The notes below the pieces were generated by a model that was not told the origin of the DNA, did not search any database, and saw only the letters and a program-made list of their open reading frames with translations. 54,565 bases of DNA from Chloroflexota bacterium (GTDB lineage Bacteria > Chloroflexota > Chloroflexia > Chloroflexales > Roseiflexaceae). Location of the stretch: NCBI GenBank assembly GCA_003670675.1, contig QWQY01000001.1, forward strand, positions 1 through 54,565, read 5' to 3'. The translations under genes and the position numbers were made by a program. Below are positions 1 through 54,565 of this stretch, piece after piece (position 1 is the stretch's first letter; each line of letters begins with the position of its first letter).

Positions 1-341
1 ACGGCTTGGAGCAGCCGGAAGACCACTAGTGAGTTGATATCCCAGGCGAATCCACAGAAGACCGACGAAAACGCAAAGAGGAAGAAGCCGGTCATATACA
101 CGCGGCGCCGGCCGATCATGTCGCCCAAGCGGCCCATACTGGGCAGCAAGCAGACGATGCCTAATAAATAGGCTAAAATCACCCACTCGGCTTGGCCGAG
201 CGAGGCGTTGTAGGTCTGTTGGATGGTGTTGAGCGCGATGTTGACAATCGAGCCATCGACCGTCGACATGAACGTGCCGCTGCCTACTGCCGCCAATGCC
301 CACCATTTGCGCGCGTAGTCGTTTGTCGGTGTGGATTGCAT
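1..341 (-). CDS. MFS transporter, DHA2/EmrB-QacA-like; only the N-terminal part is present because the gene runs off the window start
   Basis: My own reverse-complement translation from the ATG at 341 gives MQSTPTNDYARKWWALAAVGSGTFMSTVDGSIVNIALNTIQQ...GRLGDMIGRRRVYMTGFFLFAF. This shows the MFS TM1 and the GxLxDxxGRR loop. GAGGAGG (350-356 on the minus strand) lies 8 nt upstream. It is absent from the ORF track because the ORF is open-ended. Confidence 0.75.
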   Translation of the reverse strand, partial: MQSTPTNDYARKWWALAAVGSGTFMSTVDGSIVNIALNTIQQTYNASLGQAEWVILAYLLGIVCLLPSMGRLGDMIGRRRVYMTGFFLFAFSSVFCGFAWDINSLVVFRLLQA

Positions 342-406
342 CCGGGCATCCTCCTCTGTGGGGTGTATACGGGCGCGGCCGCCTCCGAGGCGACCGCGCA
401 GAGAAC

Positions 407-1741
407 CTATTTGTTGTAGCCCAGCCAGTGGAGTGCGCTGGGGTCGTCGCGCCAGTTGTCGCGCGGTTTGATCCACAAATCGAGGAAAACGCGCTGCTGG
501 AGCATCCGTTCGATGGCGGGCCGAGCATCGGTGCCGATGCGCTTGAGCATGGCGCCGCCTTTGCCGATGAGGATGGCTTTTTGAGAGTCCTTCTCGACGT
601 GGATGGTCATGCGGATGTAGACGTTGTTGTTGGGCCGCGTCTCCCACTCTTCGACCTCGACCGCCACGCCATAGGGGACCTCGTCGCCGATGAGGTGCAT
701 GATGCGTTCGCGGACGAGCTCGGCGCACAGGGTGCGTTCGTTTTGGTCGGTCAGCGTATCGGCGGCATAAAAGGCTTGGCCGGTGGGCAGCAGGGCGACG
801 ATTTGGTCGACTAGGGCGTCGACACCTTGTTTGCGCAGGGCCGAGATGGCGACTTCCATCGTCCAGGGGGCTAGCGCCCGGAAGGCCTCGAGACAGGCGG
901 CCGCATTGGGGTTGGGTCGGTCGACCTTATTGAGCACCAGGATTTTGGGCGCTTTGGTGCGCTGGATCATGGCGGCGATGCGTTCGTCGAGCTCGTTGGG
1001 CATGTGGGTGATATCGACCACCATACAGACGACATCGGCATCGGGCACGGCCTGACGGGCCTGCTGCACCATGAAGGTGCCCAAGCGGTTGCGTGGGCGG
1101 TGCACGCCGGGGGTATCGACAAAGATAATCTGGGCGTCGCTGCGCGTCAGAATGCCGCGGATGGCGGTGCGGGTGGTCTGTGGTTTGGGTGACGTGATGG
1201 CGACCTTTTGGCCGACGATGGCATTGAGCAGGGTCGACTTGCCCACGTTGGGGCGGCCCAGGATGGCCACGATCCCGGCACGTTCGACCTCGGGCAAGAC
1301 CACGGTCTCGTCGACTTCGGGCAGGACAATGCCGTCTTCGACGTCTTCTTCGAGCGAGATGAAGTGGGGCTCGAGGATGGTATAGCGGGCGGTTATTTCG
1401 TGGTCGACGTCGGCGACGTCGATGCCGAGGATCTGGCCGGTGGAGTTGACGTCGAGGAAGGCCGGTTCGGGCAGGGCTTCGACGCTGGTGTAGGGGGCGA
1501 GGACCAGGCGCAGGTGCTTGGTCTCGTCGTCCCAACGCGCTTCGGCGTAGGGGAGGGCCAGCGAGACGAGGGCCGTGTGGTCGTCGAGGTCACTCAAATC
1601 GAGCTGGATGCCGGCCACGTGGCGGGCGTCGTCTAGTAATACGGACACCGGGCATTCGAGTTCTTCGGTCTCTTCGTCGGCGTCGAGCTCGACGAAGTAC
1701 CAATACAGGGTCCCGGCGTCACGGTCATAACTCAGTTGCAT
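407..1741 (-). CDS. era: GTPase Era with a roughly 150-aa N-terminal extension made of two DUF2283-like units
   Basis: G1 motif GRPNVGKSTLLN, G3 motif DTPG, NKVD, and a C-terminal KH domain (VYIRMTIHVEKDSQKAILIGKGG). AAGGA lies 6 nt upstream of the ATG at 1741. The extension reads YDRDAGTLYWYF...VAGIQLDL and then DDETKHLRLVL...GQILGIDVADV. Confidence 0.9.
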   Translation of the reverse strand: MQLSYDRDAGTLYWYFVELDADEETEELECPVSVLLDDARHVAGIQLDLSDLDDHTALVSLALPYAEARWDDETKHLRLVLAPYTSVEALPEPAFLDVNSTGQILGIDVADVDHEITARYTILEPHFISLEEDVEDGIVLPEVDETVVLPEVERAGIVAILGRPNVGKSTLLNAIVGQKVAITSPKPQTTRTAIRGILTRSDAQIIFVDTPGVHRPRNRLGTFMVQQARQAVPDADVVCMVVDITHMPNELDERIAAMIQRTKAPKILVLNKVDRPNPNAAACLEAFRALAPWTMEVAISALRKQGVDALVDQIVALLPTGQAFYAADTLTDQNERTLCAELVRERIMHLIGDEVPYGVAVEVEEWETRPNNNVYIRMTIHVEKDSQKAILIGKGGAMLKRIGTDARPAIERMLQQRVFLDLWIKPRDNWRDDPSALHWLGYNK

Positions 1742-1854
1742 GGCTGGTCCTTAGATCATCATGTGCAAAAAACGGCACATCATTCGTTGCGCGAGGGCGT
1801 GTGCATTATACAGGGTATCGGGTGGGGGATGTCGGTCGGGGAACGTACGCGCGG

Positions 1855-2160
1855 AGCCGCAGAGAGGCGGAGGACGCAGAGATACCGTAGGGGCGATACC
1901 CCGCTTTGCGGGGCATGACGGCTTCGCCCTGCGATGAACCCACGAAAAACGGGGCTTTTTGCCAAAAGCCCCGCCCAATAGCGCAAAAATCTGCTACCAC
2001 ACATACCAAGGGCGAGGTATACCTCGCCCGTAGATATAGCTTTGCCCCACCCCGCCTCTGCGTGCACGCTTCTCTTCAACTTTTCCCACCACACAACCTC
2101 ATCGTGACCGTCTATCGGATTCTCCGCGATCTCTCTATTTCTGCGCCTCTGCGGGCCCGG
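1855..2160. repeat. Mosaic intergenic repeat block A (hairpin modules M1, M2, M3 and CTCTGCG-type end modules)
   Basis: M1 is 1891-1929 (GGGCGATACCCCGCTTTGCGGGGCATGACGGCTTCGCCC). M2 is 1944-1980 (GAAAAACGGGGCTTTTTGCCAAAAGCCCCGCCCAATA). M3 is 2007-2037 and includes the perfect palindrome GGGCGAGGTATACCTCGCCC. The CTCTGCG-rich ends at 1855-1888 and 2117-2156 are in roughly inverted orientation. All modules recur at 2895-2970 and 3706-4030. Confidence 0.8.
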
Positions 2161-2161
2161 C

Positions 2162-2587
2162 CTACACCATCACCACCTGGACACCATACGTAGCATACCC
2201 GCGGAACCCGTCATCGAGTGTGATGATGGGTACGCCGAGGTGAAACGCCAAAGCCGCCAGATAGGCATCCATCCAGCGCTTCGGTGCTGGCGTCGGGTGG
2301 GCGGCGAACTGAATCCACGACGCATAGAGCTCGGTCGGCTCGGTCACGACCTGCACGTCAGGGTGCGCCCGTAACGCTGCCAGCGACTGTACCACTGCGC
2401 TATTGCTCAGCGTCCCCGTACCATACTGCCGCTGCACGCTGGGTGTGGTCAGCAGGCGCATCAGGCTGATCTGCACGTTGTTGCAGAGCATCAGCGTGCG
2501 CTGTGCTGCGAGTATTTCGCGGCTCACCTGGTGGAACGGGTGGCTGGGCAAGAGCAACGCCACCCATACGTTGGTGTCAACGAGCAT
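2162..2587 (-). CDS. vapC: PIN-domain type II toxin VapC
   Basis: MLVDTNVWV... (N-terminal Asp), MDAYLAALA and ITLDDGF acidic residues typical of PIN domains. It overlaps the upstream antitoxin by 11 nt. Confidence 0.85.
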   Translation of the reverse strand: MLVDTNVWVALLLPSHPFHQVSREILAAQRTLMLCNNVQISLMRLLTTPSVQRQYGTGTLSNSAVVQSLAALRAHPDVQVVTEPTELYASWIQFAAHPTPAPKRWMDAYLAALAFHLGVPIITLDDGFRGYATYGVQVVMV

Positions 2588-2846
2588 CGTCGTCGTCCTC
2601 CGTCAGTGCCTCGTGTTCGAACGCCACAATCTGCGCACGGGTCATCGTGGCAAGCGGTGCATCGGCAGCTGTGGGGATGACCGGGAAGGCAACTGCGTTT
2701 CTTTGTGGCTGTTCCTGCCCCGGTGGAGTCGCCAGCCCGGAGGCGATGTACTCGCTCACCAGCTCACGGAGGGTCCGGCCTTGTTGCGCGGCACGGATTT
2801 TGACGGCTCTGAGCAGGTCATCGGGGAGGTCGATAGTTGTCTTCAT
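2577..2846 (-). CDS. vapB: VapB-type antitoxin
   Basis: MKTTIDLPDDLLRAVKIRAAQQGRTLRELV is a typical VapB/RHH-like N-terminus, and the tail is acidic. The start was trimmed to the ATG at 2846; the ORF track starts at 2900. It is genetically coupled to the PIN gene. Confidence 0.75.
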   Translation of the reverse strand: MKTTIDLPDDLLRAVKIRAAQQGRTLRELVSEYIASGLATPPGQEQPQRNAVAFPVIPTAADAPLATMTRAQIVAFEHEALTEDDDDAR

Positions 2847-2894
2847 GCATACACCCATATTGCTGTATTGATGGGAATATGGTAGCACAGAGTG

Positions 2895-2970
2895 GGGCAA
2901 GGGCGATACCCCGCTGCGCGGGGTATGACGACCTCGCCCGTTGAACCCGCACCCTCGCCCGTAGACATCC
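2895..2970. repeat. Mosaic intergenic repeat block B (M1 plus a partial M3)
   Basis: 2901-2939 GGGCGATACCCCGCTGCGCGGGGTATGACGACCTCGCCC corresponds to M1. 2953-2968 CCTCGCCCGTAGACAT corresponds to the 3' half of M3. Confidence 0.75.
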
Positions 2971-3105
2971 GACGACCTCTCCCGGAGATATCAAAATTCC
3001 CCAATCGAACGTATTGTTGATGAGAATATAACGTAACTCAGTGCACTGCATATTCCTATTCTTTGCGCTACAGGTCGTATGGTATAGTGATTTCGGAGGT
3101 GAAAA

Positions 3106-3333
3106 ATGACACAACATCACGAGCGCATCGAGGCCGAAATTCCTGCTGCAACCGCTGATACACTCCGGCACCTAGCATCAATGCAAGGTCAATCGATGGA
3201 GCAATTCATCGCCGACGTGCTGGAAGCTGTCGCAGGATCGAACATCGACGTTTCTCGCACGGCCAGCGTGGTTGCAGCGTACTCCAAAAGCCATCAGAGA
3301 TATGCGACGTTGTACGAGCGTCTTTCGAAATAA
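3106..3333 (+). CDS. Ribbon-helix-helix (CopG-like) antitoxin paired with Doc
   Basis: 75 aa. ERIEAEIPAATADTLRHLASMQGQSMEQFIADVLEAV fits a beta-strand/helix/helix RHH pattern. Its stop overlaps the doc ATG by 1 nt (TAATG). Confidence 0.65.
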   Translation: MTQHHERIEAEIPAATADTLRHLASMQGQSMEQFIADVLEAVAGSNIDVSRTASVVAAYSKSHQRYATLYERLSK

Positions 3334-3707
3334 TGTCGGAATTTCTTACCGTCGACGACGTGCTCTTTATGCACGAAGACCTCATCAATCGGTATGGGGG
3401 TTCACATGGTCTTCGATCTCGCGAATTACTCGAAGCAGCGGTGTTTCGGCCGCGGACCGGATACTACCCCGACGTGTGCGGCGAAGCAGCCGCACTTTGG
3501 CATAGCTTGTCACAAAACCACCCGTTTATTGATGGAAACAAACGCGTCGCATTCGCAGCGACATATACCTTTCTAGACTTAAATGGGCTTTCGCTCCGTG
3601 CGGATGCAGACGAAACCTGGATTTTTCTTGATGAGCTATACTCTACTGGCTCCATGACATACGAACGACTCTATTCATGGCTGCAAAGCCAGACGTCTGC
3701 TGAATGA
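3333..3707 (+). CDS. doc: Fic/Doc family toxin (death-on-curing)
   Basis: HPFIDGNKR matches the Doc motif HxFx(D/N)(A/G)NKR. Size is 124 aa. The GC content is visibly lower than in the flanking DNA. Confidence 0.88.
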   Translation: MSEFLTVDDVLFMHEDLINRYGGSHGLRSRELLEAAVFRPRTGYYPDVCGEAAALWHSLSQNHPFIDGNKRVAFAATYTFLDLNGLSLRADADETWIFLDELYSTGSMTYERLYSWLQSQTSAE

Positions 3708-4030
3708 AAAACGGGGCTTTTTGCTAAAAGCCCCGCCCAATAAGGCAAAGATCTGTCATCCATCAAGCAAGCGCGATACCCGCTGCGCGGGGCATGACGA
3801 CTTCGCCCGCATTCCCATGGACCTGTGTCCATGGGAATGGCGGAGATTCACTGTTCAGGGTCAACGGGTATTGCGATGCCGGAATGAACTTACGAATGCA
3901 GGCAAGGGCGAGGTATACCTCGCCCGTAGATGTATCAAAAAAAGCCGCGCCCAATAGCGCATACCACCAACCTGATCAAACGATTTTAAAATCTACGCGT
4001 TCTCTACCTCTCAGCGTCTCTGCGTGCCCG
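3706..4030. repeat. Mosaic intergenic repeat block C (M2, M1, M3, end module) plus an extra 12-bp-stem hairpin
   Basis: M2 is 3706-3742, M1 is 3771-3808, M3 is 3903-3933, and the end module 3962-4027 resembles 2085-2156. A perfect hairpin ATTCCCATGGAC/GTCCATGGGAAT lies at 3811-3838. Confidence 0.8.
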
Positions 4031-4740
4031 TCTCCCGATTCCTTCACCGCCACATGCAACGCCACCGCATTGGGCGGCAACAAGCGATACGTGACCTGTT
4101 GCCAGCCTGCTGCCCGGAGCATGTCGGCCAGCACCGGTGGGTCAGGGAACAAGCGTGACGACTCGGGCAGATAGCGATAGGCGACCGGGTCGGCCCCCAA
4201 CGCCCCCGCCAGCGCTGGCATGATGCGTTCGAAGTAGAGTCGATGCCCCCAGCGTACCAGTGCTAGCCGTGGCCGGGCCACCTCGAGGATGGCCAGTTTG
4301 CCGCCGGGCTTGGTGATGCGATAGAGCTCGCGGAAGGTGGTATCGATGTCGACGACATTGCGGATCACAAAGCCTGCCGTGATGATGTCAAATGTCGAAT
4401 CGGCGAACGGGAGCTGCATGGCGTCGCCACAGACAAACGCCGACTGTTCCGTCAGGCGCGCCTGGCCGGCCTGCATCATGGCCAAGGTAAAGTCCGTCCC
4501 CACGACGTAGCCCTGTGGTGCGCTGGCCAACAGCAATGGGATGAACGGCCCAGTGCCGCTGCCGATGTCGAGCATCTGGGCATCGGCCGCAGGTGCCAGC
4601 GCGCGCACGGTGATGCGCCGCCACCAGTCGTCGAGGCCGAAGGTCATCAGCTTGTTCATGCGGTCGTAGCCGCCGGCGATTCGGTCGAACATGGCCGCCA
4701 CGAAGCGGGCTTTGTCGGCAGGTGGGGGCAATACAGACAC
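3976..4740 (-). CDS. menG: Demethylmenaquinone/ubiquinone C-methyltransferase (UbiE/MenG family)
   Basis: FDRIAGGYDRMNKLMTFGLDDWWRR, the SAM motif LDIGSGTG, and FVIRNV all match the UbiE family. The last roughly 17 codons lie inside repeat block C. Confidence 0.85.
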   Translation of the reverse strand: MSVLPPPADKARFVAAMFDRIAGGYDRMNKLMTFGLDDWWRRITVRALAPAADAQMLDIGSGTGPFIPLLLASAPQGYVVGTDFTLAMMQAGQARLTEQSAFVCGDAMQLPFADSTFDIITAGFVIRNVVDIDTTFRELYRITKPGGKLAILEVARPRLALVRWGHRLYFERIMPALAGALGADPVAYRYLPESSRLFPDPPVLADMLRAAGWQQVTYRLLPPNAVALHVAVKESGDGHAETLRGRERVDFKIV

Positions 4741-4759
4741 GGCAGGTCCTCTCGCGCAG

Positions 4760-5536
4760 TTATGCGCCGTGGTCGGGGCGGTTGTGCAAATAGATCATGC
4801 GCAGGCCGTTGAGTGTCAGATTGGGTTCGACCGCCGTGATGACGGGTGTCTCTTTGGCGATGACATCGGCCAACCCGCCGGTGACCACCACCGGGCAGGT
4901 CTGCCCCAGCTCGGCGTGCATGCGGCTGACGATACCCTCGACCAAGCCGGTGTAGCCAATGATGACCCCGGCCTGCATGTGGTGCATGGTGTTGCGCGCA
5001 ATCACCGCCGGCGGACGCACCAGTTCGACCTGGTACAGCCGGGCAGCCAGCGAAAACAACGCGTCGGACGAGATTCCCAGCCCCGGCGCAATACAGCCGC
5101 CGATGTAGACATCATCCACCACGACATCAAAGGTCGTTGCCGTGCCGAAGGCGATGGCAATCACCGGTGTGCCGTACATGCGTGTGGCGGCGAGGGAGTT
5201 GGCGATGCGATCCGACCCCATTTCGTCGGGGGATTCGACATCGAAGCGCAAGCCCGACGGCACGCGCGGGCCAACCATCAATGGTGCAATGCCGAGGTAG
5301 TTTTCGCAGACTTGCTTGAACTGGGTCGTCAACGGTGGCACGACGCACGACATCACACAGCCGTTGATGTCGCGCCGATCGATACCGGCGAGCGCGAGCA
5401 GATTGTGCAACAGCACCGCATACTCGTCGGCGAGTTTGCCGCGCTCGGTCAAGATACGCCAATGCGCAACGATGGTGGCACCGTCGAAGATGCCGATTTT
5501 GATATTGGTATTGCCGATGTCGATGGCAATGAGCAT
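4760..5536 (-). CDS. coaX: Type III pantothenate kinase
   Basis: MLIAIDIGNTNIKIGIF..., GSDRIAN, GTATTFD. The start was trimmed to the ATG at 5536. Confidence 0.88.
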   Translation of the reverse strand: MLIAIDIGNTNIKIGIFDGATIVAHWRILTERGKLADEYAVLLHNLLALAGIDRRDINGCVMSCVVPPLTTQFKQVCENYLGIAPLMVGPRVPSGLRFDVESPDEMGSDRIANSLAATRMYGTPVIAIAFGTATTFDVVVDDVYIGGCIAPGLGISSDALFSLAARLYQVELVRPPAVIARNTMHHMQAGVIIGYTGLVEGIVSRMHAELGQTCPVVVTGGLADVIAKETPVITAVEPNLTLNGLRMIYLHNRPDHGA

Positions 5537-5678
5537 AGTGACCTCGTCTGTGCGGTAGACCCGCGGATATTGTACCACCCACCGTTTGCTGGCGGTCGTA
5601 TGAGCAGTTGGTGAGTGCAAGGCGCATCGCGTTGGTTTGCAGTAAAATGGTGGTAATAGTCACTAGCTGAGGGCCATT

Positions 5679-6701
5679 ATGCAGATTTACCCACCCGACG
5701 ATCCATTTTTGATTCAGTTTATGCTGGGCTCGTTCGAAGTCGCGTTGCGCTGGTACGGCGTGCTCATTGTCGGCGGCGCTATGATTGCTGGTCAGTGGGC
5801 TGCCAACCGCGCCGCAAAGCGCGGCCATGACCCCGAACATATGTGGAACATGGTTGTCTTTGGGATGATCATGGGCATCGCCTTTGCGCGCATCTACTAT
5901 GTCATCTTCGAATGGCCGCGCTTCGCCAATCAGAGCTGGCTGATGATCCTCAACCCGGCCACGGGTGGCCTGGCCATCCACGGTGCCCTCATCGGCACAG
6001 CACTGGCAGCGTTCATCTACACCAAACGCCACAACCTCAATATGATCGAATGGCTCGACATCGTCATGCCGACGTTTTTGTTGGCGCAGGCGATCGGCCG
6101 CTGGGGCAACTTCTTCAACCAAGAAGCCTATGGCCAGCCGTCGAATCTGGGCTTTGGTGTGGTCATTGACGCCCCCAACCGGCTCGCACCCTACAACGAC
6201 CTCGACAAATATCCTGCCAGCACGCTTTTTCACCCGACGTTCTTGTACGAATCATTGTGGAACCTGCTCGGCGTGGGATTGCTCGTCCTCATCGAACGAC
6301 GCTACCGCGACATTCTGCGCCGTGGTGACATGGTGCTCTTCTATGCCATCATCTACGGTACCGGCCGCCTCTGGATCGAAGGCCTGCGCGTCGACAGCCT
6401 GTGTACCGACCTTATCGGTGGCGGCTGTGATGAGTCACTGCGTGTCGCCCAAATCGCCAGCATCGTGCTGATCGTCGGTGGGGTGATTGGGTTGTGGATC
6501 AACCACGCCCGCCACATCGAAGAGGCCGTTGACGGCACCAGCGATGCAACCGAAGAGCTCGCTGTGGTCGCACCCAAGGCATTGTTTGACGAAAGCGCCG
6601 CGCCCGAGACCGTCCGCATCGAAGACGCCATGCTCGACAAAGTCAATCAGACCGGCCCGCTCAATATCGACACGCTGCCCGACAACAAGCCCAAAGAATA
6701 A
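5679..6701 (+). CDS. lgt: Prolipoprotein diacylglyceryl transferase with a roughly 70-aa acidic C-terminal tail
   Basis: GGLAIHGALIG, AQAIGRWGNFFNQEAYG, HPTFLYESLWN. Confidence 0.9.
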   Translation: MQIYPPDDPFLIQFMLGSFEVALRWYGVLIVGGAMIAGQWAANRAAKRGHDPEHMWNMVVFGMIMGIAFARIYYVIFEWPRFANQSWLMILNPATGGLAIHGALIGTALAAFIYTKRHNLNMIEWLDIVMPTFLLAQAIGRWGNFFNQEAYGQPSNLGFGVVIDAPNRLAPYNDLDKYPASTLFHPTFLYESLWNLLGVGLLVLIERRYRDILRRGDMVLFYAIIYGTGRLWIEGLRVDSLCTDLIGGGCDESLRVAQIASIVLIVGGVIGLWINHARHIEEAVDGTSDATEELAVVAPKALFDESAAPETVRIEDAMLDKVNQTGPLNIDTLPDNKPKE

Positions 6702-6712
6702 TCTGACTATCC

Positions 6713-7894
6713 ATGGACCTCGAACGGAAACTGGACATCCTTGCACCTGCGGCTGGCTACGAAGCATGCGACACGCATTCCGTGGCTGGCCGCCGCTATC
6801 AGTCCAAAAAAGCCAGTTGGTCCAACGCCCCACTCGGCACCGAGGCCGACGCCAAAGGCAAACCTCGCCCCGTCGTACGCCTCCTGATGAGCGCCGAATG
6901 TGTGCATTCGTGCCCGTATTGCCCGTTGCAGAGCGGCCGCGACGTGCCCCGTGCGACGCTCACGGCCGACGAGGTCGCCAAAGCAGTCATGCCGCAGTTG
7001 CGTCGCCACGACGCCGGATTGTTGCTGTCGACGGCGGTGGCCGATTCGGCCGAACAGGCTGCCACGGGCTTGGTCGACAGCGCGGTGTTGCTCCGCACCA
7101 CCCATTCGTATGCCGGCTACCTGCACCTCAAGCTACCGCCCGGGGTGTCGCACGCGTTGATCGAAGCGGCTGCGCGCGTGTCGGATCGGCTGAGCCTCAA
7201 CATTGAGGTGCCTAGCGCAGCCCACCAGGCGGCCATCGACCCGAGCCGTGATTGGCACCGCGACGTGATTGCCCGTCTCGCCTGGATGCGCGACTTCCAG
7301 CAAGCAGGCTTTCTCAAAGCGGGCATAGCCACACAGTTTGTGGTGGGTGCTGCCGGCGAAGACGACAAAGCGTTGTTGGACGCCACCGCGTGGCTCCATC
7401 GTGAACTAGCGGTGCGCCGGGTCTACTATGCACCGTTCCAACCCATCGCGGGCACGCCTATGGCCGAGCAACGGGCCACGCCAGCGGTTCGTGGGTTGCG
7501 TCTGACGCAGGCCGATTGGTTGCTCCGTCACTACGGGTTCGCCAGTGACGAAATCGTCGGTACCGATCAGCCGTTGTTGTCGTTGTATAACGACCCCAAG
7601 CTCGACTGGGCGCTCCGTCATCCAGAGTACTTCCCCATCGAAATCAACACGGCCGCCCCCGAACAGCTGTTGCGCATCCCTGGGGTGGGGCCATTGGGCG
7701 TCAAACGCCTGATGCGCATGCGGACGTTGGGGCGGCTCCGCGAGCCAGCGCACATCGCAATTCTGGGCGCAGCCAGCCGGCGCGTGGTCGATTTTGTGCT
7801 CTTCGATGGCGTATTTTTCGGTACCGGGCACACCATGCGGCAGGCGCGCATCGCGTCACTGCGCCCCGTGGCAGATCAACTGCGCCTGTGGTGA
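6713..7894 (+). CDS. Putative DNA modification/repair radical SAM protein with a C-terminal helix-hairpin-helix
   Basis: N-terminal KLDILAPAAGYEACD. The Cx3Cx2C cluster CVHSCPYC is at about 6900-6923. The HhH motif LLRIPGVGPLGVKRL is at about 7666-7710. It resembles the family I recall as TIGR03916. Confidence 0.7.
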   Translation: MDLERKLDILAPAAGYEACDTHSVAGRRYQSKKASWSNAPLGTEADAKGKPRPVVRLLMSAECVHSCPYCPLQSGRDVPRATLTADEVAKAVMPQLRRHDAGLLLSTAVADSAEQAATGLVDSAVLLRTTHSYAGYLHLKLPPGVSHALIEAAARVSDRLSLNIEVPSAAHQAAIDPSRDWHRDVIARLAWMRDFQQAGFLKAGIATQFVVGAAGEDDKALLDATAWLHRELAVRRVYYAPFQPIAGTPMAEQRATPAVRGLRLTQADWLLRHYGFASDEIVGTDQPLLSLYNDPKLDWALRHPEYFPIEINTAAPEQLLRIPGVGPLGVKRLMRMRTLGRLREPAHIAILGAASRRVVDFVLFDGVFFGTGHTMRQARIASLRPVADQLRLW

Positions 7895-7972
7895 ACCCTT
7901 TTCTCATCCGGACCCGCATCCTCAGCGGCGGGCTGGTGTCGCTATAATAGAACGGTATACGAGGAGCACTGC

Positions 7973-10033
7973 ATGGCATTCACGGTCAACGCCCCCTACA
8001 AACCCACCGGCGACCAACCCAAGGCCATCGAGCAACTGGTGCGCGGTGTGCGCGACGGGTTGCGCTATCAGACGCTGTTGGGTGCCACGGGTACGGGCAA
8101 AACCGCCGTCATGAGCTGGGTTTTCGGCGAGCTCCAGCGGCCCACGCTGGTGCTGGCCCACAACAAAACCCTGGTGACGCAGCTGTATGCAGAGTTCCGC
8201 GATTTGCTCCCCGATGCTGCGGTCGAGATGTTCATCTCGTACTACGACTCGTATACCCCTGAGGCGTATGTGCCCAGCAAAGATTTGTACATCGAAAAAG
8301 AAGCCTCGATCAACGAAGAAATCGATCGTCTGCGCCACGCCGCCACCCAAGCCCTGCTGACCCGCCGCGACGTGTTGATTGTGGCGTCGGTATCGTGCAT
8401 CTTTGGTTTGGGCAGCCCCGTCGACTACGGCCAGGTCATGCTCCCCGTCAGCGTCGGCGAAGTGCGCAATCGCGACAAATTGTTGCGCCAATTGTTGGAT
8501 CTGCAGTTCCAACGCAACGACATCGACTTCCACCGCGGCACGTTCCGGGTGCGTGGCGACACGCTCGACATCATGCCCGCCAATGCCGAGACCGCCATCC
8601 GCATCGAGCTGTGGGGCGACGAGGTCGAACGCATCAGCGAGTTCGACCCGTTGACCGGCGAAGTCTACAAGACCGTACCAACCGTCGACATCTTCCCGGC
8701 CAAGCACTTTGTGACGACAACCGAGAAGCTGCAACTCGCTATCGGCGACATCCAAGACGAGCTTGCGGTGCAATTGGCCAACCTCGAGGGTCAGGGCAAA
8801 AACCTCGAAGCGCAACGACTCAAGCAGCGCACCATGTACGACATCGAAATGATGAGCGAGATGGGCTACTGCTCGGGCATCGAAAACTATTCGCGCCACA
8901 TGGACCGACGTGCCGAGGGACAGACGCCGTGGACGCTCATCGACTACTTCCCGGACGACTTCATTTTGTTCATCGACGAATCGCACATCGCGTTGCCGCA
9001 GGTGCGCGGCATGTACGCCGGCGACCGCTCGCGCAAAACGACACTGGTCGACTATGGCTTCAGACTTCCGTCGGCGCTCGACAATCGCCCGTTGCGCATC
9101 GACGAGTTCGAGCAACACATCCGCCAAACGATTTTTGTCTCTGCCACACCAGGACCGTACGAACACCAGGTGTCTGGTCAGATTGTCGAGCAAATTATTC
9201 GTCCCACGGGACTCATCGATCCGGTCATCACCATCCGCCCCACCCGTGGTCAGGTGGATGATTTGATTGGCGAAGTCCGGGCTCGCGTAACCAAAGGCCA
9301 TCGTGCATTGGTGACGACCCTGACCAAGCGCATGGCCGAGGATCTGGCCGATTATCTGCGCGAATCGGGCATCCGCACGCAGTATTTGCACGCCGATATC
9401 GACGTCATCGAACGCGTCGAAATCCTGCGCGATCTGCGCCTCGGTGTCTATGACGTGGTCGTGGGTATTAATCTGTTGCGCGAAGGGTTGGACCTGCCCG
9501 AGGTATCGCTGGTGGCGATTTTGGACGCCGACAAAGAGGGTTATCTGCGCTCGGCGTCGTCGCTCATCCAGATCATCGGGCGTGCTGCCCGCCACGTCGA
9601 GGGTACGGTGCTGATGTACGCCGACAATATGACGGCCTCGATGACGGCGGCTATCAACGAGACGAATCGTCGTCGGGCGATTCAGGTCGCCCACAATACT
9701 GAGCACAACATCACACCGATGGGCATCATCAAGGGTGTGCGTGATTTGAGCGACCGCCTGCGCAAGGCTGCCGAAGACCAAGGCGTGTATACCGCAGGTC
9801 CGGCCGACTTCAAACGGGTCGATATGCCAGCAACGCGCGAGGCAATGGCCAAGCTGATCAAAGAGCTCGAGAAGCAGATGAAAAAAGCATCGGCCGACCT
9901 CGAGTTCGAGAAAGCCGCAGCCCTGCGTGACCAGATCCTCGATATCCGACGGACGATGGCACTCGAAGAAGAATTCGCCATTACGCCTCAACCCGCTGCG
10001 GCCACCCGGCGTGGTCCCTCCAAAAAACGCTAG
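7973..10033 (+). CDS. uvrB: Excinuclease ABC subunit B
   Basis: GATGTGKT Walker A, the DESH box, and the C-terminal UVR domain ([13 protein letters not shown]). Confidence 0.97.
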
Positions 10034-10042
10034 AGAAGGCGC

Positions 10043-11278
10043 ATGGCAGTACAGGTCTGGATCGGCGAAAAACCAGAGAATCCCAACGAGCGGCGCGCAC
10101 TGACGCAGCTGGCAGGGGCGTTTGCGCGTCTGGACGGCCTGTACATTATTTTGGCGAATTTCTCGGTGGGCGGGCGCACCCTCGACGTCGTGGTGCTCAA
10201 GCACGATGGCATCTTTGTGATCGAGCTCAAGTACTGTGATGGCAAGGTAATCGGGGATGTCAACGGGCCGTGGTTTGTCGAAAGTGCGAACAAAGACCGC
10301 AAACGCATCAACCCGGGCCGCAAAAATCCCTACAACCAGGTGTTGACCTACTACTACTCGTTTTCGAACTTCTTGGATGAACACCGCAACGAAATCGCCG
10401 GGAACCGTCACATCGATGTCCGTTCGATGCGGCGGCTGGTCGCCATTGCACCATATCTGCACCCCGAATCACAGATCGATACTGATTGGAAGGTGCATGT
10501 CCTCGGCTTCGATGCGCTGGCTTTGTATGTCTTTACGGAGCGCTCGCCCGACATGTCGTGGAGCGATACCGAACTGGTGCGCATCCCGCAGTTGCTCAAT
10601 TGCACACGCTGGGAAGAAATCGAACAGCTGGTGCTCCCCGATGCGCCCCAACAACCACCGCGCACCCGGGGGATGCCGGCCGTTGTGACGCAACTGTTGT
10701 CCACCTGGACCGGCCAAGCGCTCATCGCGGTGAGTATTCTGCTGATTGTGTTAGCAGTTTTGTATGTCATCAACACGGTTGGGACGCGCTTGGTGACGTT
10801 GCCGGCGATGGAGGCAACCCCGACGGTCGATGTGGCTGCCGGTGGTACGGTCCCGAATCGCGAGCTCCGCTGTACCTGGTTGCCGGCGCAAACCATCGCG
10901 CGGGTACGTACTGCCGACGGCAGTTGGCAGAGTGTGGCAGTCGGCGCAGTGGCAGATGCGTTGTTGACGTTGACATCAGTAGACACGTGCGGTGGCCAGA
11001 TACGCTTGTCACTGACGATTCTGCATACCGCGGCGGATTTGGATGTGCGCATCCCGCTCGACAACGAGCACGTGACCATCCGTGATTCGTTGGGCACACG
11101 CTACGAACTCAGTGAAGTACGGTCGACCCCCGCGACGCTCCTTGCCCTGCCCAATCAGACGGTCACGGGTACCGTGGTGGTGCTCCAGGCGATCCACCCC
11201 AGTGCGACGTCGCTGATTGTGACCCTCCAAAACACCCCGTTTGGCGATGCCTCGTGGCTCGTCCCGCTGACCCCCTGA
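10043..11278 (+). CDS. NERD (nuclease-related domain) protein with one TM helix and an extracytoplasmic beta-rich C-terminal domain
   Basis: NERRALTQLA...LDVVVLKHDGIFVIELKY fits the NERD D/ExK-like core. The TM helix is ALIAVSILLIVLAVLYVI. It starts 9 nt after the uvrB stop and has its own GAGAAGG. Confidence 0.7.
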   Translation: MAVQVWIGEKPENPNERRALTQLAGAFARLDGLYIILANFSVGGRTLDVVVLKHDGIFVIELKYCDGKVIGDVNGPWFVESANKDRKRINPGRKNPYNQVLTYYYSFSNFLDEHRNEIAGNRHIDVRSMRRLVAIAPYLHPESQIDTDWKVHVLGFDALALYVFTERSPDMSWSDTELVRIPQLLNCTRWEEIEQLVLPDAPQQPPRTRGMPAVVTQLLSTWTGQALIAVSILLIVLAVLYVINTVGTRLVTLPAMEATPTVDVAAGGTVPNRELRCTWLPAQTIARVRTADGSWQSVAVGAVADALLTLTSVDTCGGQIRLSLTILHTAADLDVRIPLDNEHVTIRDSLGTRYELSEVRSTPATLLALPNQTVTGTVVVLQAIHPSATSLIVTLQNTPFGDASWLVPLTP

Positions 11279-11517
11279 GCGCATTTCATTTATCCCAGAC
11301 ATCAATGGCATCGACCAACCAGCGCAACCAGTGCTCGACCGTACTGGCGCGACGGTGGATGGTGACTGCCGCGTTTGCCGCCTGCCCATTTGAGGAACGG
11401 TTTGAGGTGGAGTGGACGGAGCGACATACAGCAGAGACCTCGCCCGGCAGGATGCCAGCGAGGTCAATTATTGATCAGAACGCGCGATTGATCAACCGCT
11501 GCAACGCGGTGGTGCGC

Positions 11518-12414
11518 TCAGACAGTGCTGGGGCGCGGCACCAACCGCGTCAGCAAGATACCCAATTCGTACAGCAGGTACATGGGCAGTGCCAGGAGCA
11601 TCAAGTTGTACGGGTCACCGGTGGGGGTAATCAACGCCGCGATGATGGTAATGATGACGATGGCGTAGCGCCGCGTCGACGTGAGCATCTTGGTCGATAC
11701 GATATTGAGCCGGGCCAGCAGGTACATGATGGCGGGCAACTCAAAGATGATGCCGTTCCAGAGCAACAGGGTCGAAACCGTGTCAAAAAAGCTATCGGCA
11801 GTGGGTTCGGTTTGGATGGTGGCGGTGTTTCCGTATCCGAGCAAGAAGCCAAGAGCTGCGGGAATGGTGATAAACCAGCCGAACACAATCCCGGCCAGGA
11901 ACAATTCGGTCACAATCGGCAATGCGGTGTAGACGATGCGCTTTTCGCTGTTCAGCAATCCAGGGGAAAAGAACGCCACCAGCTGATAAATGATCATCGG
12001 CATGGCGATAATAATGCCCACCGTCAAGGCGATGTTCATGTAGCGCAGAAAAATTTCGCCGACCATCACTGCTTTGAGCACGGTGCCTGCGGGTGCCAAT
12101 TGTTGCACCATGAAGTCCGGCAGTGTGACGCCAAAAAATACGGGATTGTTGACGAGGTAGAATCCAAAGCTGGCACCAATACCGATGGCGATACAGGCTT
12201 TCACCAGGCGATCGCGCAGTTCGAGCAAATGCGGTTTGAGTCCATCCCAAAAGTCGCCCAATGTGGATGGCGCAGTCTCGGTACTGATTTCGACCATGTC
12301 TTCGACGGGCTCTTCGGCGGGTATCAGCCAGCGTACCAGCCCGAGCACCAGGAGCGGAAACAGGATCATACCGGCGAGAATCGATGCGAGAACAATCAAA
12401 TTCGCACTGCTCAT
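11518..12414 (-). CDS. tatC: Twin-arginine translocase subunit TatC
   Basis: Six-TM protein. IIYQLVAFFSPGL and LITPTGDP are TatC signatures. Confidence 0.9.
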   Translation of the reverse strand: MSSANLIVLASILAGMILFPLLVLGLVRWLIPAEEPVEDMVEISTETAPSTLGDFWDGLKPHLLELRDRLVKACIAIGIGASFGFYLVNNPVFFGVTLPDFMVQQLAPAGTVLKAVMVGEIFLRYMNIALTVGIIIAMPMIIYQLVAFFSPGLLNSEKRIVYTALPIVTELFLAGIVFGWFITIPAALGFLLGYGNTATIQTEPTADSFFDTVSTLLLWNGIIFELPAIMYLLARLNIVSTKMLTSTRRYAIVIITIIAALITPTGDPYNLMLLALPMYLLYELGILLTRLVPRPSTV

Positions 12415-13328
12415 GGGTTCGACTCCCCGTTGGTGTTTTGTACGTGGCGTTGAAGATCATCGATGCGGTTGGTCAATTGACCGATTTCGATGCGCAAGAA
12501 CATAATCGTATCAGATGTGACGGATTGTGCGGGTGTGGCTGCCACGCTGCTCCGCAGTTCTTTCATCTCGCGGGTAAGCTGCTCGATCTCGGCGTGGAGC
12601 CGTGTGACCGTGTCTGCAGCTGGAGGGGTCGTCTGCGCCTCTTTGAGTCGGCTTATTTCGGCCTTGAGGTTGCGGATTTCTGCGTAGATTGCGCTATCGG
12701 GAATCGGTTGGGTGACTACTGGGAGTACTGGTTCTGCTTGTTGGGAAGCACTGGCCGCCGCACCAGCAGGGGCATCGGCGGGAGGAACTGGGTCTGGTTG
12801 ACTCGACGCAGGTGCCTGTGGGTTCATCCAGTTGGGCTTGCTCGTGCGTGCGACCGTGGCGGGGATGCGCTGGTCGTCAGCAACCGTCGCAGGAGCCGGG
12901 GTGTCTGTTTGGACGGTGTCGGGATCGCTCGGCTTGCCGATGGTCCGTTCCTCGTCTGCAGCAGGTGTGTATGGCGTGTTGACCGCATCCTTGAGGGTGG
13001 TATTCGAGGTTTGGGCGGCGTCGGTGATTGCAGCGTTGAGTGATGACGTGGTCAATGAAAGGGTTTTGGTTGTATCGTTGAGGTCGCTGCGTACACTGTT
13101 GGTGACTTCACGCAGTGTCGAACGGATTTCGTTGATTTCGGTTTGGAGCTCGGACTGAATTTGGAGCAGCACCTTGGCATCCGGTGAAGCATTCAACCAG
13201 TTGCGCAAGCGGATAATCGACGACACGAGGCTCCGCGCAAAGGCGGGCAGGCGTTCGGGGCCAAGGACGATGAGCGCGATGATAATGACAAAGAAAAATT
13301 CACCGGGGCCGATCCCGAGGAAATTCAT
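12411..13328 (-). CDS. tatB: TatA/TatB-family translocase protein with a long low-complexity and coiled-coil C-terminal tail
   Basis: MNFLGIGPGEFFFVIIIALIVLGPERLP is the canonical TatA/B N-terminus. An ATGA overlap links it to tatC. The start was trimmed to 13328. Confidence 0.8.
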   Translation of the reverse strand: MNFLGIGPGEFFFVIIIALIVLGPERLPAFARSLVSSIIRLRNWLNASPDAKVLLQIQSELQTEINEIRSTLREVTNSVRSDLNDTTKTLSLTTSSLNAAITDAAQTSNTTLKDAVNTPYTPAADEERTIGKPSDPDTVQTDTPAPATVADDQRIPATVARTSKPNWMNPQAPASSQPDPVPPADAPAGAAASASQQAEPVLPVVTQPIPDSAIYAEIRNLKAEISRLKEAQTTPPAADTVTRLHAEIEQLTREMKELRSSVAATPAQSVTSDTIMFLRIEIGQLTNRIDDLQRHVQNTNGESNP

Positions 13329-13410
13329 AGGGCCTACTTTCGCCAGCGTACGCAGTCTATACCTGAATTGTACAACACTCCGCACCACAGTCGATGGATG
13401 TGCAGTACAC

Positions 13411-13440
13411 GAAAAACCCCCACTGTCTGCACAGTGGGGG
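13411..13440 (-). terminator. Rho-independent terminator after acpP
   Basis: CCCCCACTGT / ACAGTGGGGG forms a 10-bp stem with a 4-nt loop, followed on the minus strand by TTTTTC. Confidence 0.75.
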
Positions 13441-13456
13441 TACCGGACGCAGAGAA

Positions 13457-13699
13457 CTACTTGCCGTTTGCGTCGATGTAGGCCATGGCGTCGCCGACCG
13501 TGAGGATTTTTTCGGCGGCTTCGTCGGGAATGTCAACGCCGAACTCTTCTTCGAGGGCCATAATCAACTCGACCAGGTCGAGTGAATCAGCCTTGAGTTC
13601 TTCGGCGAAGCGGGCGGACGGGACAATTGCTGATTCTTCGCAGCCCAAGCGGTCTGCGACAATTTTCTTCAGACGTGATTCCATCTCTGCTGACGGCAT
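13457..13699 (-). CDS. acpP: Acyl carrier protein
   Basis: [17 protein letters not shown] contains the phosphopantetheine Ser motif. Size is 80 aa. Confidence 0.93.
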
Positions 13700-13773
13700 T
13701 GATGTGCTCCTTTCGCAACCTCTACATACACGTGTTGTGTTCGATGTATATCACCACAGGTCAGACCTGTTGG

Positions 13774-14265
13774 CTACCGTGTCGGGGGTGTTGCACTGTA
13801 GCGCGCAGCTACGGTGCCCAATATGCCGTTGACCAAGCGTGCAGACGAATCACCGACGTAGGCCCGTGCGATTTCGACAGCGGCGTTGATAATCACCGGA
13901 GTTTCACCTTTTTGTTCGCTGTAGCGGAGCTCAGCGATGGCGATATGGAGCACTGCACGTTGCAGGACCGGCATATCGTCGAGTGAAATCGTCGGAGCAA
14001 GTTCGCGGATAAGGGTGTCGAGTGCGTGCCGGTGTTCGAGGGCGGCGCTCACGATGGTCCGGATGAAAACCCGCTGGGTGGCACGAATGGGAAGCGGATC
14101 GCCGTCGTCATCCACGTCGTTGAGGATGGGTTGCGAAAGGTGACGGTCTAACACGGCATCGATGGGATGATCGGTTTGACTGAGTTCGTACAGTATGCGC
14201 ACTGCTTGTGTGCGTGGCTTGAGCCGTGCTTGGCTAGGCATGCGTTCCTTGGGTTTGTACGTCAC
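13774..14265 (-). CDS. nusB: Transcription antitermination factor NusB
   Basis: AVRILYELSQ..., RAVLHIAIAELRY, INAAVEIARAY..ARLVNGILG. The start is uncertain; an alternative ATG lies at 14241. Confidence 0.85.
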   Translation of the reverse strand: MTYKPKERMPSQARLKPRTQAVRILYELSQTDHPIDAVLDRHLSQPILNDVDDDGDPLPIRATQRVFIRTIVSAALEHRHALDTLIRELAPTISLDDMPVLQRAVLHIAIAELRYSEQKGETPVIINAAVEIARAYVGDSSARLVNGILGTVAARYSATPPTR

Positions 14266-14584
14266 AGACGATGACGAAAACGGTTACATCGCGTGGGTCG
14301 ACCCGTTGGATAAGGGTTGCAACCAACGTCTTGATTTGCATCGACTGCGTCACCACACTCGCATCGGTCCGTGGATCAACCAGCACATAACAGTGCACGT
14401 CGAGCGTGCTGTCGTGTGCCACGATTGCTACCCCATGCCCGAGGATTGCGCCTGCGGGTGCATTGTATGGTGGCATCGCTGGTCGAATGCCCGGTACGAA
14501 GCTGAGCGCTGCGCTTAATCGCGTGGCCAATGCCACGTATGGAATTTGCTGATGCGATTCATGCACAAACATCATTCTACTCAC
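14234..14584 (-). CDS. Asp23/Gls24-family (DUF322) protein
   Basis: [19 protein letters not shown]...[15 protein letters not shown] fits the Asp23 pattern. An Asp23-like gene upstream of nusB is a common arrangement in monoderm-type genomes. Confidence 0.6.
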
Positions 14585-14604
14585 AACTGTTCAGCACGTC
14601 AAGA

Positions 14605-14633
14605 ATTCACGCGGCGCATTCTTGTGCTATACT
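14605..14633 (+). promoter_or_regulatory. Putative sigma70-type promoter of rpsO with an extended -10
   Basis: TTCACG (14606-14611), a 16-nt spacer, then TGcTATACT (14625-14633). The leader contains a CAGACTG/CAGTCTG stem (14651-14657 and 14684-14690). Confidence 0.45.
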
Positions 14634-14717
14634 GTCTATCGGCAGTCGTTCAGACTGCGTCGCATCGAACGTACAGACCGCTCCAGTCTGTGCGCGATTA
14701 TGAGGGAGTACCGCACC

Positions 14718-14987
14718 ATGGCATTGGAACGTAGCGAAAAAGACACCGTCATTGGCAAGTTTCAGACACATGCAACCGACACCGGTTCGTCTGAAGTCCA
14801 GATTGCCTTATTGACCGAGCGCATCAACCAGATCGTCGACCACTTGCGCGAGAACAAGCACGACCACGCCACCCGCCGTGGGTTGCTGAAGTTGGTCGGT
14901 CGTCGTCGTCGGTTGCTGGCTTACCTGAGCCGCACCAACAACGCCAGCTACCGCAGCACCATCGAGCGCTTGGGCTTGCGCCGGTAA
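14718..14987 (+). CDS. rpsO: 30S ribosomal protein S15
   Basis: [53 protein letters not shown] lies upstream of the ATG at 14718. Confidence 0.95.
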
Positions 14988-15024
14988 TCGCCGTCTGCGT
15001 GTACAACATTCGTGTGATGATGTG

Positions 15025-15063
15025 GCTGCGGGCATGTACAACCTACATCCCGCAGCTTTATCT
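15025..15063 (+). terminator. rpsO-pnp intergenic hairpin (terminator, attenuator or processing site)
   Basis: GCTGCGGG...CCCGCAGC stem followed by TTTATCT. Confidence 0.6.
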
Positions 15064-15194
15064 ATAAAGTCCGTCAGTATGCAGCAAAGACCAGGTGGTT
15101 AGGGATTGGAGGATGGGGTTCGCAGTGCGGACGGCAACCTCCAGTACCTAACACATGGCAACTGCCACACACGGTGGCAGAGAAGAAGGAGCCC

Positions 15195-17417
15195 ATGACA
15201 GAACGCAAAGTATTCAGCGTCAGCGCTGAAATCGCCGGTCGGACCATGACCCTCGAATCGGGTCGGTTCGCCGAGCAAGCCGATGGTGCAGTCACCATCC
15301 GCTACGGGGACACCGTCCTGCTGGCCACCGTGGTGGCCGCCAAATCCGCCCGCGAGGGAATCGACTTCTTCCCATTGACCGTCGATTACGAAGAAAAAAT
15401 GTACGCAGCCGGCAAAATCCCCGGTAGCTTCTTCAAGCGCGAAGGTCGTGCCACGACCACGGCGATTCTGACGTCGCGTTTGACCGACCGACCGTTGCGC
15501 CCGCTCTTCCCCGAAGGCTACTTCAACGAAGTCCAAATCATCGTCACGACCTTTTCGATTGACATGGTCAACGATCCTGGTCCGTGTTCGATTATCGCCG
15601 CCTCGGCAGCCTTGGCGATCTCGGGCATTCCGTTTTCGGGTCCGGTCGGTGCAGTCACCGTCGGCTACCTGGATGGTGCGTTGGTCGTTAATCCGACGAT
15701 GAGTGCCATGCAAGAGAGCCGCCTCGACCTGGTCGTCGCCGGCACCAAAGAAGCCGTCTTGATGGTCGAAGCCGGTGCATTCGAGTTGACCGAAGAGCAG
15801 ATGCTCAATGGCGTCATCGAAGGACACCGCGTCGCCAAAGAAATCTGTGCCCTGCAAGAGAAGCTGATTGCATTGTGCGGCAAGGCCAAGCAGGCGTTCA
15901 CCCCGGCACCACAGGACAAATCGCTCGAACAAGCTATGCGCCAGTGGATGGGTACGCGCTTCCACGATGCGTTGCACAACAGCGACAAGACCGCCCGCCA
16001 AGATCAGACCGATGCGCTCCATGTAGCCGTGATTGCACATTTCACCGCTGACGAGCCCGAAGAAGAAGTCGCAGCCCGCAAAAAGGCCATCGACGTCGCC
16101 TTCGAAAACATCATGTACGACGAAGTCCGCAACGCACTGCTCGATTCGGGCTTGCGTGTCGACGGCCGTACCCCCGAAGAAATCCGGCCCATCAGCGTCG
16201 ACGTCGGTGTCATCCCCCGCGTCCATGGCTCGGGCTTGTTTACGCGTGGCCAGACCCAAGTGTTGACCATCACGACGCTCGGTTCACCTGCCGAAGAGCA
16301 GCGCCTCGACGATTTGGGTATCGAGACGAGCAAGCGCTACATTCACCACTACAACTTCCCACCATTCTCGACCGGCGAAGTCAAGCGCTTGGGCGCTCCA
16401 CGCCGCCGCGATATCGGACATGGTGCGTTGGCCGAGCGATCATTGGTCGCAGTGTTGCCGACCAAGGACGAGTTCCCCTACACGATGCGTCTGGTATCTG
16501 AAGTGTTGTCGTCCAATGGCTCGTCGTCGATGGGTTCGGTCTGTGGATCGAGCATGTCGTTGATGGACGCTGGCGTGCCCATCAAGCGCCCGGTCGCGGG
16601 TGTGGCCATGGGTCTGGTCACCGGCGAGCACGGCAAGTTCCGCGTTTTGACCGACATCCAGGGCATCGAAGACCACCTCGGCGACATGGACTTCAAAGTC
16701 GCTGGTACGACCGAGGGCATCACCGGTCTGCAGATGGACATCAAAACCACCGGCATCACCTACGAAATCATGAAAATCGCGTTCGAGCAAGCCCGCCGCG
16801 GCCGCTTGTTCATCCTCGATAAGATGAGCGCCGCCATCACCACGGCCCGCGCCGAAATGTCGGTTACGGCACCACGCATCATCACCTTGCAGATCCCTGT
16901 CGACAAAATCGGCGCGCTCATCGGCCCCGGTGGCAAGACCATCCGTGGCATCATCGAGAGCACCGGCGCGACAGTGGACGTCGAGGACGACGGTCGCGTG
17001 TTTGTGACCACTGCCGATGGCGAAGCGTCCAAGAAGGCCGTCGGGATGATCGAAGCGCTCACGCGTGAAATCAAAATCGGCGAAATCTTCTTGGGCAAGG
17101 TCGTCAGCATCAAGCCGTTCGGCGCGTTTGTGAACCTCATCCCCGGCAAAGACGGCATGGTCCATATTTCGGAGCTGGACGTCGGTCGGGTCAATGTGGT
17201 CGAAGATGTCGTCAACATCGGCGACGAAATCAACGTCATGGTCATCGACGTCGACGCTGGTGGCAAGGTCAGTCTGTCACGCAAAGCTGTGCTGACCGGC
17301 ATGTCGCCAGACGATGTCAAGAACGCACCACGTCCCGAGCGCGCACCACGCGACGGCGACCGCGGTGGGTTCCGTGGTCCGCCACGTGACGGCGATCGCC
17401 CACGCCGCCGGATGTAG
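15195..17417 (+). CDS. pnp: Polyribonucleotide nucleotidyltransferase (PNPase) with an Arg/Gly/Asp-rich C-terminal tail
   Basis: Two RNase PH domains, KH and S1 (GKVVSIKPFGAFVNL). AAGGAG precedes the ATG at 15195; the ORF is open from 15174. Confidence 0.95.
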   Translation: MTERKVFSVSAEIAGRTMTLESGRFAEQADGAVTIRYGDTVLLATVVAAKSAREGIDFFPLTVDYEEKMYAAGKIPGSFFKREGRATTTAILTSRLTDRPLRPLFPEGYFNEVQIIVTTFSIDMVNDPGPCSIIAASAALAISGIPFSGPVGAVTVGYLDGALVVNPTMSAMQESRLDLVVAGTKEAVLMVEAGAFELTEEQMLNGVIEGHRVAKEICALQEKLIALCGKAKQAFTPAPQDKSLEQAMRQWMGTRFHDALHNSDKTARQDQTDALHVAVIAHFTADEPEEEVAARKKAIDVAFENIMYDEVRNALLDSGLRVDGRTPEEIRPISVDVGVIPRVHGSGLFTRGQTQVLTITTLGSPAEEQRLDDLGIETSKRYIHHYNFPPFSTGEVKRLGAPRRRDIGHGALAERSLVAVLPTKDEFPYTMRLVSEVLSSNGSSSMGSVCGSSMSLMDAGVPIKRPVAGVAMGLVTGEHGKFRVLTDIQGIEDHLGDMDFKVAGTTEGITGLQMDIKTTGITYEIMKIAFEQARRGRLFILDKMSAAITTARAEMSVTAPRIITLQIPVDKIGALIGPGGKTIRGIIESTGATVDVEDDGRVFVTTADGEASKKAVGMIEALTREIKIGEIFLGKVVSIKPFGAFVNLIPGKDGMVHISELDVGRVNVVEDVVNIGDEINVMVIDVDAGGKVSLSRKAVLTGMSPDDVKNAPRPERAPRDGDRGGFRGPPRDGDRPRRRM

Positions 17418-17428
17418 GTTTTTCTTCT

Positions 17429-17468
17429 GCGTCCAGACGGTCACACAGCTGTGTGCCCGTCTGGACGC
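17429..17468. terminator. Bidirectional terminator hairpin between convergent pnp and the dioxygenase gene
   Basis: A 40-nt near-perfect palindrome, GCGTCCAGACGG-tCACACAGCTGTGTGc-CCGTCTGGACGC. Confidence 0.7.
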
Positions 17469-17475
17469 TTCGCAT

Positions 17476-18510
17476 TTATTTCTTCGGCGCGTACTCCGTG
17501 TTGCCGAGGAGATCTGCGTGGTGGCGCTGGGCGACATCCGGGTGCGAGCGCAAGCGGGATTTGAGCTGATTCTTGCCGTTTTCGCGGAACAACGGGTTGA
17601 GTGGGTCGGCTGTTGCGCCACGTGATTGAGCGGCGAGTTCAGCGGGTAGCTTCAACACCGGTACAGTGGCATTGAGCTGCGCATTGAAGAAGAACGCGAC
17701 GGACAGGCGATTTTCGCCGGCAGGGGGCGTCACCACGCGATGGACGTTGGCGAGCAAAAAGCCACTCGACGCCATCTCGAGGATTTCGCCGACATTAATG
17801 ACAAAGGTCCCGGGGATGGGCGGTGCGCTGATCCAGCCGCCGTCGTGTTCGACCTCGAGGCCTTTTTGGACATCCTGGAGCAGTACGGTGACGAATCCGC
17901 CGTCTTTGTGGGCGCCGACGCCCTGATCACTCTCGGTGGCGTCACGGCCGGGGTAACGAATAATCTTGAGCAGATAGTGCGAATCGGGCGTGTAGATGGC
18001 CTCGAAGATGTTTTCGGGCTGGCCCAATGCAATTGCGAAGGTCTTGATGAGACGGATGGCCAAATTGGCTGCTGCTGCTTGGTAGCGCAGGATTGTCTCT
18101 TTGTAATTGGGCAGATTGGCTGGCCATTGGTTGGGCCCGCGTAGGCGCATCCAGGGTTGGTCTGCCGGGACCGTCGCGAGCGCTTCACGCTCGGCGCCGA
18201 TGTCGACCTGCTCGCGCCAGTCACGTTGGCCGCGGGTGAATTCGTTGCCTTGACGGTTGTAGCCACGGAAGTGCGGCGAATTGACCATCTCGATGGCCAT
18301 TTTGTCGGCTTCGGGCAACGCAAAAAACTGCTTTGCAACGGCGAGTGTATCGTCGATGAGCGCTTGATCGATACCATGCCCGGTGACATAGAAAAAGCCT
18401 AAGTCGTAGGCGGTTTTGCGGAGTTCCGCGATGAACGCGTCGCGCTCGGCAGGATTCGATTCGAGGCGGCCGAGATCTAATACCGGGAGTTGTGCATACG
18501 TCGTCTTCAT
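17476..18510 (-). CDS. 2-oxoglutarate/Fe(II)-dependent dioxygenase (isopenicillin-N-synthase-like family)
   Basis: DIOX_N-like N-terminus (FFYVTGHGI). The HxD...H facial triad context is GAHKDGGFVTVLLQD...HRV. Confidence 0.8.
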   Translation of the reverse strand: MKTTYAQLPVLDLGRLESNPAERDAFIAELRKTAYDLGFFYVTGHGIDQALIDDTLAVAKQFFALPEADKMAIEMVNSPHFRGYNRQGNEFTRGQRDWREQVDIGAEREALATVPADQPWMRLRGPNQWPANLPNYKETILRYQAAAANLAIRLIKTFAIALGQPENIFEAIYTPDSHYLLKIIRYPGRDATESDQGVGAHKDGGFVTVLLQDVQKGLEVEHDGGWISAPPIPGTFVINVGEILEMASSGFLLANVHRVVTPPAGENRLSVAFFFNAQLNATVPVLKLPAELAAQSRGATADPLNPLFRENGKNQLKSRLRSHPDVAQRHHADLLGNTEYAPKK

Positions 18511-18688
18511 ACGACCTCCTGATCACGGGACGGTGAGGAGTTCCCACACGATAACCCGAAGTATCTGTATTATAACAAACATACATTATAAATTTAATCA
18601 TGTATTGTCTTTCAGATGTGAAGGTTTGGGTATAGCGTAGAATAGCAATGTCCATCAGAGGTGAACAGCATATCCACAGGAGGGCGCG

Positions 18689-19516
18689 ATGACGATTCCA
18701 TCGGTGCAGATGAACGATGGCCGGAAGATTCCGCAGATTGGTTTGGGGACCTGGCCGCTGAAAGACCATGACGCACCGGCGGTGATGGTGACCGCCATCG
18801 AGGCGGGGTATCGACACATCGATACGGCGTTTCGCTACGGCAATCAAATCGGCGTCGGCCAAGGGATCCGCGACAGCGGAATCGCCCGAGAAGAGCTGTT
18901 TATCACCAGCAAGTTGGACGGCGAGTTCCAGGGTGAGGATAAGGCTGTGGCCGGCCTCGACGCATGTCTGCGTCAATTGGGGATGGAATACGTCGATTTG
19001 TTGTTGATCCACTGGCCAATGCCGGCGCGCAATCAGTATGTGTCGACGTGGCAAACCTTTGAGCGCTTACAGGCGAGCGGCAAAGTCCGTTCGATCGGCG
19101 TGTCGAACTTCAAACCCGCGCATCTGGACAACCTGCGGGCACAAACATCGATCGTACCTGCCACCAACCAGATACAGCTTAGCCCACGCATCACGCGTAC
19201 CGACCATGTGGCATACGATAACGCGCATGGGATTGTGACGGTCTCGTGGAGTCCACTGGGGCAGGGGAGTGATCTGCTCAAGGATCCGGTACTGGCACGT
19301 ATTGCCGCACACCACGGCAAAACCCCAGCGCAGATTGTGTTGCGTTGGAACATCGAACTCGGCTTGGTGCCCATCCCCAAGTCAGCAAACAAACAGCGTA
19401 TTGCCGAGAACATCGACATCTTCGATTTTGCGCTCTCTGCTACCGAAGTCGCTGCTATTTCGGCACTCGACACCGGTGCCGAAGAACGGGTCGATTCAGA
19501 CGTCGATGGGCATTAA
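18689..19516 (+). CDS. Aldo/keto reductase (2,5-diketo-D-gluconate-reductase-like)
   Basis: GLGTW, GYRHIDTA..YGN, LLIHWP, IPKS...RI.EN. Confidence 0.88.
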   Translation: MTIPSVQMNDGRKIPQIGLGTWPLKDHDAPAVMVTAIEAGYRHIDTAFRYGNQIGVGQGIRDSGIAREELFITSKLDGEFQGEDKAVAGLDACLRQLGMEYVDLLLIHWPMPARNQYVSTWQTFERLQASGKVRSIGVSNFKPAHLDNLRAQTSIVPATNQIQLSPRITRTDHVAYDNAHGIVTVSWSPLGQGSDLLKDPVLARIAAHHGKTPAQIVLRWNIELGLVPIPKSANKQRIAENIDIFDFALSATEVAAISALDTGAEERVDSDVDGH

Positions 19517-19537
19517 TCAGCCTGCAGGAGCAAGACG

Positions 19538-20299
19538 ATGCACTACGCGACGAATCAATACGAAGGCATGATTGCCGAGACGACGCTCGTCCCCGGGCAC
19601 AATGGTGAATTGATCGGCGCATATGTAGCGCGACCAATGGGGCCAGGGCCGTTCCCGGCGATTATCGTCATCCATCATATGCCCGGTTGGGATGAGTGGT
19701 ACCGCGAGGTGACGCGCAAGTTCGCCCATCACGGCTACATCGCTGTCTCGCCCAATTTGTATCACCGGGCCGGGCATGGGATCCCCGAGGATGTCGCGGC
19801 CATGGTACGGGCTGCCGGCGGGGTGCCCGATGACCAGGTGGTGGGCGACGTCGCGGGTATGTTGGCGTTTGTACAGGCGCTGCCGCACTGTACCGGCAAG
19901 GTGGCGGTGTTCGGCACGTGCTCCGGAGCACGCCATGCCTTTTTGGCTGCTGCCCAGACGCCGGGTTTCGCAGCGGTGATCGACTGCTGGGGCGGTCGGG
20001 TGACCATGGAGCCGCACGAGTTGACGGTCAATCAACCAGTGGCGCCGGTGGACTATACGGCCGGCTTAGAATGCCCCGTGTTGGGTATTTTTGGTGCCGA
20101 AGACAGCAGCCCGACGCCGGCCCAGGTGGCCGTCTTGGAGCAGGCACTGAAGCAGCACGGCAAAACGTATGATTTCCACATGTACGCAGAAGCCGGGCAT
20201 GGATTTTTTTACTATGATCGACCGGCCTATCGGCAGACACAGACCATGGATGGTTGGAAGAAAATCTGGGCGTTTTTGGATCAATACGTCCGCGTGTAA
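19538..20299 (+). CDS. Dienelactone hydrolase family protein
   Basis: IVIHHMPGWDEW.., nucleophile context GTCSGARHAF, C-terminal GHGF. Confidence 0.8.
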   Translation: MHYATNQYEGMIAETTLVPGHNGELIGAYVARPMGPGPFPAIIVIHHMPGWDEWYREVTRKFAHHGYIAVSPNLYHRAGHGIPEDVAAMVRAAGGVPDDQVVGDVAGMLAFVQALPHCTGKVAVFGTCSGARHAFLAAAQTPGFAAVIDCWGGRVTMEPHELTVNQPVAPVDYTAGLECPVLGIFGAEDSSPTPAQVAVLEQALKQHGKTYDFHMYAEAGHGFFYYDRPAYRQTQTMDGWKKIWAFLDQYVRV

Positions 20300-20331
20300 G
20301 CGGTGCGTTCGCATCACCCAAAGGAACAGAC

Positions 20332-20601
20332 ATGTGCACGATGATTGCTACTCAGATTACCATTGCCGGCACGGGCAAAGCGGGCAACGGCTGGTTTGTC
20401 CTGCGCGAGGCGAATGTGTCGTATGACCATCCGTTCGAGGCGCCGTATGACCATGCGCTGAATATCGACTTCGTGAACGAGTCACTCGGGCCTGGTGCGC
20501 GGGTGGCGGTCGAGTTGGACGTCGCCTCGGCGCGCAAGCTGGTCGAGACCATCACGGCGGTGTTGGCGAAAGCCGACCAGGCTGGCGTTCTGGGGGAGTG
20601 A
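20332..20601 (+). CDS. Small conserved hypothetical protein (resembles the family I recall as DUF6295)
   Basis: 89 aa, MCTMIATQITIAGTGKAGNGWF...VSYDHPFEAPYDHALNIDF...ARVAVELDV. AAGGAA precedes the ATG at 20332; the ORF track starts earlier at 20254. Confidence 0.5.
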   Translation: MCTMIATQITIAGTGKAGNGWFVLREANVSYDHPFEAPYDHALNIDFVNESLGPGARVAVELDVASARKLVETITAVLAKADQAGVLGE

Positions 20602-20632
20602 GTCCGCGGGTCGGAGCTTGACGACGAGAGGA

Positions 20633-21826
20633 ATGCATGTGGCAACACGATTTGCACAGCGTATGGAACGGGTGAAACCCTCGGCTATCCGCGAATTGTT
20701 GGCGCTGGGAGCTGCGCCGGATGTGATTTCGTTTGGTGGTGGCTACCCCGACGCGGCGCTGTTCCCCTACGAAGAACTGGTCGCGATTGCTACTGCGTCG
20801 ATCGTCGAAAACGGCGCCGTCAACTTGCAATACAGCGTCTCGAACGGGCCAAACGAGCTGCGGGCCTTAGTAGCGGGGCGGATGCGTGGGCAAGGGACGC
20901 CGACCGATGCCGACGAAGTGTTGATTTTGCACGGCGGGCAACAGGGTCTGGACCTGATTGCCAAGCTCTTTCTCGACAAAGGCGATATCGTAATTACCGA
21001 AAATCCGACGTTTTTGGGTGGATTACTGGCATTTAATCCATACGAACCGCAGTATGCAGTCGTGCCGATCGACAACGACGGTATGGACATGGACGTCCTC
21101 GAGTCGACGTTGCTCCAACATCCTGGCGCGAAGTTCATCTATACGATCCCGGATTTTCATAATCCGATGGGCGTGACCATGAGCCTCCCGCGGCGCAAAC
21201 GCTTGATCGAGCTCGCCAATCGCTTTGATGTGATGATTATCGAAGACACCCCATACCGCGAAATCCGCTTCGAGGGCGAGTCACTGCCGACGTTGCGGAG
21301 TCTCGACAGCGAGGGACGGGTGTTGTATTTGGGCAGTTTTTCGAAAATATTGGCCCCAGGGCTGCGGTTGGGCTGGGCGGTGGCGGCCAAACCGCTGATC
21401 GATAAGCTGACGCTGCTCAAGCTCGCGGCCGACACACAATGCAGCACCCTCAACATGGCCATTGTGACGCTGTTTATGCGTGATTATGACCTCGATGGGC
21501 ACATTGCCGGGTTGCGGACGGCATACCGGCGCAAGCGTGATCTGATGGTGCAGACCATCCGCGAGACGTTCCCAGCGGACGTGACGTATACCATCCCGCA
21601 GGGCGGGCTGTTTACGTGGGTAAGCTTCAGACCGGGATTCGACACGGCGCAGTTCATGCGAGACGTGGTGTTGCCGCAGGCACGGGTGGCGTATGTACCC
21701 GGCGCGACGTTCTTCCCACTCAACGAAGAACACCATCACGCCCGGGTGAACTTCTCGGCGCAATCCGAGTCGAAGCTCATCACCGGCATGACGGCGTGGG
21801 GGGAACTGCTCCGGCAGCGATACTAG
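20633..21826 (+). CDS. PLP-dependent aminotransferase (class I/II, 2-aminoadipate/aromatic transaminase-like)
   Basis: KPSAIRELL, GGGYPD, and SFSKILAPGLRLGW (PLP-binding Lys). The start was trimmed to the ATG at 20633. Confidence 0.85.
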   Translation: MHVATRFAQRMERVKPSAIRELLALGAAPDVISFGGGYPDAALFPYEELVAIATASIVENGAVNLQYSVSNGPNELRALVAGRMRGQGTPTDADEVLILHGGQQGLDLIAKLFLDKGDIVITENPTFLGGLLAFNPYEPQYAVVPIDNDGMDMDVLESTLLQHPGAKFIYTIPDFHNPMGVTMSLPRRKRLIELANRFDVMIIEDTPYREIRFEGESLPTLRSLDSEGRVLYLGSFSKILAPGLRLGWAVAAKPLIDKLTLLKLAADTQCSTLNMAIVTLFMRDYDLDGHIAGLRTAYRRKRDLMVQTIRETFPADVTYTIPQGGLFTWVSFRPGFDTAQFMRDVVLPQARVAYVPGATFFPLNEEHHHARVNFSAQSESKLITGMTAWGELLRQRY

Positions 21827-22509
21827 CCGATAGCGGCGATGACCGCCGCGAGGTCGGACAAATCGGGCAGCACTGCGTCGGGTGCATGTGCTGCCAAATC
21901 GGCGACACTGAATGGGCCTGTGGCTACCGCGACGGTGCGGGCGCCATGGGCCTTGCCGCAGGCGATGTCGTTGGGTGTGTCGCCGATGATGACGATGTCG
22001 GCGCCGGTGATGCGATGCGGAGTGTGTGCGTGCATGCGGTCGATGGCATAGCGTGGCAGTTCGACCCGCTTGGCGTGGTCGCTGCCGTATGCGCCGACTG
22101 ACATGTCGATGTATGGGCTGAGGTTGGTCAGCTCGAGCTTCATGGCGGCGACGGCCTGCATATTGCCGGTCAGGACAGACTGGCGTACGTCGGCGCGCTG
22201 TTGGTAGTAGGCCAAGGCGGCGGGAACACCAGCCAGGACACGGCCGCGGCTGGCCATTTCGGCGCGACGTCCCTCGAGTTCGGCCATGTATGCGGCGGCG
22301 AAGGCGTCGAGTTGGTCGGCGATGTATTGTGGGGTGAGGTGTGGGTTGGTTTCGATGATGATTTGTTGGTCGGTTTTGCCGGCGTATTCACGGCGATCGT
22401 TGCTGGAGGGTTGGCCAAACAGGGTGGTCATGGCTGCCCGCATGGCTTCGCCAGCGACACCGCCAGAGTAGAGGAGCGTACCGTCGATGTCCCATAACAA
22501 GAGGCGCAT
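21823..22509 (-). CDS. HAD-superfamily hydrolase
   Basis: LLWDIDGTLL (motif I), IIGDTPNDI (motif IV). Confidence 0.8.
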   Translation of the reverse strand: MRLLLWDIDGTLLYSGGVAGEAMRAAMTTLFGQPSSNDRREYAGKTDQQIIIETNPHLTPQYIADQLDAFAAAYMAELEGRRAEMASRGRVLAGVPAALAYYQQRADVRQSVLTGNMQAVAAMKLELTNLSPYIDMSVGAYGSDHAKRVELPRYAIDRMHAHTPHRITGADIVIIGDTPNDIACGKAHGARTVAVATGPFSVADLAAHAPDAVLPDLSDLAAVIAAIG

Positions 22510-22524
22510 GGGCAGTCCTTTCGT

Positions 22525-23100
22525 CTAGACGCCACCGAAGTAGCGCAGGGCCAGGCGGATGCGGTCGTCGAGGGCTTCGGAGGCGTCGGCAGCAATGCTC
22601 GAGACCGCTGCATTGGCCTCGGCAGCGCTGTACCCGAGCCCTTGCAGGATGTCGATGACGTCGCTGTCTCGGGCCGACGCTGGGGTCGCAGCGATACCGC
22701 GCAGATCGAGTTTGCCCTTCATCTCGAGGATGAGACGCTCGGCGGTCTTTTTGCCGATGCCGGGGACTTTGCTGAGGCGGGTGACATCACCATTAGCGAC
22801 GGCGACGCGCAGGTCATTATCGCTCAGGCTCGACAACAGGCTGAGTGCAACCTTTGGACCGATGCCGGTCACCCCGATGAGTTGTCCAAATAGACTGCGC
22901 TGTTCGAGCGACGCGAACCCATACAGGGTATGGCTGTCTTCGCGGACGATGAATGAGGTATAAAAGGTGACCACGTCGTTCACTTCGTGGCTGGCCAGCA
23001 ACGTGCGGGGCAGATGGATTTCGTAGCCGATGCCGTGGGTGTCGACGATGACCGAATCGGCAGTTGATGCAACGATGGTCCCGTGGATTCGTGCGATCAT
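22525..23100 (-). CDS. ruvA: Holliday junction DNA helicase subunit RuvA
   Basis: MIARIHGTIV...VDTHGIGYEIHLP, HhH motifs (VTGIGPKVAL, VPGIGKKTAERL). The start was trimmed to 23100. Confidence 0.92.
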   Translation of the reverse strand: MIARIHGTIVASTADSVIVDTHGIGYEIHLPRTLLASHEVNDVVTFYTSFIVREDSHTLYGFASLEQRSLFGQLIGVTGIGPKVALSLLSSLSDNDLRVAVANGDVTRLSKVPGIGKKTAERLILEMKGKLDLRGIAATPASARDSDVIDILQGLGYSAAEANAAVSSIAADASEALDDRIRLALRYFGGV

Positions 23101-23115
23101 AGTGACCTCGTTGAT

Positions 23116-23144
23116 ATAGAAAAAACTCGGCACGAGCCGAGTTC
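23116..23144 (-). terminator. Rho-independent terminator after tRNA-Gly
   Basis: AACTCGGC-acga-GCCGAGTT stem followed on the minus strand by TTTTTTC. Confidence 0.65.
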
Positions 23145-23147
23145 AAA

Positions 23148-23222
23148 TGGGGCGGGAGACGAGATTCGAACTCGCAACCCTCTGCTTGGGAAGCAGATGC
23201 GCTACCATTGCGCCACTCCCGC
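23148..23222 (-). tRNA. tRNA-Gly (anticodon CCC), CCA encoded
   Basis: The manual cloverleaf fold totals 75 nt. Acceptor is GCGGGAG/CTCCCGC, D arm is GCGC-AATGGTA-GCGC, anticodon arm is TCTGC-TTCCCAA-GCAGA, and T arm is GCGAG-TTCGAAT-CTCGT. Confidence 0.9.
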
Positions 23223-23271
23223 CCACACCAGCATTGTAGCCGGTGGGTGGGGCGCTGTCAAGGATATCGGG

Positions 23272-24441
23272 CTAGCGGGTGTGTTGTGCCTGTATCGTGG
23301 TCAAGATTGCTTCGAGGTCAGCGCAGTGCTGTTGCCATGAGTAGTCGGCGACGACCCGGGCACGCGCCGCAACGCCATACTGTGCACGGGTAACCGGGTC
23401 TGCGACGAGAGTGGTGATTGCATCGGCGAGGGCTGTGACGTCGCCCTCGGGTACCAGCAGTCCCTCGGACTGGTGCCGCACGATGCGGTCGAGGGGGGTA
23501 ATGGCACTGGTAATCACGGCGAGGCCGCAGGCCATGTATTCGTGGATTTTGAGCGGGGACCAATAAAAGCCGGCCGCTTGCAGAGCGGGGTGCGCACTGG
23601 TGTCGAACGGCGCGATGCCGATATCGGCTGATTGGATGACGGCCGGCATATCGGCATAGGGGAGTGCACCGCGGAATGTGATATCGGGGTAGCCCGCAGC
23701 CAGTGCTTGGGCCTCGGCGAGTTGTGGACCGGCGCCCACAAACACAAAGCGGCAGGCAACGCCCGCATCCAGGACGCGTCGGGCTGCGGCGACCCCATGG
23801 CTGGCACCATGCCAGGCCCGGAACGAACCAATGAAAATGATGGTCGGGGGGAGTGTTGGGTCGTGCGGTGGATCGGCAGGCACAAAGCGGTCCACATCAG
23901 CACCCCAGGGGTGTTCGTGAATGCGCGTCCTATCAATGACTGCGGGGACCGTGGTGTGGAGCGGGGTGACGATTGCGTCGGCCCAGCGACATTGGCGGGT
24001 TGCCCAGCGGCGCATAGGCCCACCGAGGCGATCATCGAGTCGGCGTTTGCGTTCGCTGGGTGGGTCGATGATGAGTGCGTTGACTTCGAGGAGTGTTGGG
24101 ATGCCCAAGACCCGGGCTGCAATCATACCCGCACCGGCAAAGTTGTAATAGCGCTCGATGATGACGTCGGGTTGCAGTGCACGTGCCAAACGGAGGATGG
24201 GCAATACGGTCATGAGTGAGGCTATTTTGGGGATGTCGATGTGGTGAATCGTAAAACCATCCCATTGGAGCACCGCGGGTCGCCACAGGTGTTTGAGCTG
24301 CGTGCGCCCTTCGCGGGTGACCGCGACGACATGGACCTCGTGGCCGCGTTGTGCAAGCCCGCGGGCGACCTCATAGGTATGGGTCGACCCGCCGAGATTG
24401 CCGGGTACTGGGATGCCGCTCGCGACGTAGAGGATCTTCAC
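23272..24441 (-). CDS. Glycosyltransferase family 4
   Basis: MKILYVASG...GGSTHTYEVARGLAQRGHEVHVV. The C-terminal EX7E-type region is FDTSAHP...PLKIHEYMACGLAVI. Confidence 0.8.
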   Translation of the reverse strand: MKILYVASGIPVPGNLGGSTHTYEVARGLAQRGHEVHVVAVTREGRTQLKHLWRPAVLQWDGFTIHHIDIPKIASLMTVLPILRLARALQPDVIIERYYNFAGAGMIAARVLGIPTLLEVNALIIDPPSERKRRLDDRLGGPMRRWATRQCRWADAIVTPLHTTVPAVIDRTRIHEHPWGADVDRFVPADPPHDPTLPPTIIFIGSFRAWHGASHGVAAARRVLDAGVACRFVFVGAGPQLAEAQALAAGYPDITFRGALPYADMPAVIQSADIGIAPFDTSAHPALQAAGFYWSPLKIHEYMACGLAVITSAITPLDRIVRHQSEGLLVPEGDVTALADAITTLVADPVTRAQYGVAARARVVADYSWQQHCADLEAILTTIQAQHTR

Positions 24442-24444
24442 GGG

Positions 24445-24687
24445 CTACATGCGCTCGTAGCGCTCGAGGTCGAGGACGATGCACAACGCCCCTTCGGCGA
24501 CGGCCGAAACGGTTTGTTGTGCTTTGGTGACCGAGGTATCTTCGACGCCGGCCAAAATAGTGGTGTTGCCGCGGCGCAAAAATCCACCGCTCGAAGCAAG
24601 CCGAGTCACGCGAAAGCCTTGTTCGACCAGGGCGTCGACCGCTGCATCAGCGACCGCATCCTCAGTAACAAATACTAATAGCTTCAT
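24445..24687 (-). CDS. Short PII-like DarA/YaaQ (DUF970) family protein
   Basis: MKLLVFVTEDAVADAAVDALVEQGFRVTRLASSGGFLRRGNTTILAGVED aligns by eye with the B. subtilis YaaQ/DarA N-terminal two-thirds. It is only 80 aa. Confidence 0.6.
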   Translation of the reverse strand: MKLLVFVTEDAVADAAVDALVEQGFRVTRLASSGGFLRRGNTTILAGVEDTSVTKAQQTVSAVAEGALCIVLDLERYERM

Positions 24688-24701
24688 GGGAGTGACTCCT
24701 T

Positions 24702-25205
24702 TTATGTAGTGCGTGCGTCTTTGATACGCTGCAGCATCGGTGCGTTATAGAGGTGACACAGTGCAATAGCTACGGCATCGGCCGCGTCGTCGGGTTTGAT
24801 GATGGTCTGCATGCGCAGGGTCAATCGGACGACTTCTTGCATCTGTGCTTTGTCGGCTTTGCCATAGCCGGAGACGGTCTGTTTGACGAACATCGGCTTG
24901 TACTCGTGGATGTCAACCCCTGCTTGCCCCAGAGCGAGCAGTGCGACCCCACGTGCTTGGCCGACGGTCAACGCGGTACTGACGTTTTTGGCGAAGAAGA
25001 GTTCTTCGACGCCGGCACTATCCGGTTTGTATTGGTCTAAACAGGCGACCAAATCACAATAGAGTGATACGAGTCGTTCTGACTGCGGCATCTGTTTGGG
25101 GGTGGTGAATGTGCCGCATGCGATGAGCGACACTGCGCCGGCATGTTGTTCGACGATGCCCCACCCCATTATTGCCGTGCCTGGATCGATGCCGATGGTA
25201 CGCAC
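24702..25205 (-). CDS. ruvC: Crossover junction endodeoxyribonuclease RuvC
   Basis: IGIDPGTAIMGWGIV, EELFFAKN, DAADAVAIALCH. Confidence 0.92.
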   Translation of the reverse strand: MRTIGIDPGTAIMGWGIVEQHAGAVSLIACGTFTTPKQMPQSERLVSLYCDLVACLDQYKPDSAGVEELFFAKNVSTALTVGQARGVALLALGQAGVDIHEYKPMFVKQTVSGYGKADKAQMQEVVRLTLRMQTIIKPDDAADAVAIALCHLYNAPMLQRIKDARTT

Positions 25206-25207
25206 GA

Positions 25208-25969
25208 CTACGAATTCGAGAACTGTTCAGCCAACTCGTCGGTGATATCGAGGTTGCTGTAGACCTTTTGGACATCATCGAGATCATCCAACTTGTCGAT
25301 AAGTTTGAGCGCCTTGAGGGCTTCGGTCGCATCGGCCTGCATCAGGGTCTTGGGACGCATGGTTTTTTCGACGCTGGTGACCGTCAATTTGGCCTCAATC
25401 AGCTTGGTACGGACGGTAATGAGTTGCTTGAAGTCGGTATAAATGTCGAGCGTATCGCCATTGTCAACGACATCGTCTGCGCCCGCATCGATGGCAATGA
25501 GGGTGGCGTCGTCGGCACTGACCCCGCTTGCGCTCAAATCGACGACGGCGAGGCCTTTGAGTTCGAACATATAACTCACCGACCCGGATTCGCCCAAGTT
25601 GCCGCCGATTTTGGTAAAGGCAGCGCGGACTTCGGACGCGGTGCGGTTGCGGTTATCGGTAGCGGCTTCGATGATGACGGCAACACCGCCGGGGGCGTAG
25701 CCTTCGTAGTAGAGCTCTTCGAGCTGGGATTCGTTGCCTTTACCCATGCCGCGTTCGATGGCGCGCTTGATACTGTCCATCGGCATATTGGCGGCGCGTG
25801 CACGATCAACAGCGATGCGCAGGCGAAAGTTGGCGTCGGTATCGTCAGAGCCACCCTCGCGTGCCGCAATCGAGAGGTCACGGGCGAGTTTGGTAAAAAG
25901 CTGACCGCGTTTTTGGTCGAGAACACCTTTTGAGCGTCGAATCGTAGCCCATTTGGAGTGACCGGACAT
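25208..25969 (-). CDS. yebC: YebC/PmpR family DNA-binding transcriptional regulator
   Basis: [22 protein letters not shown]... Confidence 0.92.
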
Positions 25970-26114
25970 AAAAAGCACCTCTTACAACGGCGTTGTTCCG
26001 CCCATTATACCACAGGGGGTTCTATCGGGATAGAGTGCGGGATAGCGGATGTGTATTGAACAACACACCCCCGACTGCAGAGCAGCCGGGGGTGGAAGAA
26101 CAGACAGCGGTTAG

Positions 26115-27995
<1,881 letters not shown>

Positions 27996-28082
27996 ATCTC
28001 TTCTCAATCTAGGAGATGGCACTCCGTGGATGGTGTGCTCCGTGGGGTTGCAGGGGAACACGCTACAGTTCGTAGCCCTGTA

Positions 28083-28112
28083 ATTATATCACTGCAATTT
28101 TTGGCGGGGCAA
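28083..28112 (-). promoter_or_regulatory. Putative ftsH promoter
   Basis: On the minus strand, TTGCCC (28107-28112), an 18-nt spacer, then TATAAT (28083-28088). Confidence 0.4.
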
Positions 28113-28166
28113 GCACAAAATGTGGCGAAATGGTGACTCTTATGCAACTCTAACACGCGAAAGAGA

Positions 28167-28206
28167 CAACAAAAACCACCGCTCCTGTGGCCGACAGGAG
28201 CGGTGG
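28167..28206 (-). terminator. Rho-independent terminator after hpt
   Basis: CCACCGCTCCTGT-ggccg-ACAGGAGCGGTGG followed on the minus strand by TTTTTGTTGT. Confidence 0.8.
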
Positions 28207-28218
28207 GATGCGCAGGGT

Positions 28219-28770
28219 CTATTCGTGGGTGTAAATCTCAGGTTTGAGGACCCCGATGTACGGTAGGTTACGGTAGTGTTCGGCATAATCGAGCCCATAC
28301 CCCACCACAAACTCGTTGGGGATATCGAAGCCGAGGTAGTCGACGCTGAGCGTCACCGTCGGGTCGCGTCGGGCGGGTTTGTTGAGCAGGGTACAAATGC
28401 GCATGCTGGCCGGTTCGCGCTTCGAGAATTGGGCGTGCAGGTAAGCCAAGGTCAAACCACTGTCGATGATGTCTTCGACGATGATGACGTGCTTGCCGGC
28501 AATGTCCATATCGAGATCTTTGAGAAGCCGCACCACACCAGTCGAGTGGGTACCGCTGCCGTAGCTCGATGTCGCGATGAAGTCGATGGCCAAGGGTAAA
28601 TTAATGGTACGCGCCAGGTCGACCATAAAGACGGTACAACCTTTGAGGACGCCGATGAGGACAATGTCGGTGCGGCCGCGGTAATCGTTGGTGATGAGTT
28701 CGCCCAGTTCGGCGATGCGGGTTTTGAGCTGCTCTTCACTCAAGAGGACGTGCGCGATGTCGTTATGCAT
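28219..28770 (-). CDS. hpt: Hypoxanthine phosphoribosyltransferase
   Basis: VIIVEDIIDSGLTL (PRPP motif), FVVGYGLDY. Confidence 0.93.
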   Translation of the reverse strand: MHNDIAHVLLSEEQLKTRIAELGELITNDYRGRTDIVLIGVLKGCTVFMVDLARTINLPLAIDFIATSSYGSGTHSTGVVRLLKDLDMDIAGKHVIIVEDIIDSGLTLAYLHAQFSKREPASMRICTLLNKPARRDPTVTLSVDYLGFDIPNEFVVGYGLDYAEHYRNLPYIGVLKPEIYTHE

Positions 28771-28825
28771 GACTCACCTTGTCTAAGATTCTGGACATTG
28801 TACCCCAGATTAGGGGAGAAGGCAG

Positions 28826-28895
28826 TGATTAGTTATCAGTTATCAGTTATCAGTTATCAGTTATCAGTTATCAGTTATCAGTTATCAGTTATCAG
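28826..28895 (+). repeat. Heptanucleotide tandem array, one degenerate unit (TGATTAG) plus (TTATCAG)x9
   Basis: Nine perfect contiguous copies at 28833-28895, counted directly. The array is intergenic, between the tilS stop and the hpt start. Confidence 0.97.
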
Positions 28896-28998
28896 AAGGC
28901 AGAAGTCGCGCAGCGGAGCTGCGTGGGGTTTTTTTGGGCGGGGTTTATTGCAATAAACCGCGCTCAATGCCCCGCTCAATGCGCGCATCCAACCGCGC

Positions 28999-30381
28999 TT
29001 ATGCGCCGATAACTGCAAACCGATACCCGTGTGCTGCGCACACGTCCGGATCGACCCTGACGCCGACGACCCAGACCACCGTTGCGCCGCTACAGATGAG
29101 TGGCCAGGAGGCGCGTTGCTGCGCCGGGATTTTGGCGTCGACCAGGACATCCTGGATGCGCCGGTGCTTGCCGTGGCCGATCCCAATCACATCGCCGGGC
29201 AGGCGTGTGCGGAGCAGATAGGGTTGGTCCGCACGTAAGGTGACCGTCCATGGTGATGGTGTGGTCGGCGCGTCGGTATTGGTGCAGATCAATTGTGCTG
29301 CGGTGAGTGCAATGGACGCACCCGGTTGGATTGCACACGGCGCACCCGTGTATGTGTAGGGCGAACGGACCAGCGTGCCGCGCTGCTGCAAACGGGCACG
29401 ATTGCCGTCCCACGAGAGGATGAGGTGTTGGGGTAGGGGTGTTGTCGGGGCGCTGTGGTCGAGGAGTGCCTGGTGAAGCATCGTGATGTGTTCGTCGTCG
29501 ATGCCGCGCAGGCTGCCCAGGCACGTCTGCATGAGGCGCCGCAGGGCAGCGGTTTGGAGCGCACGATGCAGGGTAATGTAGACCGCACGGTCGATCGTCG
29601 GACTGCCCGGCGTCGTGTCGACCAGGTGTGGCCAGACGTCGTCGAGGGCTGCTTCGATGAACGCGTCGGCATCGCGCAGGTGCTGGGCCGTGCTGGCCAG
29701 TATCCGATTGAGTTGGGGTTGTTCGGCGCGGAGCGCGGGCAGATGCCGGGTCCGCACCCGCACGCGGAACGACGTCTGTTTGGTGTTGGACGGATCGCTC
29801 CGCGGCGTCAGCTCCATTGCCGTGACATAGGCGTCGATGACGCTGCGATCGATGTCCAACAGGGGGCGAACGAGGGCAGCGCGCCCGCCGTTCACGCCAG
29901 CGGCCCAGGCCTGCCAGGGGACGGAGTGGGCCATGCCGGCCAATCCACGGACTCCACTGCCGCGGAGCAATCGCATCACCACGGTCTCGGCTTGGTCGTC
30001 GCGGGTATGGGCAACCAACACCACATCGGCGTTGCACGCGGCAGCATAGTGGGCGAGGCGGCGATAGCGCACTACGCGCGCGGCCTCGCTCAGATTGGGG
30101 TGGTCGGGCGCTTCGCGCGGGATGTCGGCCTGTTCGGTATGGCAGGGAATGTTCCATGCTGCGCAACAGGCGCGCACATACGTCGCATCGGCGGCGGACT
30201 CGGCGCCGCGCAGGCCATGGTCGAGGTGAAAAACCGCCAGCGCTGGTGCGTGGCGCGTCTGACATAACGCATGCAAGAGCACCAGCGAGTCGGGGCCGCC
30301 GGATACCGCCACGACGATGCGATGGGCATTCTGCAGGGCAGGGTGCTCTGCCAGGAGGGTGTGGAGCGGCTGTGCGTTCAC
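28999..30381 (-). CDS. tilS: tRNA(Ile)-lysidine synthase
   Basis: The PP-loop VAVSGGPDSLVLL and a C-terminal TilS domain. I propose a GTG start at 30381 that overlaps the upstream stop (GTGA). The ORF-track ATG at 30519 would overlap the upstream gene by 142 nt. Confidence 0.88.
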   Translation of the reverse strand: MNAQPLHTLLAEHPALQNAHRIVVAVSGGPDSLVLLHALCQTRHAPALAVFHLDHGLRGAESAADATYVRACCAAWNIPCHTEQADIPREAPDHPNLSEAARVVRYRRLAHYAAACNADVVLVAHTRDDQAETVVMRLLRGSGVRGLAGMAHSVPWQAWAAGVNGGRAALVRPLLDIDRSVIDAYVTAMELTPRSDPSNTKQTSFRVRVRTRHLPALRAEQPQLNRILASTAQHLRDADAFIEAALDDVWPHLVDTTPGSPTIDRAVYITLHRALQTAALRRLMQTCLGSLRGIDDEHITMLHQALLDHSAPTTPLPQHLILSWDGNRARLQQRGTLVRSPYTYTGAPCAIQPGASIALTAAQLICTNTDAPTTPSPWTVTLRADQPYLLRTRLPGDVIGIGHGKHRRIQDVLVDAKIPAQQRASWPLICSGATVVWVVGVRVDPDVCAAHGYRFAVIGA

Positions 30382-32207
30382 GGCAGAACGATGGTCACGA
30401 CGACGAGCTGACGCTGGTCGGCATAGGGGAGGCCGCTGATGTCTGGCATGTTCCCACTGACCGGCGTCCAGCCATAGAGGACCGCGCGCCGTTCGAGGGG
30501 CTGATTGACTGCACCGCACGGCCCCGTGATGCGCTCGTAGACGGCTTGGATGCTGACCATGTGCCCCGCTGGGCTGGGGATGTCGCAGGGGAACGACGGG
30601 CTATCTTGGGTGATTGCAATGGGCACATCGACTCCCGGGGTGATGGTGCCGAGTGACTGTGCGAAGCTGCCGATCTGGAGGTAGGCATCGCTCAGCGGTT
30701 GCCCTGCGATACGGATGGTCCCGTGCAACAGGTCAGGCGTGGTCTTGAGCGCCGTGCTGACGCTGAGCGGTGCTGGTACGTACTCACTGGTGGTGACGAA
30801 CTGCATCGAGCCGACATCGGCAGCGAGGTTGAGTGTGCTCGTGTCGGTGCCATCGCTGGTGACCGCGACGGTATCCGAGGTGAACGAGAGTTTTTGCATG
30901 CTTGTCACCCCTGTCGCTTGAGCCACAAAGGTTGTCCGGAACGGTGCATAGACGCCGCTGGTGGTTGTCGCATACCCGTCGGGACTGTCGGTTGCTTGTT
31001 GCACGATGCGCAAGCCGTAGACCTGCGGCGTCGTGCCCCGCGACAGATAGACCGAACCGATGATGATCAGGGTGTATACGACCGCTGTCGCCGGGATGGT
31101 GACCCAGGCCGCATCGAGTTGGTTCCTGCGCTTCAGGATGAGGTAGGTGACCGGACCGATGATGCCGATATACACCAACGCAATCAAAAAGAGCAACCAC
31201 GGCGTGGGCTGTTGGACAGACGCGACGGTCAGACTGGTCATCAATGGGTCAAAGACACTATTGGTCGACGGCAGGGTGATGGTCGCCATATACGTATAGG
31301 TCGATGGAGCCAACACAGGCTGCCAGTACCAGTACTGCCCGCTCCAGCCGTCGCTATCGGCGAGTGCTAATGCGCTCTGATAGACCGTCCCCCGTCCAAC
31401 CGCACGCTGCCAGAGCAACGGACTGCCGGCGTGGACCTGGGTTGCATCGGGTAAGGCACGGACCGCCGGGATGCGCACCGTGCTGGGCAACGCCGGTGCT
31501 GCGGCACTCCCCAGCGTGGTGACTGCAGGGAGTGACGGATCGATGACAAACGGTGCGATAGGGCTGAGCAGTGCACCAGCTGGGCCGGCAATCACCAAGC
31601 GTCCGCCCAGTTCGCACCAGAGTCGCAGGGTCCGCAACTGGGCGTCGGTGAGGACGCTGGTGTCCGAGATGAGGATCGTATTGACGCCCTGGAGGGCGAT
31701 GATGTTGGTCGGCAGGGCGGCGGCGCGGATGGTACGCACAACCGGCGTCGAGCCATCGACCGAGACAGTGGAGGTAAAGGTCTTGGCCAGCGTAGTTTGA
31801 TCGGCGACGATGACATTGAGCTGGCCGACGGCGACTTGGGCATCGATTTGGGTGCTGGCGATAATCCCCTCGCTGCTCCGCACCCGCGCAATGATGCTGC
31901 GTGCAGAGGACGGCATGACCATTACCGTGTCGATGGTGACAGGCGTCCCGGCTTGGAGCGCGAGGGCACGCTGCCAGGTGATGGCGGGTTGCGAATCTGC
32001 GGTAACCACCCATTCGATGGTGACCGGCATGTTGATGGGGATATCGTCGATGGTGATGCGGACGGGGGTCCAACTGTCTGCGAAATAGACGTTATCGTAG
32101 CCGACAGCGGTCGTAATCGAGACGCGATTGGTGACTTGGGCTGCCACTGCGCGGGGGACCATCACGAGGCAGACAATGGCGATAATCAACAAGCGGGAGA
32201 GTCGCAT
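30378..32207 (-). CDS. Secreted/membrane-anchored hypothetical protein (signal peptide, central TM hairpin)
   Basis: MRLSRLLIIAIVCLVMVPRAVAAQ looks like a signal peptide. The TM pair is PWLLFLIALVYIGIIGPVTYLIL and WVTIPATAVVYTLIIIGSVYL. I recognise no catalytic motif. Confidence 0.55.
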   Translation of the reverse strand: MRLSRLLIIAIVCLVMVPRAVAAQVTNRVSITTAVGYDNVYFADSWTPVRITIDDIPINMPVTIEWVVTADSQPAITWQRALALQAGTPVTIDTVMVMPSSARSIIARVRSSEGIIASTQIDAQVAVGQLNVIVADQTTLAKTFTSTVSVDGSTPVVRTIRAAALPTNIIALQGVNTILISDTSVLTDAQLRTLRLWCELGGRLVIAGPAGALLSPIAPFVIDPSLPAVTTLGSAAAPALPSTVRIPAVRALPDATQVHAGSPLLWQRAVGRGTVYQSALALADSDGWSGQYWYWQPVLAPSTYTYMATITLPSTNSVFDPLMTSLTVASVQQPTPWLLFLIALVYIGIIGPVTYLILKRRNQLDAAWVTIPATAVVYTLIIIGSVYLSRGTTPQVYGLRIVQQATDSPDGYATTTSGVYAPFRTTFVAQATGVTSMQKLSFTSDTVAVTSDGTDTSTLNLAADVGSMQFVTTSEYVPAPLSVSTALKTTPDLLHGTIRIAGQPLSDAYLQIGSFAQSLGTITPGVDVPIAITQDSPSFPCDIPSPAGHMVSIQAVYERITGPCGAVNQPLERRAVLYGWTPVSGNMPDISGLPYADQRQLVVVTIVLP

Positions 32208-32215
32208 AGCGTACC

Positions 32216-32899
32216 TCAGGGGTGCGAGCGCATTCCTGTGGGAACGAGACTCAGCACATAAGCGAGGGTATCAGCGGGGGATTGTGTGTCGCCGTTTATG
32301 TGGACCGCGTCGGGGGCAGGTTGCATGACGTGGGCGTCACGGGCATCGCGATTGGCGATCGAATCGTACAGGGCATGTTCGTCGACGCTATCGCCGCGCC
32401 CAACGAGTTCGGCACTGCGGCGGCGAGTGCGTTCGGCAATCGAGACATCGAGGTAGATTTTGAGGGGGGCTTCGGGCAGTACAATAGAACCAATATCGCG
32501 ACCGACCATTACTACGGTGCCGCGCATGCCGATGGCACGCTGTTGGGCGCGTAGGATGACCCTTACTGCGGGATGGCCGGCTGCGGTCGAGACGGCGCGT
32601 TCGACGCGTTGTTCGCGGATGTCCCAGGTGACGTCGCGGCCATCGAGGGTAATGGTGTATTGCCGACCATCGGCGACCGTGGGTGGTTGCACCCCGATAT
32701 CGATGCGTTCGGCACAGGCAGCAACAGCAGTGCCATCGCTGGGGTCGATATCGGCATCGAGCACGGCGAGGGTCAAGGCGCGATACATCACGCCGGTGTC
32801 GAAGTAGACGAATCCGAGCGCAGCAGCCAACGACGCACCCAATGTGCTTTTGCCGGACCCAGCGGGGCCATCGATGGTGATTGCGCGGGGAGTATTCAT
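32216..32899 (-). CDS. cmk: Cytidylate kinase
   Basis: ITIDGPAGSGKSTLG...YFDTGVMYRA. Confidence 0.93.
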   Translation of the reverse strand: MNTPRAITIDGPAGSGKSTLGASLAAALGFVYFDTGVMYRALTLAVLDADIDPSDGTAVAACAERIDIGVQPPTVADGRQYTITLDGRDVTWDIREQRVERAVSTAAGHPAVRVILRAQQRAIGMRGTVVMVGRDIGSIVLPEAPLKIYLDVSIAERTRRRSAELVGRGDSVDEHALYDSIANRDARDAHVMQPAPDAVHINGDTQSPADTLAYVLSLVPTGMRSHP

Positions 32900-32980
32900 G
32901 CGACCTCTTGTAACAGATTATACATACGCGATTATACGGTATTGCAGCGCCTCCCCGAGCACAATGGTGGGACGTGCGCA

Positions 32981-35900
32981 ATGAACGGCCGCTTGCCGAT
33001 GGTGCGCCGCTGGGGGTGGGTTGCGTTGCTGGGCTGTGCCGTGGTCTTGGGAGCGTTGCTGCGCGGGCAGGCCTTGTACCGCTGGGACGGCGTGGCCATG
33101 CAGCACCCGGACGAGCGATTTTTGGTGTACACCGCGTATTATGCTTCGGTGCCGCCTGATTTCCGTAGCTACCTGACGACATCGTGTCCACCCACCGCAT
33201 CGGTGCCGGCGGCACCGTCGGGGAGCGCAGATCGCACGGCGAAGCTTTCCCCTGATGCCGGGTATACCCCGTCGATTCCCCTCGCCTGCAATACCCTCAA
33301 TCCACGCACCCAAGACTGGTCGCGCGTGTTCGTCTATGGCACATTGCCCACCACACTGATGCGTGTGGTCAGCACGGCGGTGTATGGCGCAGACGCCCGG
33401 CCGCTGGACATCCGCAATGTGGGCCGAACCCTGGCCTGCATCGCCGAGATTGTTGCAATCCTGATGGTCTATCTGTTGGCGCGTGCGCTGACGGTACGCC
33501 CGTTGGCTGCCGTGGCGGCACTACTGTATGCGCTCGCGCCGTTGCCCATCCAGCTCAGTCATTTTGCCACGGTCGATGCCATTGCCAGCCCGTGGGTCCT
33601 CGCGGCGCTAGCGCTCGCGGTGCGCCTGCCGCGATTGCGCTGGCCGGGCTGGCTGGCGCTGGCGCTGTGCATTGCGGTGGCGGCGGCGATGCGCATTACG
33701 CTGCTCAGCCTGTGGGTGCTGGTACCCCTCCACTGGCTGGTCGTACGACAACTCCCGACCCGACGACAGGTCGGGCAGGCGTTGCTGGCGGGCAGTCTGT
33801 CGCTCGTCGGGTTGTGGCTGTGCGACCCGACGATCTGGAACGGCTGGTGGTTCGACGCGCGCTGGCTCCACGACATTCTGCTCGCCGGCCGGCTGGTCAA
33901 CGGGATGGTCGACACGCCGCCGACGTACCAATGGTCGTGGCAGACGCCCTTCATCTATCCGCTGACGCAAATGGGCTGGTGGGGGATGGGGCTGCCGCTG
34001 TTGCTGGCGGCGACTCTGGGCTGGCTGTGGCAGAGTCTGCAGCCGCGCCGGCGGGTCTGGTTGTTGTGGCTGTGGGTGACCCTGTATCTGCTCTGGCAGG
34101 GGGCAGTTTTTGGTATGACGATGCGCTACTATCTGCCCGTCTATGGTGCGGCCTGCGTGTTGGCCATGGTCGGGTTGGGTCGGCTGGCACGGCCGTGGCG
34201 CACGGTATGTATGTCGCTCCTTGTGCTCGGGACTGCGCTGATGGCCGTCGGATGGAGTGGCCTGTATGCAACCGAGCATCCACGAATCGTGGCCAGCCGC
34301 TGGATGTATGCGCAGATCCCCGCAGGGGCGACGTTGGCCGTCGAAGAGTGGGACGATGTCTTGCCGTTGACGTTTTCGCAGAGCGAACGACCGCAGCGCT
34401 ACACTGTCGTGTCGTTGCCGGTCTACGACGCCGACCGGCCGGCCAAATTTTTGGCGACAGACCCTAACCGGCGCGGCATCATCGACCTGCTGGATCAGGC
34501 GGAGTATGTGATTGTAAGCAGTGCACGTGCACAGGCGGTCATCCGCGCGATGCCGGCCCGGTTCCCCATTATGGAGCGCTATTACCGTGCTCTGGCGGAC
34601 GGCTCACTCGGCTTTGTGCCGATGTTCCGGGCGGAGCGCTGGCCACACATCGGGCCGTGGCAGTGGGATACGCGTCGCGCCGAAGAAGCGTTTTCGGTCT
34701 ATGACCACCCGCAGGTCGTCATCTATGCCAAAACCGCGCAGTACAGCCACGCCCGCGCCGTCGCCCTGCTGACCGACCCGCCGCTCTGGAGCAGTGTGGC
34801 CGCGGTCGATACCCGCACCTACCGCGCCTGGCCGCACCTCGGTGCCGTGGCGACGGCCGATTGGCAGCGCTGGCGTACACAGCCACTGCCGACACACATG
34901 CCCAGCTGGCTGACGATCCTGTGTGCAATCACACTGGGAGTCCTCGCTCTGCGGCGCTGGTCACCGTGGTGGGTGGCCGGGGTGTGTGGATTAGTCGTGC
35001 TGATCGGCCTGGTCCTGTGGCGTGTCGAAGCGCCGGTGGTTGTGCACCAGATCGCCGTGCTCATCCGCAGCGGCGCCGATCAGCCACTCGACCCGTGGCT
35101 GGCCGGTCATCTGCGCCCGGTAGAGGTGTTTGGGTGGCAGGGGATGGCCGTCCTGGGGCAGTATTTGGGGGTGGCGGCCCCCTGGGTGCTGGCATGGTCA
35201 GGCGCTGTTGCCGTCACGCTCTGCGCTGCGGCATGGAGCCGCGTGGGCGACCGATGGCGTGCAGCGGCAGCGCTGCTCGTCCCGATTGCGCTGGCGGGAA
35301 CGGTCCAGTCGTTGGGGGTGTGGCGTGACGGGGTGACGCCGTGGCTGTTGGTGTGTAGTGTGGTGGGGATTATCTACGCATGGGCGTTACGCCGCCCGGA
35401 TGCGCTGGCGCACATCCGGCGCTGGCTGTGGTGGGGAATAATCCCCGTCCTCGTCATTGCCGCTGCTGTGGTCCGCACACACAGCTGGCACTGGCCCACA
35501 CAGGCGCCGTTTTTGTGGCTACTAGTCTGTTGGCCGCTCCTGGTGGCCATTGCGCGGCAGGCATGTGTTGTCTGGCGTGAAGCCCCTGCGCAACGCGGCG
35601 TGTTGGCGGCACTGCTGGTCACGAGTACGGGGGTGTTGGGAGCTGCCATCGGTGCGGACCTGCAACTCTGGCTCGTGCTGGTCCCCGTACTGGCAACGAC
35701 GGGTTGGCTGCTGCGCCACGGGTTATCGCCCGCCTGGGGGTGGGCAATGGGAGTGGCCCTCGGATGGGCTGCGGCCGACCCACGATTGCAGGCACTGCTG
35801 TTGCCGTGGTTGGCTGCCGCCGCGCTCTGGTGGGGCCTGAGCCGCGCCGGACCGCGTTTGTACCAAGGTCTGGCGGGCGGCGCGCTGGTGGTGATCGTGG

Positions 35901-36253
35901 TACTGCTGGTGGCTGTGCGACCGGCCGACGCCGACCCCCGCGTCGCACGGGCGCTGGCCGCGTTGGCCGATACCCGTCAGGGCGTGTTTGTGGTGGCCGG
36001 CGCCGACGATGCAGTGACCGATGCCGTCGCGCGCCGACTGGGGTTGGTGCAGTACAACGGGATTGCCCCGCTCGCACAGACGCCTGCCGTCTACGGCTGG
36101 CAACAGCTGCGCATTGCGCGGCGTGGGCAGATTGCCCGGGTACGTGCTGGCCAACAGGAGCCGTGTGCGGTAGCGGGGTTAGATATCTGGGTGGCAGCCG
36201 ACGGGGCGGTGCAGATCTGTACCGATGCCGCACCGCTGCCCACGCGCCCATAA
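32981..36253 (+). CDS. Polytopic GT-C-like (ArnT/PMT-like) membrane protein, 1090 aa; paralog of the N-terminal module of the 2570-aa protein
   Basis: HPDERF follows TM1 (33104-33121). Shared blocks with the giant protein are ALADGSLGF (34589-34615 versus 43508-43534) and EEAFSVYDHP. There are many TM helices. The start was moved to the ATG at 32981; the ORF-track start at 32573 lies antisense inside cmk. Confidence 0.7.
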   Translation: MNGRLPMVRRWGWVALLGCAVVLGALLRGQALYRWDGVAMQHPDERFLVYTAYYASVPPDFRSYLTTSCPPTASVPAAPSGSADRTAKLSPDAGYTPSIPLACNTLNPRTQDWSRVFVYGTLPTTLMRVVSTAVYGADARPLDIRNVGRTLACIAEIVAILMVYLLARALTVRPLAAVAALLYALAPLPIQLSHFATVDAIASPWVLAALALAVRLPRLRWPGWLALALCIAVAAAMRITLLSLWVLVPLHWLVVRQLPTRRQVGQALLAGSLSLVGLWLCDPTIWNGWWFDARWLHDILLAGRLVNGMVDTPPTYQWSWQTPFIYPLTQMGWWGMGLPLLLAATLGWLWQSLQPRRRVWLLWLWVTLYLLWQGAVFGMTMRYYLPVYGAACVLAMVGLGRLARPWRTVCMSLLVLGTALMAVGWSGLYATEHPRIVASRWMYAQIPAGATLAVEEWDDVLPLTFSQSERPQRYTVVSLPVYDADRPAKFLATDPNRRGIIDLLDQAEYVIVSSARAQAVIRAMPARFPIMERYYRALADGSLGFVPMFRAERWPHIGPWQWDTRRAEEAFSVYDHPQVVIYAKTAQYSHARAVALLTDPPLWSSVAAVDTRTYRAWPHLGAVATADWQRWRTQPLPTHMPSWLTILCAITLGVLALRRWSPWWVAGVCGLVVLIGLVLWRVEAPVVVHQIAVLIRSGADQPLDPWLAGHLRPVEVFGWQGMAVLGQYLGVAAPWVLAWSGAVAVTLCAAAWSRVGDRWRAAAALLVPIALAGTVQSLGVWRDGVTPWLLVCSVVGIIYAWALRRPDALAHIRRWLWWGIIPVLVIAAAVVRTHSWHWPTQAPFLWLLVCWPLLVAIARQACVVWREAPAQRGVLAALLVTSTGVLGAAIGADLQLWLVLVPVLATTGWLLRHGLSPAWGWAMGVALGWAAADPRLQALLLPWLAAAALWWGLSRAGPRLYQGLAGGALVVIVVLLVAVRPADADPRVARALAALADTRQGVFVVAGADDAVTDAVARRLGLVQYNGIAPLAQTPAVYGWQQLRIARRGQIARVRAGQQEPCAVAGLDIWVAADGAVQICTDAAPLPTRP

Positions 36254-36257
36254 CAAA

Positions 36258-36290
36258 CTGCCCCCCATCTGCAATGCAGACGGGGGGCAG
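36258..36290. terminator. Bidirectional terminator hairpin between convergent genes
   Basis: CTGCCCCCCATCTGCA / TGCAGACGGGGGGCAG, a roughly 16-bp stem with one mismatch. Confidence 0.65.
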
Positions 36291-36301
36291 GACAGAAGGC
36301 G

Positions 36302-37306
36302 TTATTTGGCGACGGACACCGACGAACCGCCTTTGGCGGCCGAGAGTTGAATGGCGTCCCACAGGCGGGCCATGCGCAAGCCGACTTCGGGTGGGCAGGG
36401 GTTGGCCGCGCCGGCACGCACGCCGAGGAACTGCTCCCACACACCCAACGATGCAGGCGTGACCACCGGCGTGACCGGCGTGCCGCCCTTGTGCTGGATA
36501 GCCAAGCTTTCGCCCCACACGCCGGTATAGAGGATGCCCTTGTCACCAAAGACGCGGATGTCGGATTCGCACGACTCCATTGCCTCGCCACACCCGTGGA
36601 GCGAAACGAGGATGCCGGATTTGAGGCGGGCAATCACCACCCCCAGCGTCTCGACCGGGCGGCCTTGATTGTCGAGGTAGGCAGCCACTTCGGCCACATC
36701 CTCGCCGGCCAAATCGACGGTCGTGTTGAGCAAATGTGCGCCGGTATCGAACAAAAATCCACCGCCGGCCATTGCCGGGATCTGGCGCCAGGTGTTGACG
36801 GTATTGACCCCCCAGTTTTGCCAGACCACGCCGCTGATGGTCTTGATGGTGCCGATGTCGCCGTTGCGGAGCATGGTTGCCGCTGTGCGTACATTGGGCG
36901 ACAGACTACCGGGGAACGCCACTACGAGCAACTTGCCGGATTTGTCGCGCGCTGCGATTAGGCTTTCGGCCTCGCGGCCGGTCATCACCATGGGTTTTTC
37001 GAGCAGCACGTCGATGCCGGCCTCGAGGCAGGCTTTGGTCTGATCATGGTGGAACACATGCGGCGTGATGATGAAGGCCGCATCGATCTGGCCACGCTGA
37101 TCGCTCAGCAATTTGGCCAAATCGGGCTGGTTCGGCGGCACGGGCACGCCAGCTTCGTCGAACAGTGCCGCGGTCTCTTCGTAGGCCTGCGCCGACGGCT
37201 CACACACATGACTGATGGTCGTGGTGGCCTGCATTTTGAGCATGTTGCGGATGTGATGGCGGGCCATGCCGCCGCAGCCAATCATGACGGTTCGCGTTTT
37301 GGACAT
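36302..37306 (-). CDS. Gfo/Idh/MocA family NAD(P)-dependent oxidoreductase
   Basis: [11 protein letters not shown] Rossmann N-terminus, EKPM motif (LLEKPMVMT). AGGAG lies upstream of the ATG at 37306. Confidence 0.85.
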
Positions 37307-37354
37307 CGTTGTCTCCTCTGGTGGGGCGTATCGTGCCTGCATTGTACCAGCGCT

Positions 37355-38107
37355 TTAGCCGCGCCCGACAAACGGCATGTTGGTCGCCATAATGGTCTGG
37401 AACAACACATTGGCGCTCAACGGCAACTCGGCCATCTGGACAATCGCCGTGCCGACGTGAGCGACATCCATCAGTGGTTCGGCGACCACCGCGCCATGTG
37501 CTTGCATGATGCCGCTGCCCATGCGTTCGGCCATATCGGTCGCCGCGTTGCCGATGTCGATTTGGCCCACGGCGATGCGGTAGGCACGGCCGTCGAGGGC
37601 TGCCGTTTTGGTCAAGCCGGTGACCGCATGTTTGGTCGCGGTATAGGCTATCGAATGCGGCCGTGGGGTCGTTGCCGATATCGATCCGTTGTTGATGATG
37701 CGCCCACCCTGCGGGGTTTGTGCCTTCATGACGCGGAACGCATGCTGTAGACAGTAGAACATTCCGTTCAAATTGACGTCGACCGTGGCCTTCCAATCGT
37801 CGATGTCGAGCTCGTCGATGGGCACGGCTGGCGCACCGCGACCGGCGTTGTTGAACAACAAATCCACCCGTCCATACTGCGCGACCGCTGCGTCGAACAG
37901 CGCCCGCACCTGGACCGGCTTGGTCACATCGGTGGGCATTACCAGCATCTGCGCGGGTGTGACGGCGTCGCGGGCGACCGCATGCAGTCGATCGGCGTTC
38001 CGACCGGCGAGCACGACGTTCCAACCCGCAGCGCACAACGCCAGACTGGCAGCACGACCGATGCCGCTACCGGCACCCGTCACAATGGCGGTTTTGGGGG
38101 TCTGCAT
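37355..38107 (-). CDS. Short-chain dehydrogenase/reductase (SDR)
   Basis: [22 protein letters not shown]. Confidence 0.85.
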
Positions 38108-38233
38108 GGGCAGTACCTTTCTCGTTGACGATGGCATGATGATGAGAAAACCAAAGGGTCGGAGGCCTGGGATGCGTCACCGTACGTGCACGGACGGGGC
38201 GGTTGGGGTGATGTGCGCGGCCATCTGACGCAA

Positions 38234-38270
38234 ATCCCCCGGTTGCCCGGACGTGGGCAAGCCGGGGGAT
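38234..38270 (-). terminator. Hairpin after the methyltransferase gene (probable terminator)
   Basis: ATCCCCCGGTTGCCC...GGGCAAGCCGGGGGAT, a 15-bp stem with one bulge, followed on the minus strand by TTTGCG. Confidence 0.5.
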
Positions 38271-38287
38271 GCAGCGACCGCGTCGCG

Positions 38288-39082
38288 TTATTTGGCCGTC
38301 GGTTTGCGCAAAATAAAGAAGTAATACGGGGCATCGGCGGGTGCAGGGGCATTGTACAGTGGGCGCAAGATGGGCTCCCACAGCCAATTGAGGGTGAACG
38401 GCGCCGCCAAAATCCAGCGGCCGAGGTATTTGCGGGTCAGCAACGACGGAGCGGCCAGGTAGTGGCTCAGATCGAACAGTGCCAGGGCCTCGTCGCTGAA
38501 ATACGGGCGGCAGGACACGACCTCGAAGCCGGCTTCTTCGAAGCGGGCGCTCCAGTCGGCCTTGCTCAAGGTGTTGCGGTGTACCGATACTTTGTTGAAC
38601 CAGCGGCCGTAGATGCCGCCGTCGAAGCCTAGTGCATTGAGGATTTTGGTGCCCAACAACTGCTCGGGGAAGCGGTTGCCGACCACCGATGCGACGAAAT
38701 GCGCACCGGGCTTCATGGTGCGGAACGTCTCGGCCAAAGTCTCTTTGAGGGGCAGCACGTGCTCGAGCACACAATTGCTGAATGCCGCCTCGAAGGTGTT
38801 GTCTGCAAACGGCAACTGCTTGCCGTCGGCGATGCTCAGCCCCTGATAGACGCCGCGGGCTTGTGCCTCGAGCGTGTCGCTTTTGATGGGGTCGATGCCG
38901 TAGATCTTTTTGCCGGGGAAGACAATCTGGGCAAAGGTACCGTCACCGCTGCCGACGTCGAGAATGGGCTCGGGCATGGTGGGGGCCGTCTCGGCAAAGA
39001 GACGGGCTTCGATCATCCGAATCATCACCCGGTGGGGTGGCAAGGTCATCAAATGCGGGGTGAGGAAGTCTTGGGTGGTCAT
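38288..39082 (-). CDS. Class I SAM-dependent methyltransferase
   Basis: ILDVGSGDGTFA (motif I), FSNCVLEHV. Confidence 0.8.
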   Translation of the reverse strand: MTTQDFLTPHLMTLPPHRVMIRMIEARLFAETAPTMPEPILDVGSGDGTFAQIVFPGKKIYGIDPIKSDTLEAQARGVYQGLSIADGKQLPFADNTFEAAFSNCVLEHVLPLKETLAETFRTMKPGAHFVASVVGNRFPEQLLGTKILNALGFDGGIYGRWFNKVSVHRNTLSKADWSARFEEAGFEVVSCRPYFSDEALALFDLSHYLAAPSLLTRKYLGRWILAAPFTLNWLWEPILRPLYNAPAPADAPYYFFILRKPTAK

Positions 39083-39083
39083 C

Positions 39084-40232
39084 TCAATTGCTCCTTGACA
39101 AGCGCTGGAACAACGCTTCGTAGGCGGTCACGGTCCGGTCAGTACTGAAGCGCGCCGCGATTTCGTCACGACTACGCTGGAATCGCTGGGGGTCGGCGAT
39201 AATCGTCAAAATCGCGTCGCCGAGTGCATCCGAATCACCGATGGGTACAACGAGCCCCATCCCGGTCTGGGTGGGGGGTTGCCGCACGCCGGGGAGGTTG
39301 GACGCTATCGATGGCGTGCCGCACAACATCGCCTCGACTTGGACCAGGCCAAACGACTCGGTCGAGTTGAGGCTGGGCACGGTCACCACATCGCAGACGT
39401 GGAAGAACGTCGCCAGTTCGCGTTGCGACAGCGTACCCACAAACGTCCAGTTGTTGCGGTACTTCTCGAACAGTGGCGCCAATCGGCGCGCGTAGGCTTC
39501 TTCGCCCAGTACTTGTTCGAAGGGGCCGGCAAAGAGTACCCGGGCGTCGGGATGCGCTGCAATGATTTTGGGCATGGCATCGAGCAGGACTTCGACGCCC
39601 TTTTCGGCTGCCAAACGGGCTGCCATCCCGATCACCGGACCGGTCAGGTTGTAGCGTTGTTTGAAGGCTTCGACATCTGCCGGCGACGAATCGGGGATTT
39701 CGACCGGCGGGGGGATAATCTCGACCTTGGATTTGAAGCGTGACAAGTAGGGCGAATGGCTGGCGAAGTCTTCGGTGTAGGCGACGATTTTGGTGGCCAG
39801 CGAGCCTGCCGCATTGTTGGCGACCTGCACGACTTTGTCGACGATGCGGTTAAATGCGCCCGGCGGCAGTTGCAGGTCACAGTGATAGGTGAGTACCACC
39901 GTTTTGCCCAACAGGCGCCCGCGCAGCGCCAGCCCCGGCGCATCGAACTGCGGCATATGCAAACTGAGCACGTCGTGCGACAGCGTTAGCCTGGTCGCCT
40001 CGAGGCCAAAGGTGGGCATGATGACGCCTTTGCTAATGCGGGCGGCCACTGGCACACGCACCACATGGACCCCATGCAGCACTTCTTCGCGGGGCAGGCT
40101 AGAGTCGTATTGTGATGTCAGTACGGTGACGTGATGCCCACGGGCAGCCAGGCCGACCGCGAGCCGTTCGGCATAGATGGTCAGACCACTAGTGTAGGGT
40201 CGATAGTAGGTGAGGGCGACCAGTACGCGCAT
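39084..40232 (-). CDS. Glycosyltransferase family 4, WcaI-like
   Basis: MRVLVALTYYRPYTSGLTIYAERLAVGLAARGHHVTVLT and the C-terminal ESFGLVQVEAMLCGTP (EX7E). Confidence 0.82.
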   Translation of the reverse strand: MRVLVALTYYRPYTSGLTIYAERLAVGLAARGHHVTVLTSQYDSSLPREEVLHGVHVVRVPVAARISKGVIMPTFGLEATRLTLSHDVLSLHMPQFDAPGLALRGRLLGKTVVLTYHCDLQLPPGAFNRIVDKVVQVANNAAGSLATKIVAYTEDFASHSPYLSRFKSKVEIIPPPVEIPDSSPADVEAFKQRYNLTGPVIGMAARLAAEKGVEVLLDAMPKIIAAHPDARVLFAGPFEQVLGEEAYARRLAPLFEKYRNNWTFVGTLSQRELATFFHVCDVVTVPSLNSTESFGLVQVEAMLCGTPSIASNLPGVRQPPTQTGMGLVVPIGDSDALGDAILTIIADPQRFQRSRDEIAARFSTDRTVTAYEALFQRLSRSN

Positions 40233-40235
40233 AGG

Positions 40236-41264
40236 TTAGCGTCTTTCGATTTCGTCACGGCTGGCGGCGACCCAGTTCCACAAGCGTTCGATGCCCTGGT
40301 GAACATTGACCGAGGGCTTCCATTGCAGGGCGGCCATCGCACGGTCGACATTGAGGATACAGACCTTTTGATCGCCAGGGCGCCAATCTGCAAAGGCAGG
40401 GTCGACCACGGGGCTCCCGTTGAGTGCATCGAGGATGGGGCGGAACTCGCGCCAGATCGAGATCGTGTAATCGGGTCCACCGCCTACGTTGAAGATTTCG
40501 CCGGCCACATGGTCGATGCGCAAAATCGCCTGCCGATAGGCGTTGACCAGGTCGTCCACATACAACAAATCGCGGACCTGCTTGCCGTCGCCATAAATGG
40601 ACATCGGCCGTTTGAACTGCGTGGCAATGATGAAGTGGGCTGCCCAGCCCTGGTCTTCGACGCCGAACTGGCGCGGACCGTAGATCGCCGACTGCCGGAA
40701 GACGACAGTCCGCAAATCATAGATACGATGGTAGTCACGCACGTACTGGTCGCCGGTACCTTTGGAACAGCCGTACGGTGAGTGAAAGTCGAGCGGTTGC
40801 GCCTCAGTGACACCACGTGGCAGGTCGCGATAACGCCAGCGGGTGGCGTCTTCGACGACCACAATGTCCTCCATGCCGCCGTAGACCTTGTTGGTCGACG
40901 AGTAGAGCACGATAGGGTTGCGGCCACCGGCACGTGCGGCCTCGAGGACGTTGAAGGTCCCGAGTGCATTGATGTCGAAGTCTTCGCGCGGGTTGGCCAC
41001 CGACGTAGTGACCGCTACTTGACCGGCGAGGTGGATAATCGTGTCGGCGTCGGCGAGTGCCTCGGCAGTCAGCTTGGCATCGCGGATGTCGCCGCGACGG
41101 AGCACAACCTTGTCGCCGTAGCTGCGCTGCAGCCAGGCGAGATTGTGTGACGATCCCGGCCGTGAAAGGTTATCGTACAAGGTGACACGATAGCCGTCGG
41201 CGAGGAGTGCAGCAGCCAGATTCGCCCCGATGAAGCCTGCGCCACCGGTGATTACGATATGCAT
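40236..41264 (-). CDS. Extended-SDR NDP-sugar epimerase, CDP-paratose-2-epimerase-like
   Basis: ITGGAGFIGANL, DNLSRPGSSHNLAWL (compare Salmonella RfbE DNLSRKGATDNLHWL, recalled from memory), YGCSKG. Confidence 0.8.
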   Translation of the reverse strand: MHIVITGGAGFIGANLAAALLADGYRVTLYDNLSRPGSSHNLAWLQRSYGDKVVLRRGDIRDAKLTAEALADADTIIHLAGQVAVTTSVANPREDFDINALGTFNVLEAARAGGRNPIVLYSSTNKVYGGMEDIVVVEDATRWRYRDLPRGVTEAQPLDFHSPYGCSKGTGDQYVRDYHRIYDLRTVVFRQSAIYGPRQFGVEDQGWAAHFIIATQFKRPMSIYGDGKQVRDLLYVDDLVNAYRQAILRIDHVAGEIFNVGGGPDYTISIWREFRPILDALNGSPVVDPAFADWRPGDQKVCILNVDRAMAALQWKPSVNVHQGIERLWNWVAASRDEIERR

Positions 41265-41650
41265 GGAGCCTCTATATCAATTGCAAACAAAAACACAGAA
41301 AATTCAGGTAACGCGTACCGTTCCCGCAGATATCATACCATAGCCGCGCGGACGGGCAACGTGCCTTTCACAGGATGGACGCATCGCAACGCCGTAGAGT
41401 TCCATTTTGTGACATCGGCGACAGCGTTGCTCGTGCACAGCCTTGGTTCGGTGAAACAGCATGCATTACGAATTACTACGAATTGTCATAGAAATCGGCG
41501 TTACCATCGAATATTGTTCTATAATATGCCATGAAATGGAATATCCAAGAGGCAGAACGTCGCATTGCGCGGGGTTCTGTGGTGTTATTTGTAGAAAATC
41601 CGCTCGGCCAGGACCACTGCGCGGCGGGAATGAACGGATAAGGATGCGAG
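41265..41650. promoter_or_regulatory. Divergent control region between the sugar-tailoring operon and the giant YYY gene
   Basis: 386 bp with visibly lower GC. TATAAT is at 41519-41524. The direct repeat TACGAATT occurs twice (41466-41473 and 41477-41484). I found no convincing -35 element. Confidence 0.4.
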
Positions 41651-44600
41651 ATGAATGTGAAGTCGTTCTTCCAACGGTCAGCAGGACAAACCGTCGCACT
41701 GCTGGCAGTTCTCTTGCTGGGTGCATACTTCCGTTTCGGCGGGTTGTTTATGTGGGACGAACCGTCGTTCCGCTTGCATCCCGACGAGCGATTCTTGACC
41801 GAAGTCGCCACGCAAATTCGCCTCCCCGCGAGCGTTACAGAATATCTCGACACGTCGAATTCACCGCTCAACCCCCGCAACGGGAACTATAAGTTTTTTG
41901 TCTACGGGATGGTCCCACACGAGTTGACGCGACTCACGGCGGTGTTGATTACGCCGCCCGAGCGATTGCCGGCGATGAACCCTGGGGAAGCTGCTCCAAA
42001 GCCCAACGCCGAAAAAGAAATCTCGGCCTTGATGCCGGAATTTATCCGCGCCATCATTAACCCAGATGGCCGCGACTATACCAGCGACATCCACAAAGTT
42101 GGGCGTGTCTGGTCGACGCTGTTTGACCTACTTTCTATCCTCGTCATCTACGGGTTAGGGCGCCGGTTATACGGTACAAGTGTCGGGTTGTTGGCAGCCT
42201 TGATGTACGCCGGTACAGGCTTTGCAATCCAGCAAGCACACTTTTTTACGGTCGATTCCACGAGTGCATTTTTCATATTGCTGACGGTCTATTACTCGGT
42301 CCGTGTGGCACAGCGTGGCTCGCTGACAGACTATGCCGGCGCCACATTTGCAATCGGTGCATCGATTGCCTGTCGTATTACACTTGCCACGGTCGCAGTG
42401 GTCACCATCGTGGCAGCCTTTAGTCGCATCTATGCCGCATGGCAACGCGGGAGTACCCGCGCCATGGCACGCGACTTTGGATTGCTCGTCCTCACCGGTG
42501 TGCTGGCGATTTTTGTAGCGCGGACATTAGGGCCAGACATGTTTGCGGGGACACTCCCCGGCGCGCCCGACAAACTGATCTTGACAGAAGTGTTGGGTGA
42601 GCGGGCTGTGGCTGTCGACGAGTTCTTCCAAGGGAAGGGGTTCTTCGATATACGCCCCGATGATCGATTCCTCAAGAGCATGGACGACATCCGGCGCTTT
42701 GCCTCGGGCGAGGTGGACTGGCCACCCACGCAGCAATGGGCGGCGCGGCCACGGTACGTATTTGCTTTGAGCAATATGGTCTATGCCGGCATGGGTGCAC
42801 CGTTGGGGATTGCAGCATGGATCGGGTTCTTGGTGGCAGGTTGGCAGTTGCTCCGTCGCAAGAAGCTGGTGCACCTCGTGCCTTGGGCGTGGGTACTGTT
42901 CTTCTTTGGCTGGCAGGGCGGCCAATTCTTGATGTCGATGCGCTATTACTTGCCGATATATGGCGTCCTGATTATTTTTGCTGCCTGGCTGGTGGTTTTG
43001 TTGGCGCAGCAACGCCAGCGTGTGTTTGACACGGTGATGCGCTGGATGTGGCAACCGGGCGACCCGGTGTTGCACCGTGCACGCGCCTTGACCATTGGGC
43101 GTAGCATTGCATTTATGGCGGTAGTACCAGCGCTGGTCGTGGTGACGGGTGCGTTGGCGTGGGGTTTTGCATTCTCACGCATGTACACCGAAGAACACAG
43201 TCGCGTGGCTGCGTCGCGCTGGATCTATACCAACATCCCGCCTGGGTCGGGCATCAGTGCCGAATCGTGGGACGATGGCTTGCCATTGGGGTTGGATGGT
43301 CGATCTGCGGATGAGTTCAAGGGCTATGCGTTCCCGGTATATGGCGAAGACGAAAAGAACAAATGGTACGGTAACGGCAACCCCGACGAGCTGGGGATGC
43401 TGGATCAAATCGACAAGGTCGATTACATCATCATGAGCAGCAACCGTGTCTACGACACGGCAGGGCGCTTGGTGATGCGCTACCCGGCACTCATCAACTA
43501 CTACAAAGCGTTGGCAGATGGGTCGTTGGGGTTCACGTTGGTTGCCGAGTTCCGCGCTGCTCCGCGGTTGTTTGGGTTCGAAGTACCGACGTCAGTCTGG
43601 GCCGAAGAAGCGTTTAGTGTCTACGATCATCCACGGGTCTTGATTTTCAAAAAGAACGACACCTACTCCAAGACCAAGGCCGAAGCGATTATTACCAAGG
43701 GCGTCGTTTTCGAAGAAGTCTACAAACTGCCCACCATCCGCGCCAGTGCCGTGATGACCGCCCTACACTTCACGGATGTGCAGTGGCCCACGTATCGCAA
43801 CAGTGCCAAATGGACCGAACTCTTCAGTACGGTCACTACCACCACGTTGCCATGGTTGTGGTGGTTGCTGGTCTTTGAGGTGATTGGGTTGGCAGGCTTT
43901 GTGTTGCTCCAAGGCGCCTTCCGCTGGATGCCGGATCGTGGCTACGGCCTCATCAAAATCCTGAGTCTGGTGACGGTTTCGTGGCTCATCTGGTTTGCGG
44001 CGAGCGTCAATCTGCTCGGCTTCACACGGACGGGGGTCGGTGTTGTCGCCGGCGCATGGGTCGCGTTGGCTGCCGTTGTCGGCTGGCGTCAACGTGCAGA
44101 GTGGCGCAGCTGGTGGAACCAATCGCGCTGGTTGATTCTGACCACCGAAGGATTATTTTTGCTGGCGTACGGCGCGTTTGTCCTGATTCGTGCGAGTAAC
44201 CCCGATCTGTGGCATCCCGCCCGTGGCGGCGAAAAGCCCATGGACCTGGCATTTTTGACGGCAGTTATCCGCAGCCCGGCCTTCCCGCCGATTGACCCGT
44301 GGTTCGCCGGCGGCATGTTGAACTATTACTACTTCGGTTTTGTGATGGTGGGCGTCTTGGTCCATCTGACCGGGATCGCGCCGGCAACTGCATACAACTT
44401 GGCGGTTCCAACGATTTTTGCCCTGACTGCGATCGGGTCGTGGAGCGTCGCATTGGCAGTCCAAGGTACCTTTGGGGTAATCTACGCCGGCAAGTGGCGG
44501 TATTGGCTAGCAGCGCTGACCAGCGACGGCAAACGCAAGCTCGCTGGTGCTGCGTTGGCTGCGTTGTTTGTGGTGTGTGCGGGTAACTGGTCACAAGCGC

Positions 44601-47600
44601 TATGGTATTTGCCCAATACGGGTGAGGCCGGGTTCGAATGTGACAAAGGCACGTCATATGCCATGCAGGCCGAATGCAAAGGGCGTGGCGAATGGGCCTT
44701 CTGGGATGCAACACGTGTCGTCTCGATCAAAACGGGTGACGGCGTCATCAACGAGTTCCCGTTCTTTACCTTCTTGTTCTCGGATCTGCACGCGCACATG
44801 TTTGGTTTGCCCATGTTGGTGGGCAGTCTGGGTGTGATGTTGGCGTTGATACGCCGTCGTCGCCATGCCCGCGCGGTGTGGGCGCGCTGGCGCGAACGTC
44901 TCGTCCTGTTGGGTTTTCTGGGGATGTTTGCCGGTGTCTCGTACGCCACCAACACTTGGGACTATCCGACCATATTCGGGATGTCCGTCGTCACATTGGC
45001 CTTGCTCGCCTGGCGTGATCACCAGCAGCGGCCCAACGCGGTCGCACACTTGATGGGATTGTTGGCATCGGTAGCAACGGTATTTGGGTTATCCAAGGTG
45101 TTCGTCTGGCCATTTAGTCGCGCGTTTGCCAGTGATTACACGGGTTTTGACCCATGGACAGGGCCACAGACTCCGGCTTCGTTGTTCTACGAAATCTCAG
45201 GAATGTGGGTCTACGCTGCCCTATTTGCGGCTGTCATCTTTGTCATCCGGGCCGGGTGGGTGCATCGCTTTGTGGCCGCTGGTCTGTTGGTGGTGACCAT
45301 TGCTGGCATTGCAGCAAGCGTCTATTTTGCATTGCCCGCGCTGTATGTCGAAGGGTTCGCGATTGCCGTTTTGGTGTTGTTGATAAGCACGGTGTTGACT
45401 CGGTCGGGTACGGTGCGCCAGTCGGTCCCGTGGTTTGGCCGAACAACGGCGATACAGCTCGAATTGCCCGTGTTTGACGCTCTCGAACGGCGTGCCGCAC
45501 CACAGATAGTGCCGATCGCACTCGAGACGGTCTTTATGATGGTGATGGTGTTGGCGGTGTTCGGAATCTCGGCGCTGACCGAGGTGCTGGTTGCCAAGTC
45601 CGACATCGGCCGCATGAATAGCGTCTTTAAATTCGGTATGCAGGTATGGGTCTTTGGTGCGATTAGTGCGGGCGTGTTGCTGACATGGGTCTGGCAAAAG
45701 CTGCGCACCTCACCCGTCGCGGTGCGCGCGTCGTGGTTGGCAGTCACAGCGATTCTTGTTGGTGCGTCGTTCGTCTATCCGATTACCGCTACACCGGTGC
45801 GCATCGCCGAGCGATACGACAAAGACGCACCCATGTCACTCGACGGCGAAGCGTATCTGCGCTCAGCCAATGCTTCGTGGGGCGAGAACGGTGTCAATTT
45901 CAGCTTCAGCGAAGATGCAGATGGCATTGCGTGGTTGCGTGCAAATGTGACCGGAACACCCGTGTTGCTCGAAGCACACGCCGAGGCCTACCGCTGGATT
46001 ACCCGCATCGCCACACATACCGGCATGCAATCATTGATGGGTTGGCCGTGGCATGAACAACAGCAACGCAGTGTGGCGGATGCCGGCGTCATCATTGACG
46101 CCCGCAAGCAGGCCATTCAACGCTGGTACACGAGTACGGATGCACGGCAGACCTTTGCCGAGATGCAGAAGTACGGTATCGAGTACATCTTCTTTGGCCG
46201 CATGGAACGCGCATTGTATGGCGAAAATGCCGGCAACGCGTTCAGTGAGTTGGCGGTGTCCAAGGATATCACTGAAGTGTTCCGGAGCGGTGAGACGGTT
46301 ATTTACCAAGTCCCTCGTGCCGACCATGCGCCAGGCGTGCTCAAAACCGGTACGTTGGCGGTCTTTGCGCCGAACCCCATCCCCCAGCAGTCATTGCTGA
46401 CTACTGATAATCAGTCATTGCCCGATGTCACTGCACCAGGGTGGAACCCCGTAACCGACACGGTGCCCGTCATCGTGCTGTGGATGCTCGCCTGGTATCT
46501 CATCGCGTTGCTGGGCTTGTTGCCCGCACTCTGGCTCGGTCCCGCTCAATGGCCGTGGGCGCGACTCCTCGGCTTGGTCATTCTCGGCTATGCACTGTGG
46601 TTGCCTGTCAGTGCGCGCCTCATGTATAACAGCACACTCGGCCTCGCCATCGCCCTGGTATTGACCGTGCTGGTTAGTGCGTGGTCGTTGGTGCGTATCG
46701 GTATGCGTCTGCAACAGGGTACTGATGCCTCGCTGCGCTGGTTTGATCCTGCAGCATTGCCACGCTACATCGGTGACGGTTGGAAGTGGGTCAAAACGAC
46801 ACTGCGCTACCAACGCGGCACGATTATCCGCTTCGAATTGTTGTTTCTCGTTTCGTTTGCCATTATGGCGCTGATACGCATGGCAAATCCTGATGTCTGG
46901 CATCCGATCTGGGGTGGCGAAAAGCCGTTCGAGTTTGGGATCCTGAACGCCGTGTTGCGTAGCCCCGTTATGCCGCCGTATTCACCATTCTTCAGTGGTG
47001 GAACGTTGAATTATTACTACTACGGGTACGTGTTGGTCTCGTTGCCATTGCGTTTGACCGGGATTGCCCCAGAACTTGGGTTCAATCTCATTCTCGCCAC
47101 GCTCTATGCGTTGATGCTCACTGGCATGGCGGCTCTTGTCTGGCGTGTTGCCAAGGTACGCTGGGTCTGGGTGTTGGCAGTTTTGGTGACTGGTGTGTTG
47201 GGTAATCTGGCTGGCGCGTTCCCCGTTGGGTGGGCGCGTGGCTTTGGCGAGGTGATTACCGCACTCCGCGAAAACGACTTTGCAACCGTAGGGAGCGTGT
47301 TGGGCGATTGGTTCATGGGACCGAGTCGCGTCATCCCCAGCACGATAACCGAGTTCCCGTTCTGGAGCTTCCTCTTTGCTGACCTGCATGCGCATGTTAT
47401 CGCGATGCCGCTTCTCATGCTGGCGCTGGCACTTGCCTGGCAAGCCCTCGAGAAAGCCGAACTGCCCAGTATCTGGTGGCTTTTGTCGGGGCTGACGGTC
47501 GGGGCGTTGTCGGTGACAAACTCGTGGGACACTCCCACCATTGTGTTGATCTTTACGGGTGCGTTGGTACGCCGTGTATGGGTCAGCGAACATCGCTGGC

Positions 47601-49363
47601 GCTTCCCGCTTGCCATCATGCAGGGATTGGCGGTTGCAGGTATTGCCGTCGTCTTGTATCTGCCCTTCTTCCAAAATTATGCGCCTCAAGTGGGCTCGAT
47701 AGACTGGGTCAAGAACACATCGCCATGGACTGCGTGGTCCGCAGTTTGGGGATTGTTCCTCATCCCGAGCATGGTTGTGACGGCACTCTTGGCATGGAAC
47801 CGTCGTTGGGTACAGACCGTGGTAGCGGCGCTGTTGGTGGGCGTGATGTTGGTGGGTCTGGCGCTCGAGTTCTATCCGCAGCCAGCACTGGCCGTTATCA
47901 CCCCGTATGTGGGCAACCCACGGATGTGGATCGGTGCGCTCGTCCTGTTGCTGATACCCAGTTTGTTCCGCCGCCAACCAGACAACGCACTGTGGTTTGG
48001 GTTGTGGTTGGTGTGTATTGCATGGGGATTGACAGGAGCGGTCGAGTTCGTCTTTCTCCGCGATCACATGAGTGACGGCGACTGGTATCGCATGAACACC
48101 GTCTTTAAGTTTGGGATGCAGAGTTGGCTGTTGCTCACCGTCGGGCTCGCAGCGACGTTGCCCGCCCTCAAAGACCGGTTTGCGCGGTTGCCACGCATGG
48201 GTGCCAATGTGCTGACGGTGCTGATGCTGGTGCCAGTCTTGCTGGGTGCAGCCTTCCCCATCGGTGCTATCCCCAGCCGGGTGGCATACCAGATCAATCC
48301 AGACCAGGCGCTGACCTTAGACGGATTGGCGTTCATGAACGAGGGGACCTACGAGGCGTACGACAAGACTATTCCGTTTGTGCATGATTATCAGGCGATG
48401 GAATGGCTCAAAAAGAACGTCAAGGGTTCGCCGGTCGTCATGCAGTCGAGTATCGAGTTTTATCGCGGGTACGGTGTGCGGATTGCCGCCAACACGGGAT
48501 TCCCGACGGTGGTCAGTCCGTTGCACGAGAGTGAACAGCGCAATCCAGATGTGGTAGGCGCACGTGATGCAGACGTCATTGATTTCTATCGGAGCGAAGA
48601 CCAGTCCGTCAAGCGGCGCATCCTGTCGAAGTATCGTGTCAGTTATATAGTCGTAGGGATTATCGAACGCGCAGCATACGGCGAAAAGGGTGCTGCGGTA
48701 ATCGCCGATATGCCCGAATTACGCGAAGTGTACAAAAACGCAGAGACCAAAATCTATGCAGTGTCTCCCAACATTGTGGCAGTTGCCCCGTACGCCAACA
48801 TCAACGGCGATTCGAACAGCCCAAATGTAGGGTTCCCCGTAGAGCAGATCGAGCCGGTCCAAGAAGACTTGACGGCACTCGAAAGTGCATACAGTGCTGA
48901 CCCCAACAATATTGCGGTCATGCTCGATTTGGTGGCTGGATTCCGGCGCAATTATCGCTTGGAGGAAGCTGCAGCGGTATTGCAGAAGGGCGTCATTGCA
49001 CACCCGGGTGATGTGCCACTGTTGCACATCCTCGGTGACATTTCGATCGAAGCTGGTTTGACAGAGCAGGGGATTGTGGCATATCGATCGGCAATTACCT
49101 ACGCCGATAATCCTGGCAACGTCAACAAATTGATCACGGGATATATCAACGCTGGTTTGTTGGATGACGCATTGGCAGAGGTCAACGCCGCGATCCAAAA
49201 GAGCCCGACGTTCTGGGACTTTTTGGTCACACGTGCCAATATTTCGTCACAATTGGGTGATTATGAAGCAGCCAGAGCAGATTACAACGCATATCTCGAT
49301 AATGCGCCGGAGGATGCTCTCTTCCGAAATGATGTCCAACGCGCCTTGGATGCACTGAACTAA
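41651..49363 (+). CDS. Giant 2570-aa polytopic membrane protein: GT-C-like N-terminal module, two Chlor_Arch_YYY (DUF2298) modules and C-terminal TPR repeats
   Basis: HPDERF is at 41777-41794. NYYYFG is at 44321-44338 and NYYYYG at 47009-47026. EFPFFTFLFSDLHAHM is at 44753-44800 and EFPFWSFLFADLHAHV at 47351-47398. MNSVFKFGMQVW is at 45614-45649 and MNTVFKFGMQSW at 48092-48127. The TPR-like tail starts at about 48850. It is a single uninterrupted ORF. Confidence 0.85.
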   Translation: MNVKSFFQRSAGQTVALLAVLLLGAYFRFGGLFMWDEPSFRLHPDERFLTEVATQIRLPASVTEYLDTSNSPLNPRNGNYKFFVYGMVPHELTRLTAVLITPPERLPAMNPGEAAPKPNAEKEISALMPEFIRAIINPDGRDYTSDIHKVGRVWSTLFDLLSILVIYGLGRRLYGTSVGLLAALMYAGTGFAIQQAHFFTVDSTSAFFILLTVYYSVRVAQRGSLTDYAGATFAIGASIACRITLATVAVVTIVAAFSRIYAAWQRGSTRAMARDFGLLVLTGVLAIFVARTLGPDMFAGTLPGAPDKLILTEVLGERAVAVDEFFQGKGFFDIRPDDRFLKSMDDIRRFASGEVDWPPTQQWAARPRYVFALSNMVYAGMGAPLGIAAWIGFLVAGWQLLRRKKLVHLVPWAWVLFFFGWQGGQFLMSMRYYLPIYGVLIIFAAWLVVLLAQQRQRVFDTVMRWMWQPGDPVLHRARALTIGRSIAFMAVVPALVVVTGALAWGFAFSRMYTEEHSRVAASRWIYTNIPPGSGISAESWDDGLPLGLDGRSADEFKGYAFPVYGEDEKNKWYGNGNPDELGMLDQIDKVDYIIMSSNRVYDTAGRLVMRYPALINYYKALADGSLGFTLVAEFRAAPRLFGFEVPTSVWAEEAFSVYDHPRVLIFKKNDTYSKTKAEAIITKGVVFEEVYKLPTIRASAVMTALHFTDVQWPTYRNSAKWTELFSTVTTTTLPWLWWLLVFEVIGLAGFVLLQGAFRWMPDRGYGLIKILSLVTVSWLIWFAASVNLLGFTRTGVGVVAGAWVALAAVVGWRQRAEWRSWWNQSRWLILTTEGLFLLAYGAFVLIRASNPDLWHPARGGEKPMDLAFLTAVIRSPAFPPIDPWFAGGMLNYYYFGFVMVGVLVHLTGIAPATAYNLAVPTIFALTAIGSWSVALAVQGTFGVIYAGKWRYWLAALTSDGKRKLAGAALAALFVVCAGNWSQALWYLPNTGEAGFECDKGTSYAMQAECKGRGEWAFWDATRVVSIKTGDGVINEFPFFTFLFSDLHAHMFGLPMLVGSLGVMLALIRRRRHARAVWARWRERLVLLGFLGMFAGVSYATNTWDYPTIFGMSVVTLALLAWRDHQQRPNAVAHLMGLLASVATVFGLSKVFVWPFSRAFASDYTGFDPWTGPQTPASLFYEISGMWVYAALFAAVIFVIRAGWVHRFVAAGLLVVTIAGIAASVYFALPALYVEGFAIAVLVLLISTVLTRSGTVRQSVPWFGRTTAIQLELPVFDALERRAAPQIVPIALETVFMMVMVLAVFGISALTEVLVAKSDIGRMNSVFKFGMQVWVFGAISAGVLLTWVWQKLRTSPVAVRASWLAVTAILVGASFVYPITATPVRIAERYDKDAPMSLDGEAYLRSANASWGENGVNFSFSEDADGIAWLRANVTGTPVLLEAHAEAYRWITRIATHTGMQSLMGWPWHEQQQRSVADAGVIIDARKQAIQRWYTSTDARQTFAEMQKYGIEYIFFGRMERALYGENAGNAFSELAVSKDITEVFRSGETVIYQVPRADHAPGVLKTGTLAVFAPNPIPQQSLLTTDNQSLPDVTAPGWNPVTDTVPVIVLWMLAWYLIALLGLLPALWLGPAQWPWARLLGLVILGYALWLPVSARLMYNSTLGLAIALVLTVLVSAWSLVRIGMRLQQGTDASLRWFDPAALPRYIGDGWKWVKTTLRYQRGTIIRFELLFLVSFAIMALIRMANPDVWHPIWGGEKPFEFGILNAVLRSPVMPPYSPFFSGGTLNYYYYGYVLVSLPLRLTGIAPELGFNLILATLYALMLTGMAALVWRVAKVRWVWVLAVLVTGVLGNLAGAFPVGWARGFGEVITALRENDFATVGSVLGDWFMGPSRVIPSTITEFPFWSFLFADLHAHVIAMPLLMLALALAWQALEKAELPSIWWLLSGLTVGALSVTNSWDTPTIVLIFTGALVRRVWVSEHRWRFPLAIMQGLAVAGIAVVLYLPFFQNYAPQVGSIDWVKNTSPWTAWSAVWGLFLIPSMVVTALLAWNRRWVQTVVAALLVGVMLVGLALEFYPQPALAVITPYVGNPRMWIGALVLLLIPSLFRRQPDNALWFGLWLVCIAWGLTGAVEFVFLRDHMSDGDWYRMNTVFKFGMQSWLLLTVGLAATLPALKDRFARLPRMGANVLTVLMLVPVLLGAAFPIGAIPSRVAYQINPDQALTLDGLAFMNEGTYEAYDKTIPFVHDYQAMEWLKKNVKGSPVVMQSSIEFYRGYGVRIAANTGFPTVVSPLHESEQRNPDVVGARDADVIDFYRSEDQSVKRRILSKYRVSYIVVGIIERAAYGEKGAAVIADMPELREVYKNAETKIYAVSPNIVAVAPYANINGDSNSPNVGFPVEQIEPVQEDLTALESAYSADPNNIAVMLDLVAGFRRNYRLEEAAAVLQKGVIAHPGDVPLLHILGDISIEAGLTEQGIVAYRSAITYADNPGNVNKLITGYINAGLLDDALAEVNAAIQKSPTFWDFLVTRANISSQLGDYEAARADYNAYLDNAPEDALFRNDVQRALDALN

Positions 49364-49374
49364 GCAGGGGAGAC

Positions 49375-51702
49375 GTGATGATCAACGATGTGATTGTCCA
49401 TTGGTTGGTGACCATGCTCTGTGTTGCCGTGGGCGTTCCCTGGGCGAAATACCTGTTCAACACACTTCCACATGCACTCATCGGTGTCGCCCGACCATTG
49501 GGGTATGCGGTCATCGGGGTGGTGGTATGGGGATTCGCGATTATCGGGTTGCTGCCGTTCAACAGTGGCAGCGTAATCTTTGTCGCAATCGGGATGGGGT
49601 ACCTCGGGTGGCGCTTGGCCGGCGGAATCGATGCTGCCTGGTTGCGTGCGCATTGGCGTGCTTGGCTCTTGTCAGAAGTAATTTTTTTGGCCGGATTTGC
49701 AATGGTCGTGTTTATTCGTGGTCGCACACCCGATCCGTGGGGCACCGAGCGCCCCATGGATTATGCCTTCTTCAATAGTATGTTGCATTCACCCAGCTTT
49801 CCACCGTTGGATCCATGGATGTCTGGGATGACCATCAATTATTACTACGCCGGGTATTTGCTGGCAGCAATCCCTGCATCGATATCAGGTGTGGATGCCG
49901 CAGTGGGCTACAATCTCGCACTCGCGACGACTGCGGGCATGATTGGGGCGACCGCTGCGACCATTGTCGTGAGTATGGCAGCGGTCTGGCATCCCATTGC
50001 ACAGCCGTTGCGCAAACGGACGGCTGCGCTGTTTGCGGGATGTGCCTTCGTTGCGGTGTTATTGGCCGGCAACATGGGCGGTTTCTTGCAGCTCGTCAGT
50101 GGATTACCCGAAATTCTCGCACTCGAGCCCGCAGACGTTGTCCCTGCGCTCCAAAACGGCCTCGGTGCACGCGAGACGTATACATTGGCGCGGCCATTCC
50201 AGGGGTGGGATTTCAATGGCACCGCTCAGCTGACTCCGCGCGACACGTGGCAGGATTTCAATTGGTGGAACCCGTCACGGGCGGTCTGGGATACGCTTGT
50301 TGCCGATGATGGTGCGTGGGAACGCCGCTACTCCATCACCGAGTTCCCGTTCTTTTCGTTCTGGTTGGGCGACATGCACCCGCACGTGATGGCACTGCCG
50401 TTTGGGTTGCTACTTATCGGATTGGCGCTCCGCCGGGCCAGTGCACCACTGCCGACGATGGTCGTCCCTGCACTTATGCTTGGGTTGTTGTACCCGATGA
50501 ATAGTTGGGACTACCCGACCTATTTGGTGCTCTATCTGGGCGCGATGGTCTGGCAGAGTGTCCGGAGCAAAGCGAATTGGCGGTCGGTGGGTAGCGAGGC
50601 GGCAATCACCGTATTAGCGTCGTATGCATTGTATTTGCCGTTCCACATGAGCTTTGTGTCGTTGGTGGGCGGTGCCGAGCCGACGGTTGATATTCCGATT
50701 GTGGCGACGTTCTCGCAGTACTTTGGGCTTGCCCCGGCACGGACCGAAGCACACGGGCTGTTTGTCATGTTCGGTTTGTTCCTTGTACCCATACTCGCTG
50801 CAGCGGTGTCGTTCGCACGGGATCGGTTGGAGTGGGCATTGGTTGCAGTGACCGCAGTCGTCGCTGTTGTCGGTGCGCTCGGTGGCTTTGTGACACTCAC
50901 CGCCGTGCCATTGGCAGCGCTGTTGTTGCACTATGCGTTCCGTCGCACGGATGTTTCGCCGGCATTTGCCATCTGGTTGGGGGTCGTCGCTTTGGCGGGT
51001 ATCTTGACCTTGGTGGTCGATGTGGTGTATATCCGCGATACGTTCAGCTCGCGCATGAACACAGTGTTCAAGTTTTATTATCAAGTCTGGGCGTTGTGGG
51101 GTGTGGCTGCCGTGTTGGGGATTTGGCACGTGTGGTCGACCCGGACCACTGCCTGGCGCGTCGGGTTGCTGGTACTGGTCGTCCCGTTGACGTTTGCAGC
51201 ACTCAGTTACCCCGCTGCGACTCTGGGCAAAGCACTGCTCGAGCCACGCGAAGGTACCCTGTATGGCAAAACGCCGCGTGATTACGCAGTAGGTGGACCC
51301 GAGTCTGTGGCGTGGCTCCGCCAGCATGTGACTGCAGGGTCGGTGGTGCTCGAGGGTGTGGGGTCTTCGTACGACATCGAAGGGGATGGCTTTGGTGGTG
51401 TCTCTGCATCGACGGGATTCCCCACAGTGTTGGGCTGGCCCGGGCACGAGTACCAGTGGCGAGGTGGGCAGGTGGGGCTTGATCAGCAAATCAGCCAGCG
51501 CGAAAACGACGTGCGCACCATGTATTCGTCGCTCGATGAAGCAGAAGTCCGTGCGTTGCTCGAGAGCTACCATGTGCGCTATATCTATATCGGCAACGCC
51601 GAGCGCAAAGCATATGGCGGCGAGGCTGGGATGCTGATCAGCACCATTGCAGAGCAAGTATTTGCCGAAGGTGATATCGCCATCTACGCGTACAAAAAAT
51701 AG
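49375..51702 (+). CDS. Single-module Chlor_Arch_YYY (DUF2298) polytopic membrane protein, 775 aa
   Basis: NYYYAG is at 49837-49854, EFPFFSFWLGDMHPHV at 50341-50388, MNTVFKFYYQVW at 51055-51090, and STGFPTVLGWPGHEYQWRG near the C-terminus. It starts 11 nt after the giant gene's stop. Confidence 0.85.
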   Translation: MMINDVIVHWLVTMLCVAVGVPWAKYLFNTLPHALIGVARPLGYAVIGVVVWGFAIIGLLPFNSGSVIFVAIGMGYLGWRLAGGIDAAWLRAHWRAWLLSEVIFLAGFAMVVFIRGRTPDPWGTERPMDYAFFNSMLHSPSFPPLDPWMSGMTINYYYAGYLLAAIPASISGVDAAVGYNLALATTAGMIGATAATIVVSMAAVWHPIAQPLRKRTAALFAGCAFVAVLLAGNMGGFLQLVSGLPEILALEPADVVPALQNGLGARETYTLARPFQGWDFNGTAQLTPRDTWQDFNWWNPSRAVWDTLVADDGAWERRYSITEFPFFSFWLGDMHPHVMALPFGLLLIGLALRRASAPLPTMVVPALMLGLLYPMNSWDYPTYLVLYLGAMVWQSVRSKANWRSVGSEAAITVLASYALYLPFHMSFVSLVGGAEPTVDIPIVATFSQYFGLAPARTEAHGLFVMFGLFLVPILAAAVSFARDRLEWALVAVTAVVAVVGALGGFVTLTAVPLAALLLHYAFRRTDVSPAFAIWLGVVALAGILTLVVDVVYIRDTFSSRMNTVFKFYYQVWALWGVAAVLGIWHVWSTRTTAWRVGLLVLVVPLTFAALSYPAATLGKALLEPREGTLYGKTPRDYAVGGPESVAWLRQHVTAGSVVLEGVGSSYDIEGDGFGGVSASTGFPTVLGWPGHEYQWRGGQVGLDQQISQRENDVRTMYSSLDEAEVRALLESYHVRYIYIGNAERKAYGGEAGMLISTIAEQVFAEGDIAIYAYKK

Positions 51703-51713
51703 TCCACTCGGAG

Positions 51714-51754
51714 ACAATTCACCCCGCGACCAGATGCGTCGCGGGGTGAATTGT
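51714..51754. terminator. Bidirectional terminator, perfect 17-bp stem
   Basis: ACAATTCACCCCGCGAC-cagatgc-GTCGCGGGGTGAATTGT lies between the convergent YYY and ABC genes. Confidence 0.75.
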
Positions 51755-51764
51755 TTGTGTGGCG

Positions 51765-53615
51765 CTAGCGATACCCGCTGGCTTGCATCTCGAAGAGTTG
51801 CGCATACCCCTGATTGTTGGCGATGAGCTCGGCGTGTGTGCCGAGTTCGGCGAGTCTGCCATCGGCAAGGACCGCAATGCGATCAGCGATCCGCACGGTA
51901 CTGAAGCGGTGCGAAATCAGGATAGCGGTGCGCCCTTTGGTCAGTTCGCGGAATCCGACAAAGACCTCGTGTTCGCGTTGGGCATCGAGCGCCGAGGTGG
52001 GTTCGTCCAAAATCAAGATGCCGCCGTCGCGCATGAATGCCCGACTCAGCGCGATTTTTTGCCATTGACCGCCTGACAACTCACGCCCTTGTTGGAACTG
52101 ACGGCCCAACATCGTGTCGTACCCATTGGCAAGCTCTGCCGCAATCTCGTCTGCACCACCGTCGACCGCTGCCCGTGCAATGCGTGCGGCGTTGTCGCGT
52201 TCTGCGATGTTGCCGAAGCCGATGTTGTCGGCCAGGGTCATCTGATAGCGGACAAAATCTTGGAAGATGACCCCGATGTGGCGGTTGAGGTCTTCGAGCG
52301 CAAACTGCCGGATGTCGATCCCATCGATCGAAATGTAGCCTTCGGTCGGGTCATACAGACGCGTCAATAACTTGACCAGCGTTGTTTTGCCGGCGCCGTT
52401 GAGCCCGACGAGTGCCATAGTTTCGCCTGCGCGTATGGTGAACGAAATGTCGCGCAACGTCCATTGTGTGTGGTCGGGGTAACGAAACGATACATTGTGG
52501 AAGGTGATGCCCTGCACCATGGGATCGGGCACTGGGACTGGGTGTTCAGGCGAGCGGATGATGGGCTGGATGGCAAAGAACTCTACCAGGTTTGTCATAA
52601 ACATGCCGTTTTCGAGCAGGCCGTTGACCCCGCTGAAGAGACTCTGGAAGGTGGTTTGACTCTGCCGCAACAACGCGATGTAGAACGTCATGCCGCCGAT
52701 GGTCACTGCCCCGTTGAGTGCCAGCCACACCACATACCCGTAGGCAATGTAGAAGCTGAGGGTCGAGACGAAGCCCCAGACGATGCTCAGGAGTGACCGT
52801 TTTTTTGAGAGGGCCAAATCTTCGTGGTAATACTGTTCGAAGGTTTGGGTATAGCGTTGCATGATGGGTGCCGCTAGCCCAAACAACCGTACTTCTTTGA
52901 TGGTTTTGTCACTGGTCAGCAGTTCCTCGAGGTAACGGAGCTGGCGAAACTCGGGAGCACGTCGCGTCAGTAAGCGGAAAAATAGCCGGCTATAACGCCC
53001 TTGCGCGATAAACGCCGGGATACTCGCGCCAAAAAGAATCAGCGCAAGGACCGGCGCAAACGCAATGACCAGCACGAGGAAGGACACCAACGAAATGAAT
53101 TGCTGGACGATGGCGAAGCTGCCCGTGACCAACGCCAATGCGCGGAACTCTGCCTGTCGGCGGGCATTTTGGAGCCGGTCATAGAACGTCGGATCTTCGA
53201 AGTATTGGATGTCGAGTTCGGCTGACTTGGTCATCACCCGCGTCGCTACGTAATTGGACAGGCGTGCGTTGAGGGTGTGGTCTGCCAAAATACGCACCTG
53301 GCTGATGATGAATGCAATGCTCACCAACCCGAGTTCGACCGCGACCCACGGGGCACAGATGGATACAGCCGCCCAGGGATCGTTGAGTGTCATACCCAGC
53401 ACTACTGTATCGACGATGCGACCGGCGGTATATGCTTGGGCTGCTGGGAGCCCCGCGCTGAGCAGTGTCGTGATGGAATAGACGAGCGCACCTTGCGGGT
53501 CGGCTTCGCGCACCATGGCAAAGGCTGCAGGCAGTGTTTTGATTGCTTCAGATGTCTGGGAACGCCAGTGCACCCAGCGTTCGCGGAGGGTCTTTGCATC
53601 ATTTTCGTCGGTCAT
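51765..53615 (-). CDS. ABC exporter, fused permease and ATPase (MsbA/multidrug-like)
   Basis: Six-TM N-terminal domain, Walker A GLNGAGKTT, signature LSGGQWQK, Walker B ILILDEPTS. Confidence 0.88.
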   Translation of the reverse strand: MTDENDAKTLRERWVHWRSQTSEAIKTLPAAFAMVREADPQGALVYSITTLLSAGLPAAQAYTAGRIVDTVVLGMTLNDPWAAVSICAPWVAVELGLVSIAFIISQVRILADHTLNARLSNYVATRVMTKSAELDIQYFEDPTFYDRLQNARRQAEFRALALVTGSFAIVQQFISLVSFLVLVIAFAPVLALILFGASIPAFIAQGRYSRLFFRLLTRRAPEFRQLRYLEELLTSDKTIKEVRLFGLAAPIMQRYTQTFEQYYHEDLALSKKRSLLSIVWGFVSTLSFYIAYGYVVWLALNGAVTIGGMTFYIALLRQSQTTFQSLFSGVNGLLENGMFMTNLVEFFAIQPIIRSPEHPVPVPDPMVQGITFHNVSFRYPDHTQWTLRDISFTIRAGETMALVGLNGAGKTTLVKLLTRLYDPTEGYISIDGIDIRQFALEDLNRHIGVIFQDFVRYQMTLADNIGFGNIAERDNAARIARAAVDGGADEIAAELANGYDTMLGRQFQQGRELSGGQWQKIALSRAFMRDGGILILDEPTSALDAQREHEVFVGFRELTKGRTAILISHRFSTVRIADRIAVLADGRLAELGTHAELIANNQGYAQLFEMQASGYR

Positions 53616-53666
53616 GAGCGTCTCTTTCTTGTGTGCGCGTCATTGTACCTGCAATTGCGCGCACAG

Positions 53667-53701
53667 CAGAACGCACCGCCAGTGGGTGGCGGTGCGTTCT
53701 G
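53667..53701 (-). terminator. Hairpin after the 177-aa gene (probable terminator)
   Basis: CAGAACGCACCGCCA-gtggg-TGGCGGTGCGTTCTG, a perfect 15-bp stem. Confidence 0.55.
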
Positions 53702-53738
53702 TTGGTCTGGTATCGAGTGGGGTGATACCGTACCTCTG

Positions 53739-54272
53739 TTAGGGCTTGTATAGGGTCGCACGCTCCTCTATTGGCATAAGGACGAATTGATCGACACGGT
53801 TGAGGTAGAGGAAGCTCTGGCCTGCAGCAGTGACAATCATGTCCGGGCGGGTATCGTTATTGGCATCGCGGAAGGTCAGCAATACCGGAGTGGTGGCTGC
53901 GTTGGTGCCGGTCAATGCTGGGCCGTTGATGACGCGCGTCTGTGCGGAAGCACCGCCGGGGATGTGCATAATGACGATGCGGCTGTTGACATTCATCGCA
54001 ACGAAGTGGCTGGGTTGATCAACGTGGTCATTGATCCCGACGTATGCGTCGGCATGAAAGGTGCGCGTTGCACCGTAGCGGACGTCGGCCAATTGGACGC
54101 TGCCCCACTGAAAGAGGGTCGTGACAGCGATGTAGATGCTCACGATTGCCAGCAGGGCGCTCCCGACGAAGCGTGGAGTGTAGGTCGGCGCTTGGTGGAC
54201 GAACATAGCGGTCGTGTCGGAGCGGACAGCACGGATGGCTGGATTGCGGATATCACGGATTTGCATTGCCAT
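53739..54272 (-). CDS. Hypothetical single-pass membrane protein
   Basis: GAGGAGG lies 8 nt upstream of the ATG at 54272. The TM helix is FVGSALLAIVSIYIAVTTLF. The extracytoplasmic part has an FG-GAP-like stretch (FRDANNDTRPDMIVTAAG). Confidence 0.5.
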   Translation of the reverse strand: MAMQIRDIRNPAIRAVRSDTTAMFVHQAPTYTPRFVGSALLAIVSIYIAVTTLFQWGSVQLADVRYGATRTFHADAYVGINDHVDQPSHFVAMNVNSRIVIMHIPGGASAQTRVINGPALTGTNAATTPVLLTFRDANNDTRPDMIVTAAGQSFLYLNRVDQFVLMPIEERATLYKP

Positions 54273-54302
54273 CAGGGGTACCTCCTCAAGTCGTACGCAT
54301 GT

Positions 54303-54342
54303 TCGAAACATCTGTGCTAAATATATGCGAACAGATGTTCGA
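54303..54342. promoter_or_regulatory. Palindromic putative operator/promoter upstream of the 177-aa gene
   Basis: TCGAAACATCTGT-N15(AT-rich, TATAT)-ACAGATGTTCGA. The arms match at 12 of 13 positions with a 1-nt bulge. It lies 30-70 nt upstream of the start codon. Confidence 0.45.
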
Positions 54343-54384
54343 TGTCAAGATGTGTGGGCGTGAAATGCTACAGGTTGTAGTGAT

Positions 54385-54483
54385 GTAATCAATTAGTAAT
54401 CAGAATTCAGTGATCAGTGATCAGTTCCACGAAGGCAGAAGGTAGTGACTAGTTAAAAGAAGGCAGTAATCAGCACCCCTAAT
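54385..54483 (+). repeat. Degenerate tract with 7-nt periodicity (NNNNCAG-type units)
   Basis: Read in register, the tract is TAATCAG AATTCAG TGATCAG TGATCAG TTCCACG AAGGCAG AAGGTAG TGACTAG TTAAAAG AAGGCAG TAATCAG. Confidence 0.8.
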
Positions 54484-54565
54484 CTGATAACTGATAACTG
54501 ATAACTGATAACTGATAACTGATAACTGATAACTGATAACTGATAACTGATAACTGATAACTGAT
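54484..54565 (+). repeat. Heptanucleotide tandem array (CTGATAA), 11 full copies plus a partial one, truncated by the window end
   Basis: This is a direct count. The unit is the exact reverse complement of TTATCAG at 28833-28895. Confidence 0.97.

Follow-up and report, generated by a model that had tools for sequence, protein, structure and literature searches.

Two adjacent same-strand genes of a freshwater Chloroflexota bacterium, found in the window (the whole stretch of 54,565 nt of DNA that was analysed), probably encode four GT-CA glycosyltransferase modules, which would act in succession from within the cytoplasmic membrane, their active sites lying at its outer face. One module is PMT_2/GT39-like and carries a DE motif in loop 1; the other three are of the DUF2298/YYY type, two of them residing in the giant product of the first gene and one in the small product of the second.

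Gene organization and family membership

The two ORFs are separated by 11 nt and possess the following features:

41651..49363, + strand: giant gene, ATG start, 2570 aa (ORF list, Pfam, NCBIfam)
41651..43849, + strand: N-module, aa 1-733 of the giant; PMT_2/GT39-like GT-C enzyme (Pfam, AF2, Foldseek)
41777..41794, + strand: HPDERF motif, aa 43-48 of the giant, opening the first helix of extracytoplasmic loop 1
43850..46450, + strand: YYY module 1, aa 734-1600 of the giant; polytopic domain and C-terminal soluble domain; TIGR03662 stretch aa 734-1554
46451..48820, + strand: YYY module 2, aa 1601-2390 of the giant; Pfam DUF2298 aa 1644-2162
48821..49360, + strand: TPR tail, aa 2391-2570 of the giant; repeats confirmed by TPR_19 (E 3e-7) for aa ~2400-2560, with related TPR models, aa 2497-2558
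49375..51702, + strand: small gene, GTG start, 775 aa; one YYY module
49741..49761, + strand: GTERPMD motif, aa 123-129 of the small protein, at the N-terminal end of the first helix in the large loop that follows helix 4 and is predicted to face outward
50341..50385, + strand: EFPF...DMHPH motif, aa 323-337 of the small protein, at the predicted outer end of a TM helix

A sequence-only reading of this DNA had quoted the ORF pair and a set of motifs; the coordinates are exact and all of the motifs were located in the translations. The giant protein, with ~43 predicted TM helices, begins with a GT39-like N-module, continues with YYY modules 1 and 2 and ends in a TPR tail. For the small gene, ATG 49378 is a likelier start than GTG 49375, because the resulting 774 aa match the closest homologues and a Shine-Dalgarno-like GGGGAG precedes this codon.

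Both proteins far exceed the cutoffs for the YYY/DUF2298 family, to which they had been assigned. With Pfam DUF2298 (cutoff 27.8) the giant scores 657 bits over two stretches and the small protein 326 bits; with NCBIfam TIGR03662 (Chlor_Arch_YYY; cutoff 300) the scores are 978 bits, again over two stretches, and 492 bits. The two architectures seen here (single module; N-extension plus two modules plus TPR) are presumably those of the TIGRFAM description of TIGR03662. The supposed restriction of the family to Chloroflexi and Archaea is contradicted by MAG labels, which place members elsewhere. A search of the open literature found no functional or experimental data for any DUF2298/YYY member.

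Thirty-one complete orthologues of the giant (2497-2923 aa) are present in other Chloroflexota loci. The motif sets of the N-module and of all three YYY modules are kept across 32 giants and 27 small proteins, which are only 35-45% identical. The two YYY classes do stand side by side, as had been pointed out, but this is nothing special: giant and small gene are paired in 41 of the 46 informative loci, the usual Chloroflexales arrangement, and in Chloroflexus and Chloroploca they overlap by 4 nt. Anaerolineae possess a variant with two modules. The TPR tail is found in 32 of the 46 informative loci, and is presumably extracytoplasmic because the YYY modules are modelled as N-out/C-out.

The N-module

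The N-module matches Pfam PMT_2 (E 4.5e-14; 53 bits, cutoff 26), and its homologues carry the names "glycosyltransferase family 39" or ArnT-like. When its AF2 model (pLDDT 87) was compared with the PDB using Foldseek, the best 48 matches comprised nothing but GT-C enzymes and a GT-C-fold subunit, PIG-U (ranks 40 and 44); they include AglB (best E-value, 1.4e-9), STT3, ALG9, ArnT, ALG12, Pmt4, PglB, DPY19, AftA and Emb. We infer that the chain starts inside, crosses the membrane with 11 TM helices and ends in an alpha/beta domain on the outside. The acidic pair of HPDERF had been placed directly behind TM1, and this is where the DE pair lies. The corresponding helix spans aa 44-55 of the model, and H43, P44, D45, E46 and F48 are invariant across the 32 giants. 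In GT-CA enzymes the catalytic base is carried by the first helix of loop 1 (PMC13503287); D45/E46 are the candidates for this role in the N-module.

The YYY modules

The AF2 model of the small protein (pLDDT 92.2, pTM 0.93) shows 16 predicted TM helices and, at the C-terminus, an alpha/beta domain. To derive the topology, the AF2 helices were combined with the positive-inside rule, applied to 49 homologues; in a 16-TM N-out/C-out model the K+R content per residue is 0.13 for the short inside loops versus 0.05 for the outside loops. This suggests that each YYY module has 16 TM helices with both termini outside and every invariant motif facing outward, and the outward position anticipated for the acidic motifs is borne out as a prediction. 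GGEKPMD had also been described as directly following the first TM helix, which is incorrect: GGEKPMD/GTERPMD follows helix 4 of the module, the putative counterpart of GT-C TM1. In the model the loop behind helix 4 is long and net acidic and contains two helices, with the invariant E..D at the first. In the small protein this helix comprises aa 126-138, and E125, R126 and D129 are invariant among the 49 homologues. E125/D129 are candidates for the catalytic base of the YYY module, because a two-helix loop with an acidic first helix fits the GT-CA definition (PMC13503287).

Further invariant groups predicted to face outward are NYYY, E-F-P, D-x-H-x-H, N-x-W-D and R-x-N-x-x-F-K. The motifs are found at the following positions of the giant and the small protein, respectively: GGEKP/GTERP at aa 859 and 1755, and 123; NYYY at aa 891 and 1787, and 155; EFPF...D(L/M)H(A/P)H at aa 1035/1045 and 1901/1911, and 323/333; and MN(S/T)VFKF at aa 1322 and 2148, and 561. 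The invariant residues of module 1 are E861, K862, D882, N891-YYY, E1035, D1045xHxH1049, N1101xWD, R1321xN, F1326 and K1327, and those of module 2 are E1757, K1758, P1759, E1761, N1787-YYYY, E1901, D1911xHxH1915, N1957xWD and R2147-MNxxFKF; module 2 lacks the PPxD aspartate and has PPYSPF instead. Homologue alignments reveal that E323, F324, P325, D333, H335 and H337 of the EFPF...DMHPH motif in the small protein are invariant, and by analogy this is a candidate metal or phosphate-binding site.

The best twelve Foldseek matches of the YYY model are all GT-C (prob 0.84-1.00), comprising DPY19 (E 7.6e-7), AglB (E 6.8e-5), PglB, AftA, ArnT and the AglB C-terminal globular domain. The last of these, from AglB-S2, is matched by the C-terminal domain of YYY with a prob of 1.0 (TMt 0.52). 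AftD is found at rank 21 (prob 0.82) and PIG-U at rank 35, the other matches from rank 13 down being transporter/receptor noise with prob < 0.15. The GT-C fold that had been proposed is therefore upheld, in that only GT-C proteins are among the high-probability matches of the N-module and YYY, the YYY TM-scores being low (0.28-0.47) with large rmsd. No sequence link of YYY to solved or named GT-C families was found by phmmer and profile searches against the PDB or by relaxed Pfam scans, nor to the N-module by hhalign against its profile. The models support YYY as a structurally divergent GT-C family, distantly related to lipid-linked-sugar transferases whose acceptors, proteins or cell-wall polymers, are modified outside the membrane.

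It is very improbable that the YYY modules are transporters or flippases of lipid-linked glycans and not enzymes. The proteins are indeed very large and polytopic and the lower part of the Foldseek list contains many transporters, but every such match has prob < 0.15 and a TM-score of ~0.1, and it is unlike a transporter to have such large and conserved extracytoplasmic domains and loops, with charged motifs that are invariant.

We also consider it unlikely that YYY has a GT-C fold but is no glycosyltransferase, being instead a scaffold or substrate holder, as PIG-U is in the GPI transamidase, or performing other chemistry at DxHxH, such as metal-dependent hydrolysis or phosphotransfer with lipid-linked or wall substrates. 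Acidic as well as basic residues in the predicted outward loops stay strictly invariant in all three paralogous modules over a deep divergence, which points to catalysis, and the acidic pair takes the place of the GT-CA catalytic base, at the first helix of the long loop that is predicted outside. YYY is, moreover, joined in one protein to a genuine PMT_2-type module and adjoins sugar-metabolism genes. Such a role would be congruent with the weak fold similarity, the lack of a sequence link to catalytic GT-C families and the presence of PIG-U in the lists of both YYY and the N-module; to our knowledge an HxH-type motif is also unusual among characterised GT-C enzymes.

Neighbouring genes

The pair is flanked by the following genes:

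32573..36253, + strand: N-module paralogue with MQHPDERF and a C-terminal polytopic extension (PMT_2, E 4.8e-6)
36302..37342, - strand: GFO/IDH/MocA oxidoreductase (Pfam)
37355..38137, - strand: SDR (Pfam)
38288..39082, - strand: methyltransferase (Pfam)
39084..40232, - strand: GT4 (GT-B fold) cytoplasmic glycosyltransferase (Pfam Glycos_transf_1 and Glyco_transf_4)
40236..41264, - strand: NAD-dependent sugar-nucleotide epimerase/dehydratase, divergent neighbour (Pfam Epimerase, E 2e-49)
51765..53615, - strand: MsbA-like ABC exporter, half-transporter, convergent (ABC_membrane and ABC_tran)

The epimerase/dehydratase scores under every NCBIfam equivalog cutoff and is kept upstream of the giant in 13 of 80 loci. 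A counterpart of the GT4 occurs in 15 loci, including one Anaerolineales locus at 54% identity. The methyltransferase, SDR and GFO/IDH/MocA proteins, a set kept in the closest relatives only, probably modify sugars and belong to the same divergent operon. The paralogue is 28% identical to the N-module over 720 aa (E 4e-69), and its true start is probably near codon 146. The ABC exporter, which MsbA-related NCBIfam models match below their own cutoffs, adjoins the small YYY gene in 24 loci and is possibly a flippase or exporter for the YYY pathway.

The association with sugar genes elsewhere, which had been predicted, is partial. Epimerase and GT4 are found again in close relatives and in a single Chloroflexota MAG that is more distant, and Anaerolineae loci contain GT4 and methyltransferase together with PMT_2-NHL and PTPS_related GT-C genes, but locus comparison shows sugar-gene neighbours to be absent from the Chloroflexus and Roseiflexus YYY loci. 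The cluster in the window contains no polyprenyl-phosphate sugar synthase (GT2), GtrA-type flippase or priming phosphoglycosyltransferase.

The adjoining cytoplasmic GT4, epimerase and possible ABC flippase recall pgl-type loci and thereby bring up an oligosaccharyltransferase-type function, in which YYY, like AglB/PglB/STT3, would move a pre-assembled oligosaccharide en bloc from a polyprenyl-pyrophosphate carrier to surface proteins, its C-terminal domain binding the peptide acceptor and DxHxH the metal. AglB and PglB rank among the top fold matches, as does AglB-S2 for the C-terminal domain of YYY. Oligosaccharyltransferases carry a DxD/DxH motif, their second metal-binding one, which DxHxH may resemble. 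This function is nonetheless quite unlikely: YYY lacks the WWDYG motif and any STT3 Pfam match, even in a relaxed scan up to E = 5, and its module has 16 TM helices versus 13; the matches to DPY19 and AftA, enzymes with monophosphate donors, are equally good; the absence of a priming phosphoglycosyltransferase from the cluster also counts against it; and four fused or paired modules suggest stepwise additions over a single en-bloc transfer.

Proposed pathway

For four successive glycosyltransferase modules, the reading which we prefer, the invariant outward groups of YYY would line a pocket in which a polyprenyl-phosphate-linked sugar binds, perhaps together with a metal. The acceptor would be held by the C-terminal alpha/beta domains, AglB-like in YYY, and the TPR tail, and each of the four modules would add a different sugar or linkage in turn to this one extracytoplasmic acceptor, presumably a surface/sheath glycoprotein or wall-linked polysaccharide of the Chloroflexota envelope. 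The product would accordingly be an envelope glycan, for which the neighbouring cytoplasmic epimerase/dehydratase, GT4, methyltransferase and oxidoreductases may supply or pre-assemble sugars.

Comparison with known systems

The best structural matches of the YYY module are DPY19 (GT98) and AglB/PglB/STT3 (GT66). In all of these polytopic proteins the first outward loop is long, comprises two helices and carries an acidic catalytic residue (a candidate in YYY), and the extracytoplasmic C-terminal alpha/beta domain of YYY resembles that of AglB. YYY differs in having no detectable sequence similarity to them, in three extra N-terminal TM helices (16 versus 13), and in possessing its own motif set (NYYY, EFPF, DxHxH, NxWD, RxNxxFKF) in place of WWDYG or DK/MI. 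The N-module is akin to PMT/PMT_2 (GT39 protein O-mannosyltransferases; GT83 ArnT) in its PMT_2 match, DE pair behind TM1, presumed topology of 11 TM helices (N-terminus inside, C-terminus outside) and fold (ArnT, Pmt1/2/4); it differs from this group in lacking a MIR domain, in being fused to two YYY modules and in possessing a C-terminal alpha/beta domain of ~220 aa with its own invariant motifs EHWDD and SNR.

A precedent for the GT-C plus TPR layout of the giant is provided by the O-mannosyltransferases TMTC1-4 (GT105), in which a GT-C membrane domain is joined to extracytoplasmic/lumenal TPRs thought to engage protein acceptors (PMC7801869). These have one catalytic module and ~10 TPRs, whereas the giant has three modules, ~4 TPRs and no DUF1736 match. 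The mycobacterial Emb/Aft enzymes (GT53, GT85, GT89) resemble the proposed machine in being several large GT-C enzymes with extracytoplasmic C-terminal domains that act successively on a wall polysaccharide using polyprenyl-phosphate sugars, the scheme proposed for the YYY pair, and AftA, AftD and Emb are present in the Foldseek lists of the window modules; however, they are separate proteins and not fused modules, and have no sequence relationship to YYY.

Within TIGR03662/Pfam PF10060 DUF2298, a family of unknown function, giant and small protein are full members with no difference. What is added to this family is a GT-C fold assignment and a predicted 16-TM topology with outward motifs, as well as the occurrence of both architectures as a conserved adjacent gene pair in Chloroflexales and of the two-module variant in Anaerolineae.

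The gene pair and its family

Two adjacent, co-oriented open reading frames had been proposed from the sequence alone, and both were recovered exactly as proposed, 11 nt apart:

41651-49363, forward strand: giant gene, ATG start, 2570 aa
49375-51702, forward strand: small YYY gene, GTG start, 775 aa

The giant comprises an N-module (aa 1-733), two YYY modules (YYY1, aa 734-1600; YYY2, aa 1601-2390) and a TPR tail; the small protein is a single YYY module. The junction between the genes reads TAA-GCAGGGGAGAC-GTG-ATG (window 49361-49380), the listed GTG (49375) directly preceding an ATG (49378). Since the closest homologues of the small protein are 774 aa in length, and a Shine-Dalgarno-like sequence, GGGGAG, is better spaced for the ATG than for the GTG, the small gene probably starts at ATG 49378 behind this ribosome-binding site.

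Both proteins belong to the Chlor_Arch_YYY/DUF2298 family, as had been surmised, and lie well over the curated cutoffs. Against TIGR03662 (cutoff 300.25 bits) the giant scores 978 bits and the small protein 492 bits, and against PF10060 (27.8 bits) 657 and 326 bits, the giant being matched in two stretches by each model. The motifs quoted in the sequence-only reading are all found, at the expected spacing, in the two proteins: HPDERF (giant, aa 43-48), NYYY(F/Y/A)G (giant, aa 891 and 1787; small protein, aa 155), and EFPF...D(L/M)H(A/P)H, MN(S/T)VFKF and GGEKP/GTERP in all three YYY modules. Several TPR models match the C-terminal ~180 aa of the giant (TPR_19, E 3e-7). The TIGRFAM text for TIGR03662 describes either a single module of 700-900 aa or an N-extension followed by two modules and TPR, and the giant and small protein fit both architectures, the YYYxG motif included.

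The species range of TIGR03662 we take to be Chloroflexi, Archaea and one Clostridium. All 80 of the best genome loci are Chloroflexota-like, the search patterns being subfamily-specific, and some DUF2298 proteins carry Acidobacteria or Vicinamibacterales MAG labels. At E ≤ 1e-3 the DUF2298/YYY profile matches 9,284 clusters at 50% identity. In the searchable literature no function is assigned to DUF2298/TIGR03662, which is mentioned only incidentally, in two papers; the other matches concern the unrelated Y_Y_Y domain. With 31 full-length orthologues known for the giant, neither a pseudogene nor a chance open reading frame is a tenable explanation.

Predicted fold of the modules

The N-module exceeds the Pfam PMT_2 threshold (E 4.5e-14, 53 bits), and its relatives, which carry PF02366/PF13231, are annotated as “glycosyltransferase family 39” or “ArnT-like.” Pfam reveals no MIR domain in the giant, and the N-module is therefore PMT_2-like and not a canonical PMT. 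By sequence, the YYY modules belong to none of the named GT-C families (Pfam/CAZy; GT66, GT39, GT105). A relaxed Pfam scan of 49 YYY homologues gave no recurrent weak GT-C match, Dpy19 appearing in one of the 49 (E 0.014), and a 35-column hhalign match between YYY and N-module was discarded as an artefact, one N-module member (P0121) running on into its own YYY module. Sequence searches against all PDB chains, with the N-module and with the small protein (phmmer and a 49-sequence YYY profile), returned only chance matches (E > 0.7), which made a comparison of folds necessary.

The AF2 model of the N-module was built with 33 homologues (pLDDT 87, pTM 0.89). Its 48 top Foldseek matches in the PDB are, without exception, GT-C-fold proteins, including AglB (1.4e-9), yeast and human STT3, ALG9, ArnT, ALG12, Pmt4, PglB, DPY19, AftA, EmbA/B/C and the GPI-transamidase subunit PIG-U. 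The AF2 model of the small protein (pLDDT 92.2, pTM 0.93) likewise has GT-C proteins as its 12 best matches out of 12 (probability 0.84-1.00), among them ArnT, DPY19 (a C-mannosyltransferase; E 7.6e-7), AglB (6.8e-5), PglB (1.5e-3) and AftA (2.7e-3; TMt 0.44-0.47). The TM-scores are low (0.28-0.47); the isolated C-terminal globular domain of AglB-S2 gives a TMt of 0.52. The predicted models thus bear out the proposed GT-C fold for both module types, the likeness of YYY to GT-C being distant and at the level of the fold, but specific.

These comparisons bear on two other readings. That the YYY modules are a transporter is hardly credible: from rank 13 onwards, AftD (rank 21, probability 0.82) aside, the Foldseek matches are transporters and receptors, all with probabilities below 0.15, so that every transporter match is at noise level. 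En-bloc transfer of the OST type is unlikely too, there being no WWD[YWFN]G in either protein, no STT3 HMM (PF02516) signal and no priming transferase in the cluster.

The AF2 model of the small protein has a small β-strand domain at aa 269-320 (window ~50179-50334), which interrupts the large outward loop ahead of EFPF; at this site, insertions seem to be longer in homologues of 850-1000 aa.

Predicted membrane topology

The predicted helices of the N-module, set against its charged loops (RR 171-172, RRKK 402-405 and the R/Q-rich 453-484), lead us to infer 11 TM helices with the N-terminus inside and the C-terminal α/β domain outside. The TMTC enzymes, which belong to the GT-C/PMT clan, are described with the same number of TM helices (PMC7801869). 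H43, P44, D45, E46 and F48, invariant across 32 giants, open a predicted helix (aa 44-55), the first in the long loop after TM1. The first extracytoplasmic loop of GT-CA enzymes possesses two helices, the first of which bears the acidic catalytic base (PMC13503287).

For the YYY module, the AF2 helices were taken as TM segments, with aa 126-138 and 158-171 assigned as juxtamembrane helices of the big loop. This suggests 16 TM helices with both termini outside. In the 49 homologues, K+R per residue amounts to 0.13 in the short “inside” loops versus 0.05 in the “outside” loops, and the large “outside” loops are net acidic. Every invariant YYY motif would face outward, namely GTERPMD, PPxDPW, NYYY, EFPF, DxHxH, NSWD, IRD, RMNxxFKF and the C-terminal WxxHExQWR. 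The outward orientation claimed for the acidic motifs is therefore consistent, as a prediction, with the positive-inside rule. Their supposed location directly after the first TM helix holds for the N-module (D45/E46 after TM1) but not for YYY, in which the two juxtamembrane helices, with the invariant E125/D129, follow helix 4. Three extra N-terminal helices thus seem to precede the GT-C conserved module of YYY, helix 4 putatively corresponding to GT-C TM1.

An N-out/C-out YYY is the only topology compatible with the fusions, because outside C-terminal domains lead from the N-module into YYY1, from YYY1 into YYY2 and on into the TPR tail. As the outside domain of YYY2 leads into it, the tail is predicted to be extracytoplasmic. 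In total the giant would possess about 43 TM helices (11+16+16).

Conservation across modules and loci

Identity among the three YYY modules is no more than 27-29%, which makes the duplications ancient. With 32 giants aligned alongside 27 small proteins, their loci sharing 35-97% identity with the window, each YYY type shows the same invariant core: E-(K/R)-P-x-(D/E), N-Y-Y-Y-x-G, E-x-P, D-x-H-x-H, N-x-W-D and R-x-N-x-x-F-K. Retention of this core in each type indicates purifying selection on what would be three distinct active sites and not on one enzyme with decayed copies. The sole systematic difference is the PPxDPW aspartate, invariant in YYY1 and the small protein and missing from YYY2, which reads PPYSPF (aa 1775-1780 of the giant, window ~46973-46990), a possible sign that YYY2 differs in its donor or acceptor specificity. 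A GT-C fold put to a use other than glycosyl transfer, as a scaffold or for other chemistry at the HxH site, is improbable, since the charged residues at the canonical position are invariant.

Upstream sequence of 8 kb or more is available for 46 related genome loci. In 41 of these, a co-oriented gene containing an N-module lies directly upstream of the small YYY gene, and 32 of the 41 have the TPR tail. Complete giants (n = 31, 2497-2923 aa) occur in Chloroflexus, Roseiflexus, Kouleothrix, Chloroploca, Oscillochloris and others, and in 26 of the 31 loci a complete small gene lies immediately downstream. In Chloroflexus and Chloroploca (loci L021, L023, L028, L048) the two genes overlap by 4 nt near locus position 9990, which suggests translational coupling. 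The two architectural classes do stand side by side, as the sequence-only reading had it, but this is not peculiar to the window: it is the normal state, and so points to a hetero-complex or a pathway.

Loci from Anaerolineae and Chloroflexota MAGs (L068, L069, L080) possess a fusion of the N-module with one YYY module (1527-1700 aa), followed by a small YYY gene. In L069 the pair is surrounded by further GT-C genes, PMT_2 with NHL repeats (1118 aa) and PTPS_related (772 aa), and upstream lie a GT4, a methyltransferase and an LPG_synthase_TM protein, the GT4 being 54% identical to that of the window. The loci closest to the window (94-97% identity) are freshwater “uncultured Roseiflexaceae” MAGs, which places the window in Chloroflexota, order Chloroflexales. 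Three loci (L008, L013, L016) are titled “uncultured Klebsiella sp.” MAGs, yet carry a complete giant and small locus of Chloroflexota type, at 61-62% identity to the window; these labels are almost certainly wrong.

Genomic neighbourhood

The first 32 kb of the window contain housekeeping genes (Era, Lgt, UvrB, PNPase, RuvA, FtsH, TilS). A glycan-type cluster then spans about 32.5 kb to 53.6 kb, and this region and its border include, besides the pair:

32573-36253, forward strand: paralogue of the N-module, 1226 aa, with MQHPDERF, FVYGTLP and EEWDD
Minus strand: divergent operon of GFO/IDH/MocA oxidoreductase, SDR, methyltransferase, GT4 and NAD-dependent sugar-nucleotide epimerase/dehydratase
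51765-53615, minus strand: MsbA-like ABC half-transporter, convergent to the small YYY gene, matched nearby in 24 loci
53739-54311, minus strand: 190-aa protein with no family match, found in 14 loci (Roseiflexus, Kouleothrix and relatives)

The paralogue is 28% identical to the N-module of the giant over 720 aa (E 4e-69). The first ~145 codons have a non-coding appearance, and the gene therefore probably starts near M146 (~nt 33008). The C-terminal ~460 aa are polytopic and may be a decayed YYY module, a stretch WRVEAP...ADQPLDPWLAGH weakly resembling a YYY loop motif; at an hhalign probability of just 9.7%, a degenerate YYY is not claimed here. This polytopic part coincides with a compositional extreme of the window (34000-36000; GC 0.669, AT skew -0.257).

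The ABC half-transporter and the 190-aa protein may act as an export or flippase partner; they are conserved only in Roseiflexaceae and Kouleothrix. All NCBIfam matches to neighbouring genes fall below the curated cutoffs, and no specific sugar can therefore be deduced from them. The window's cluster contains no gene for a polyprenyl-P sugar synthase. When the neighbours of 56 long loci were clustered, no universal sugar-gene neighbour emerged beyond the pair itself, and the GT4 and the epimerase proved lineage-limited. The association with sugar genes predicted for other genomes thus holds for the clade to which the window belongs and for a small number of others, where sugar-nucleotide genes are conserved, but is not general.

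Proposed function

Taken together, the results make it likely that the two genes encode a GT-CA glycosyltransferase machine whose four modules work at the membrane's outer face. Its sugar donors would be polyprenyl-phosphate-linked, isoprenoid-phosphate-linked sugars being the defining donors of GT-CA (PMC13503287). The putative catalytic bases are E125/D129 in YYY and D45/E46 in the N-module. DxHxH and R/K residues may provide the phosphate and metal site, by analogy with the DxD/DxH motifs of oligosaccharyltransferases; the C-terminal domains and TPR tail would bind the acceptor, on which the four sites could act in succession. In favour of a surface glycoprotein as acceptor are the TPR tail, the PMT-like N-module and best matches that act on peptides (DPY19, AglB, PglB); in favour of a wall polymer are the layout with several GT-C modules, the matches to Emb/Aft and the reported wall-bound heteropolysaccharide of Chloroflexus.

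Once placed in GT-C, DUF2298/YYY is no longer just a “hypothetical membrane protein” but a putative enzyme open to testing, with a predicted topology, residues proposed for catalysis and a conserved arrangement with a partner. Chloroflexota are devoid of LPS and BAM genes, yet their envelopes show extra layers, for which polysaccharide or protein has been suggested (PMC13319060), and a phylum-typical four-module extracytoplasmic machine is an obvious candidate for the builder of such a layer. If so, the Chloroflexales pair would build the polysaccharide or glycoprotein layer behind the puzzling multilayered, diderm-like envelope of bacteria lacking an outer membrane. The larger proposition is tentative and somewhat doubtful, namely that DUF2298/YYY constitutes a GT-C family not classified before, new to CAZy, in which a 16-TM core is combined with an active site based on DxHxH, together with a four-active-site extracytoplasmic assembly line building this enigmatic layer. 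Cultivated Chloroflexus and Roseiflexus strains carry the same gene pair. Three fused GT-C modules with a predicted 43 or so TM helices would also be an unusual structural object for the coupling of successive GT-C reactions.

Comparison with known systems

The pair would work as other GT-CA enzymes do, but by sequence YYY belongs to none of GT66, GT39 and GT105. Its likeness to GT66 (STT3/AglB/PglB) is at the fold level only, with neither WWDYG nor a PF02516 match. Only the N-module shares features with the GT39 PMTs, namely the PMT_2 match (53 bits) and an invariant loop-1 DE motif, and the MIR domains found in the large lumenal loop of PMTs are absent from the giant. The TMTC O-mannosyltransferases (GT105) possess a DUF1736 loop and about 10 lumenal TPRs after a single 11-TM GT-C domain, whereas the giant has no DUF1736 match and about four TPRs after three modules. 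Their lumenal TPRs parallel its predicted extracytoplasmic tail (PMC7801869) as an architectural analogy only.

The giant and single-module architectures were known beforehand from the family definition, and that a predicted structure should place a DUF in GT-C is no conceptual surprise. What is added here is a predicted GT-C family, structurally divergent, that has a 16-TM core and a motif set of its own, a three-GT-C-module fusion with about 43 predicted TM helices and a TPR tail placed outside, the conserved partnership of the giant with a fourth module, and a plausible link to the multilayered envelope of the Chloroflexota.
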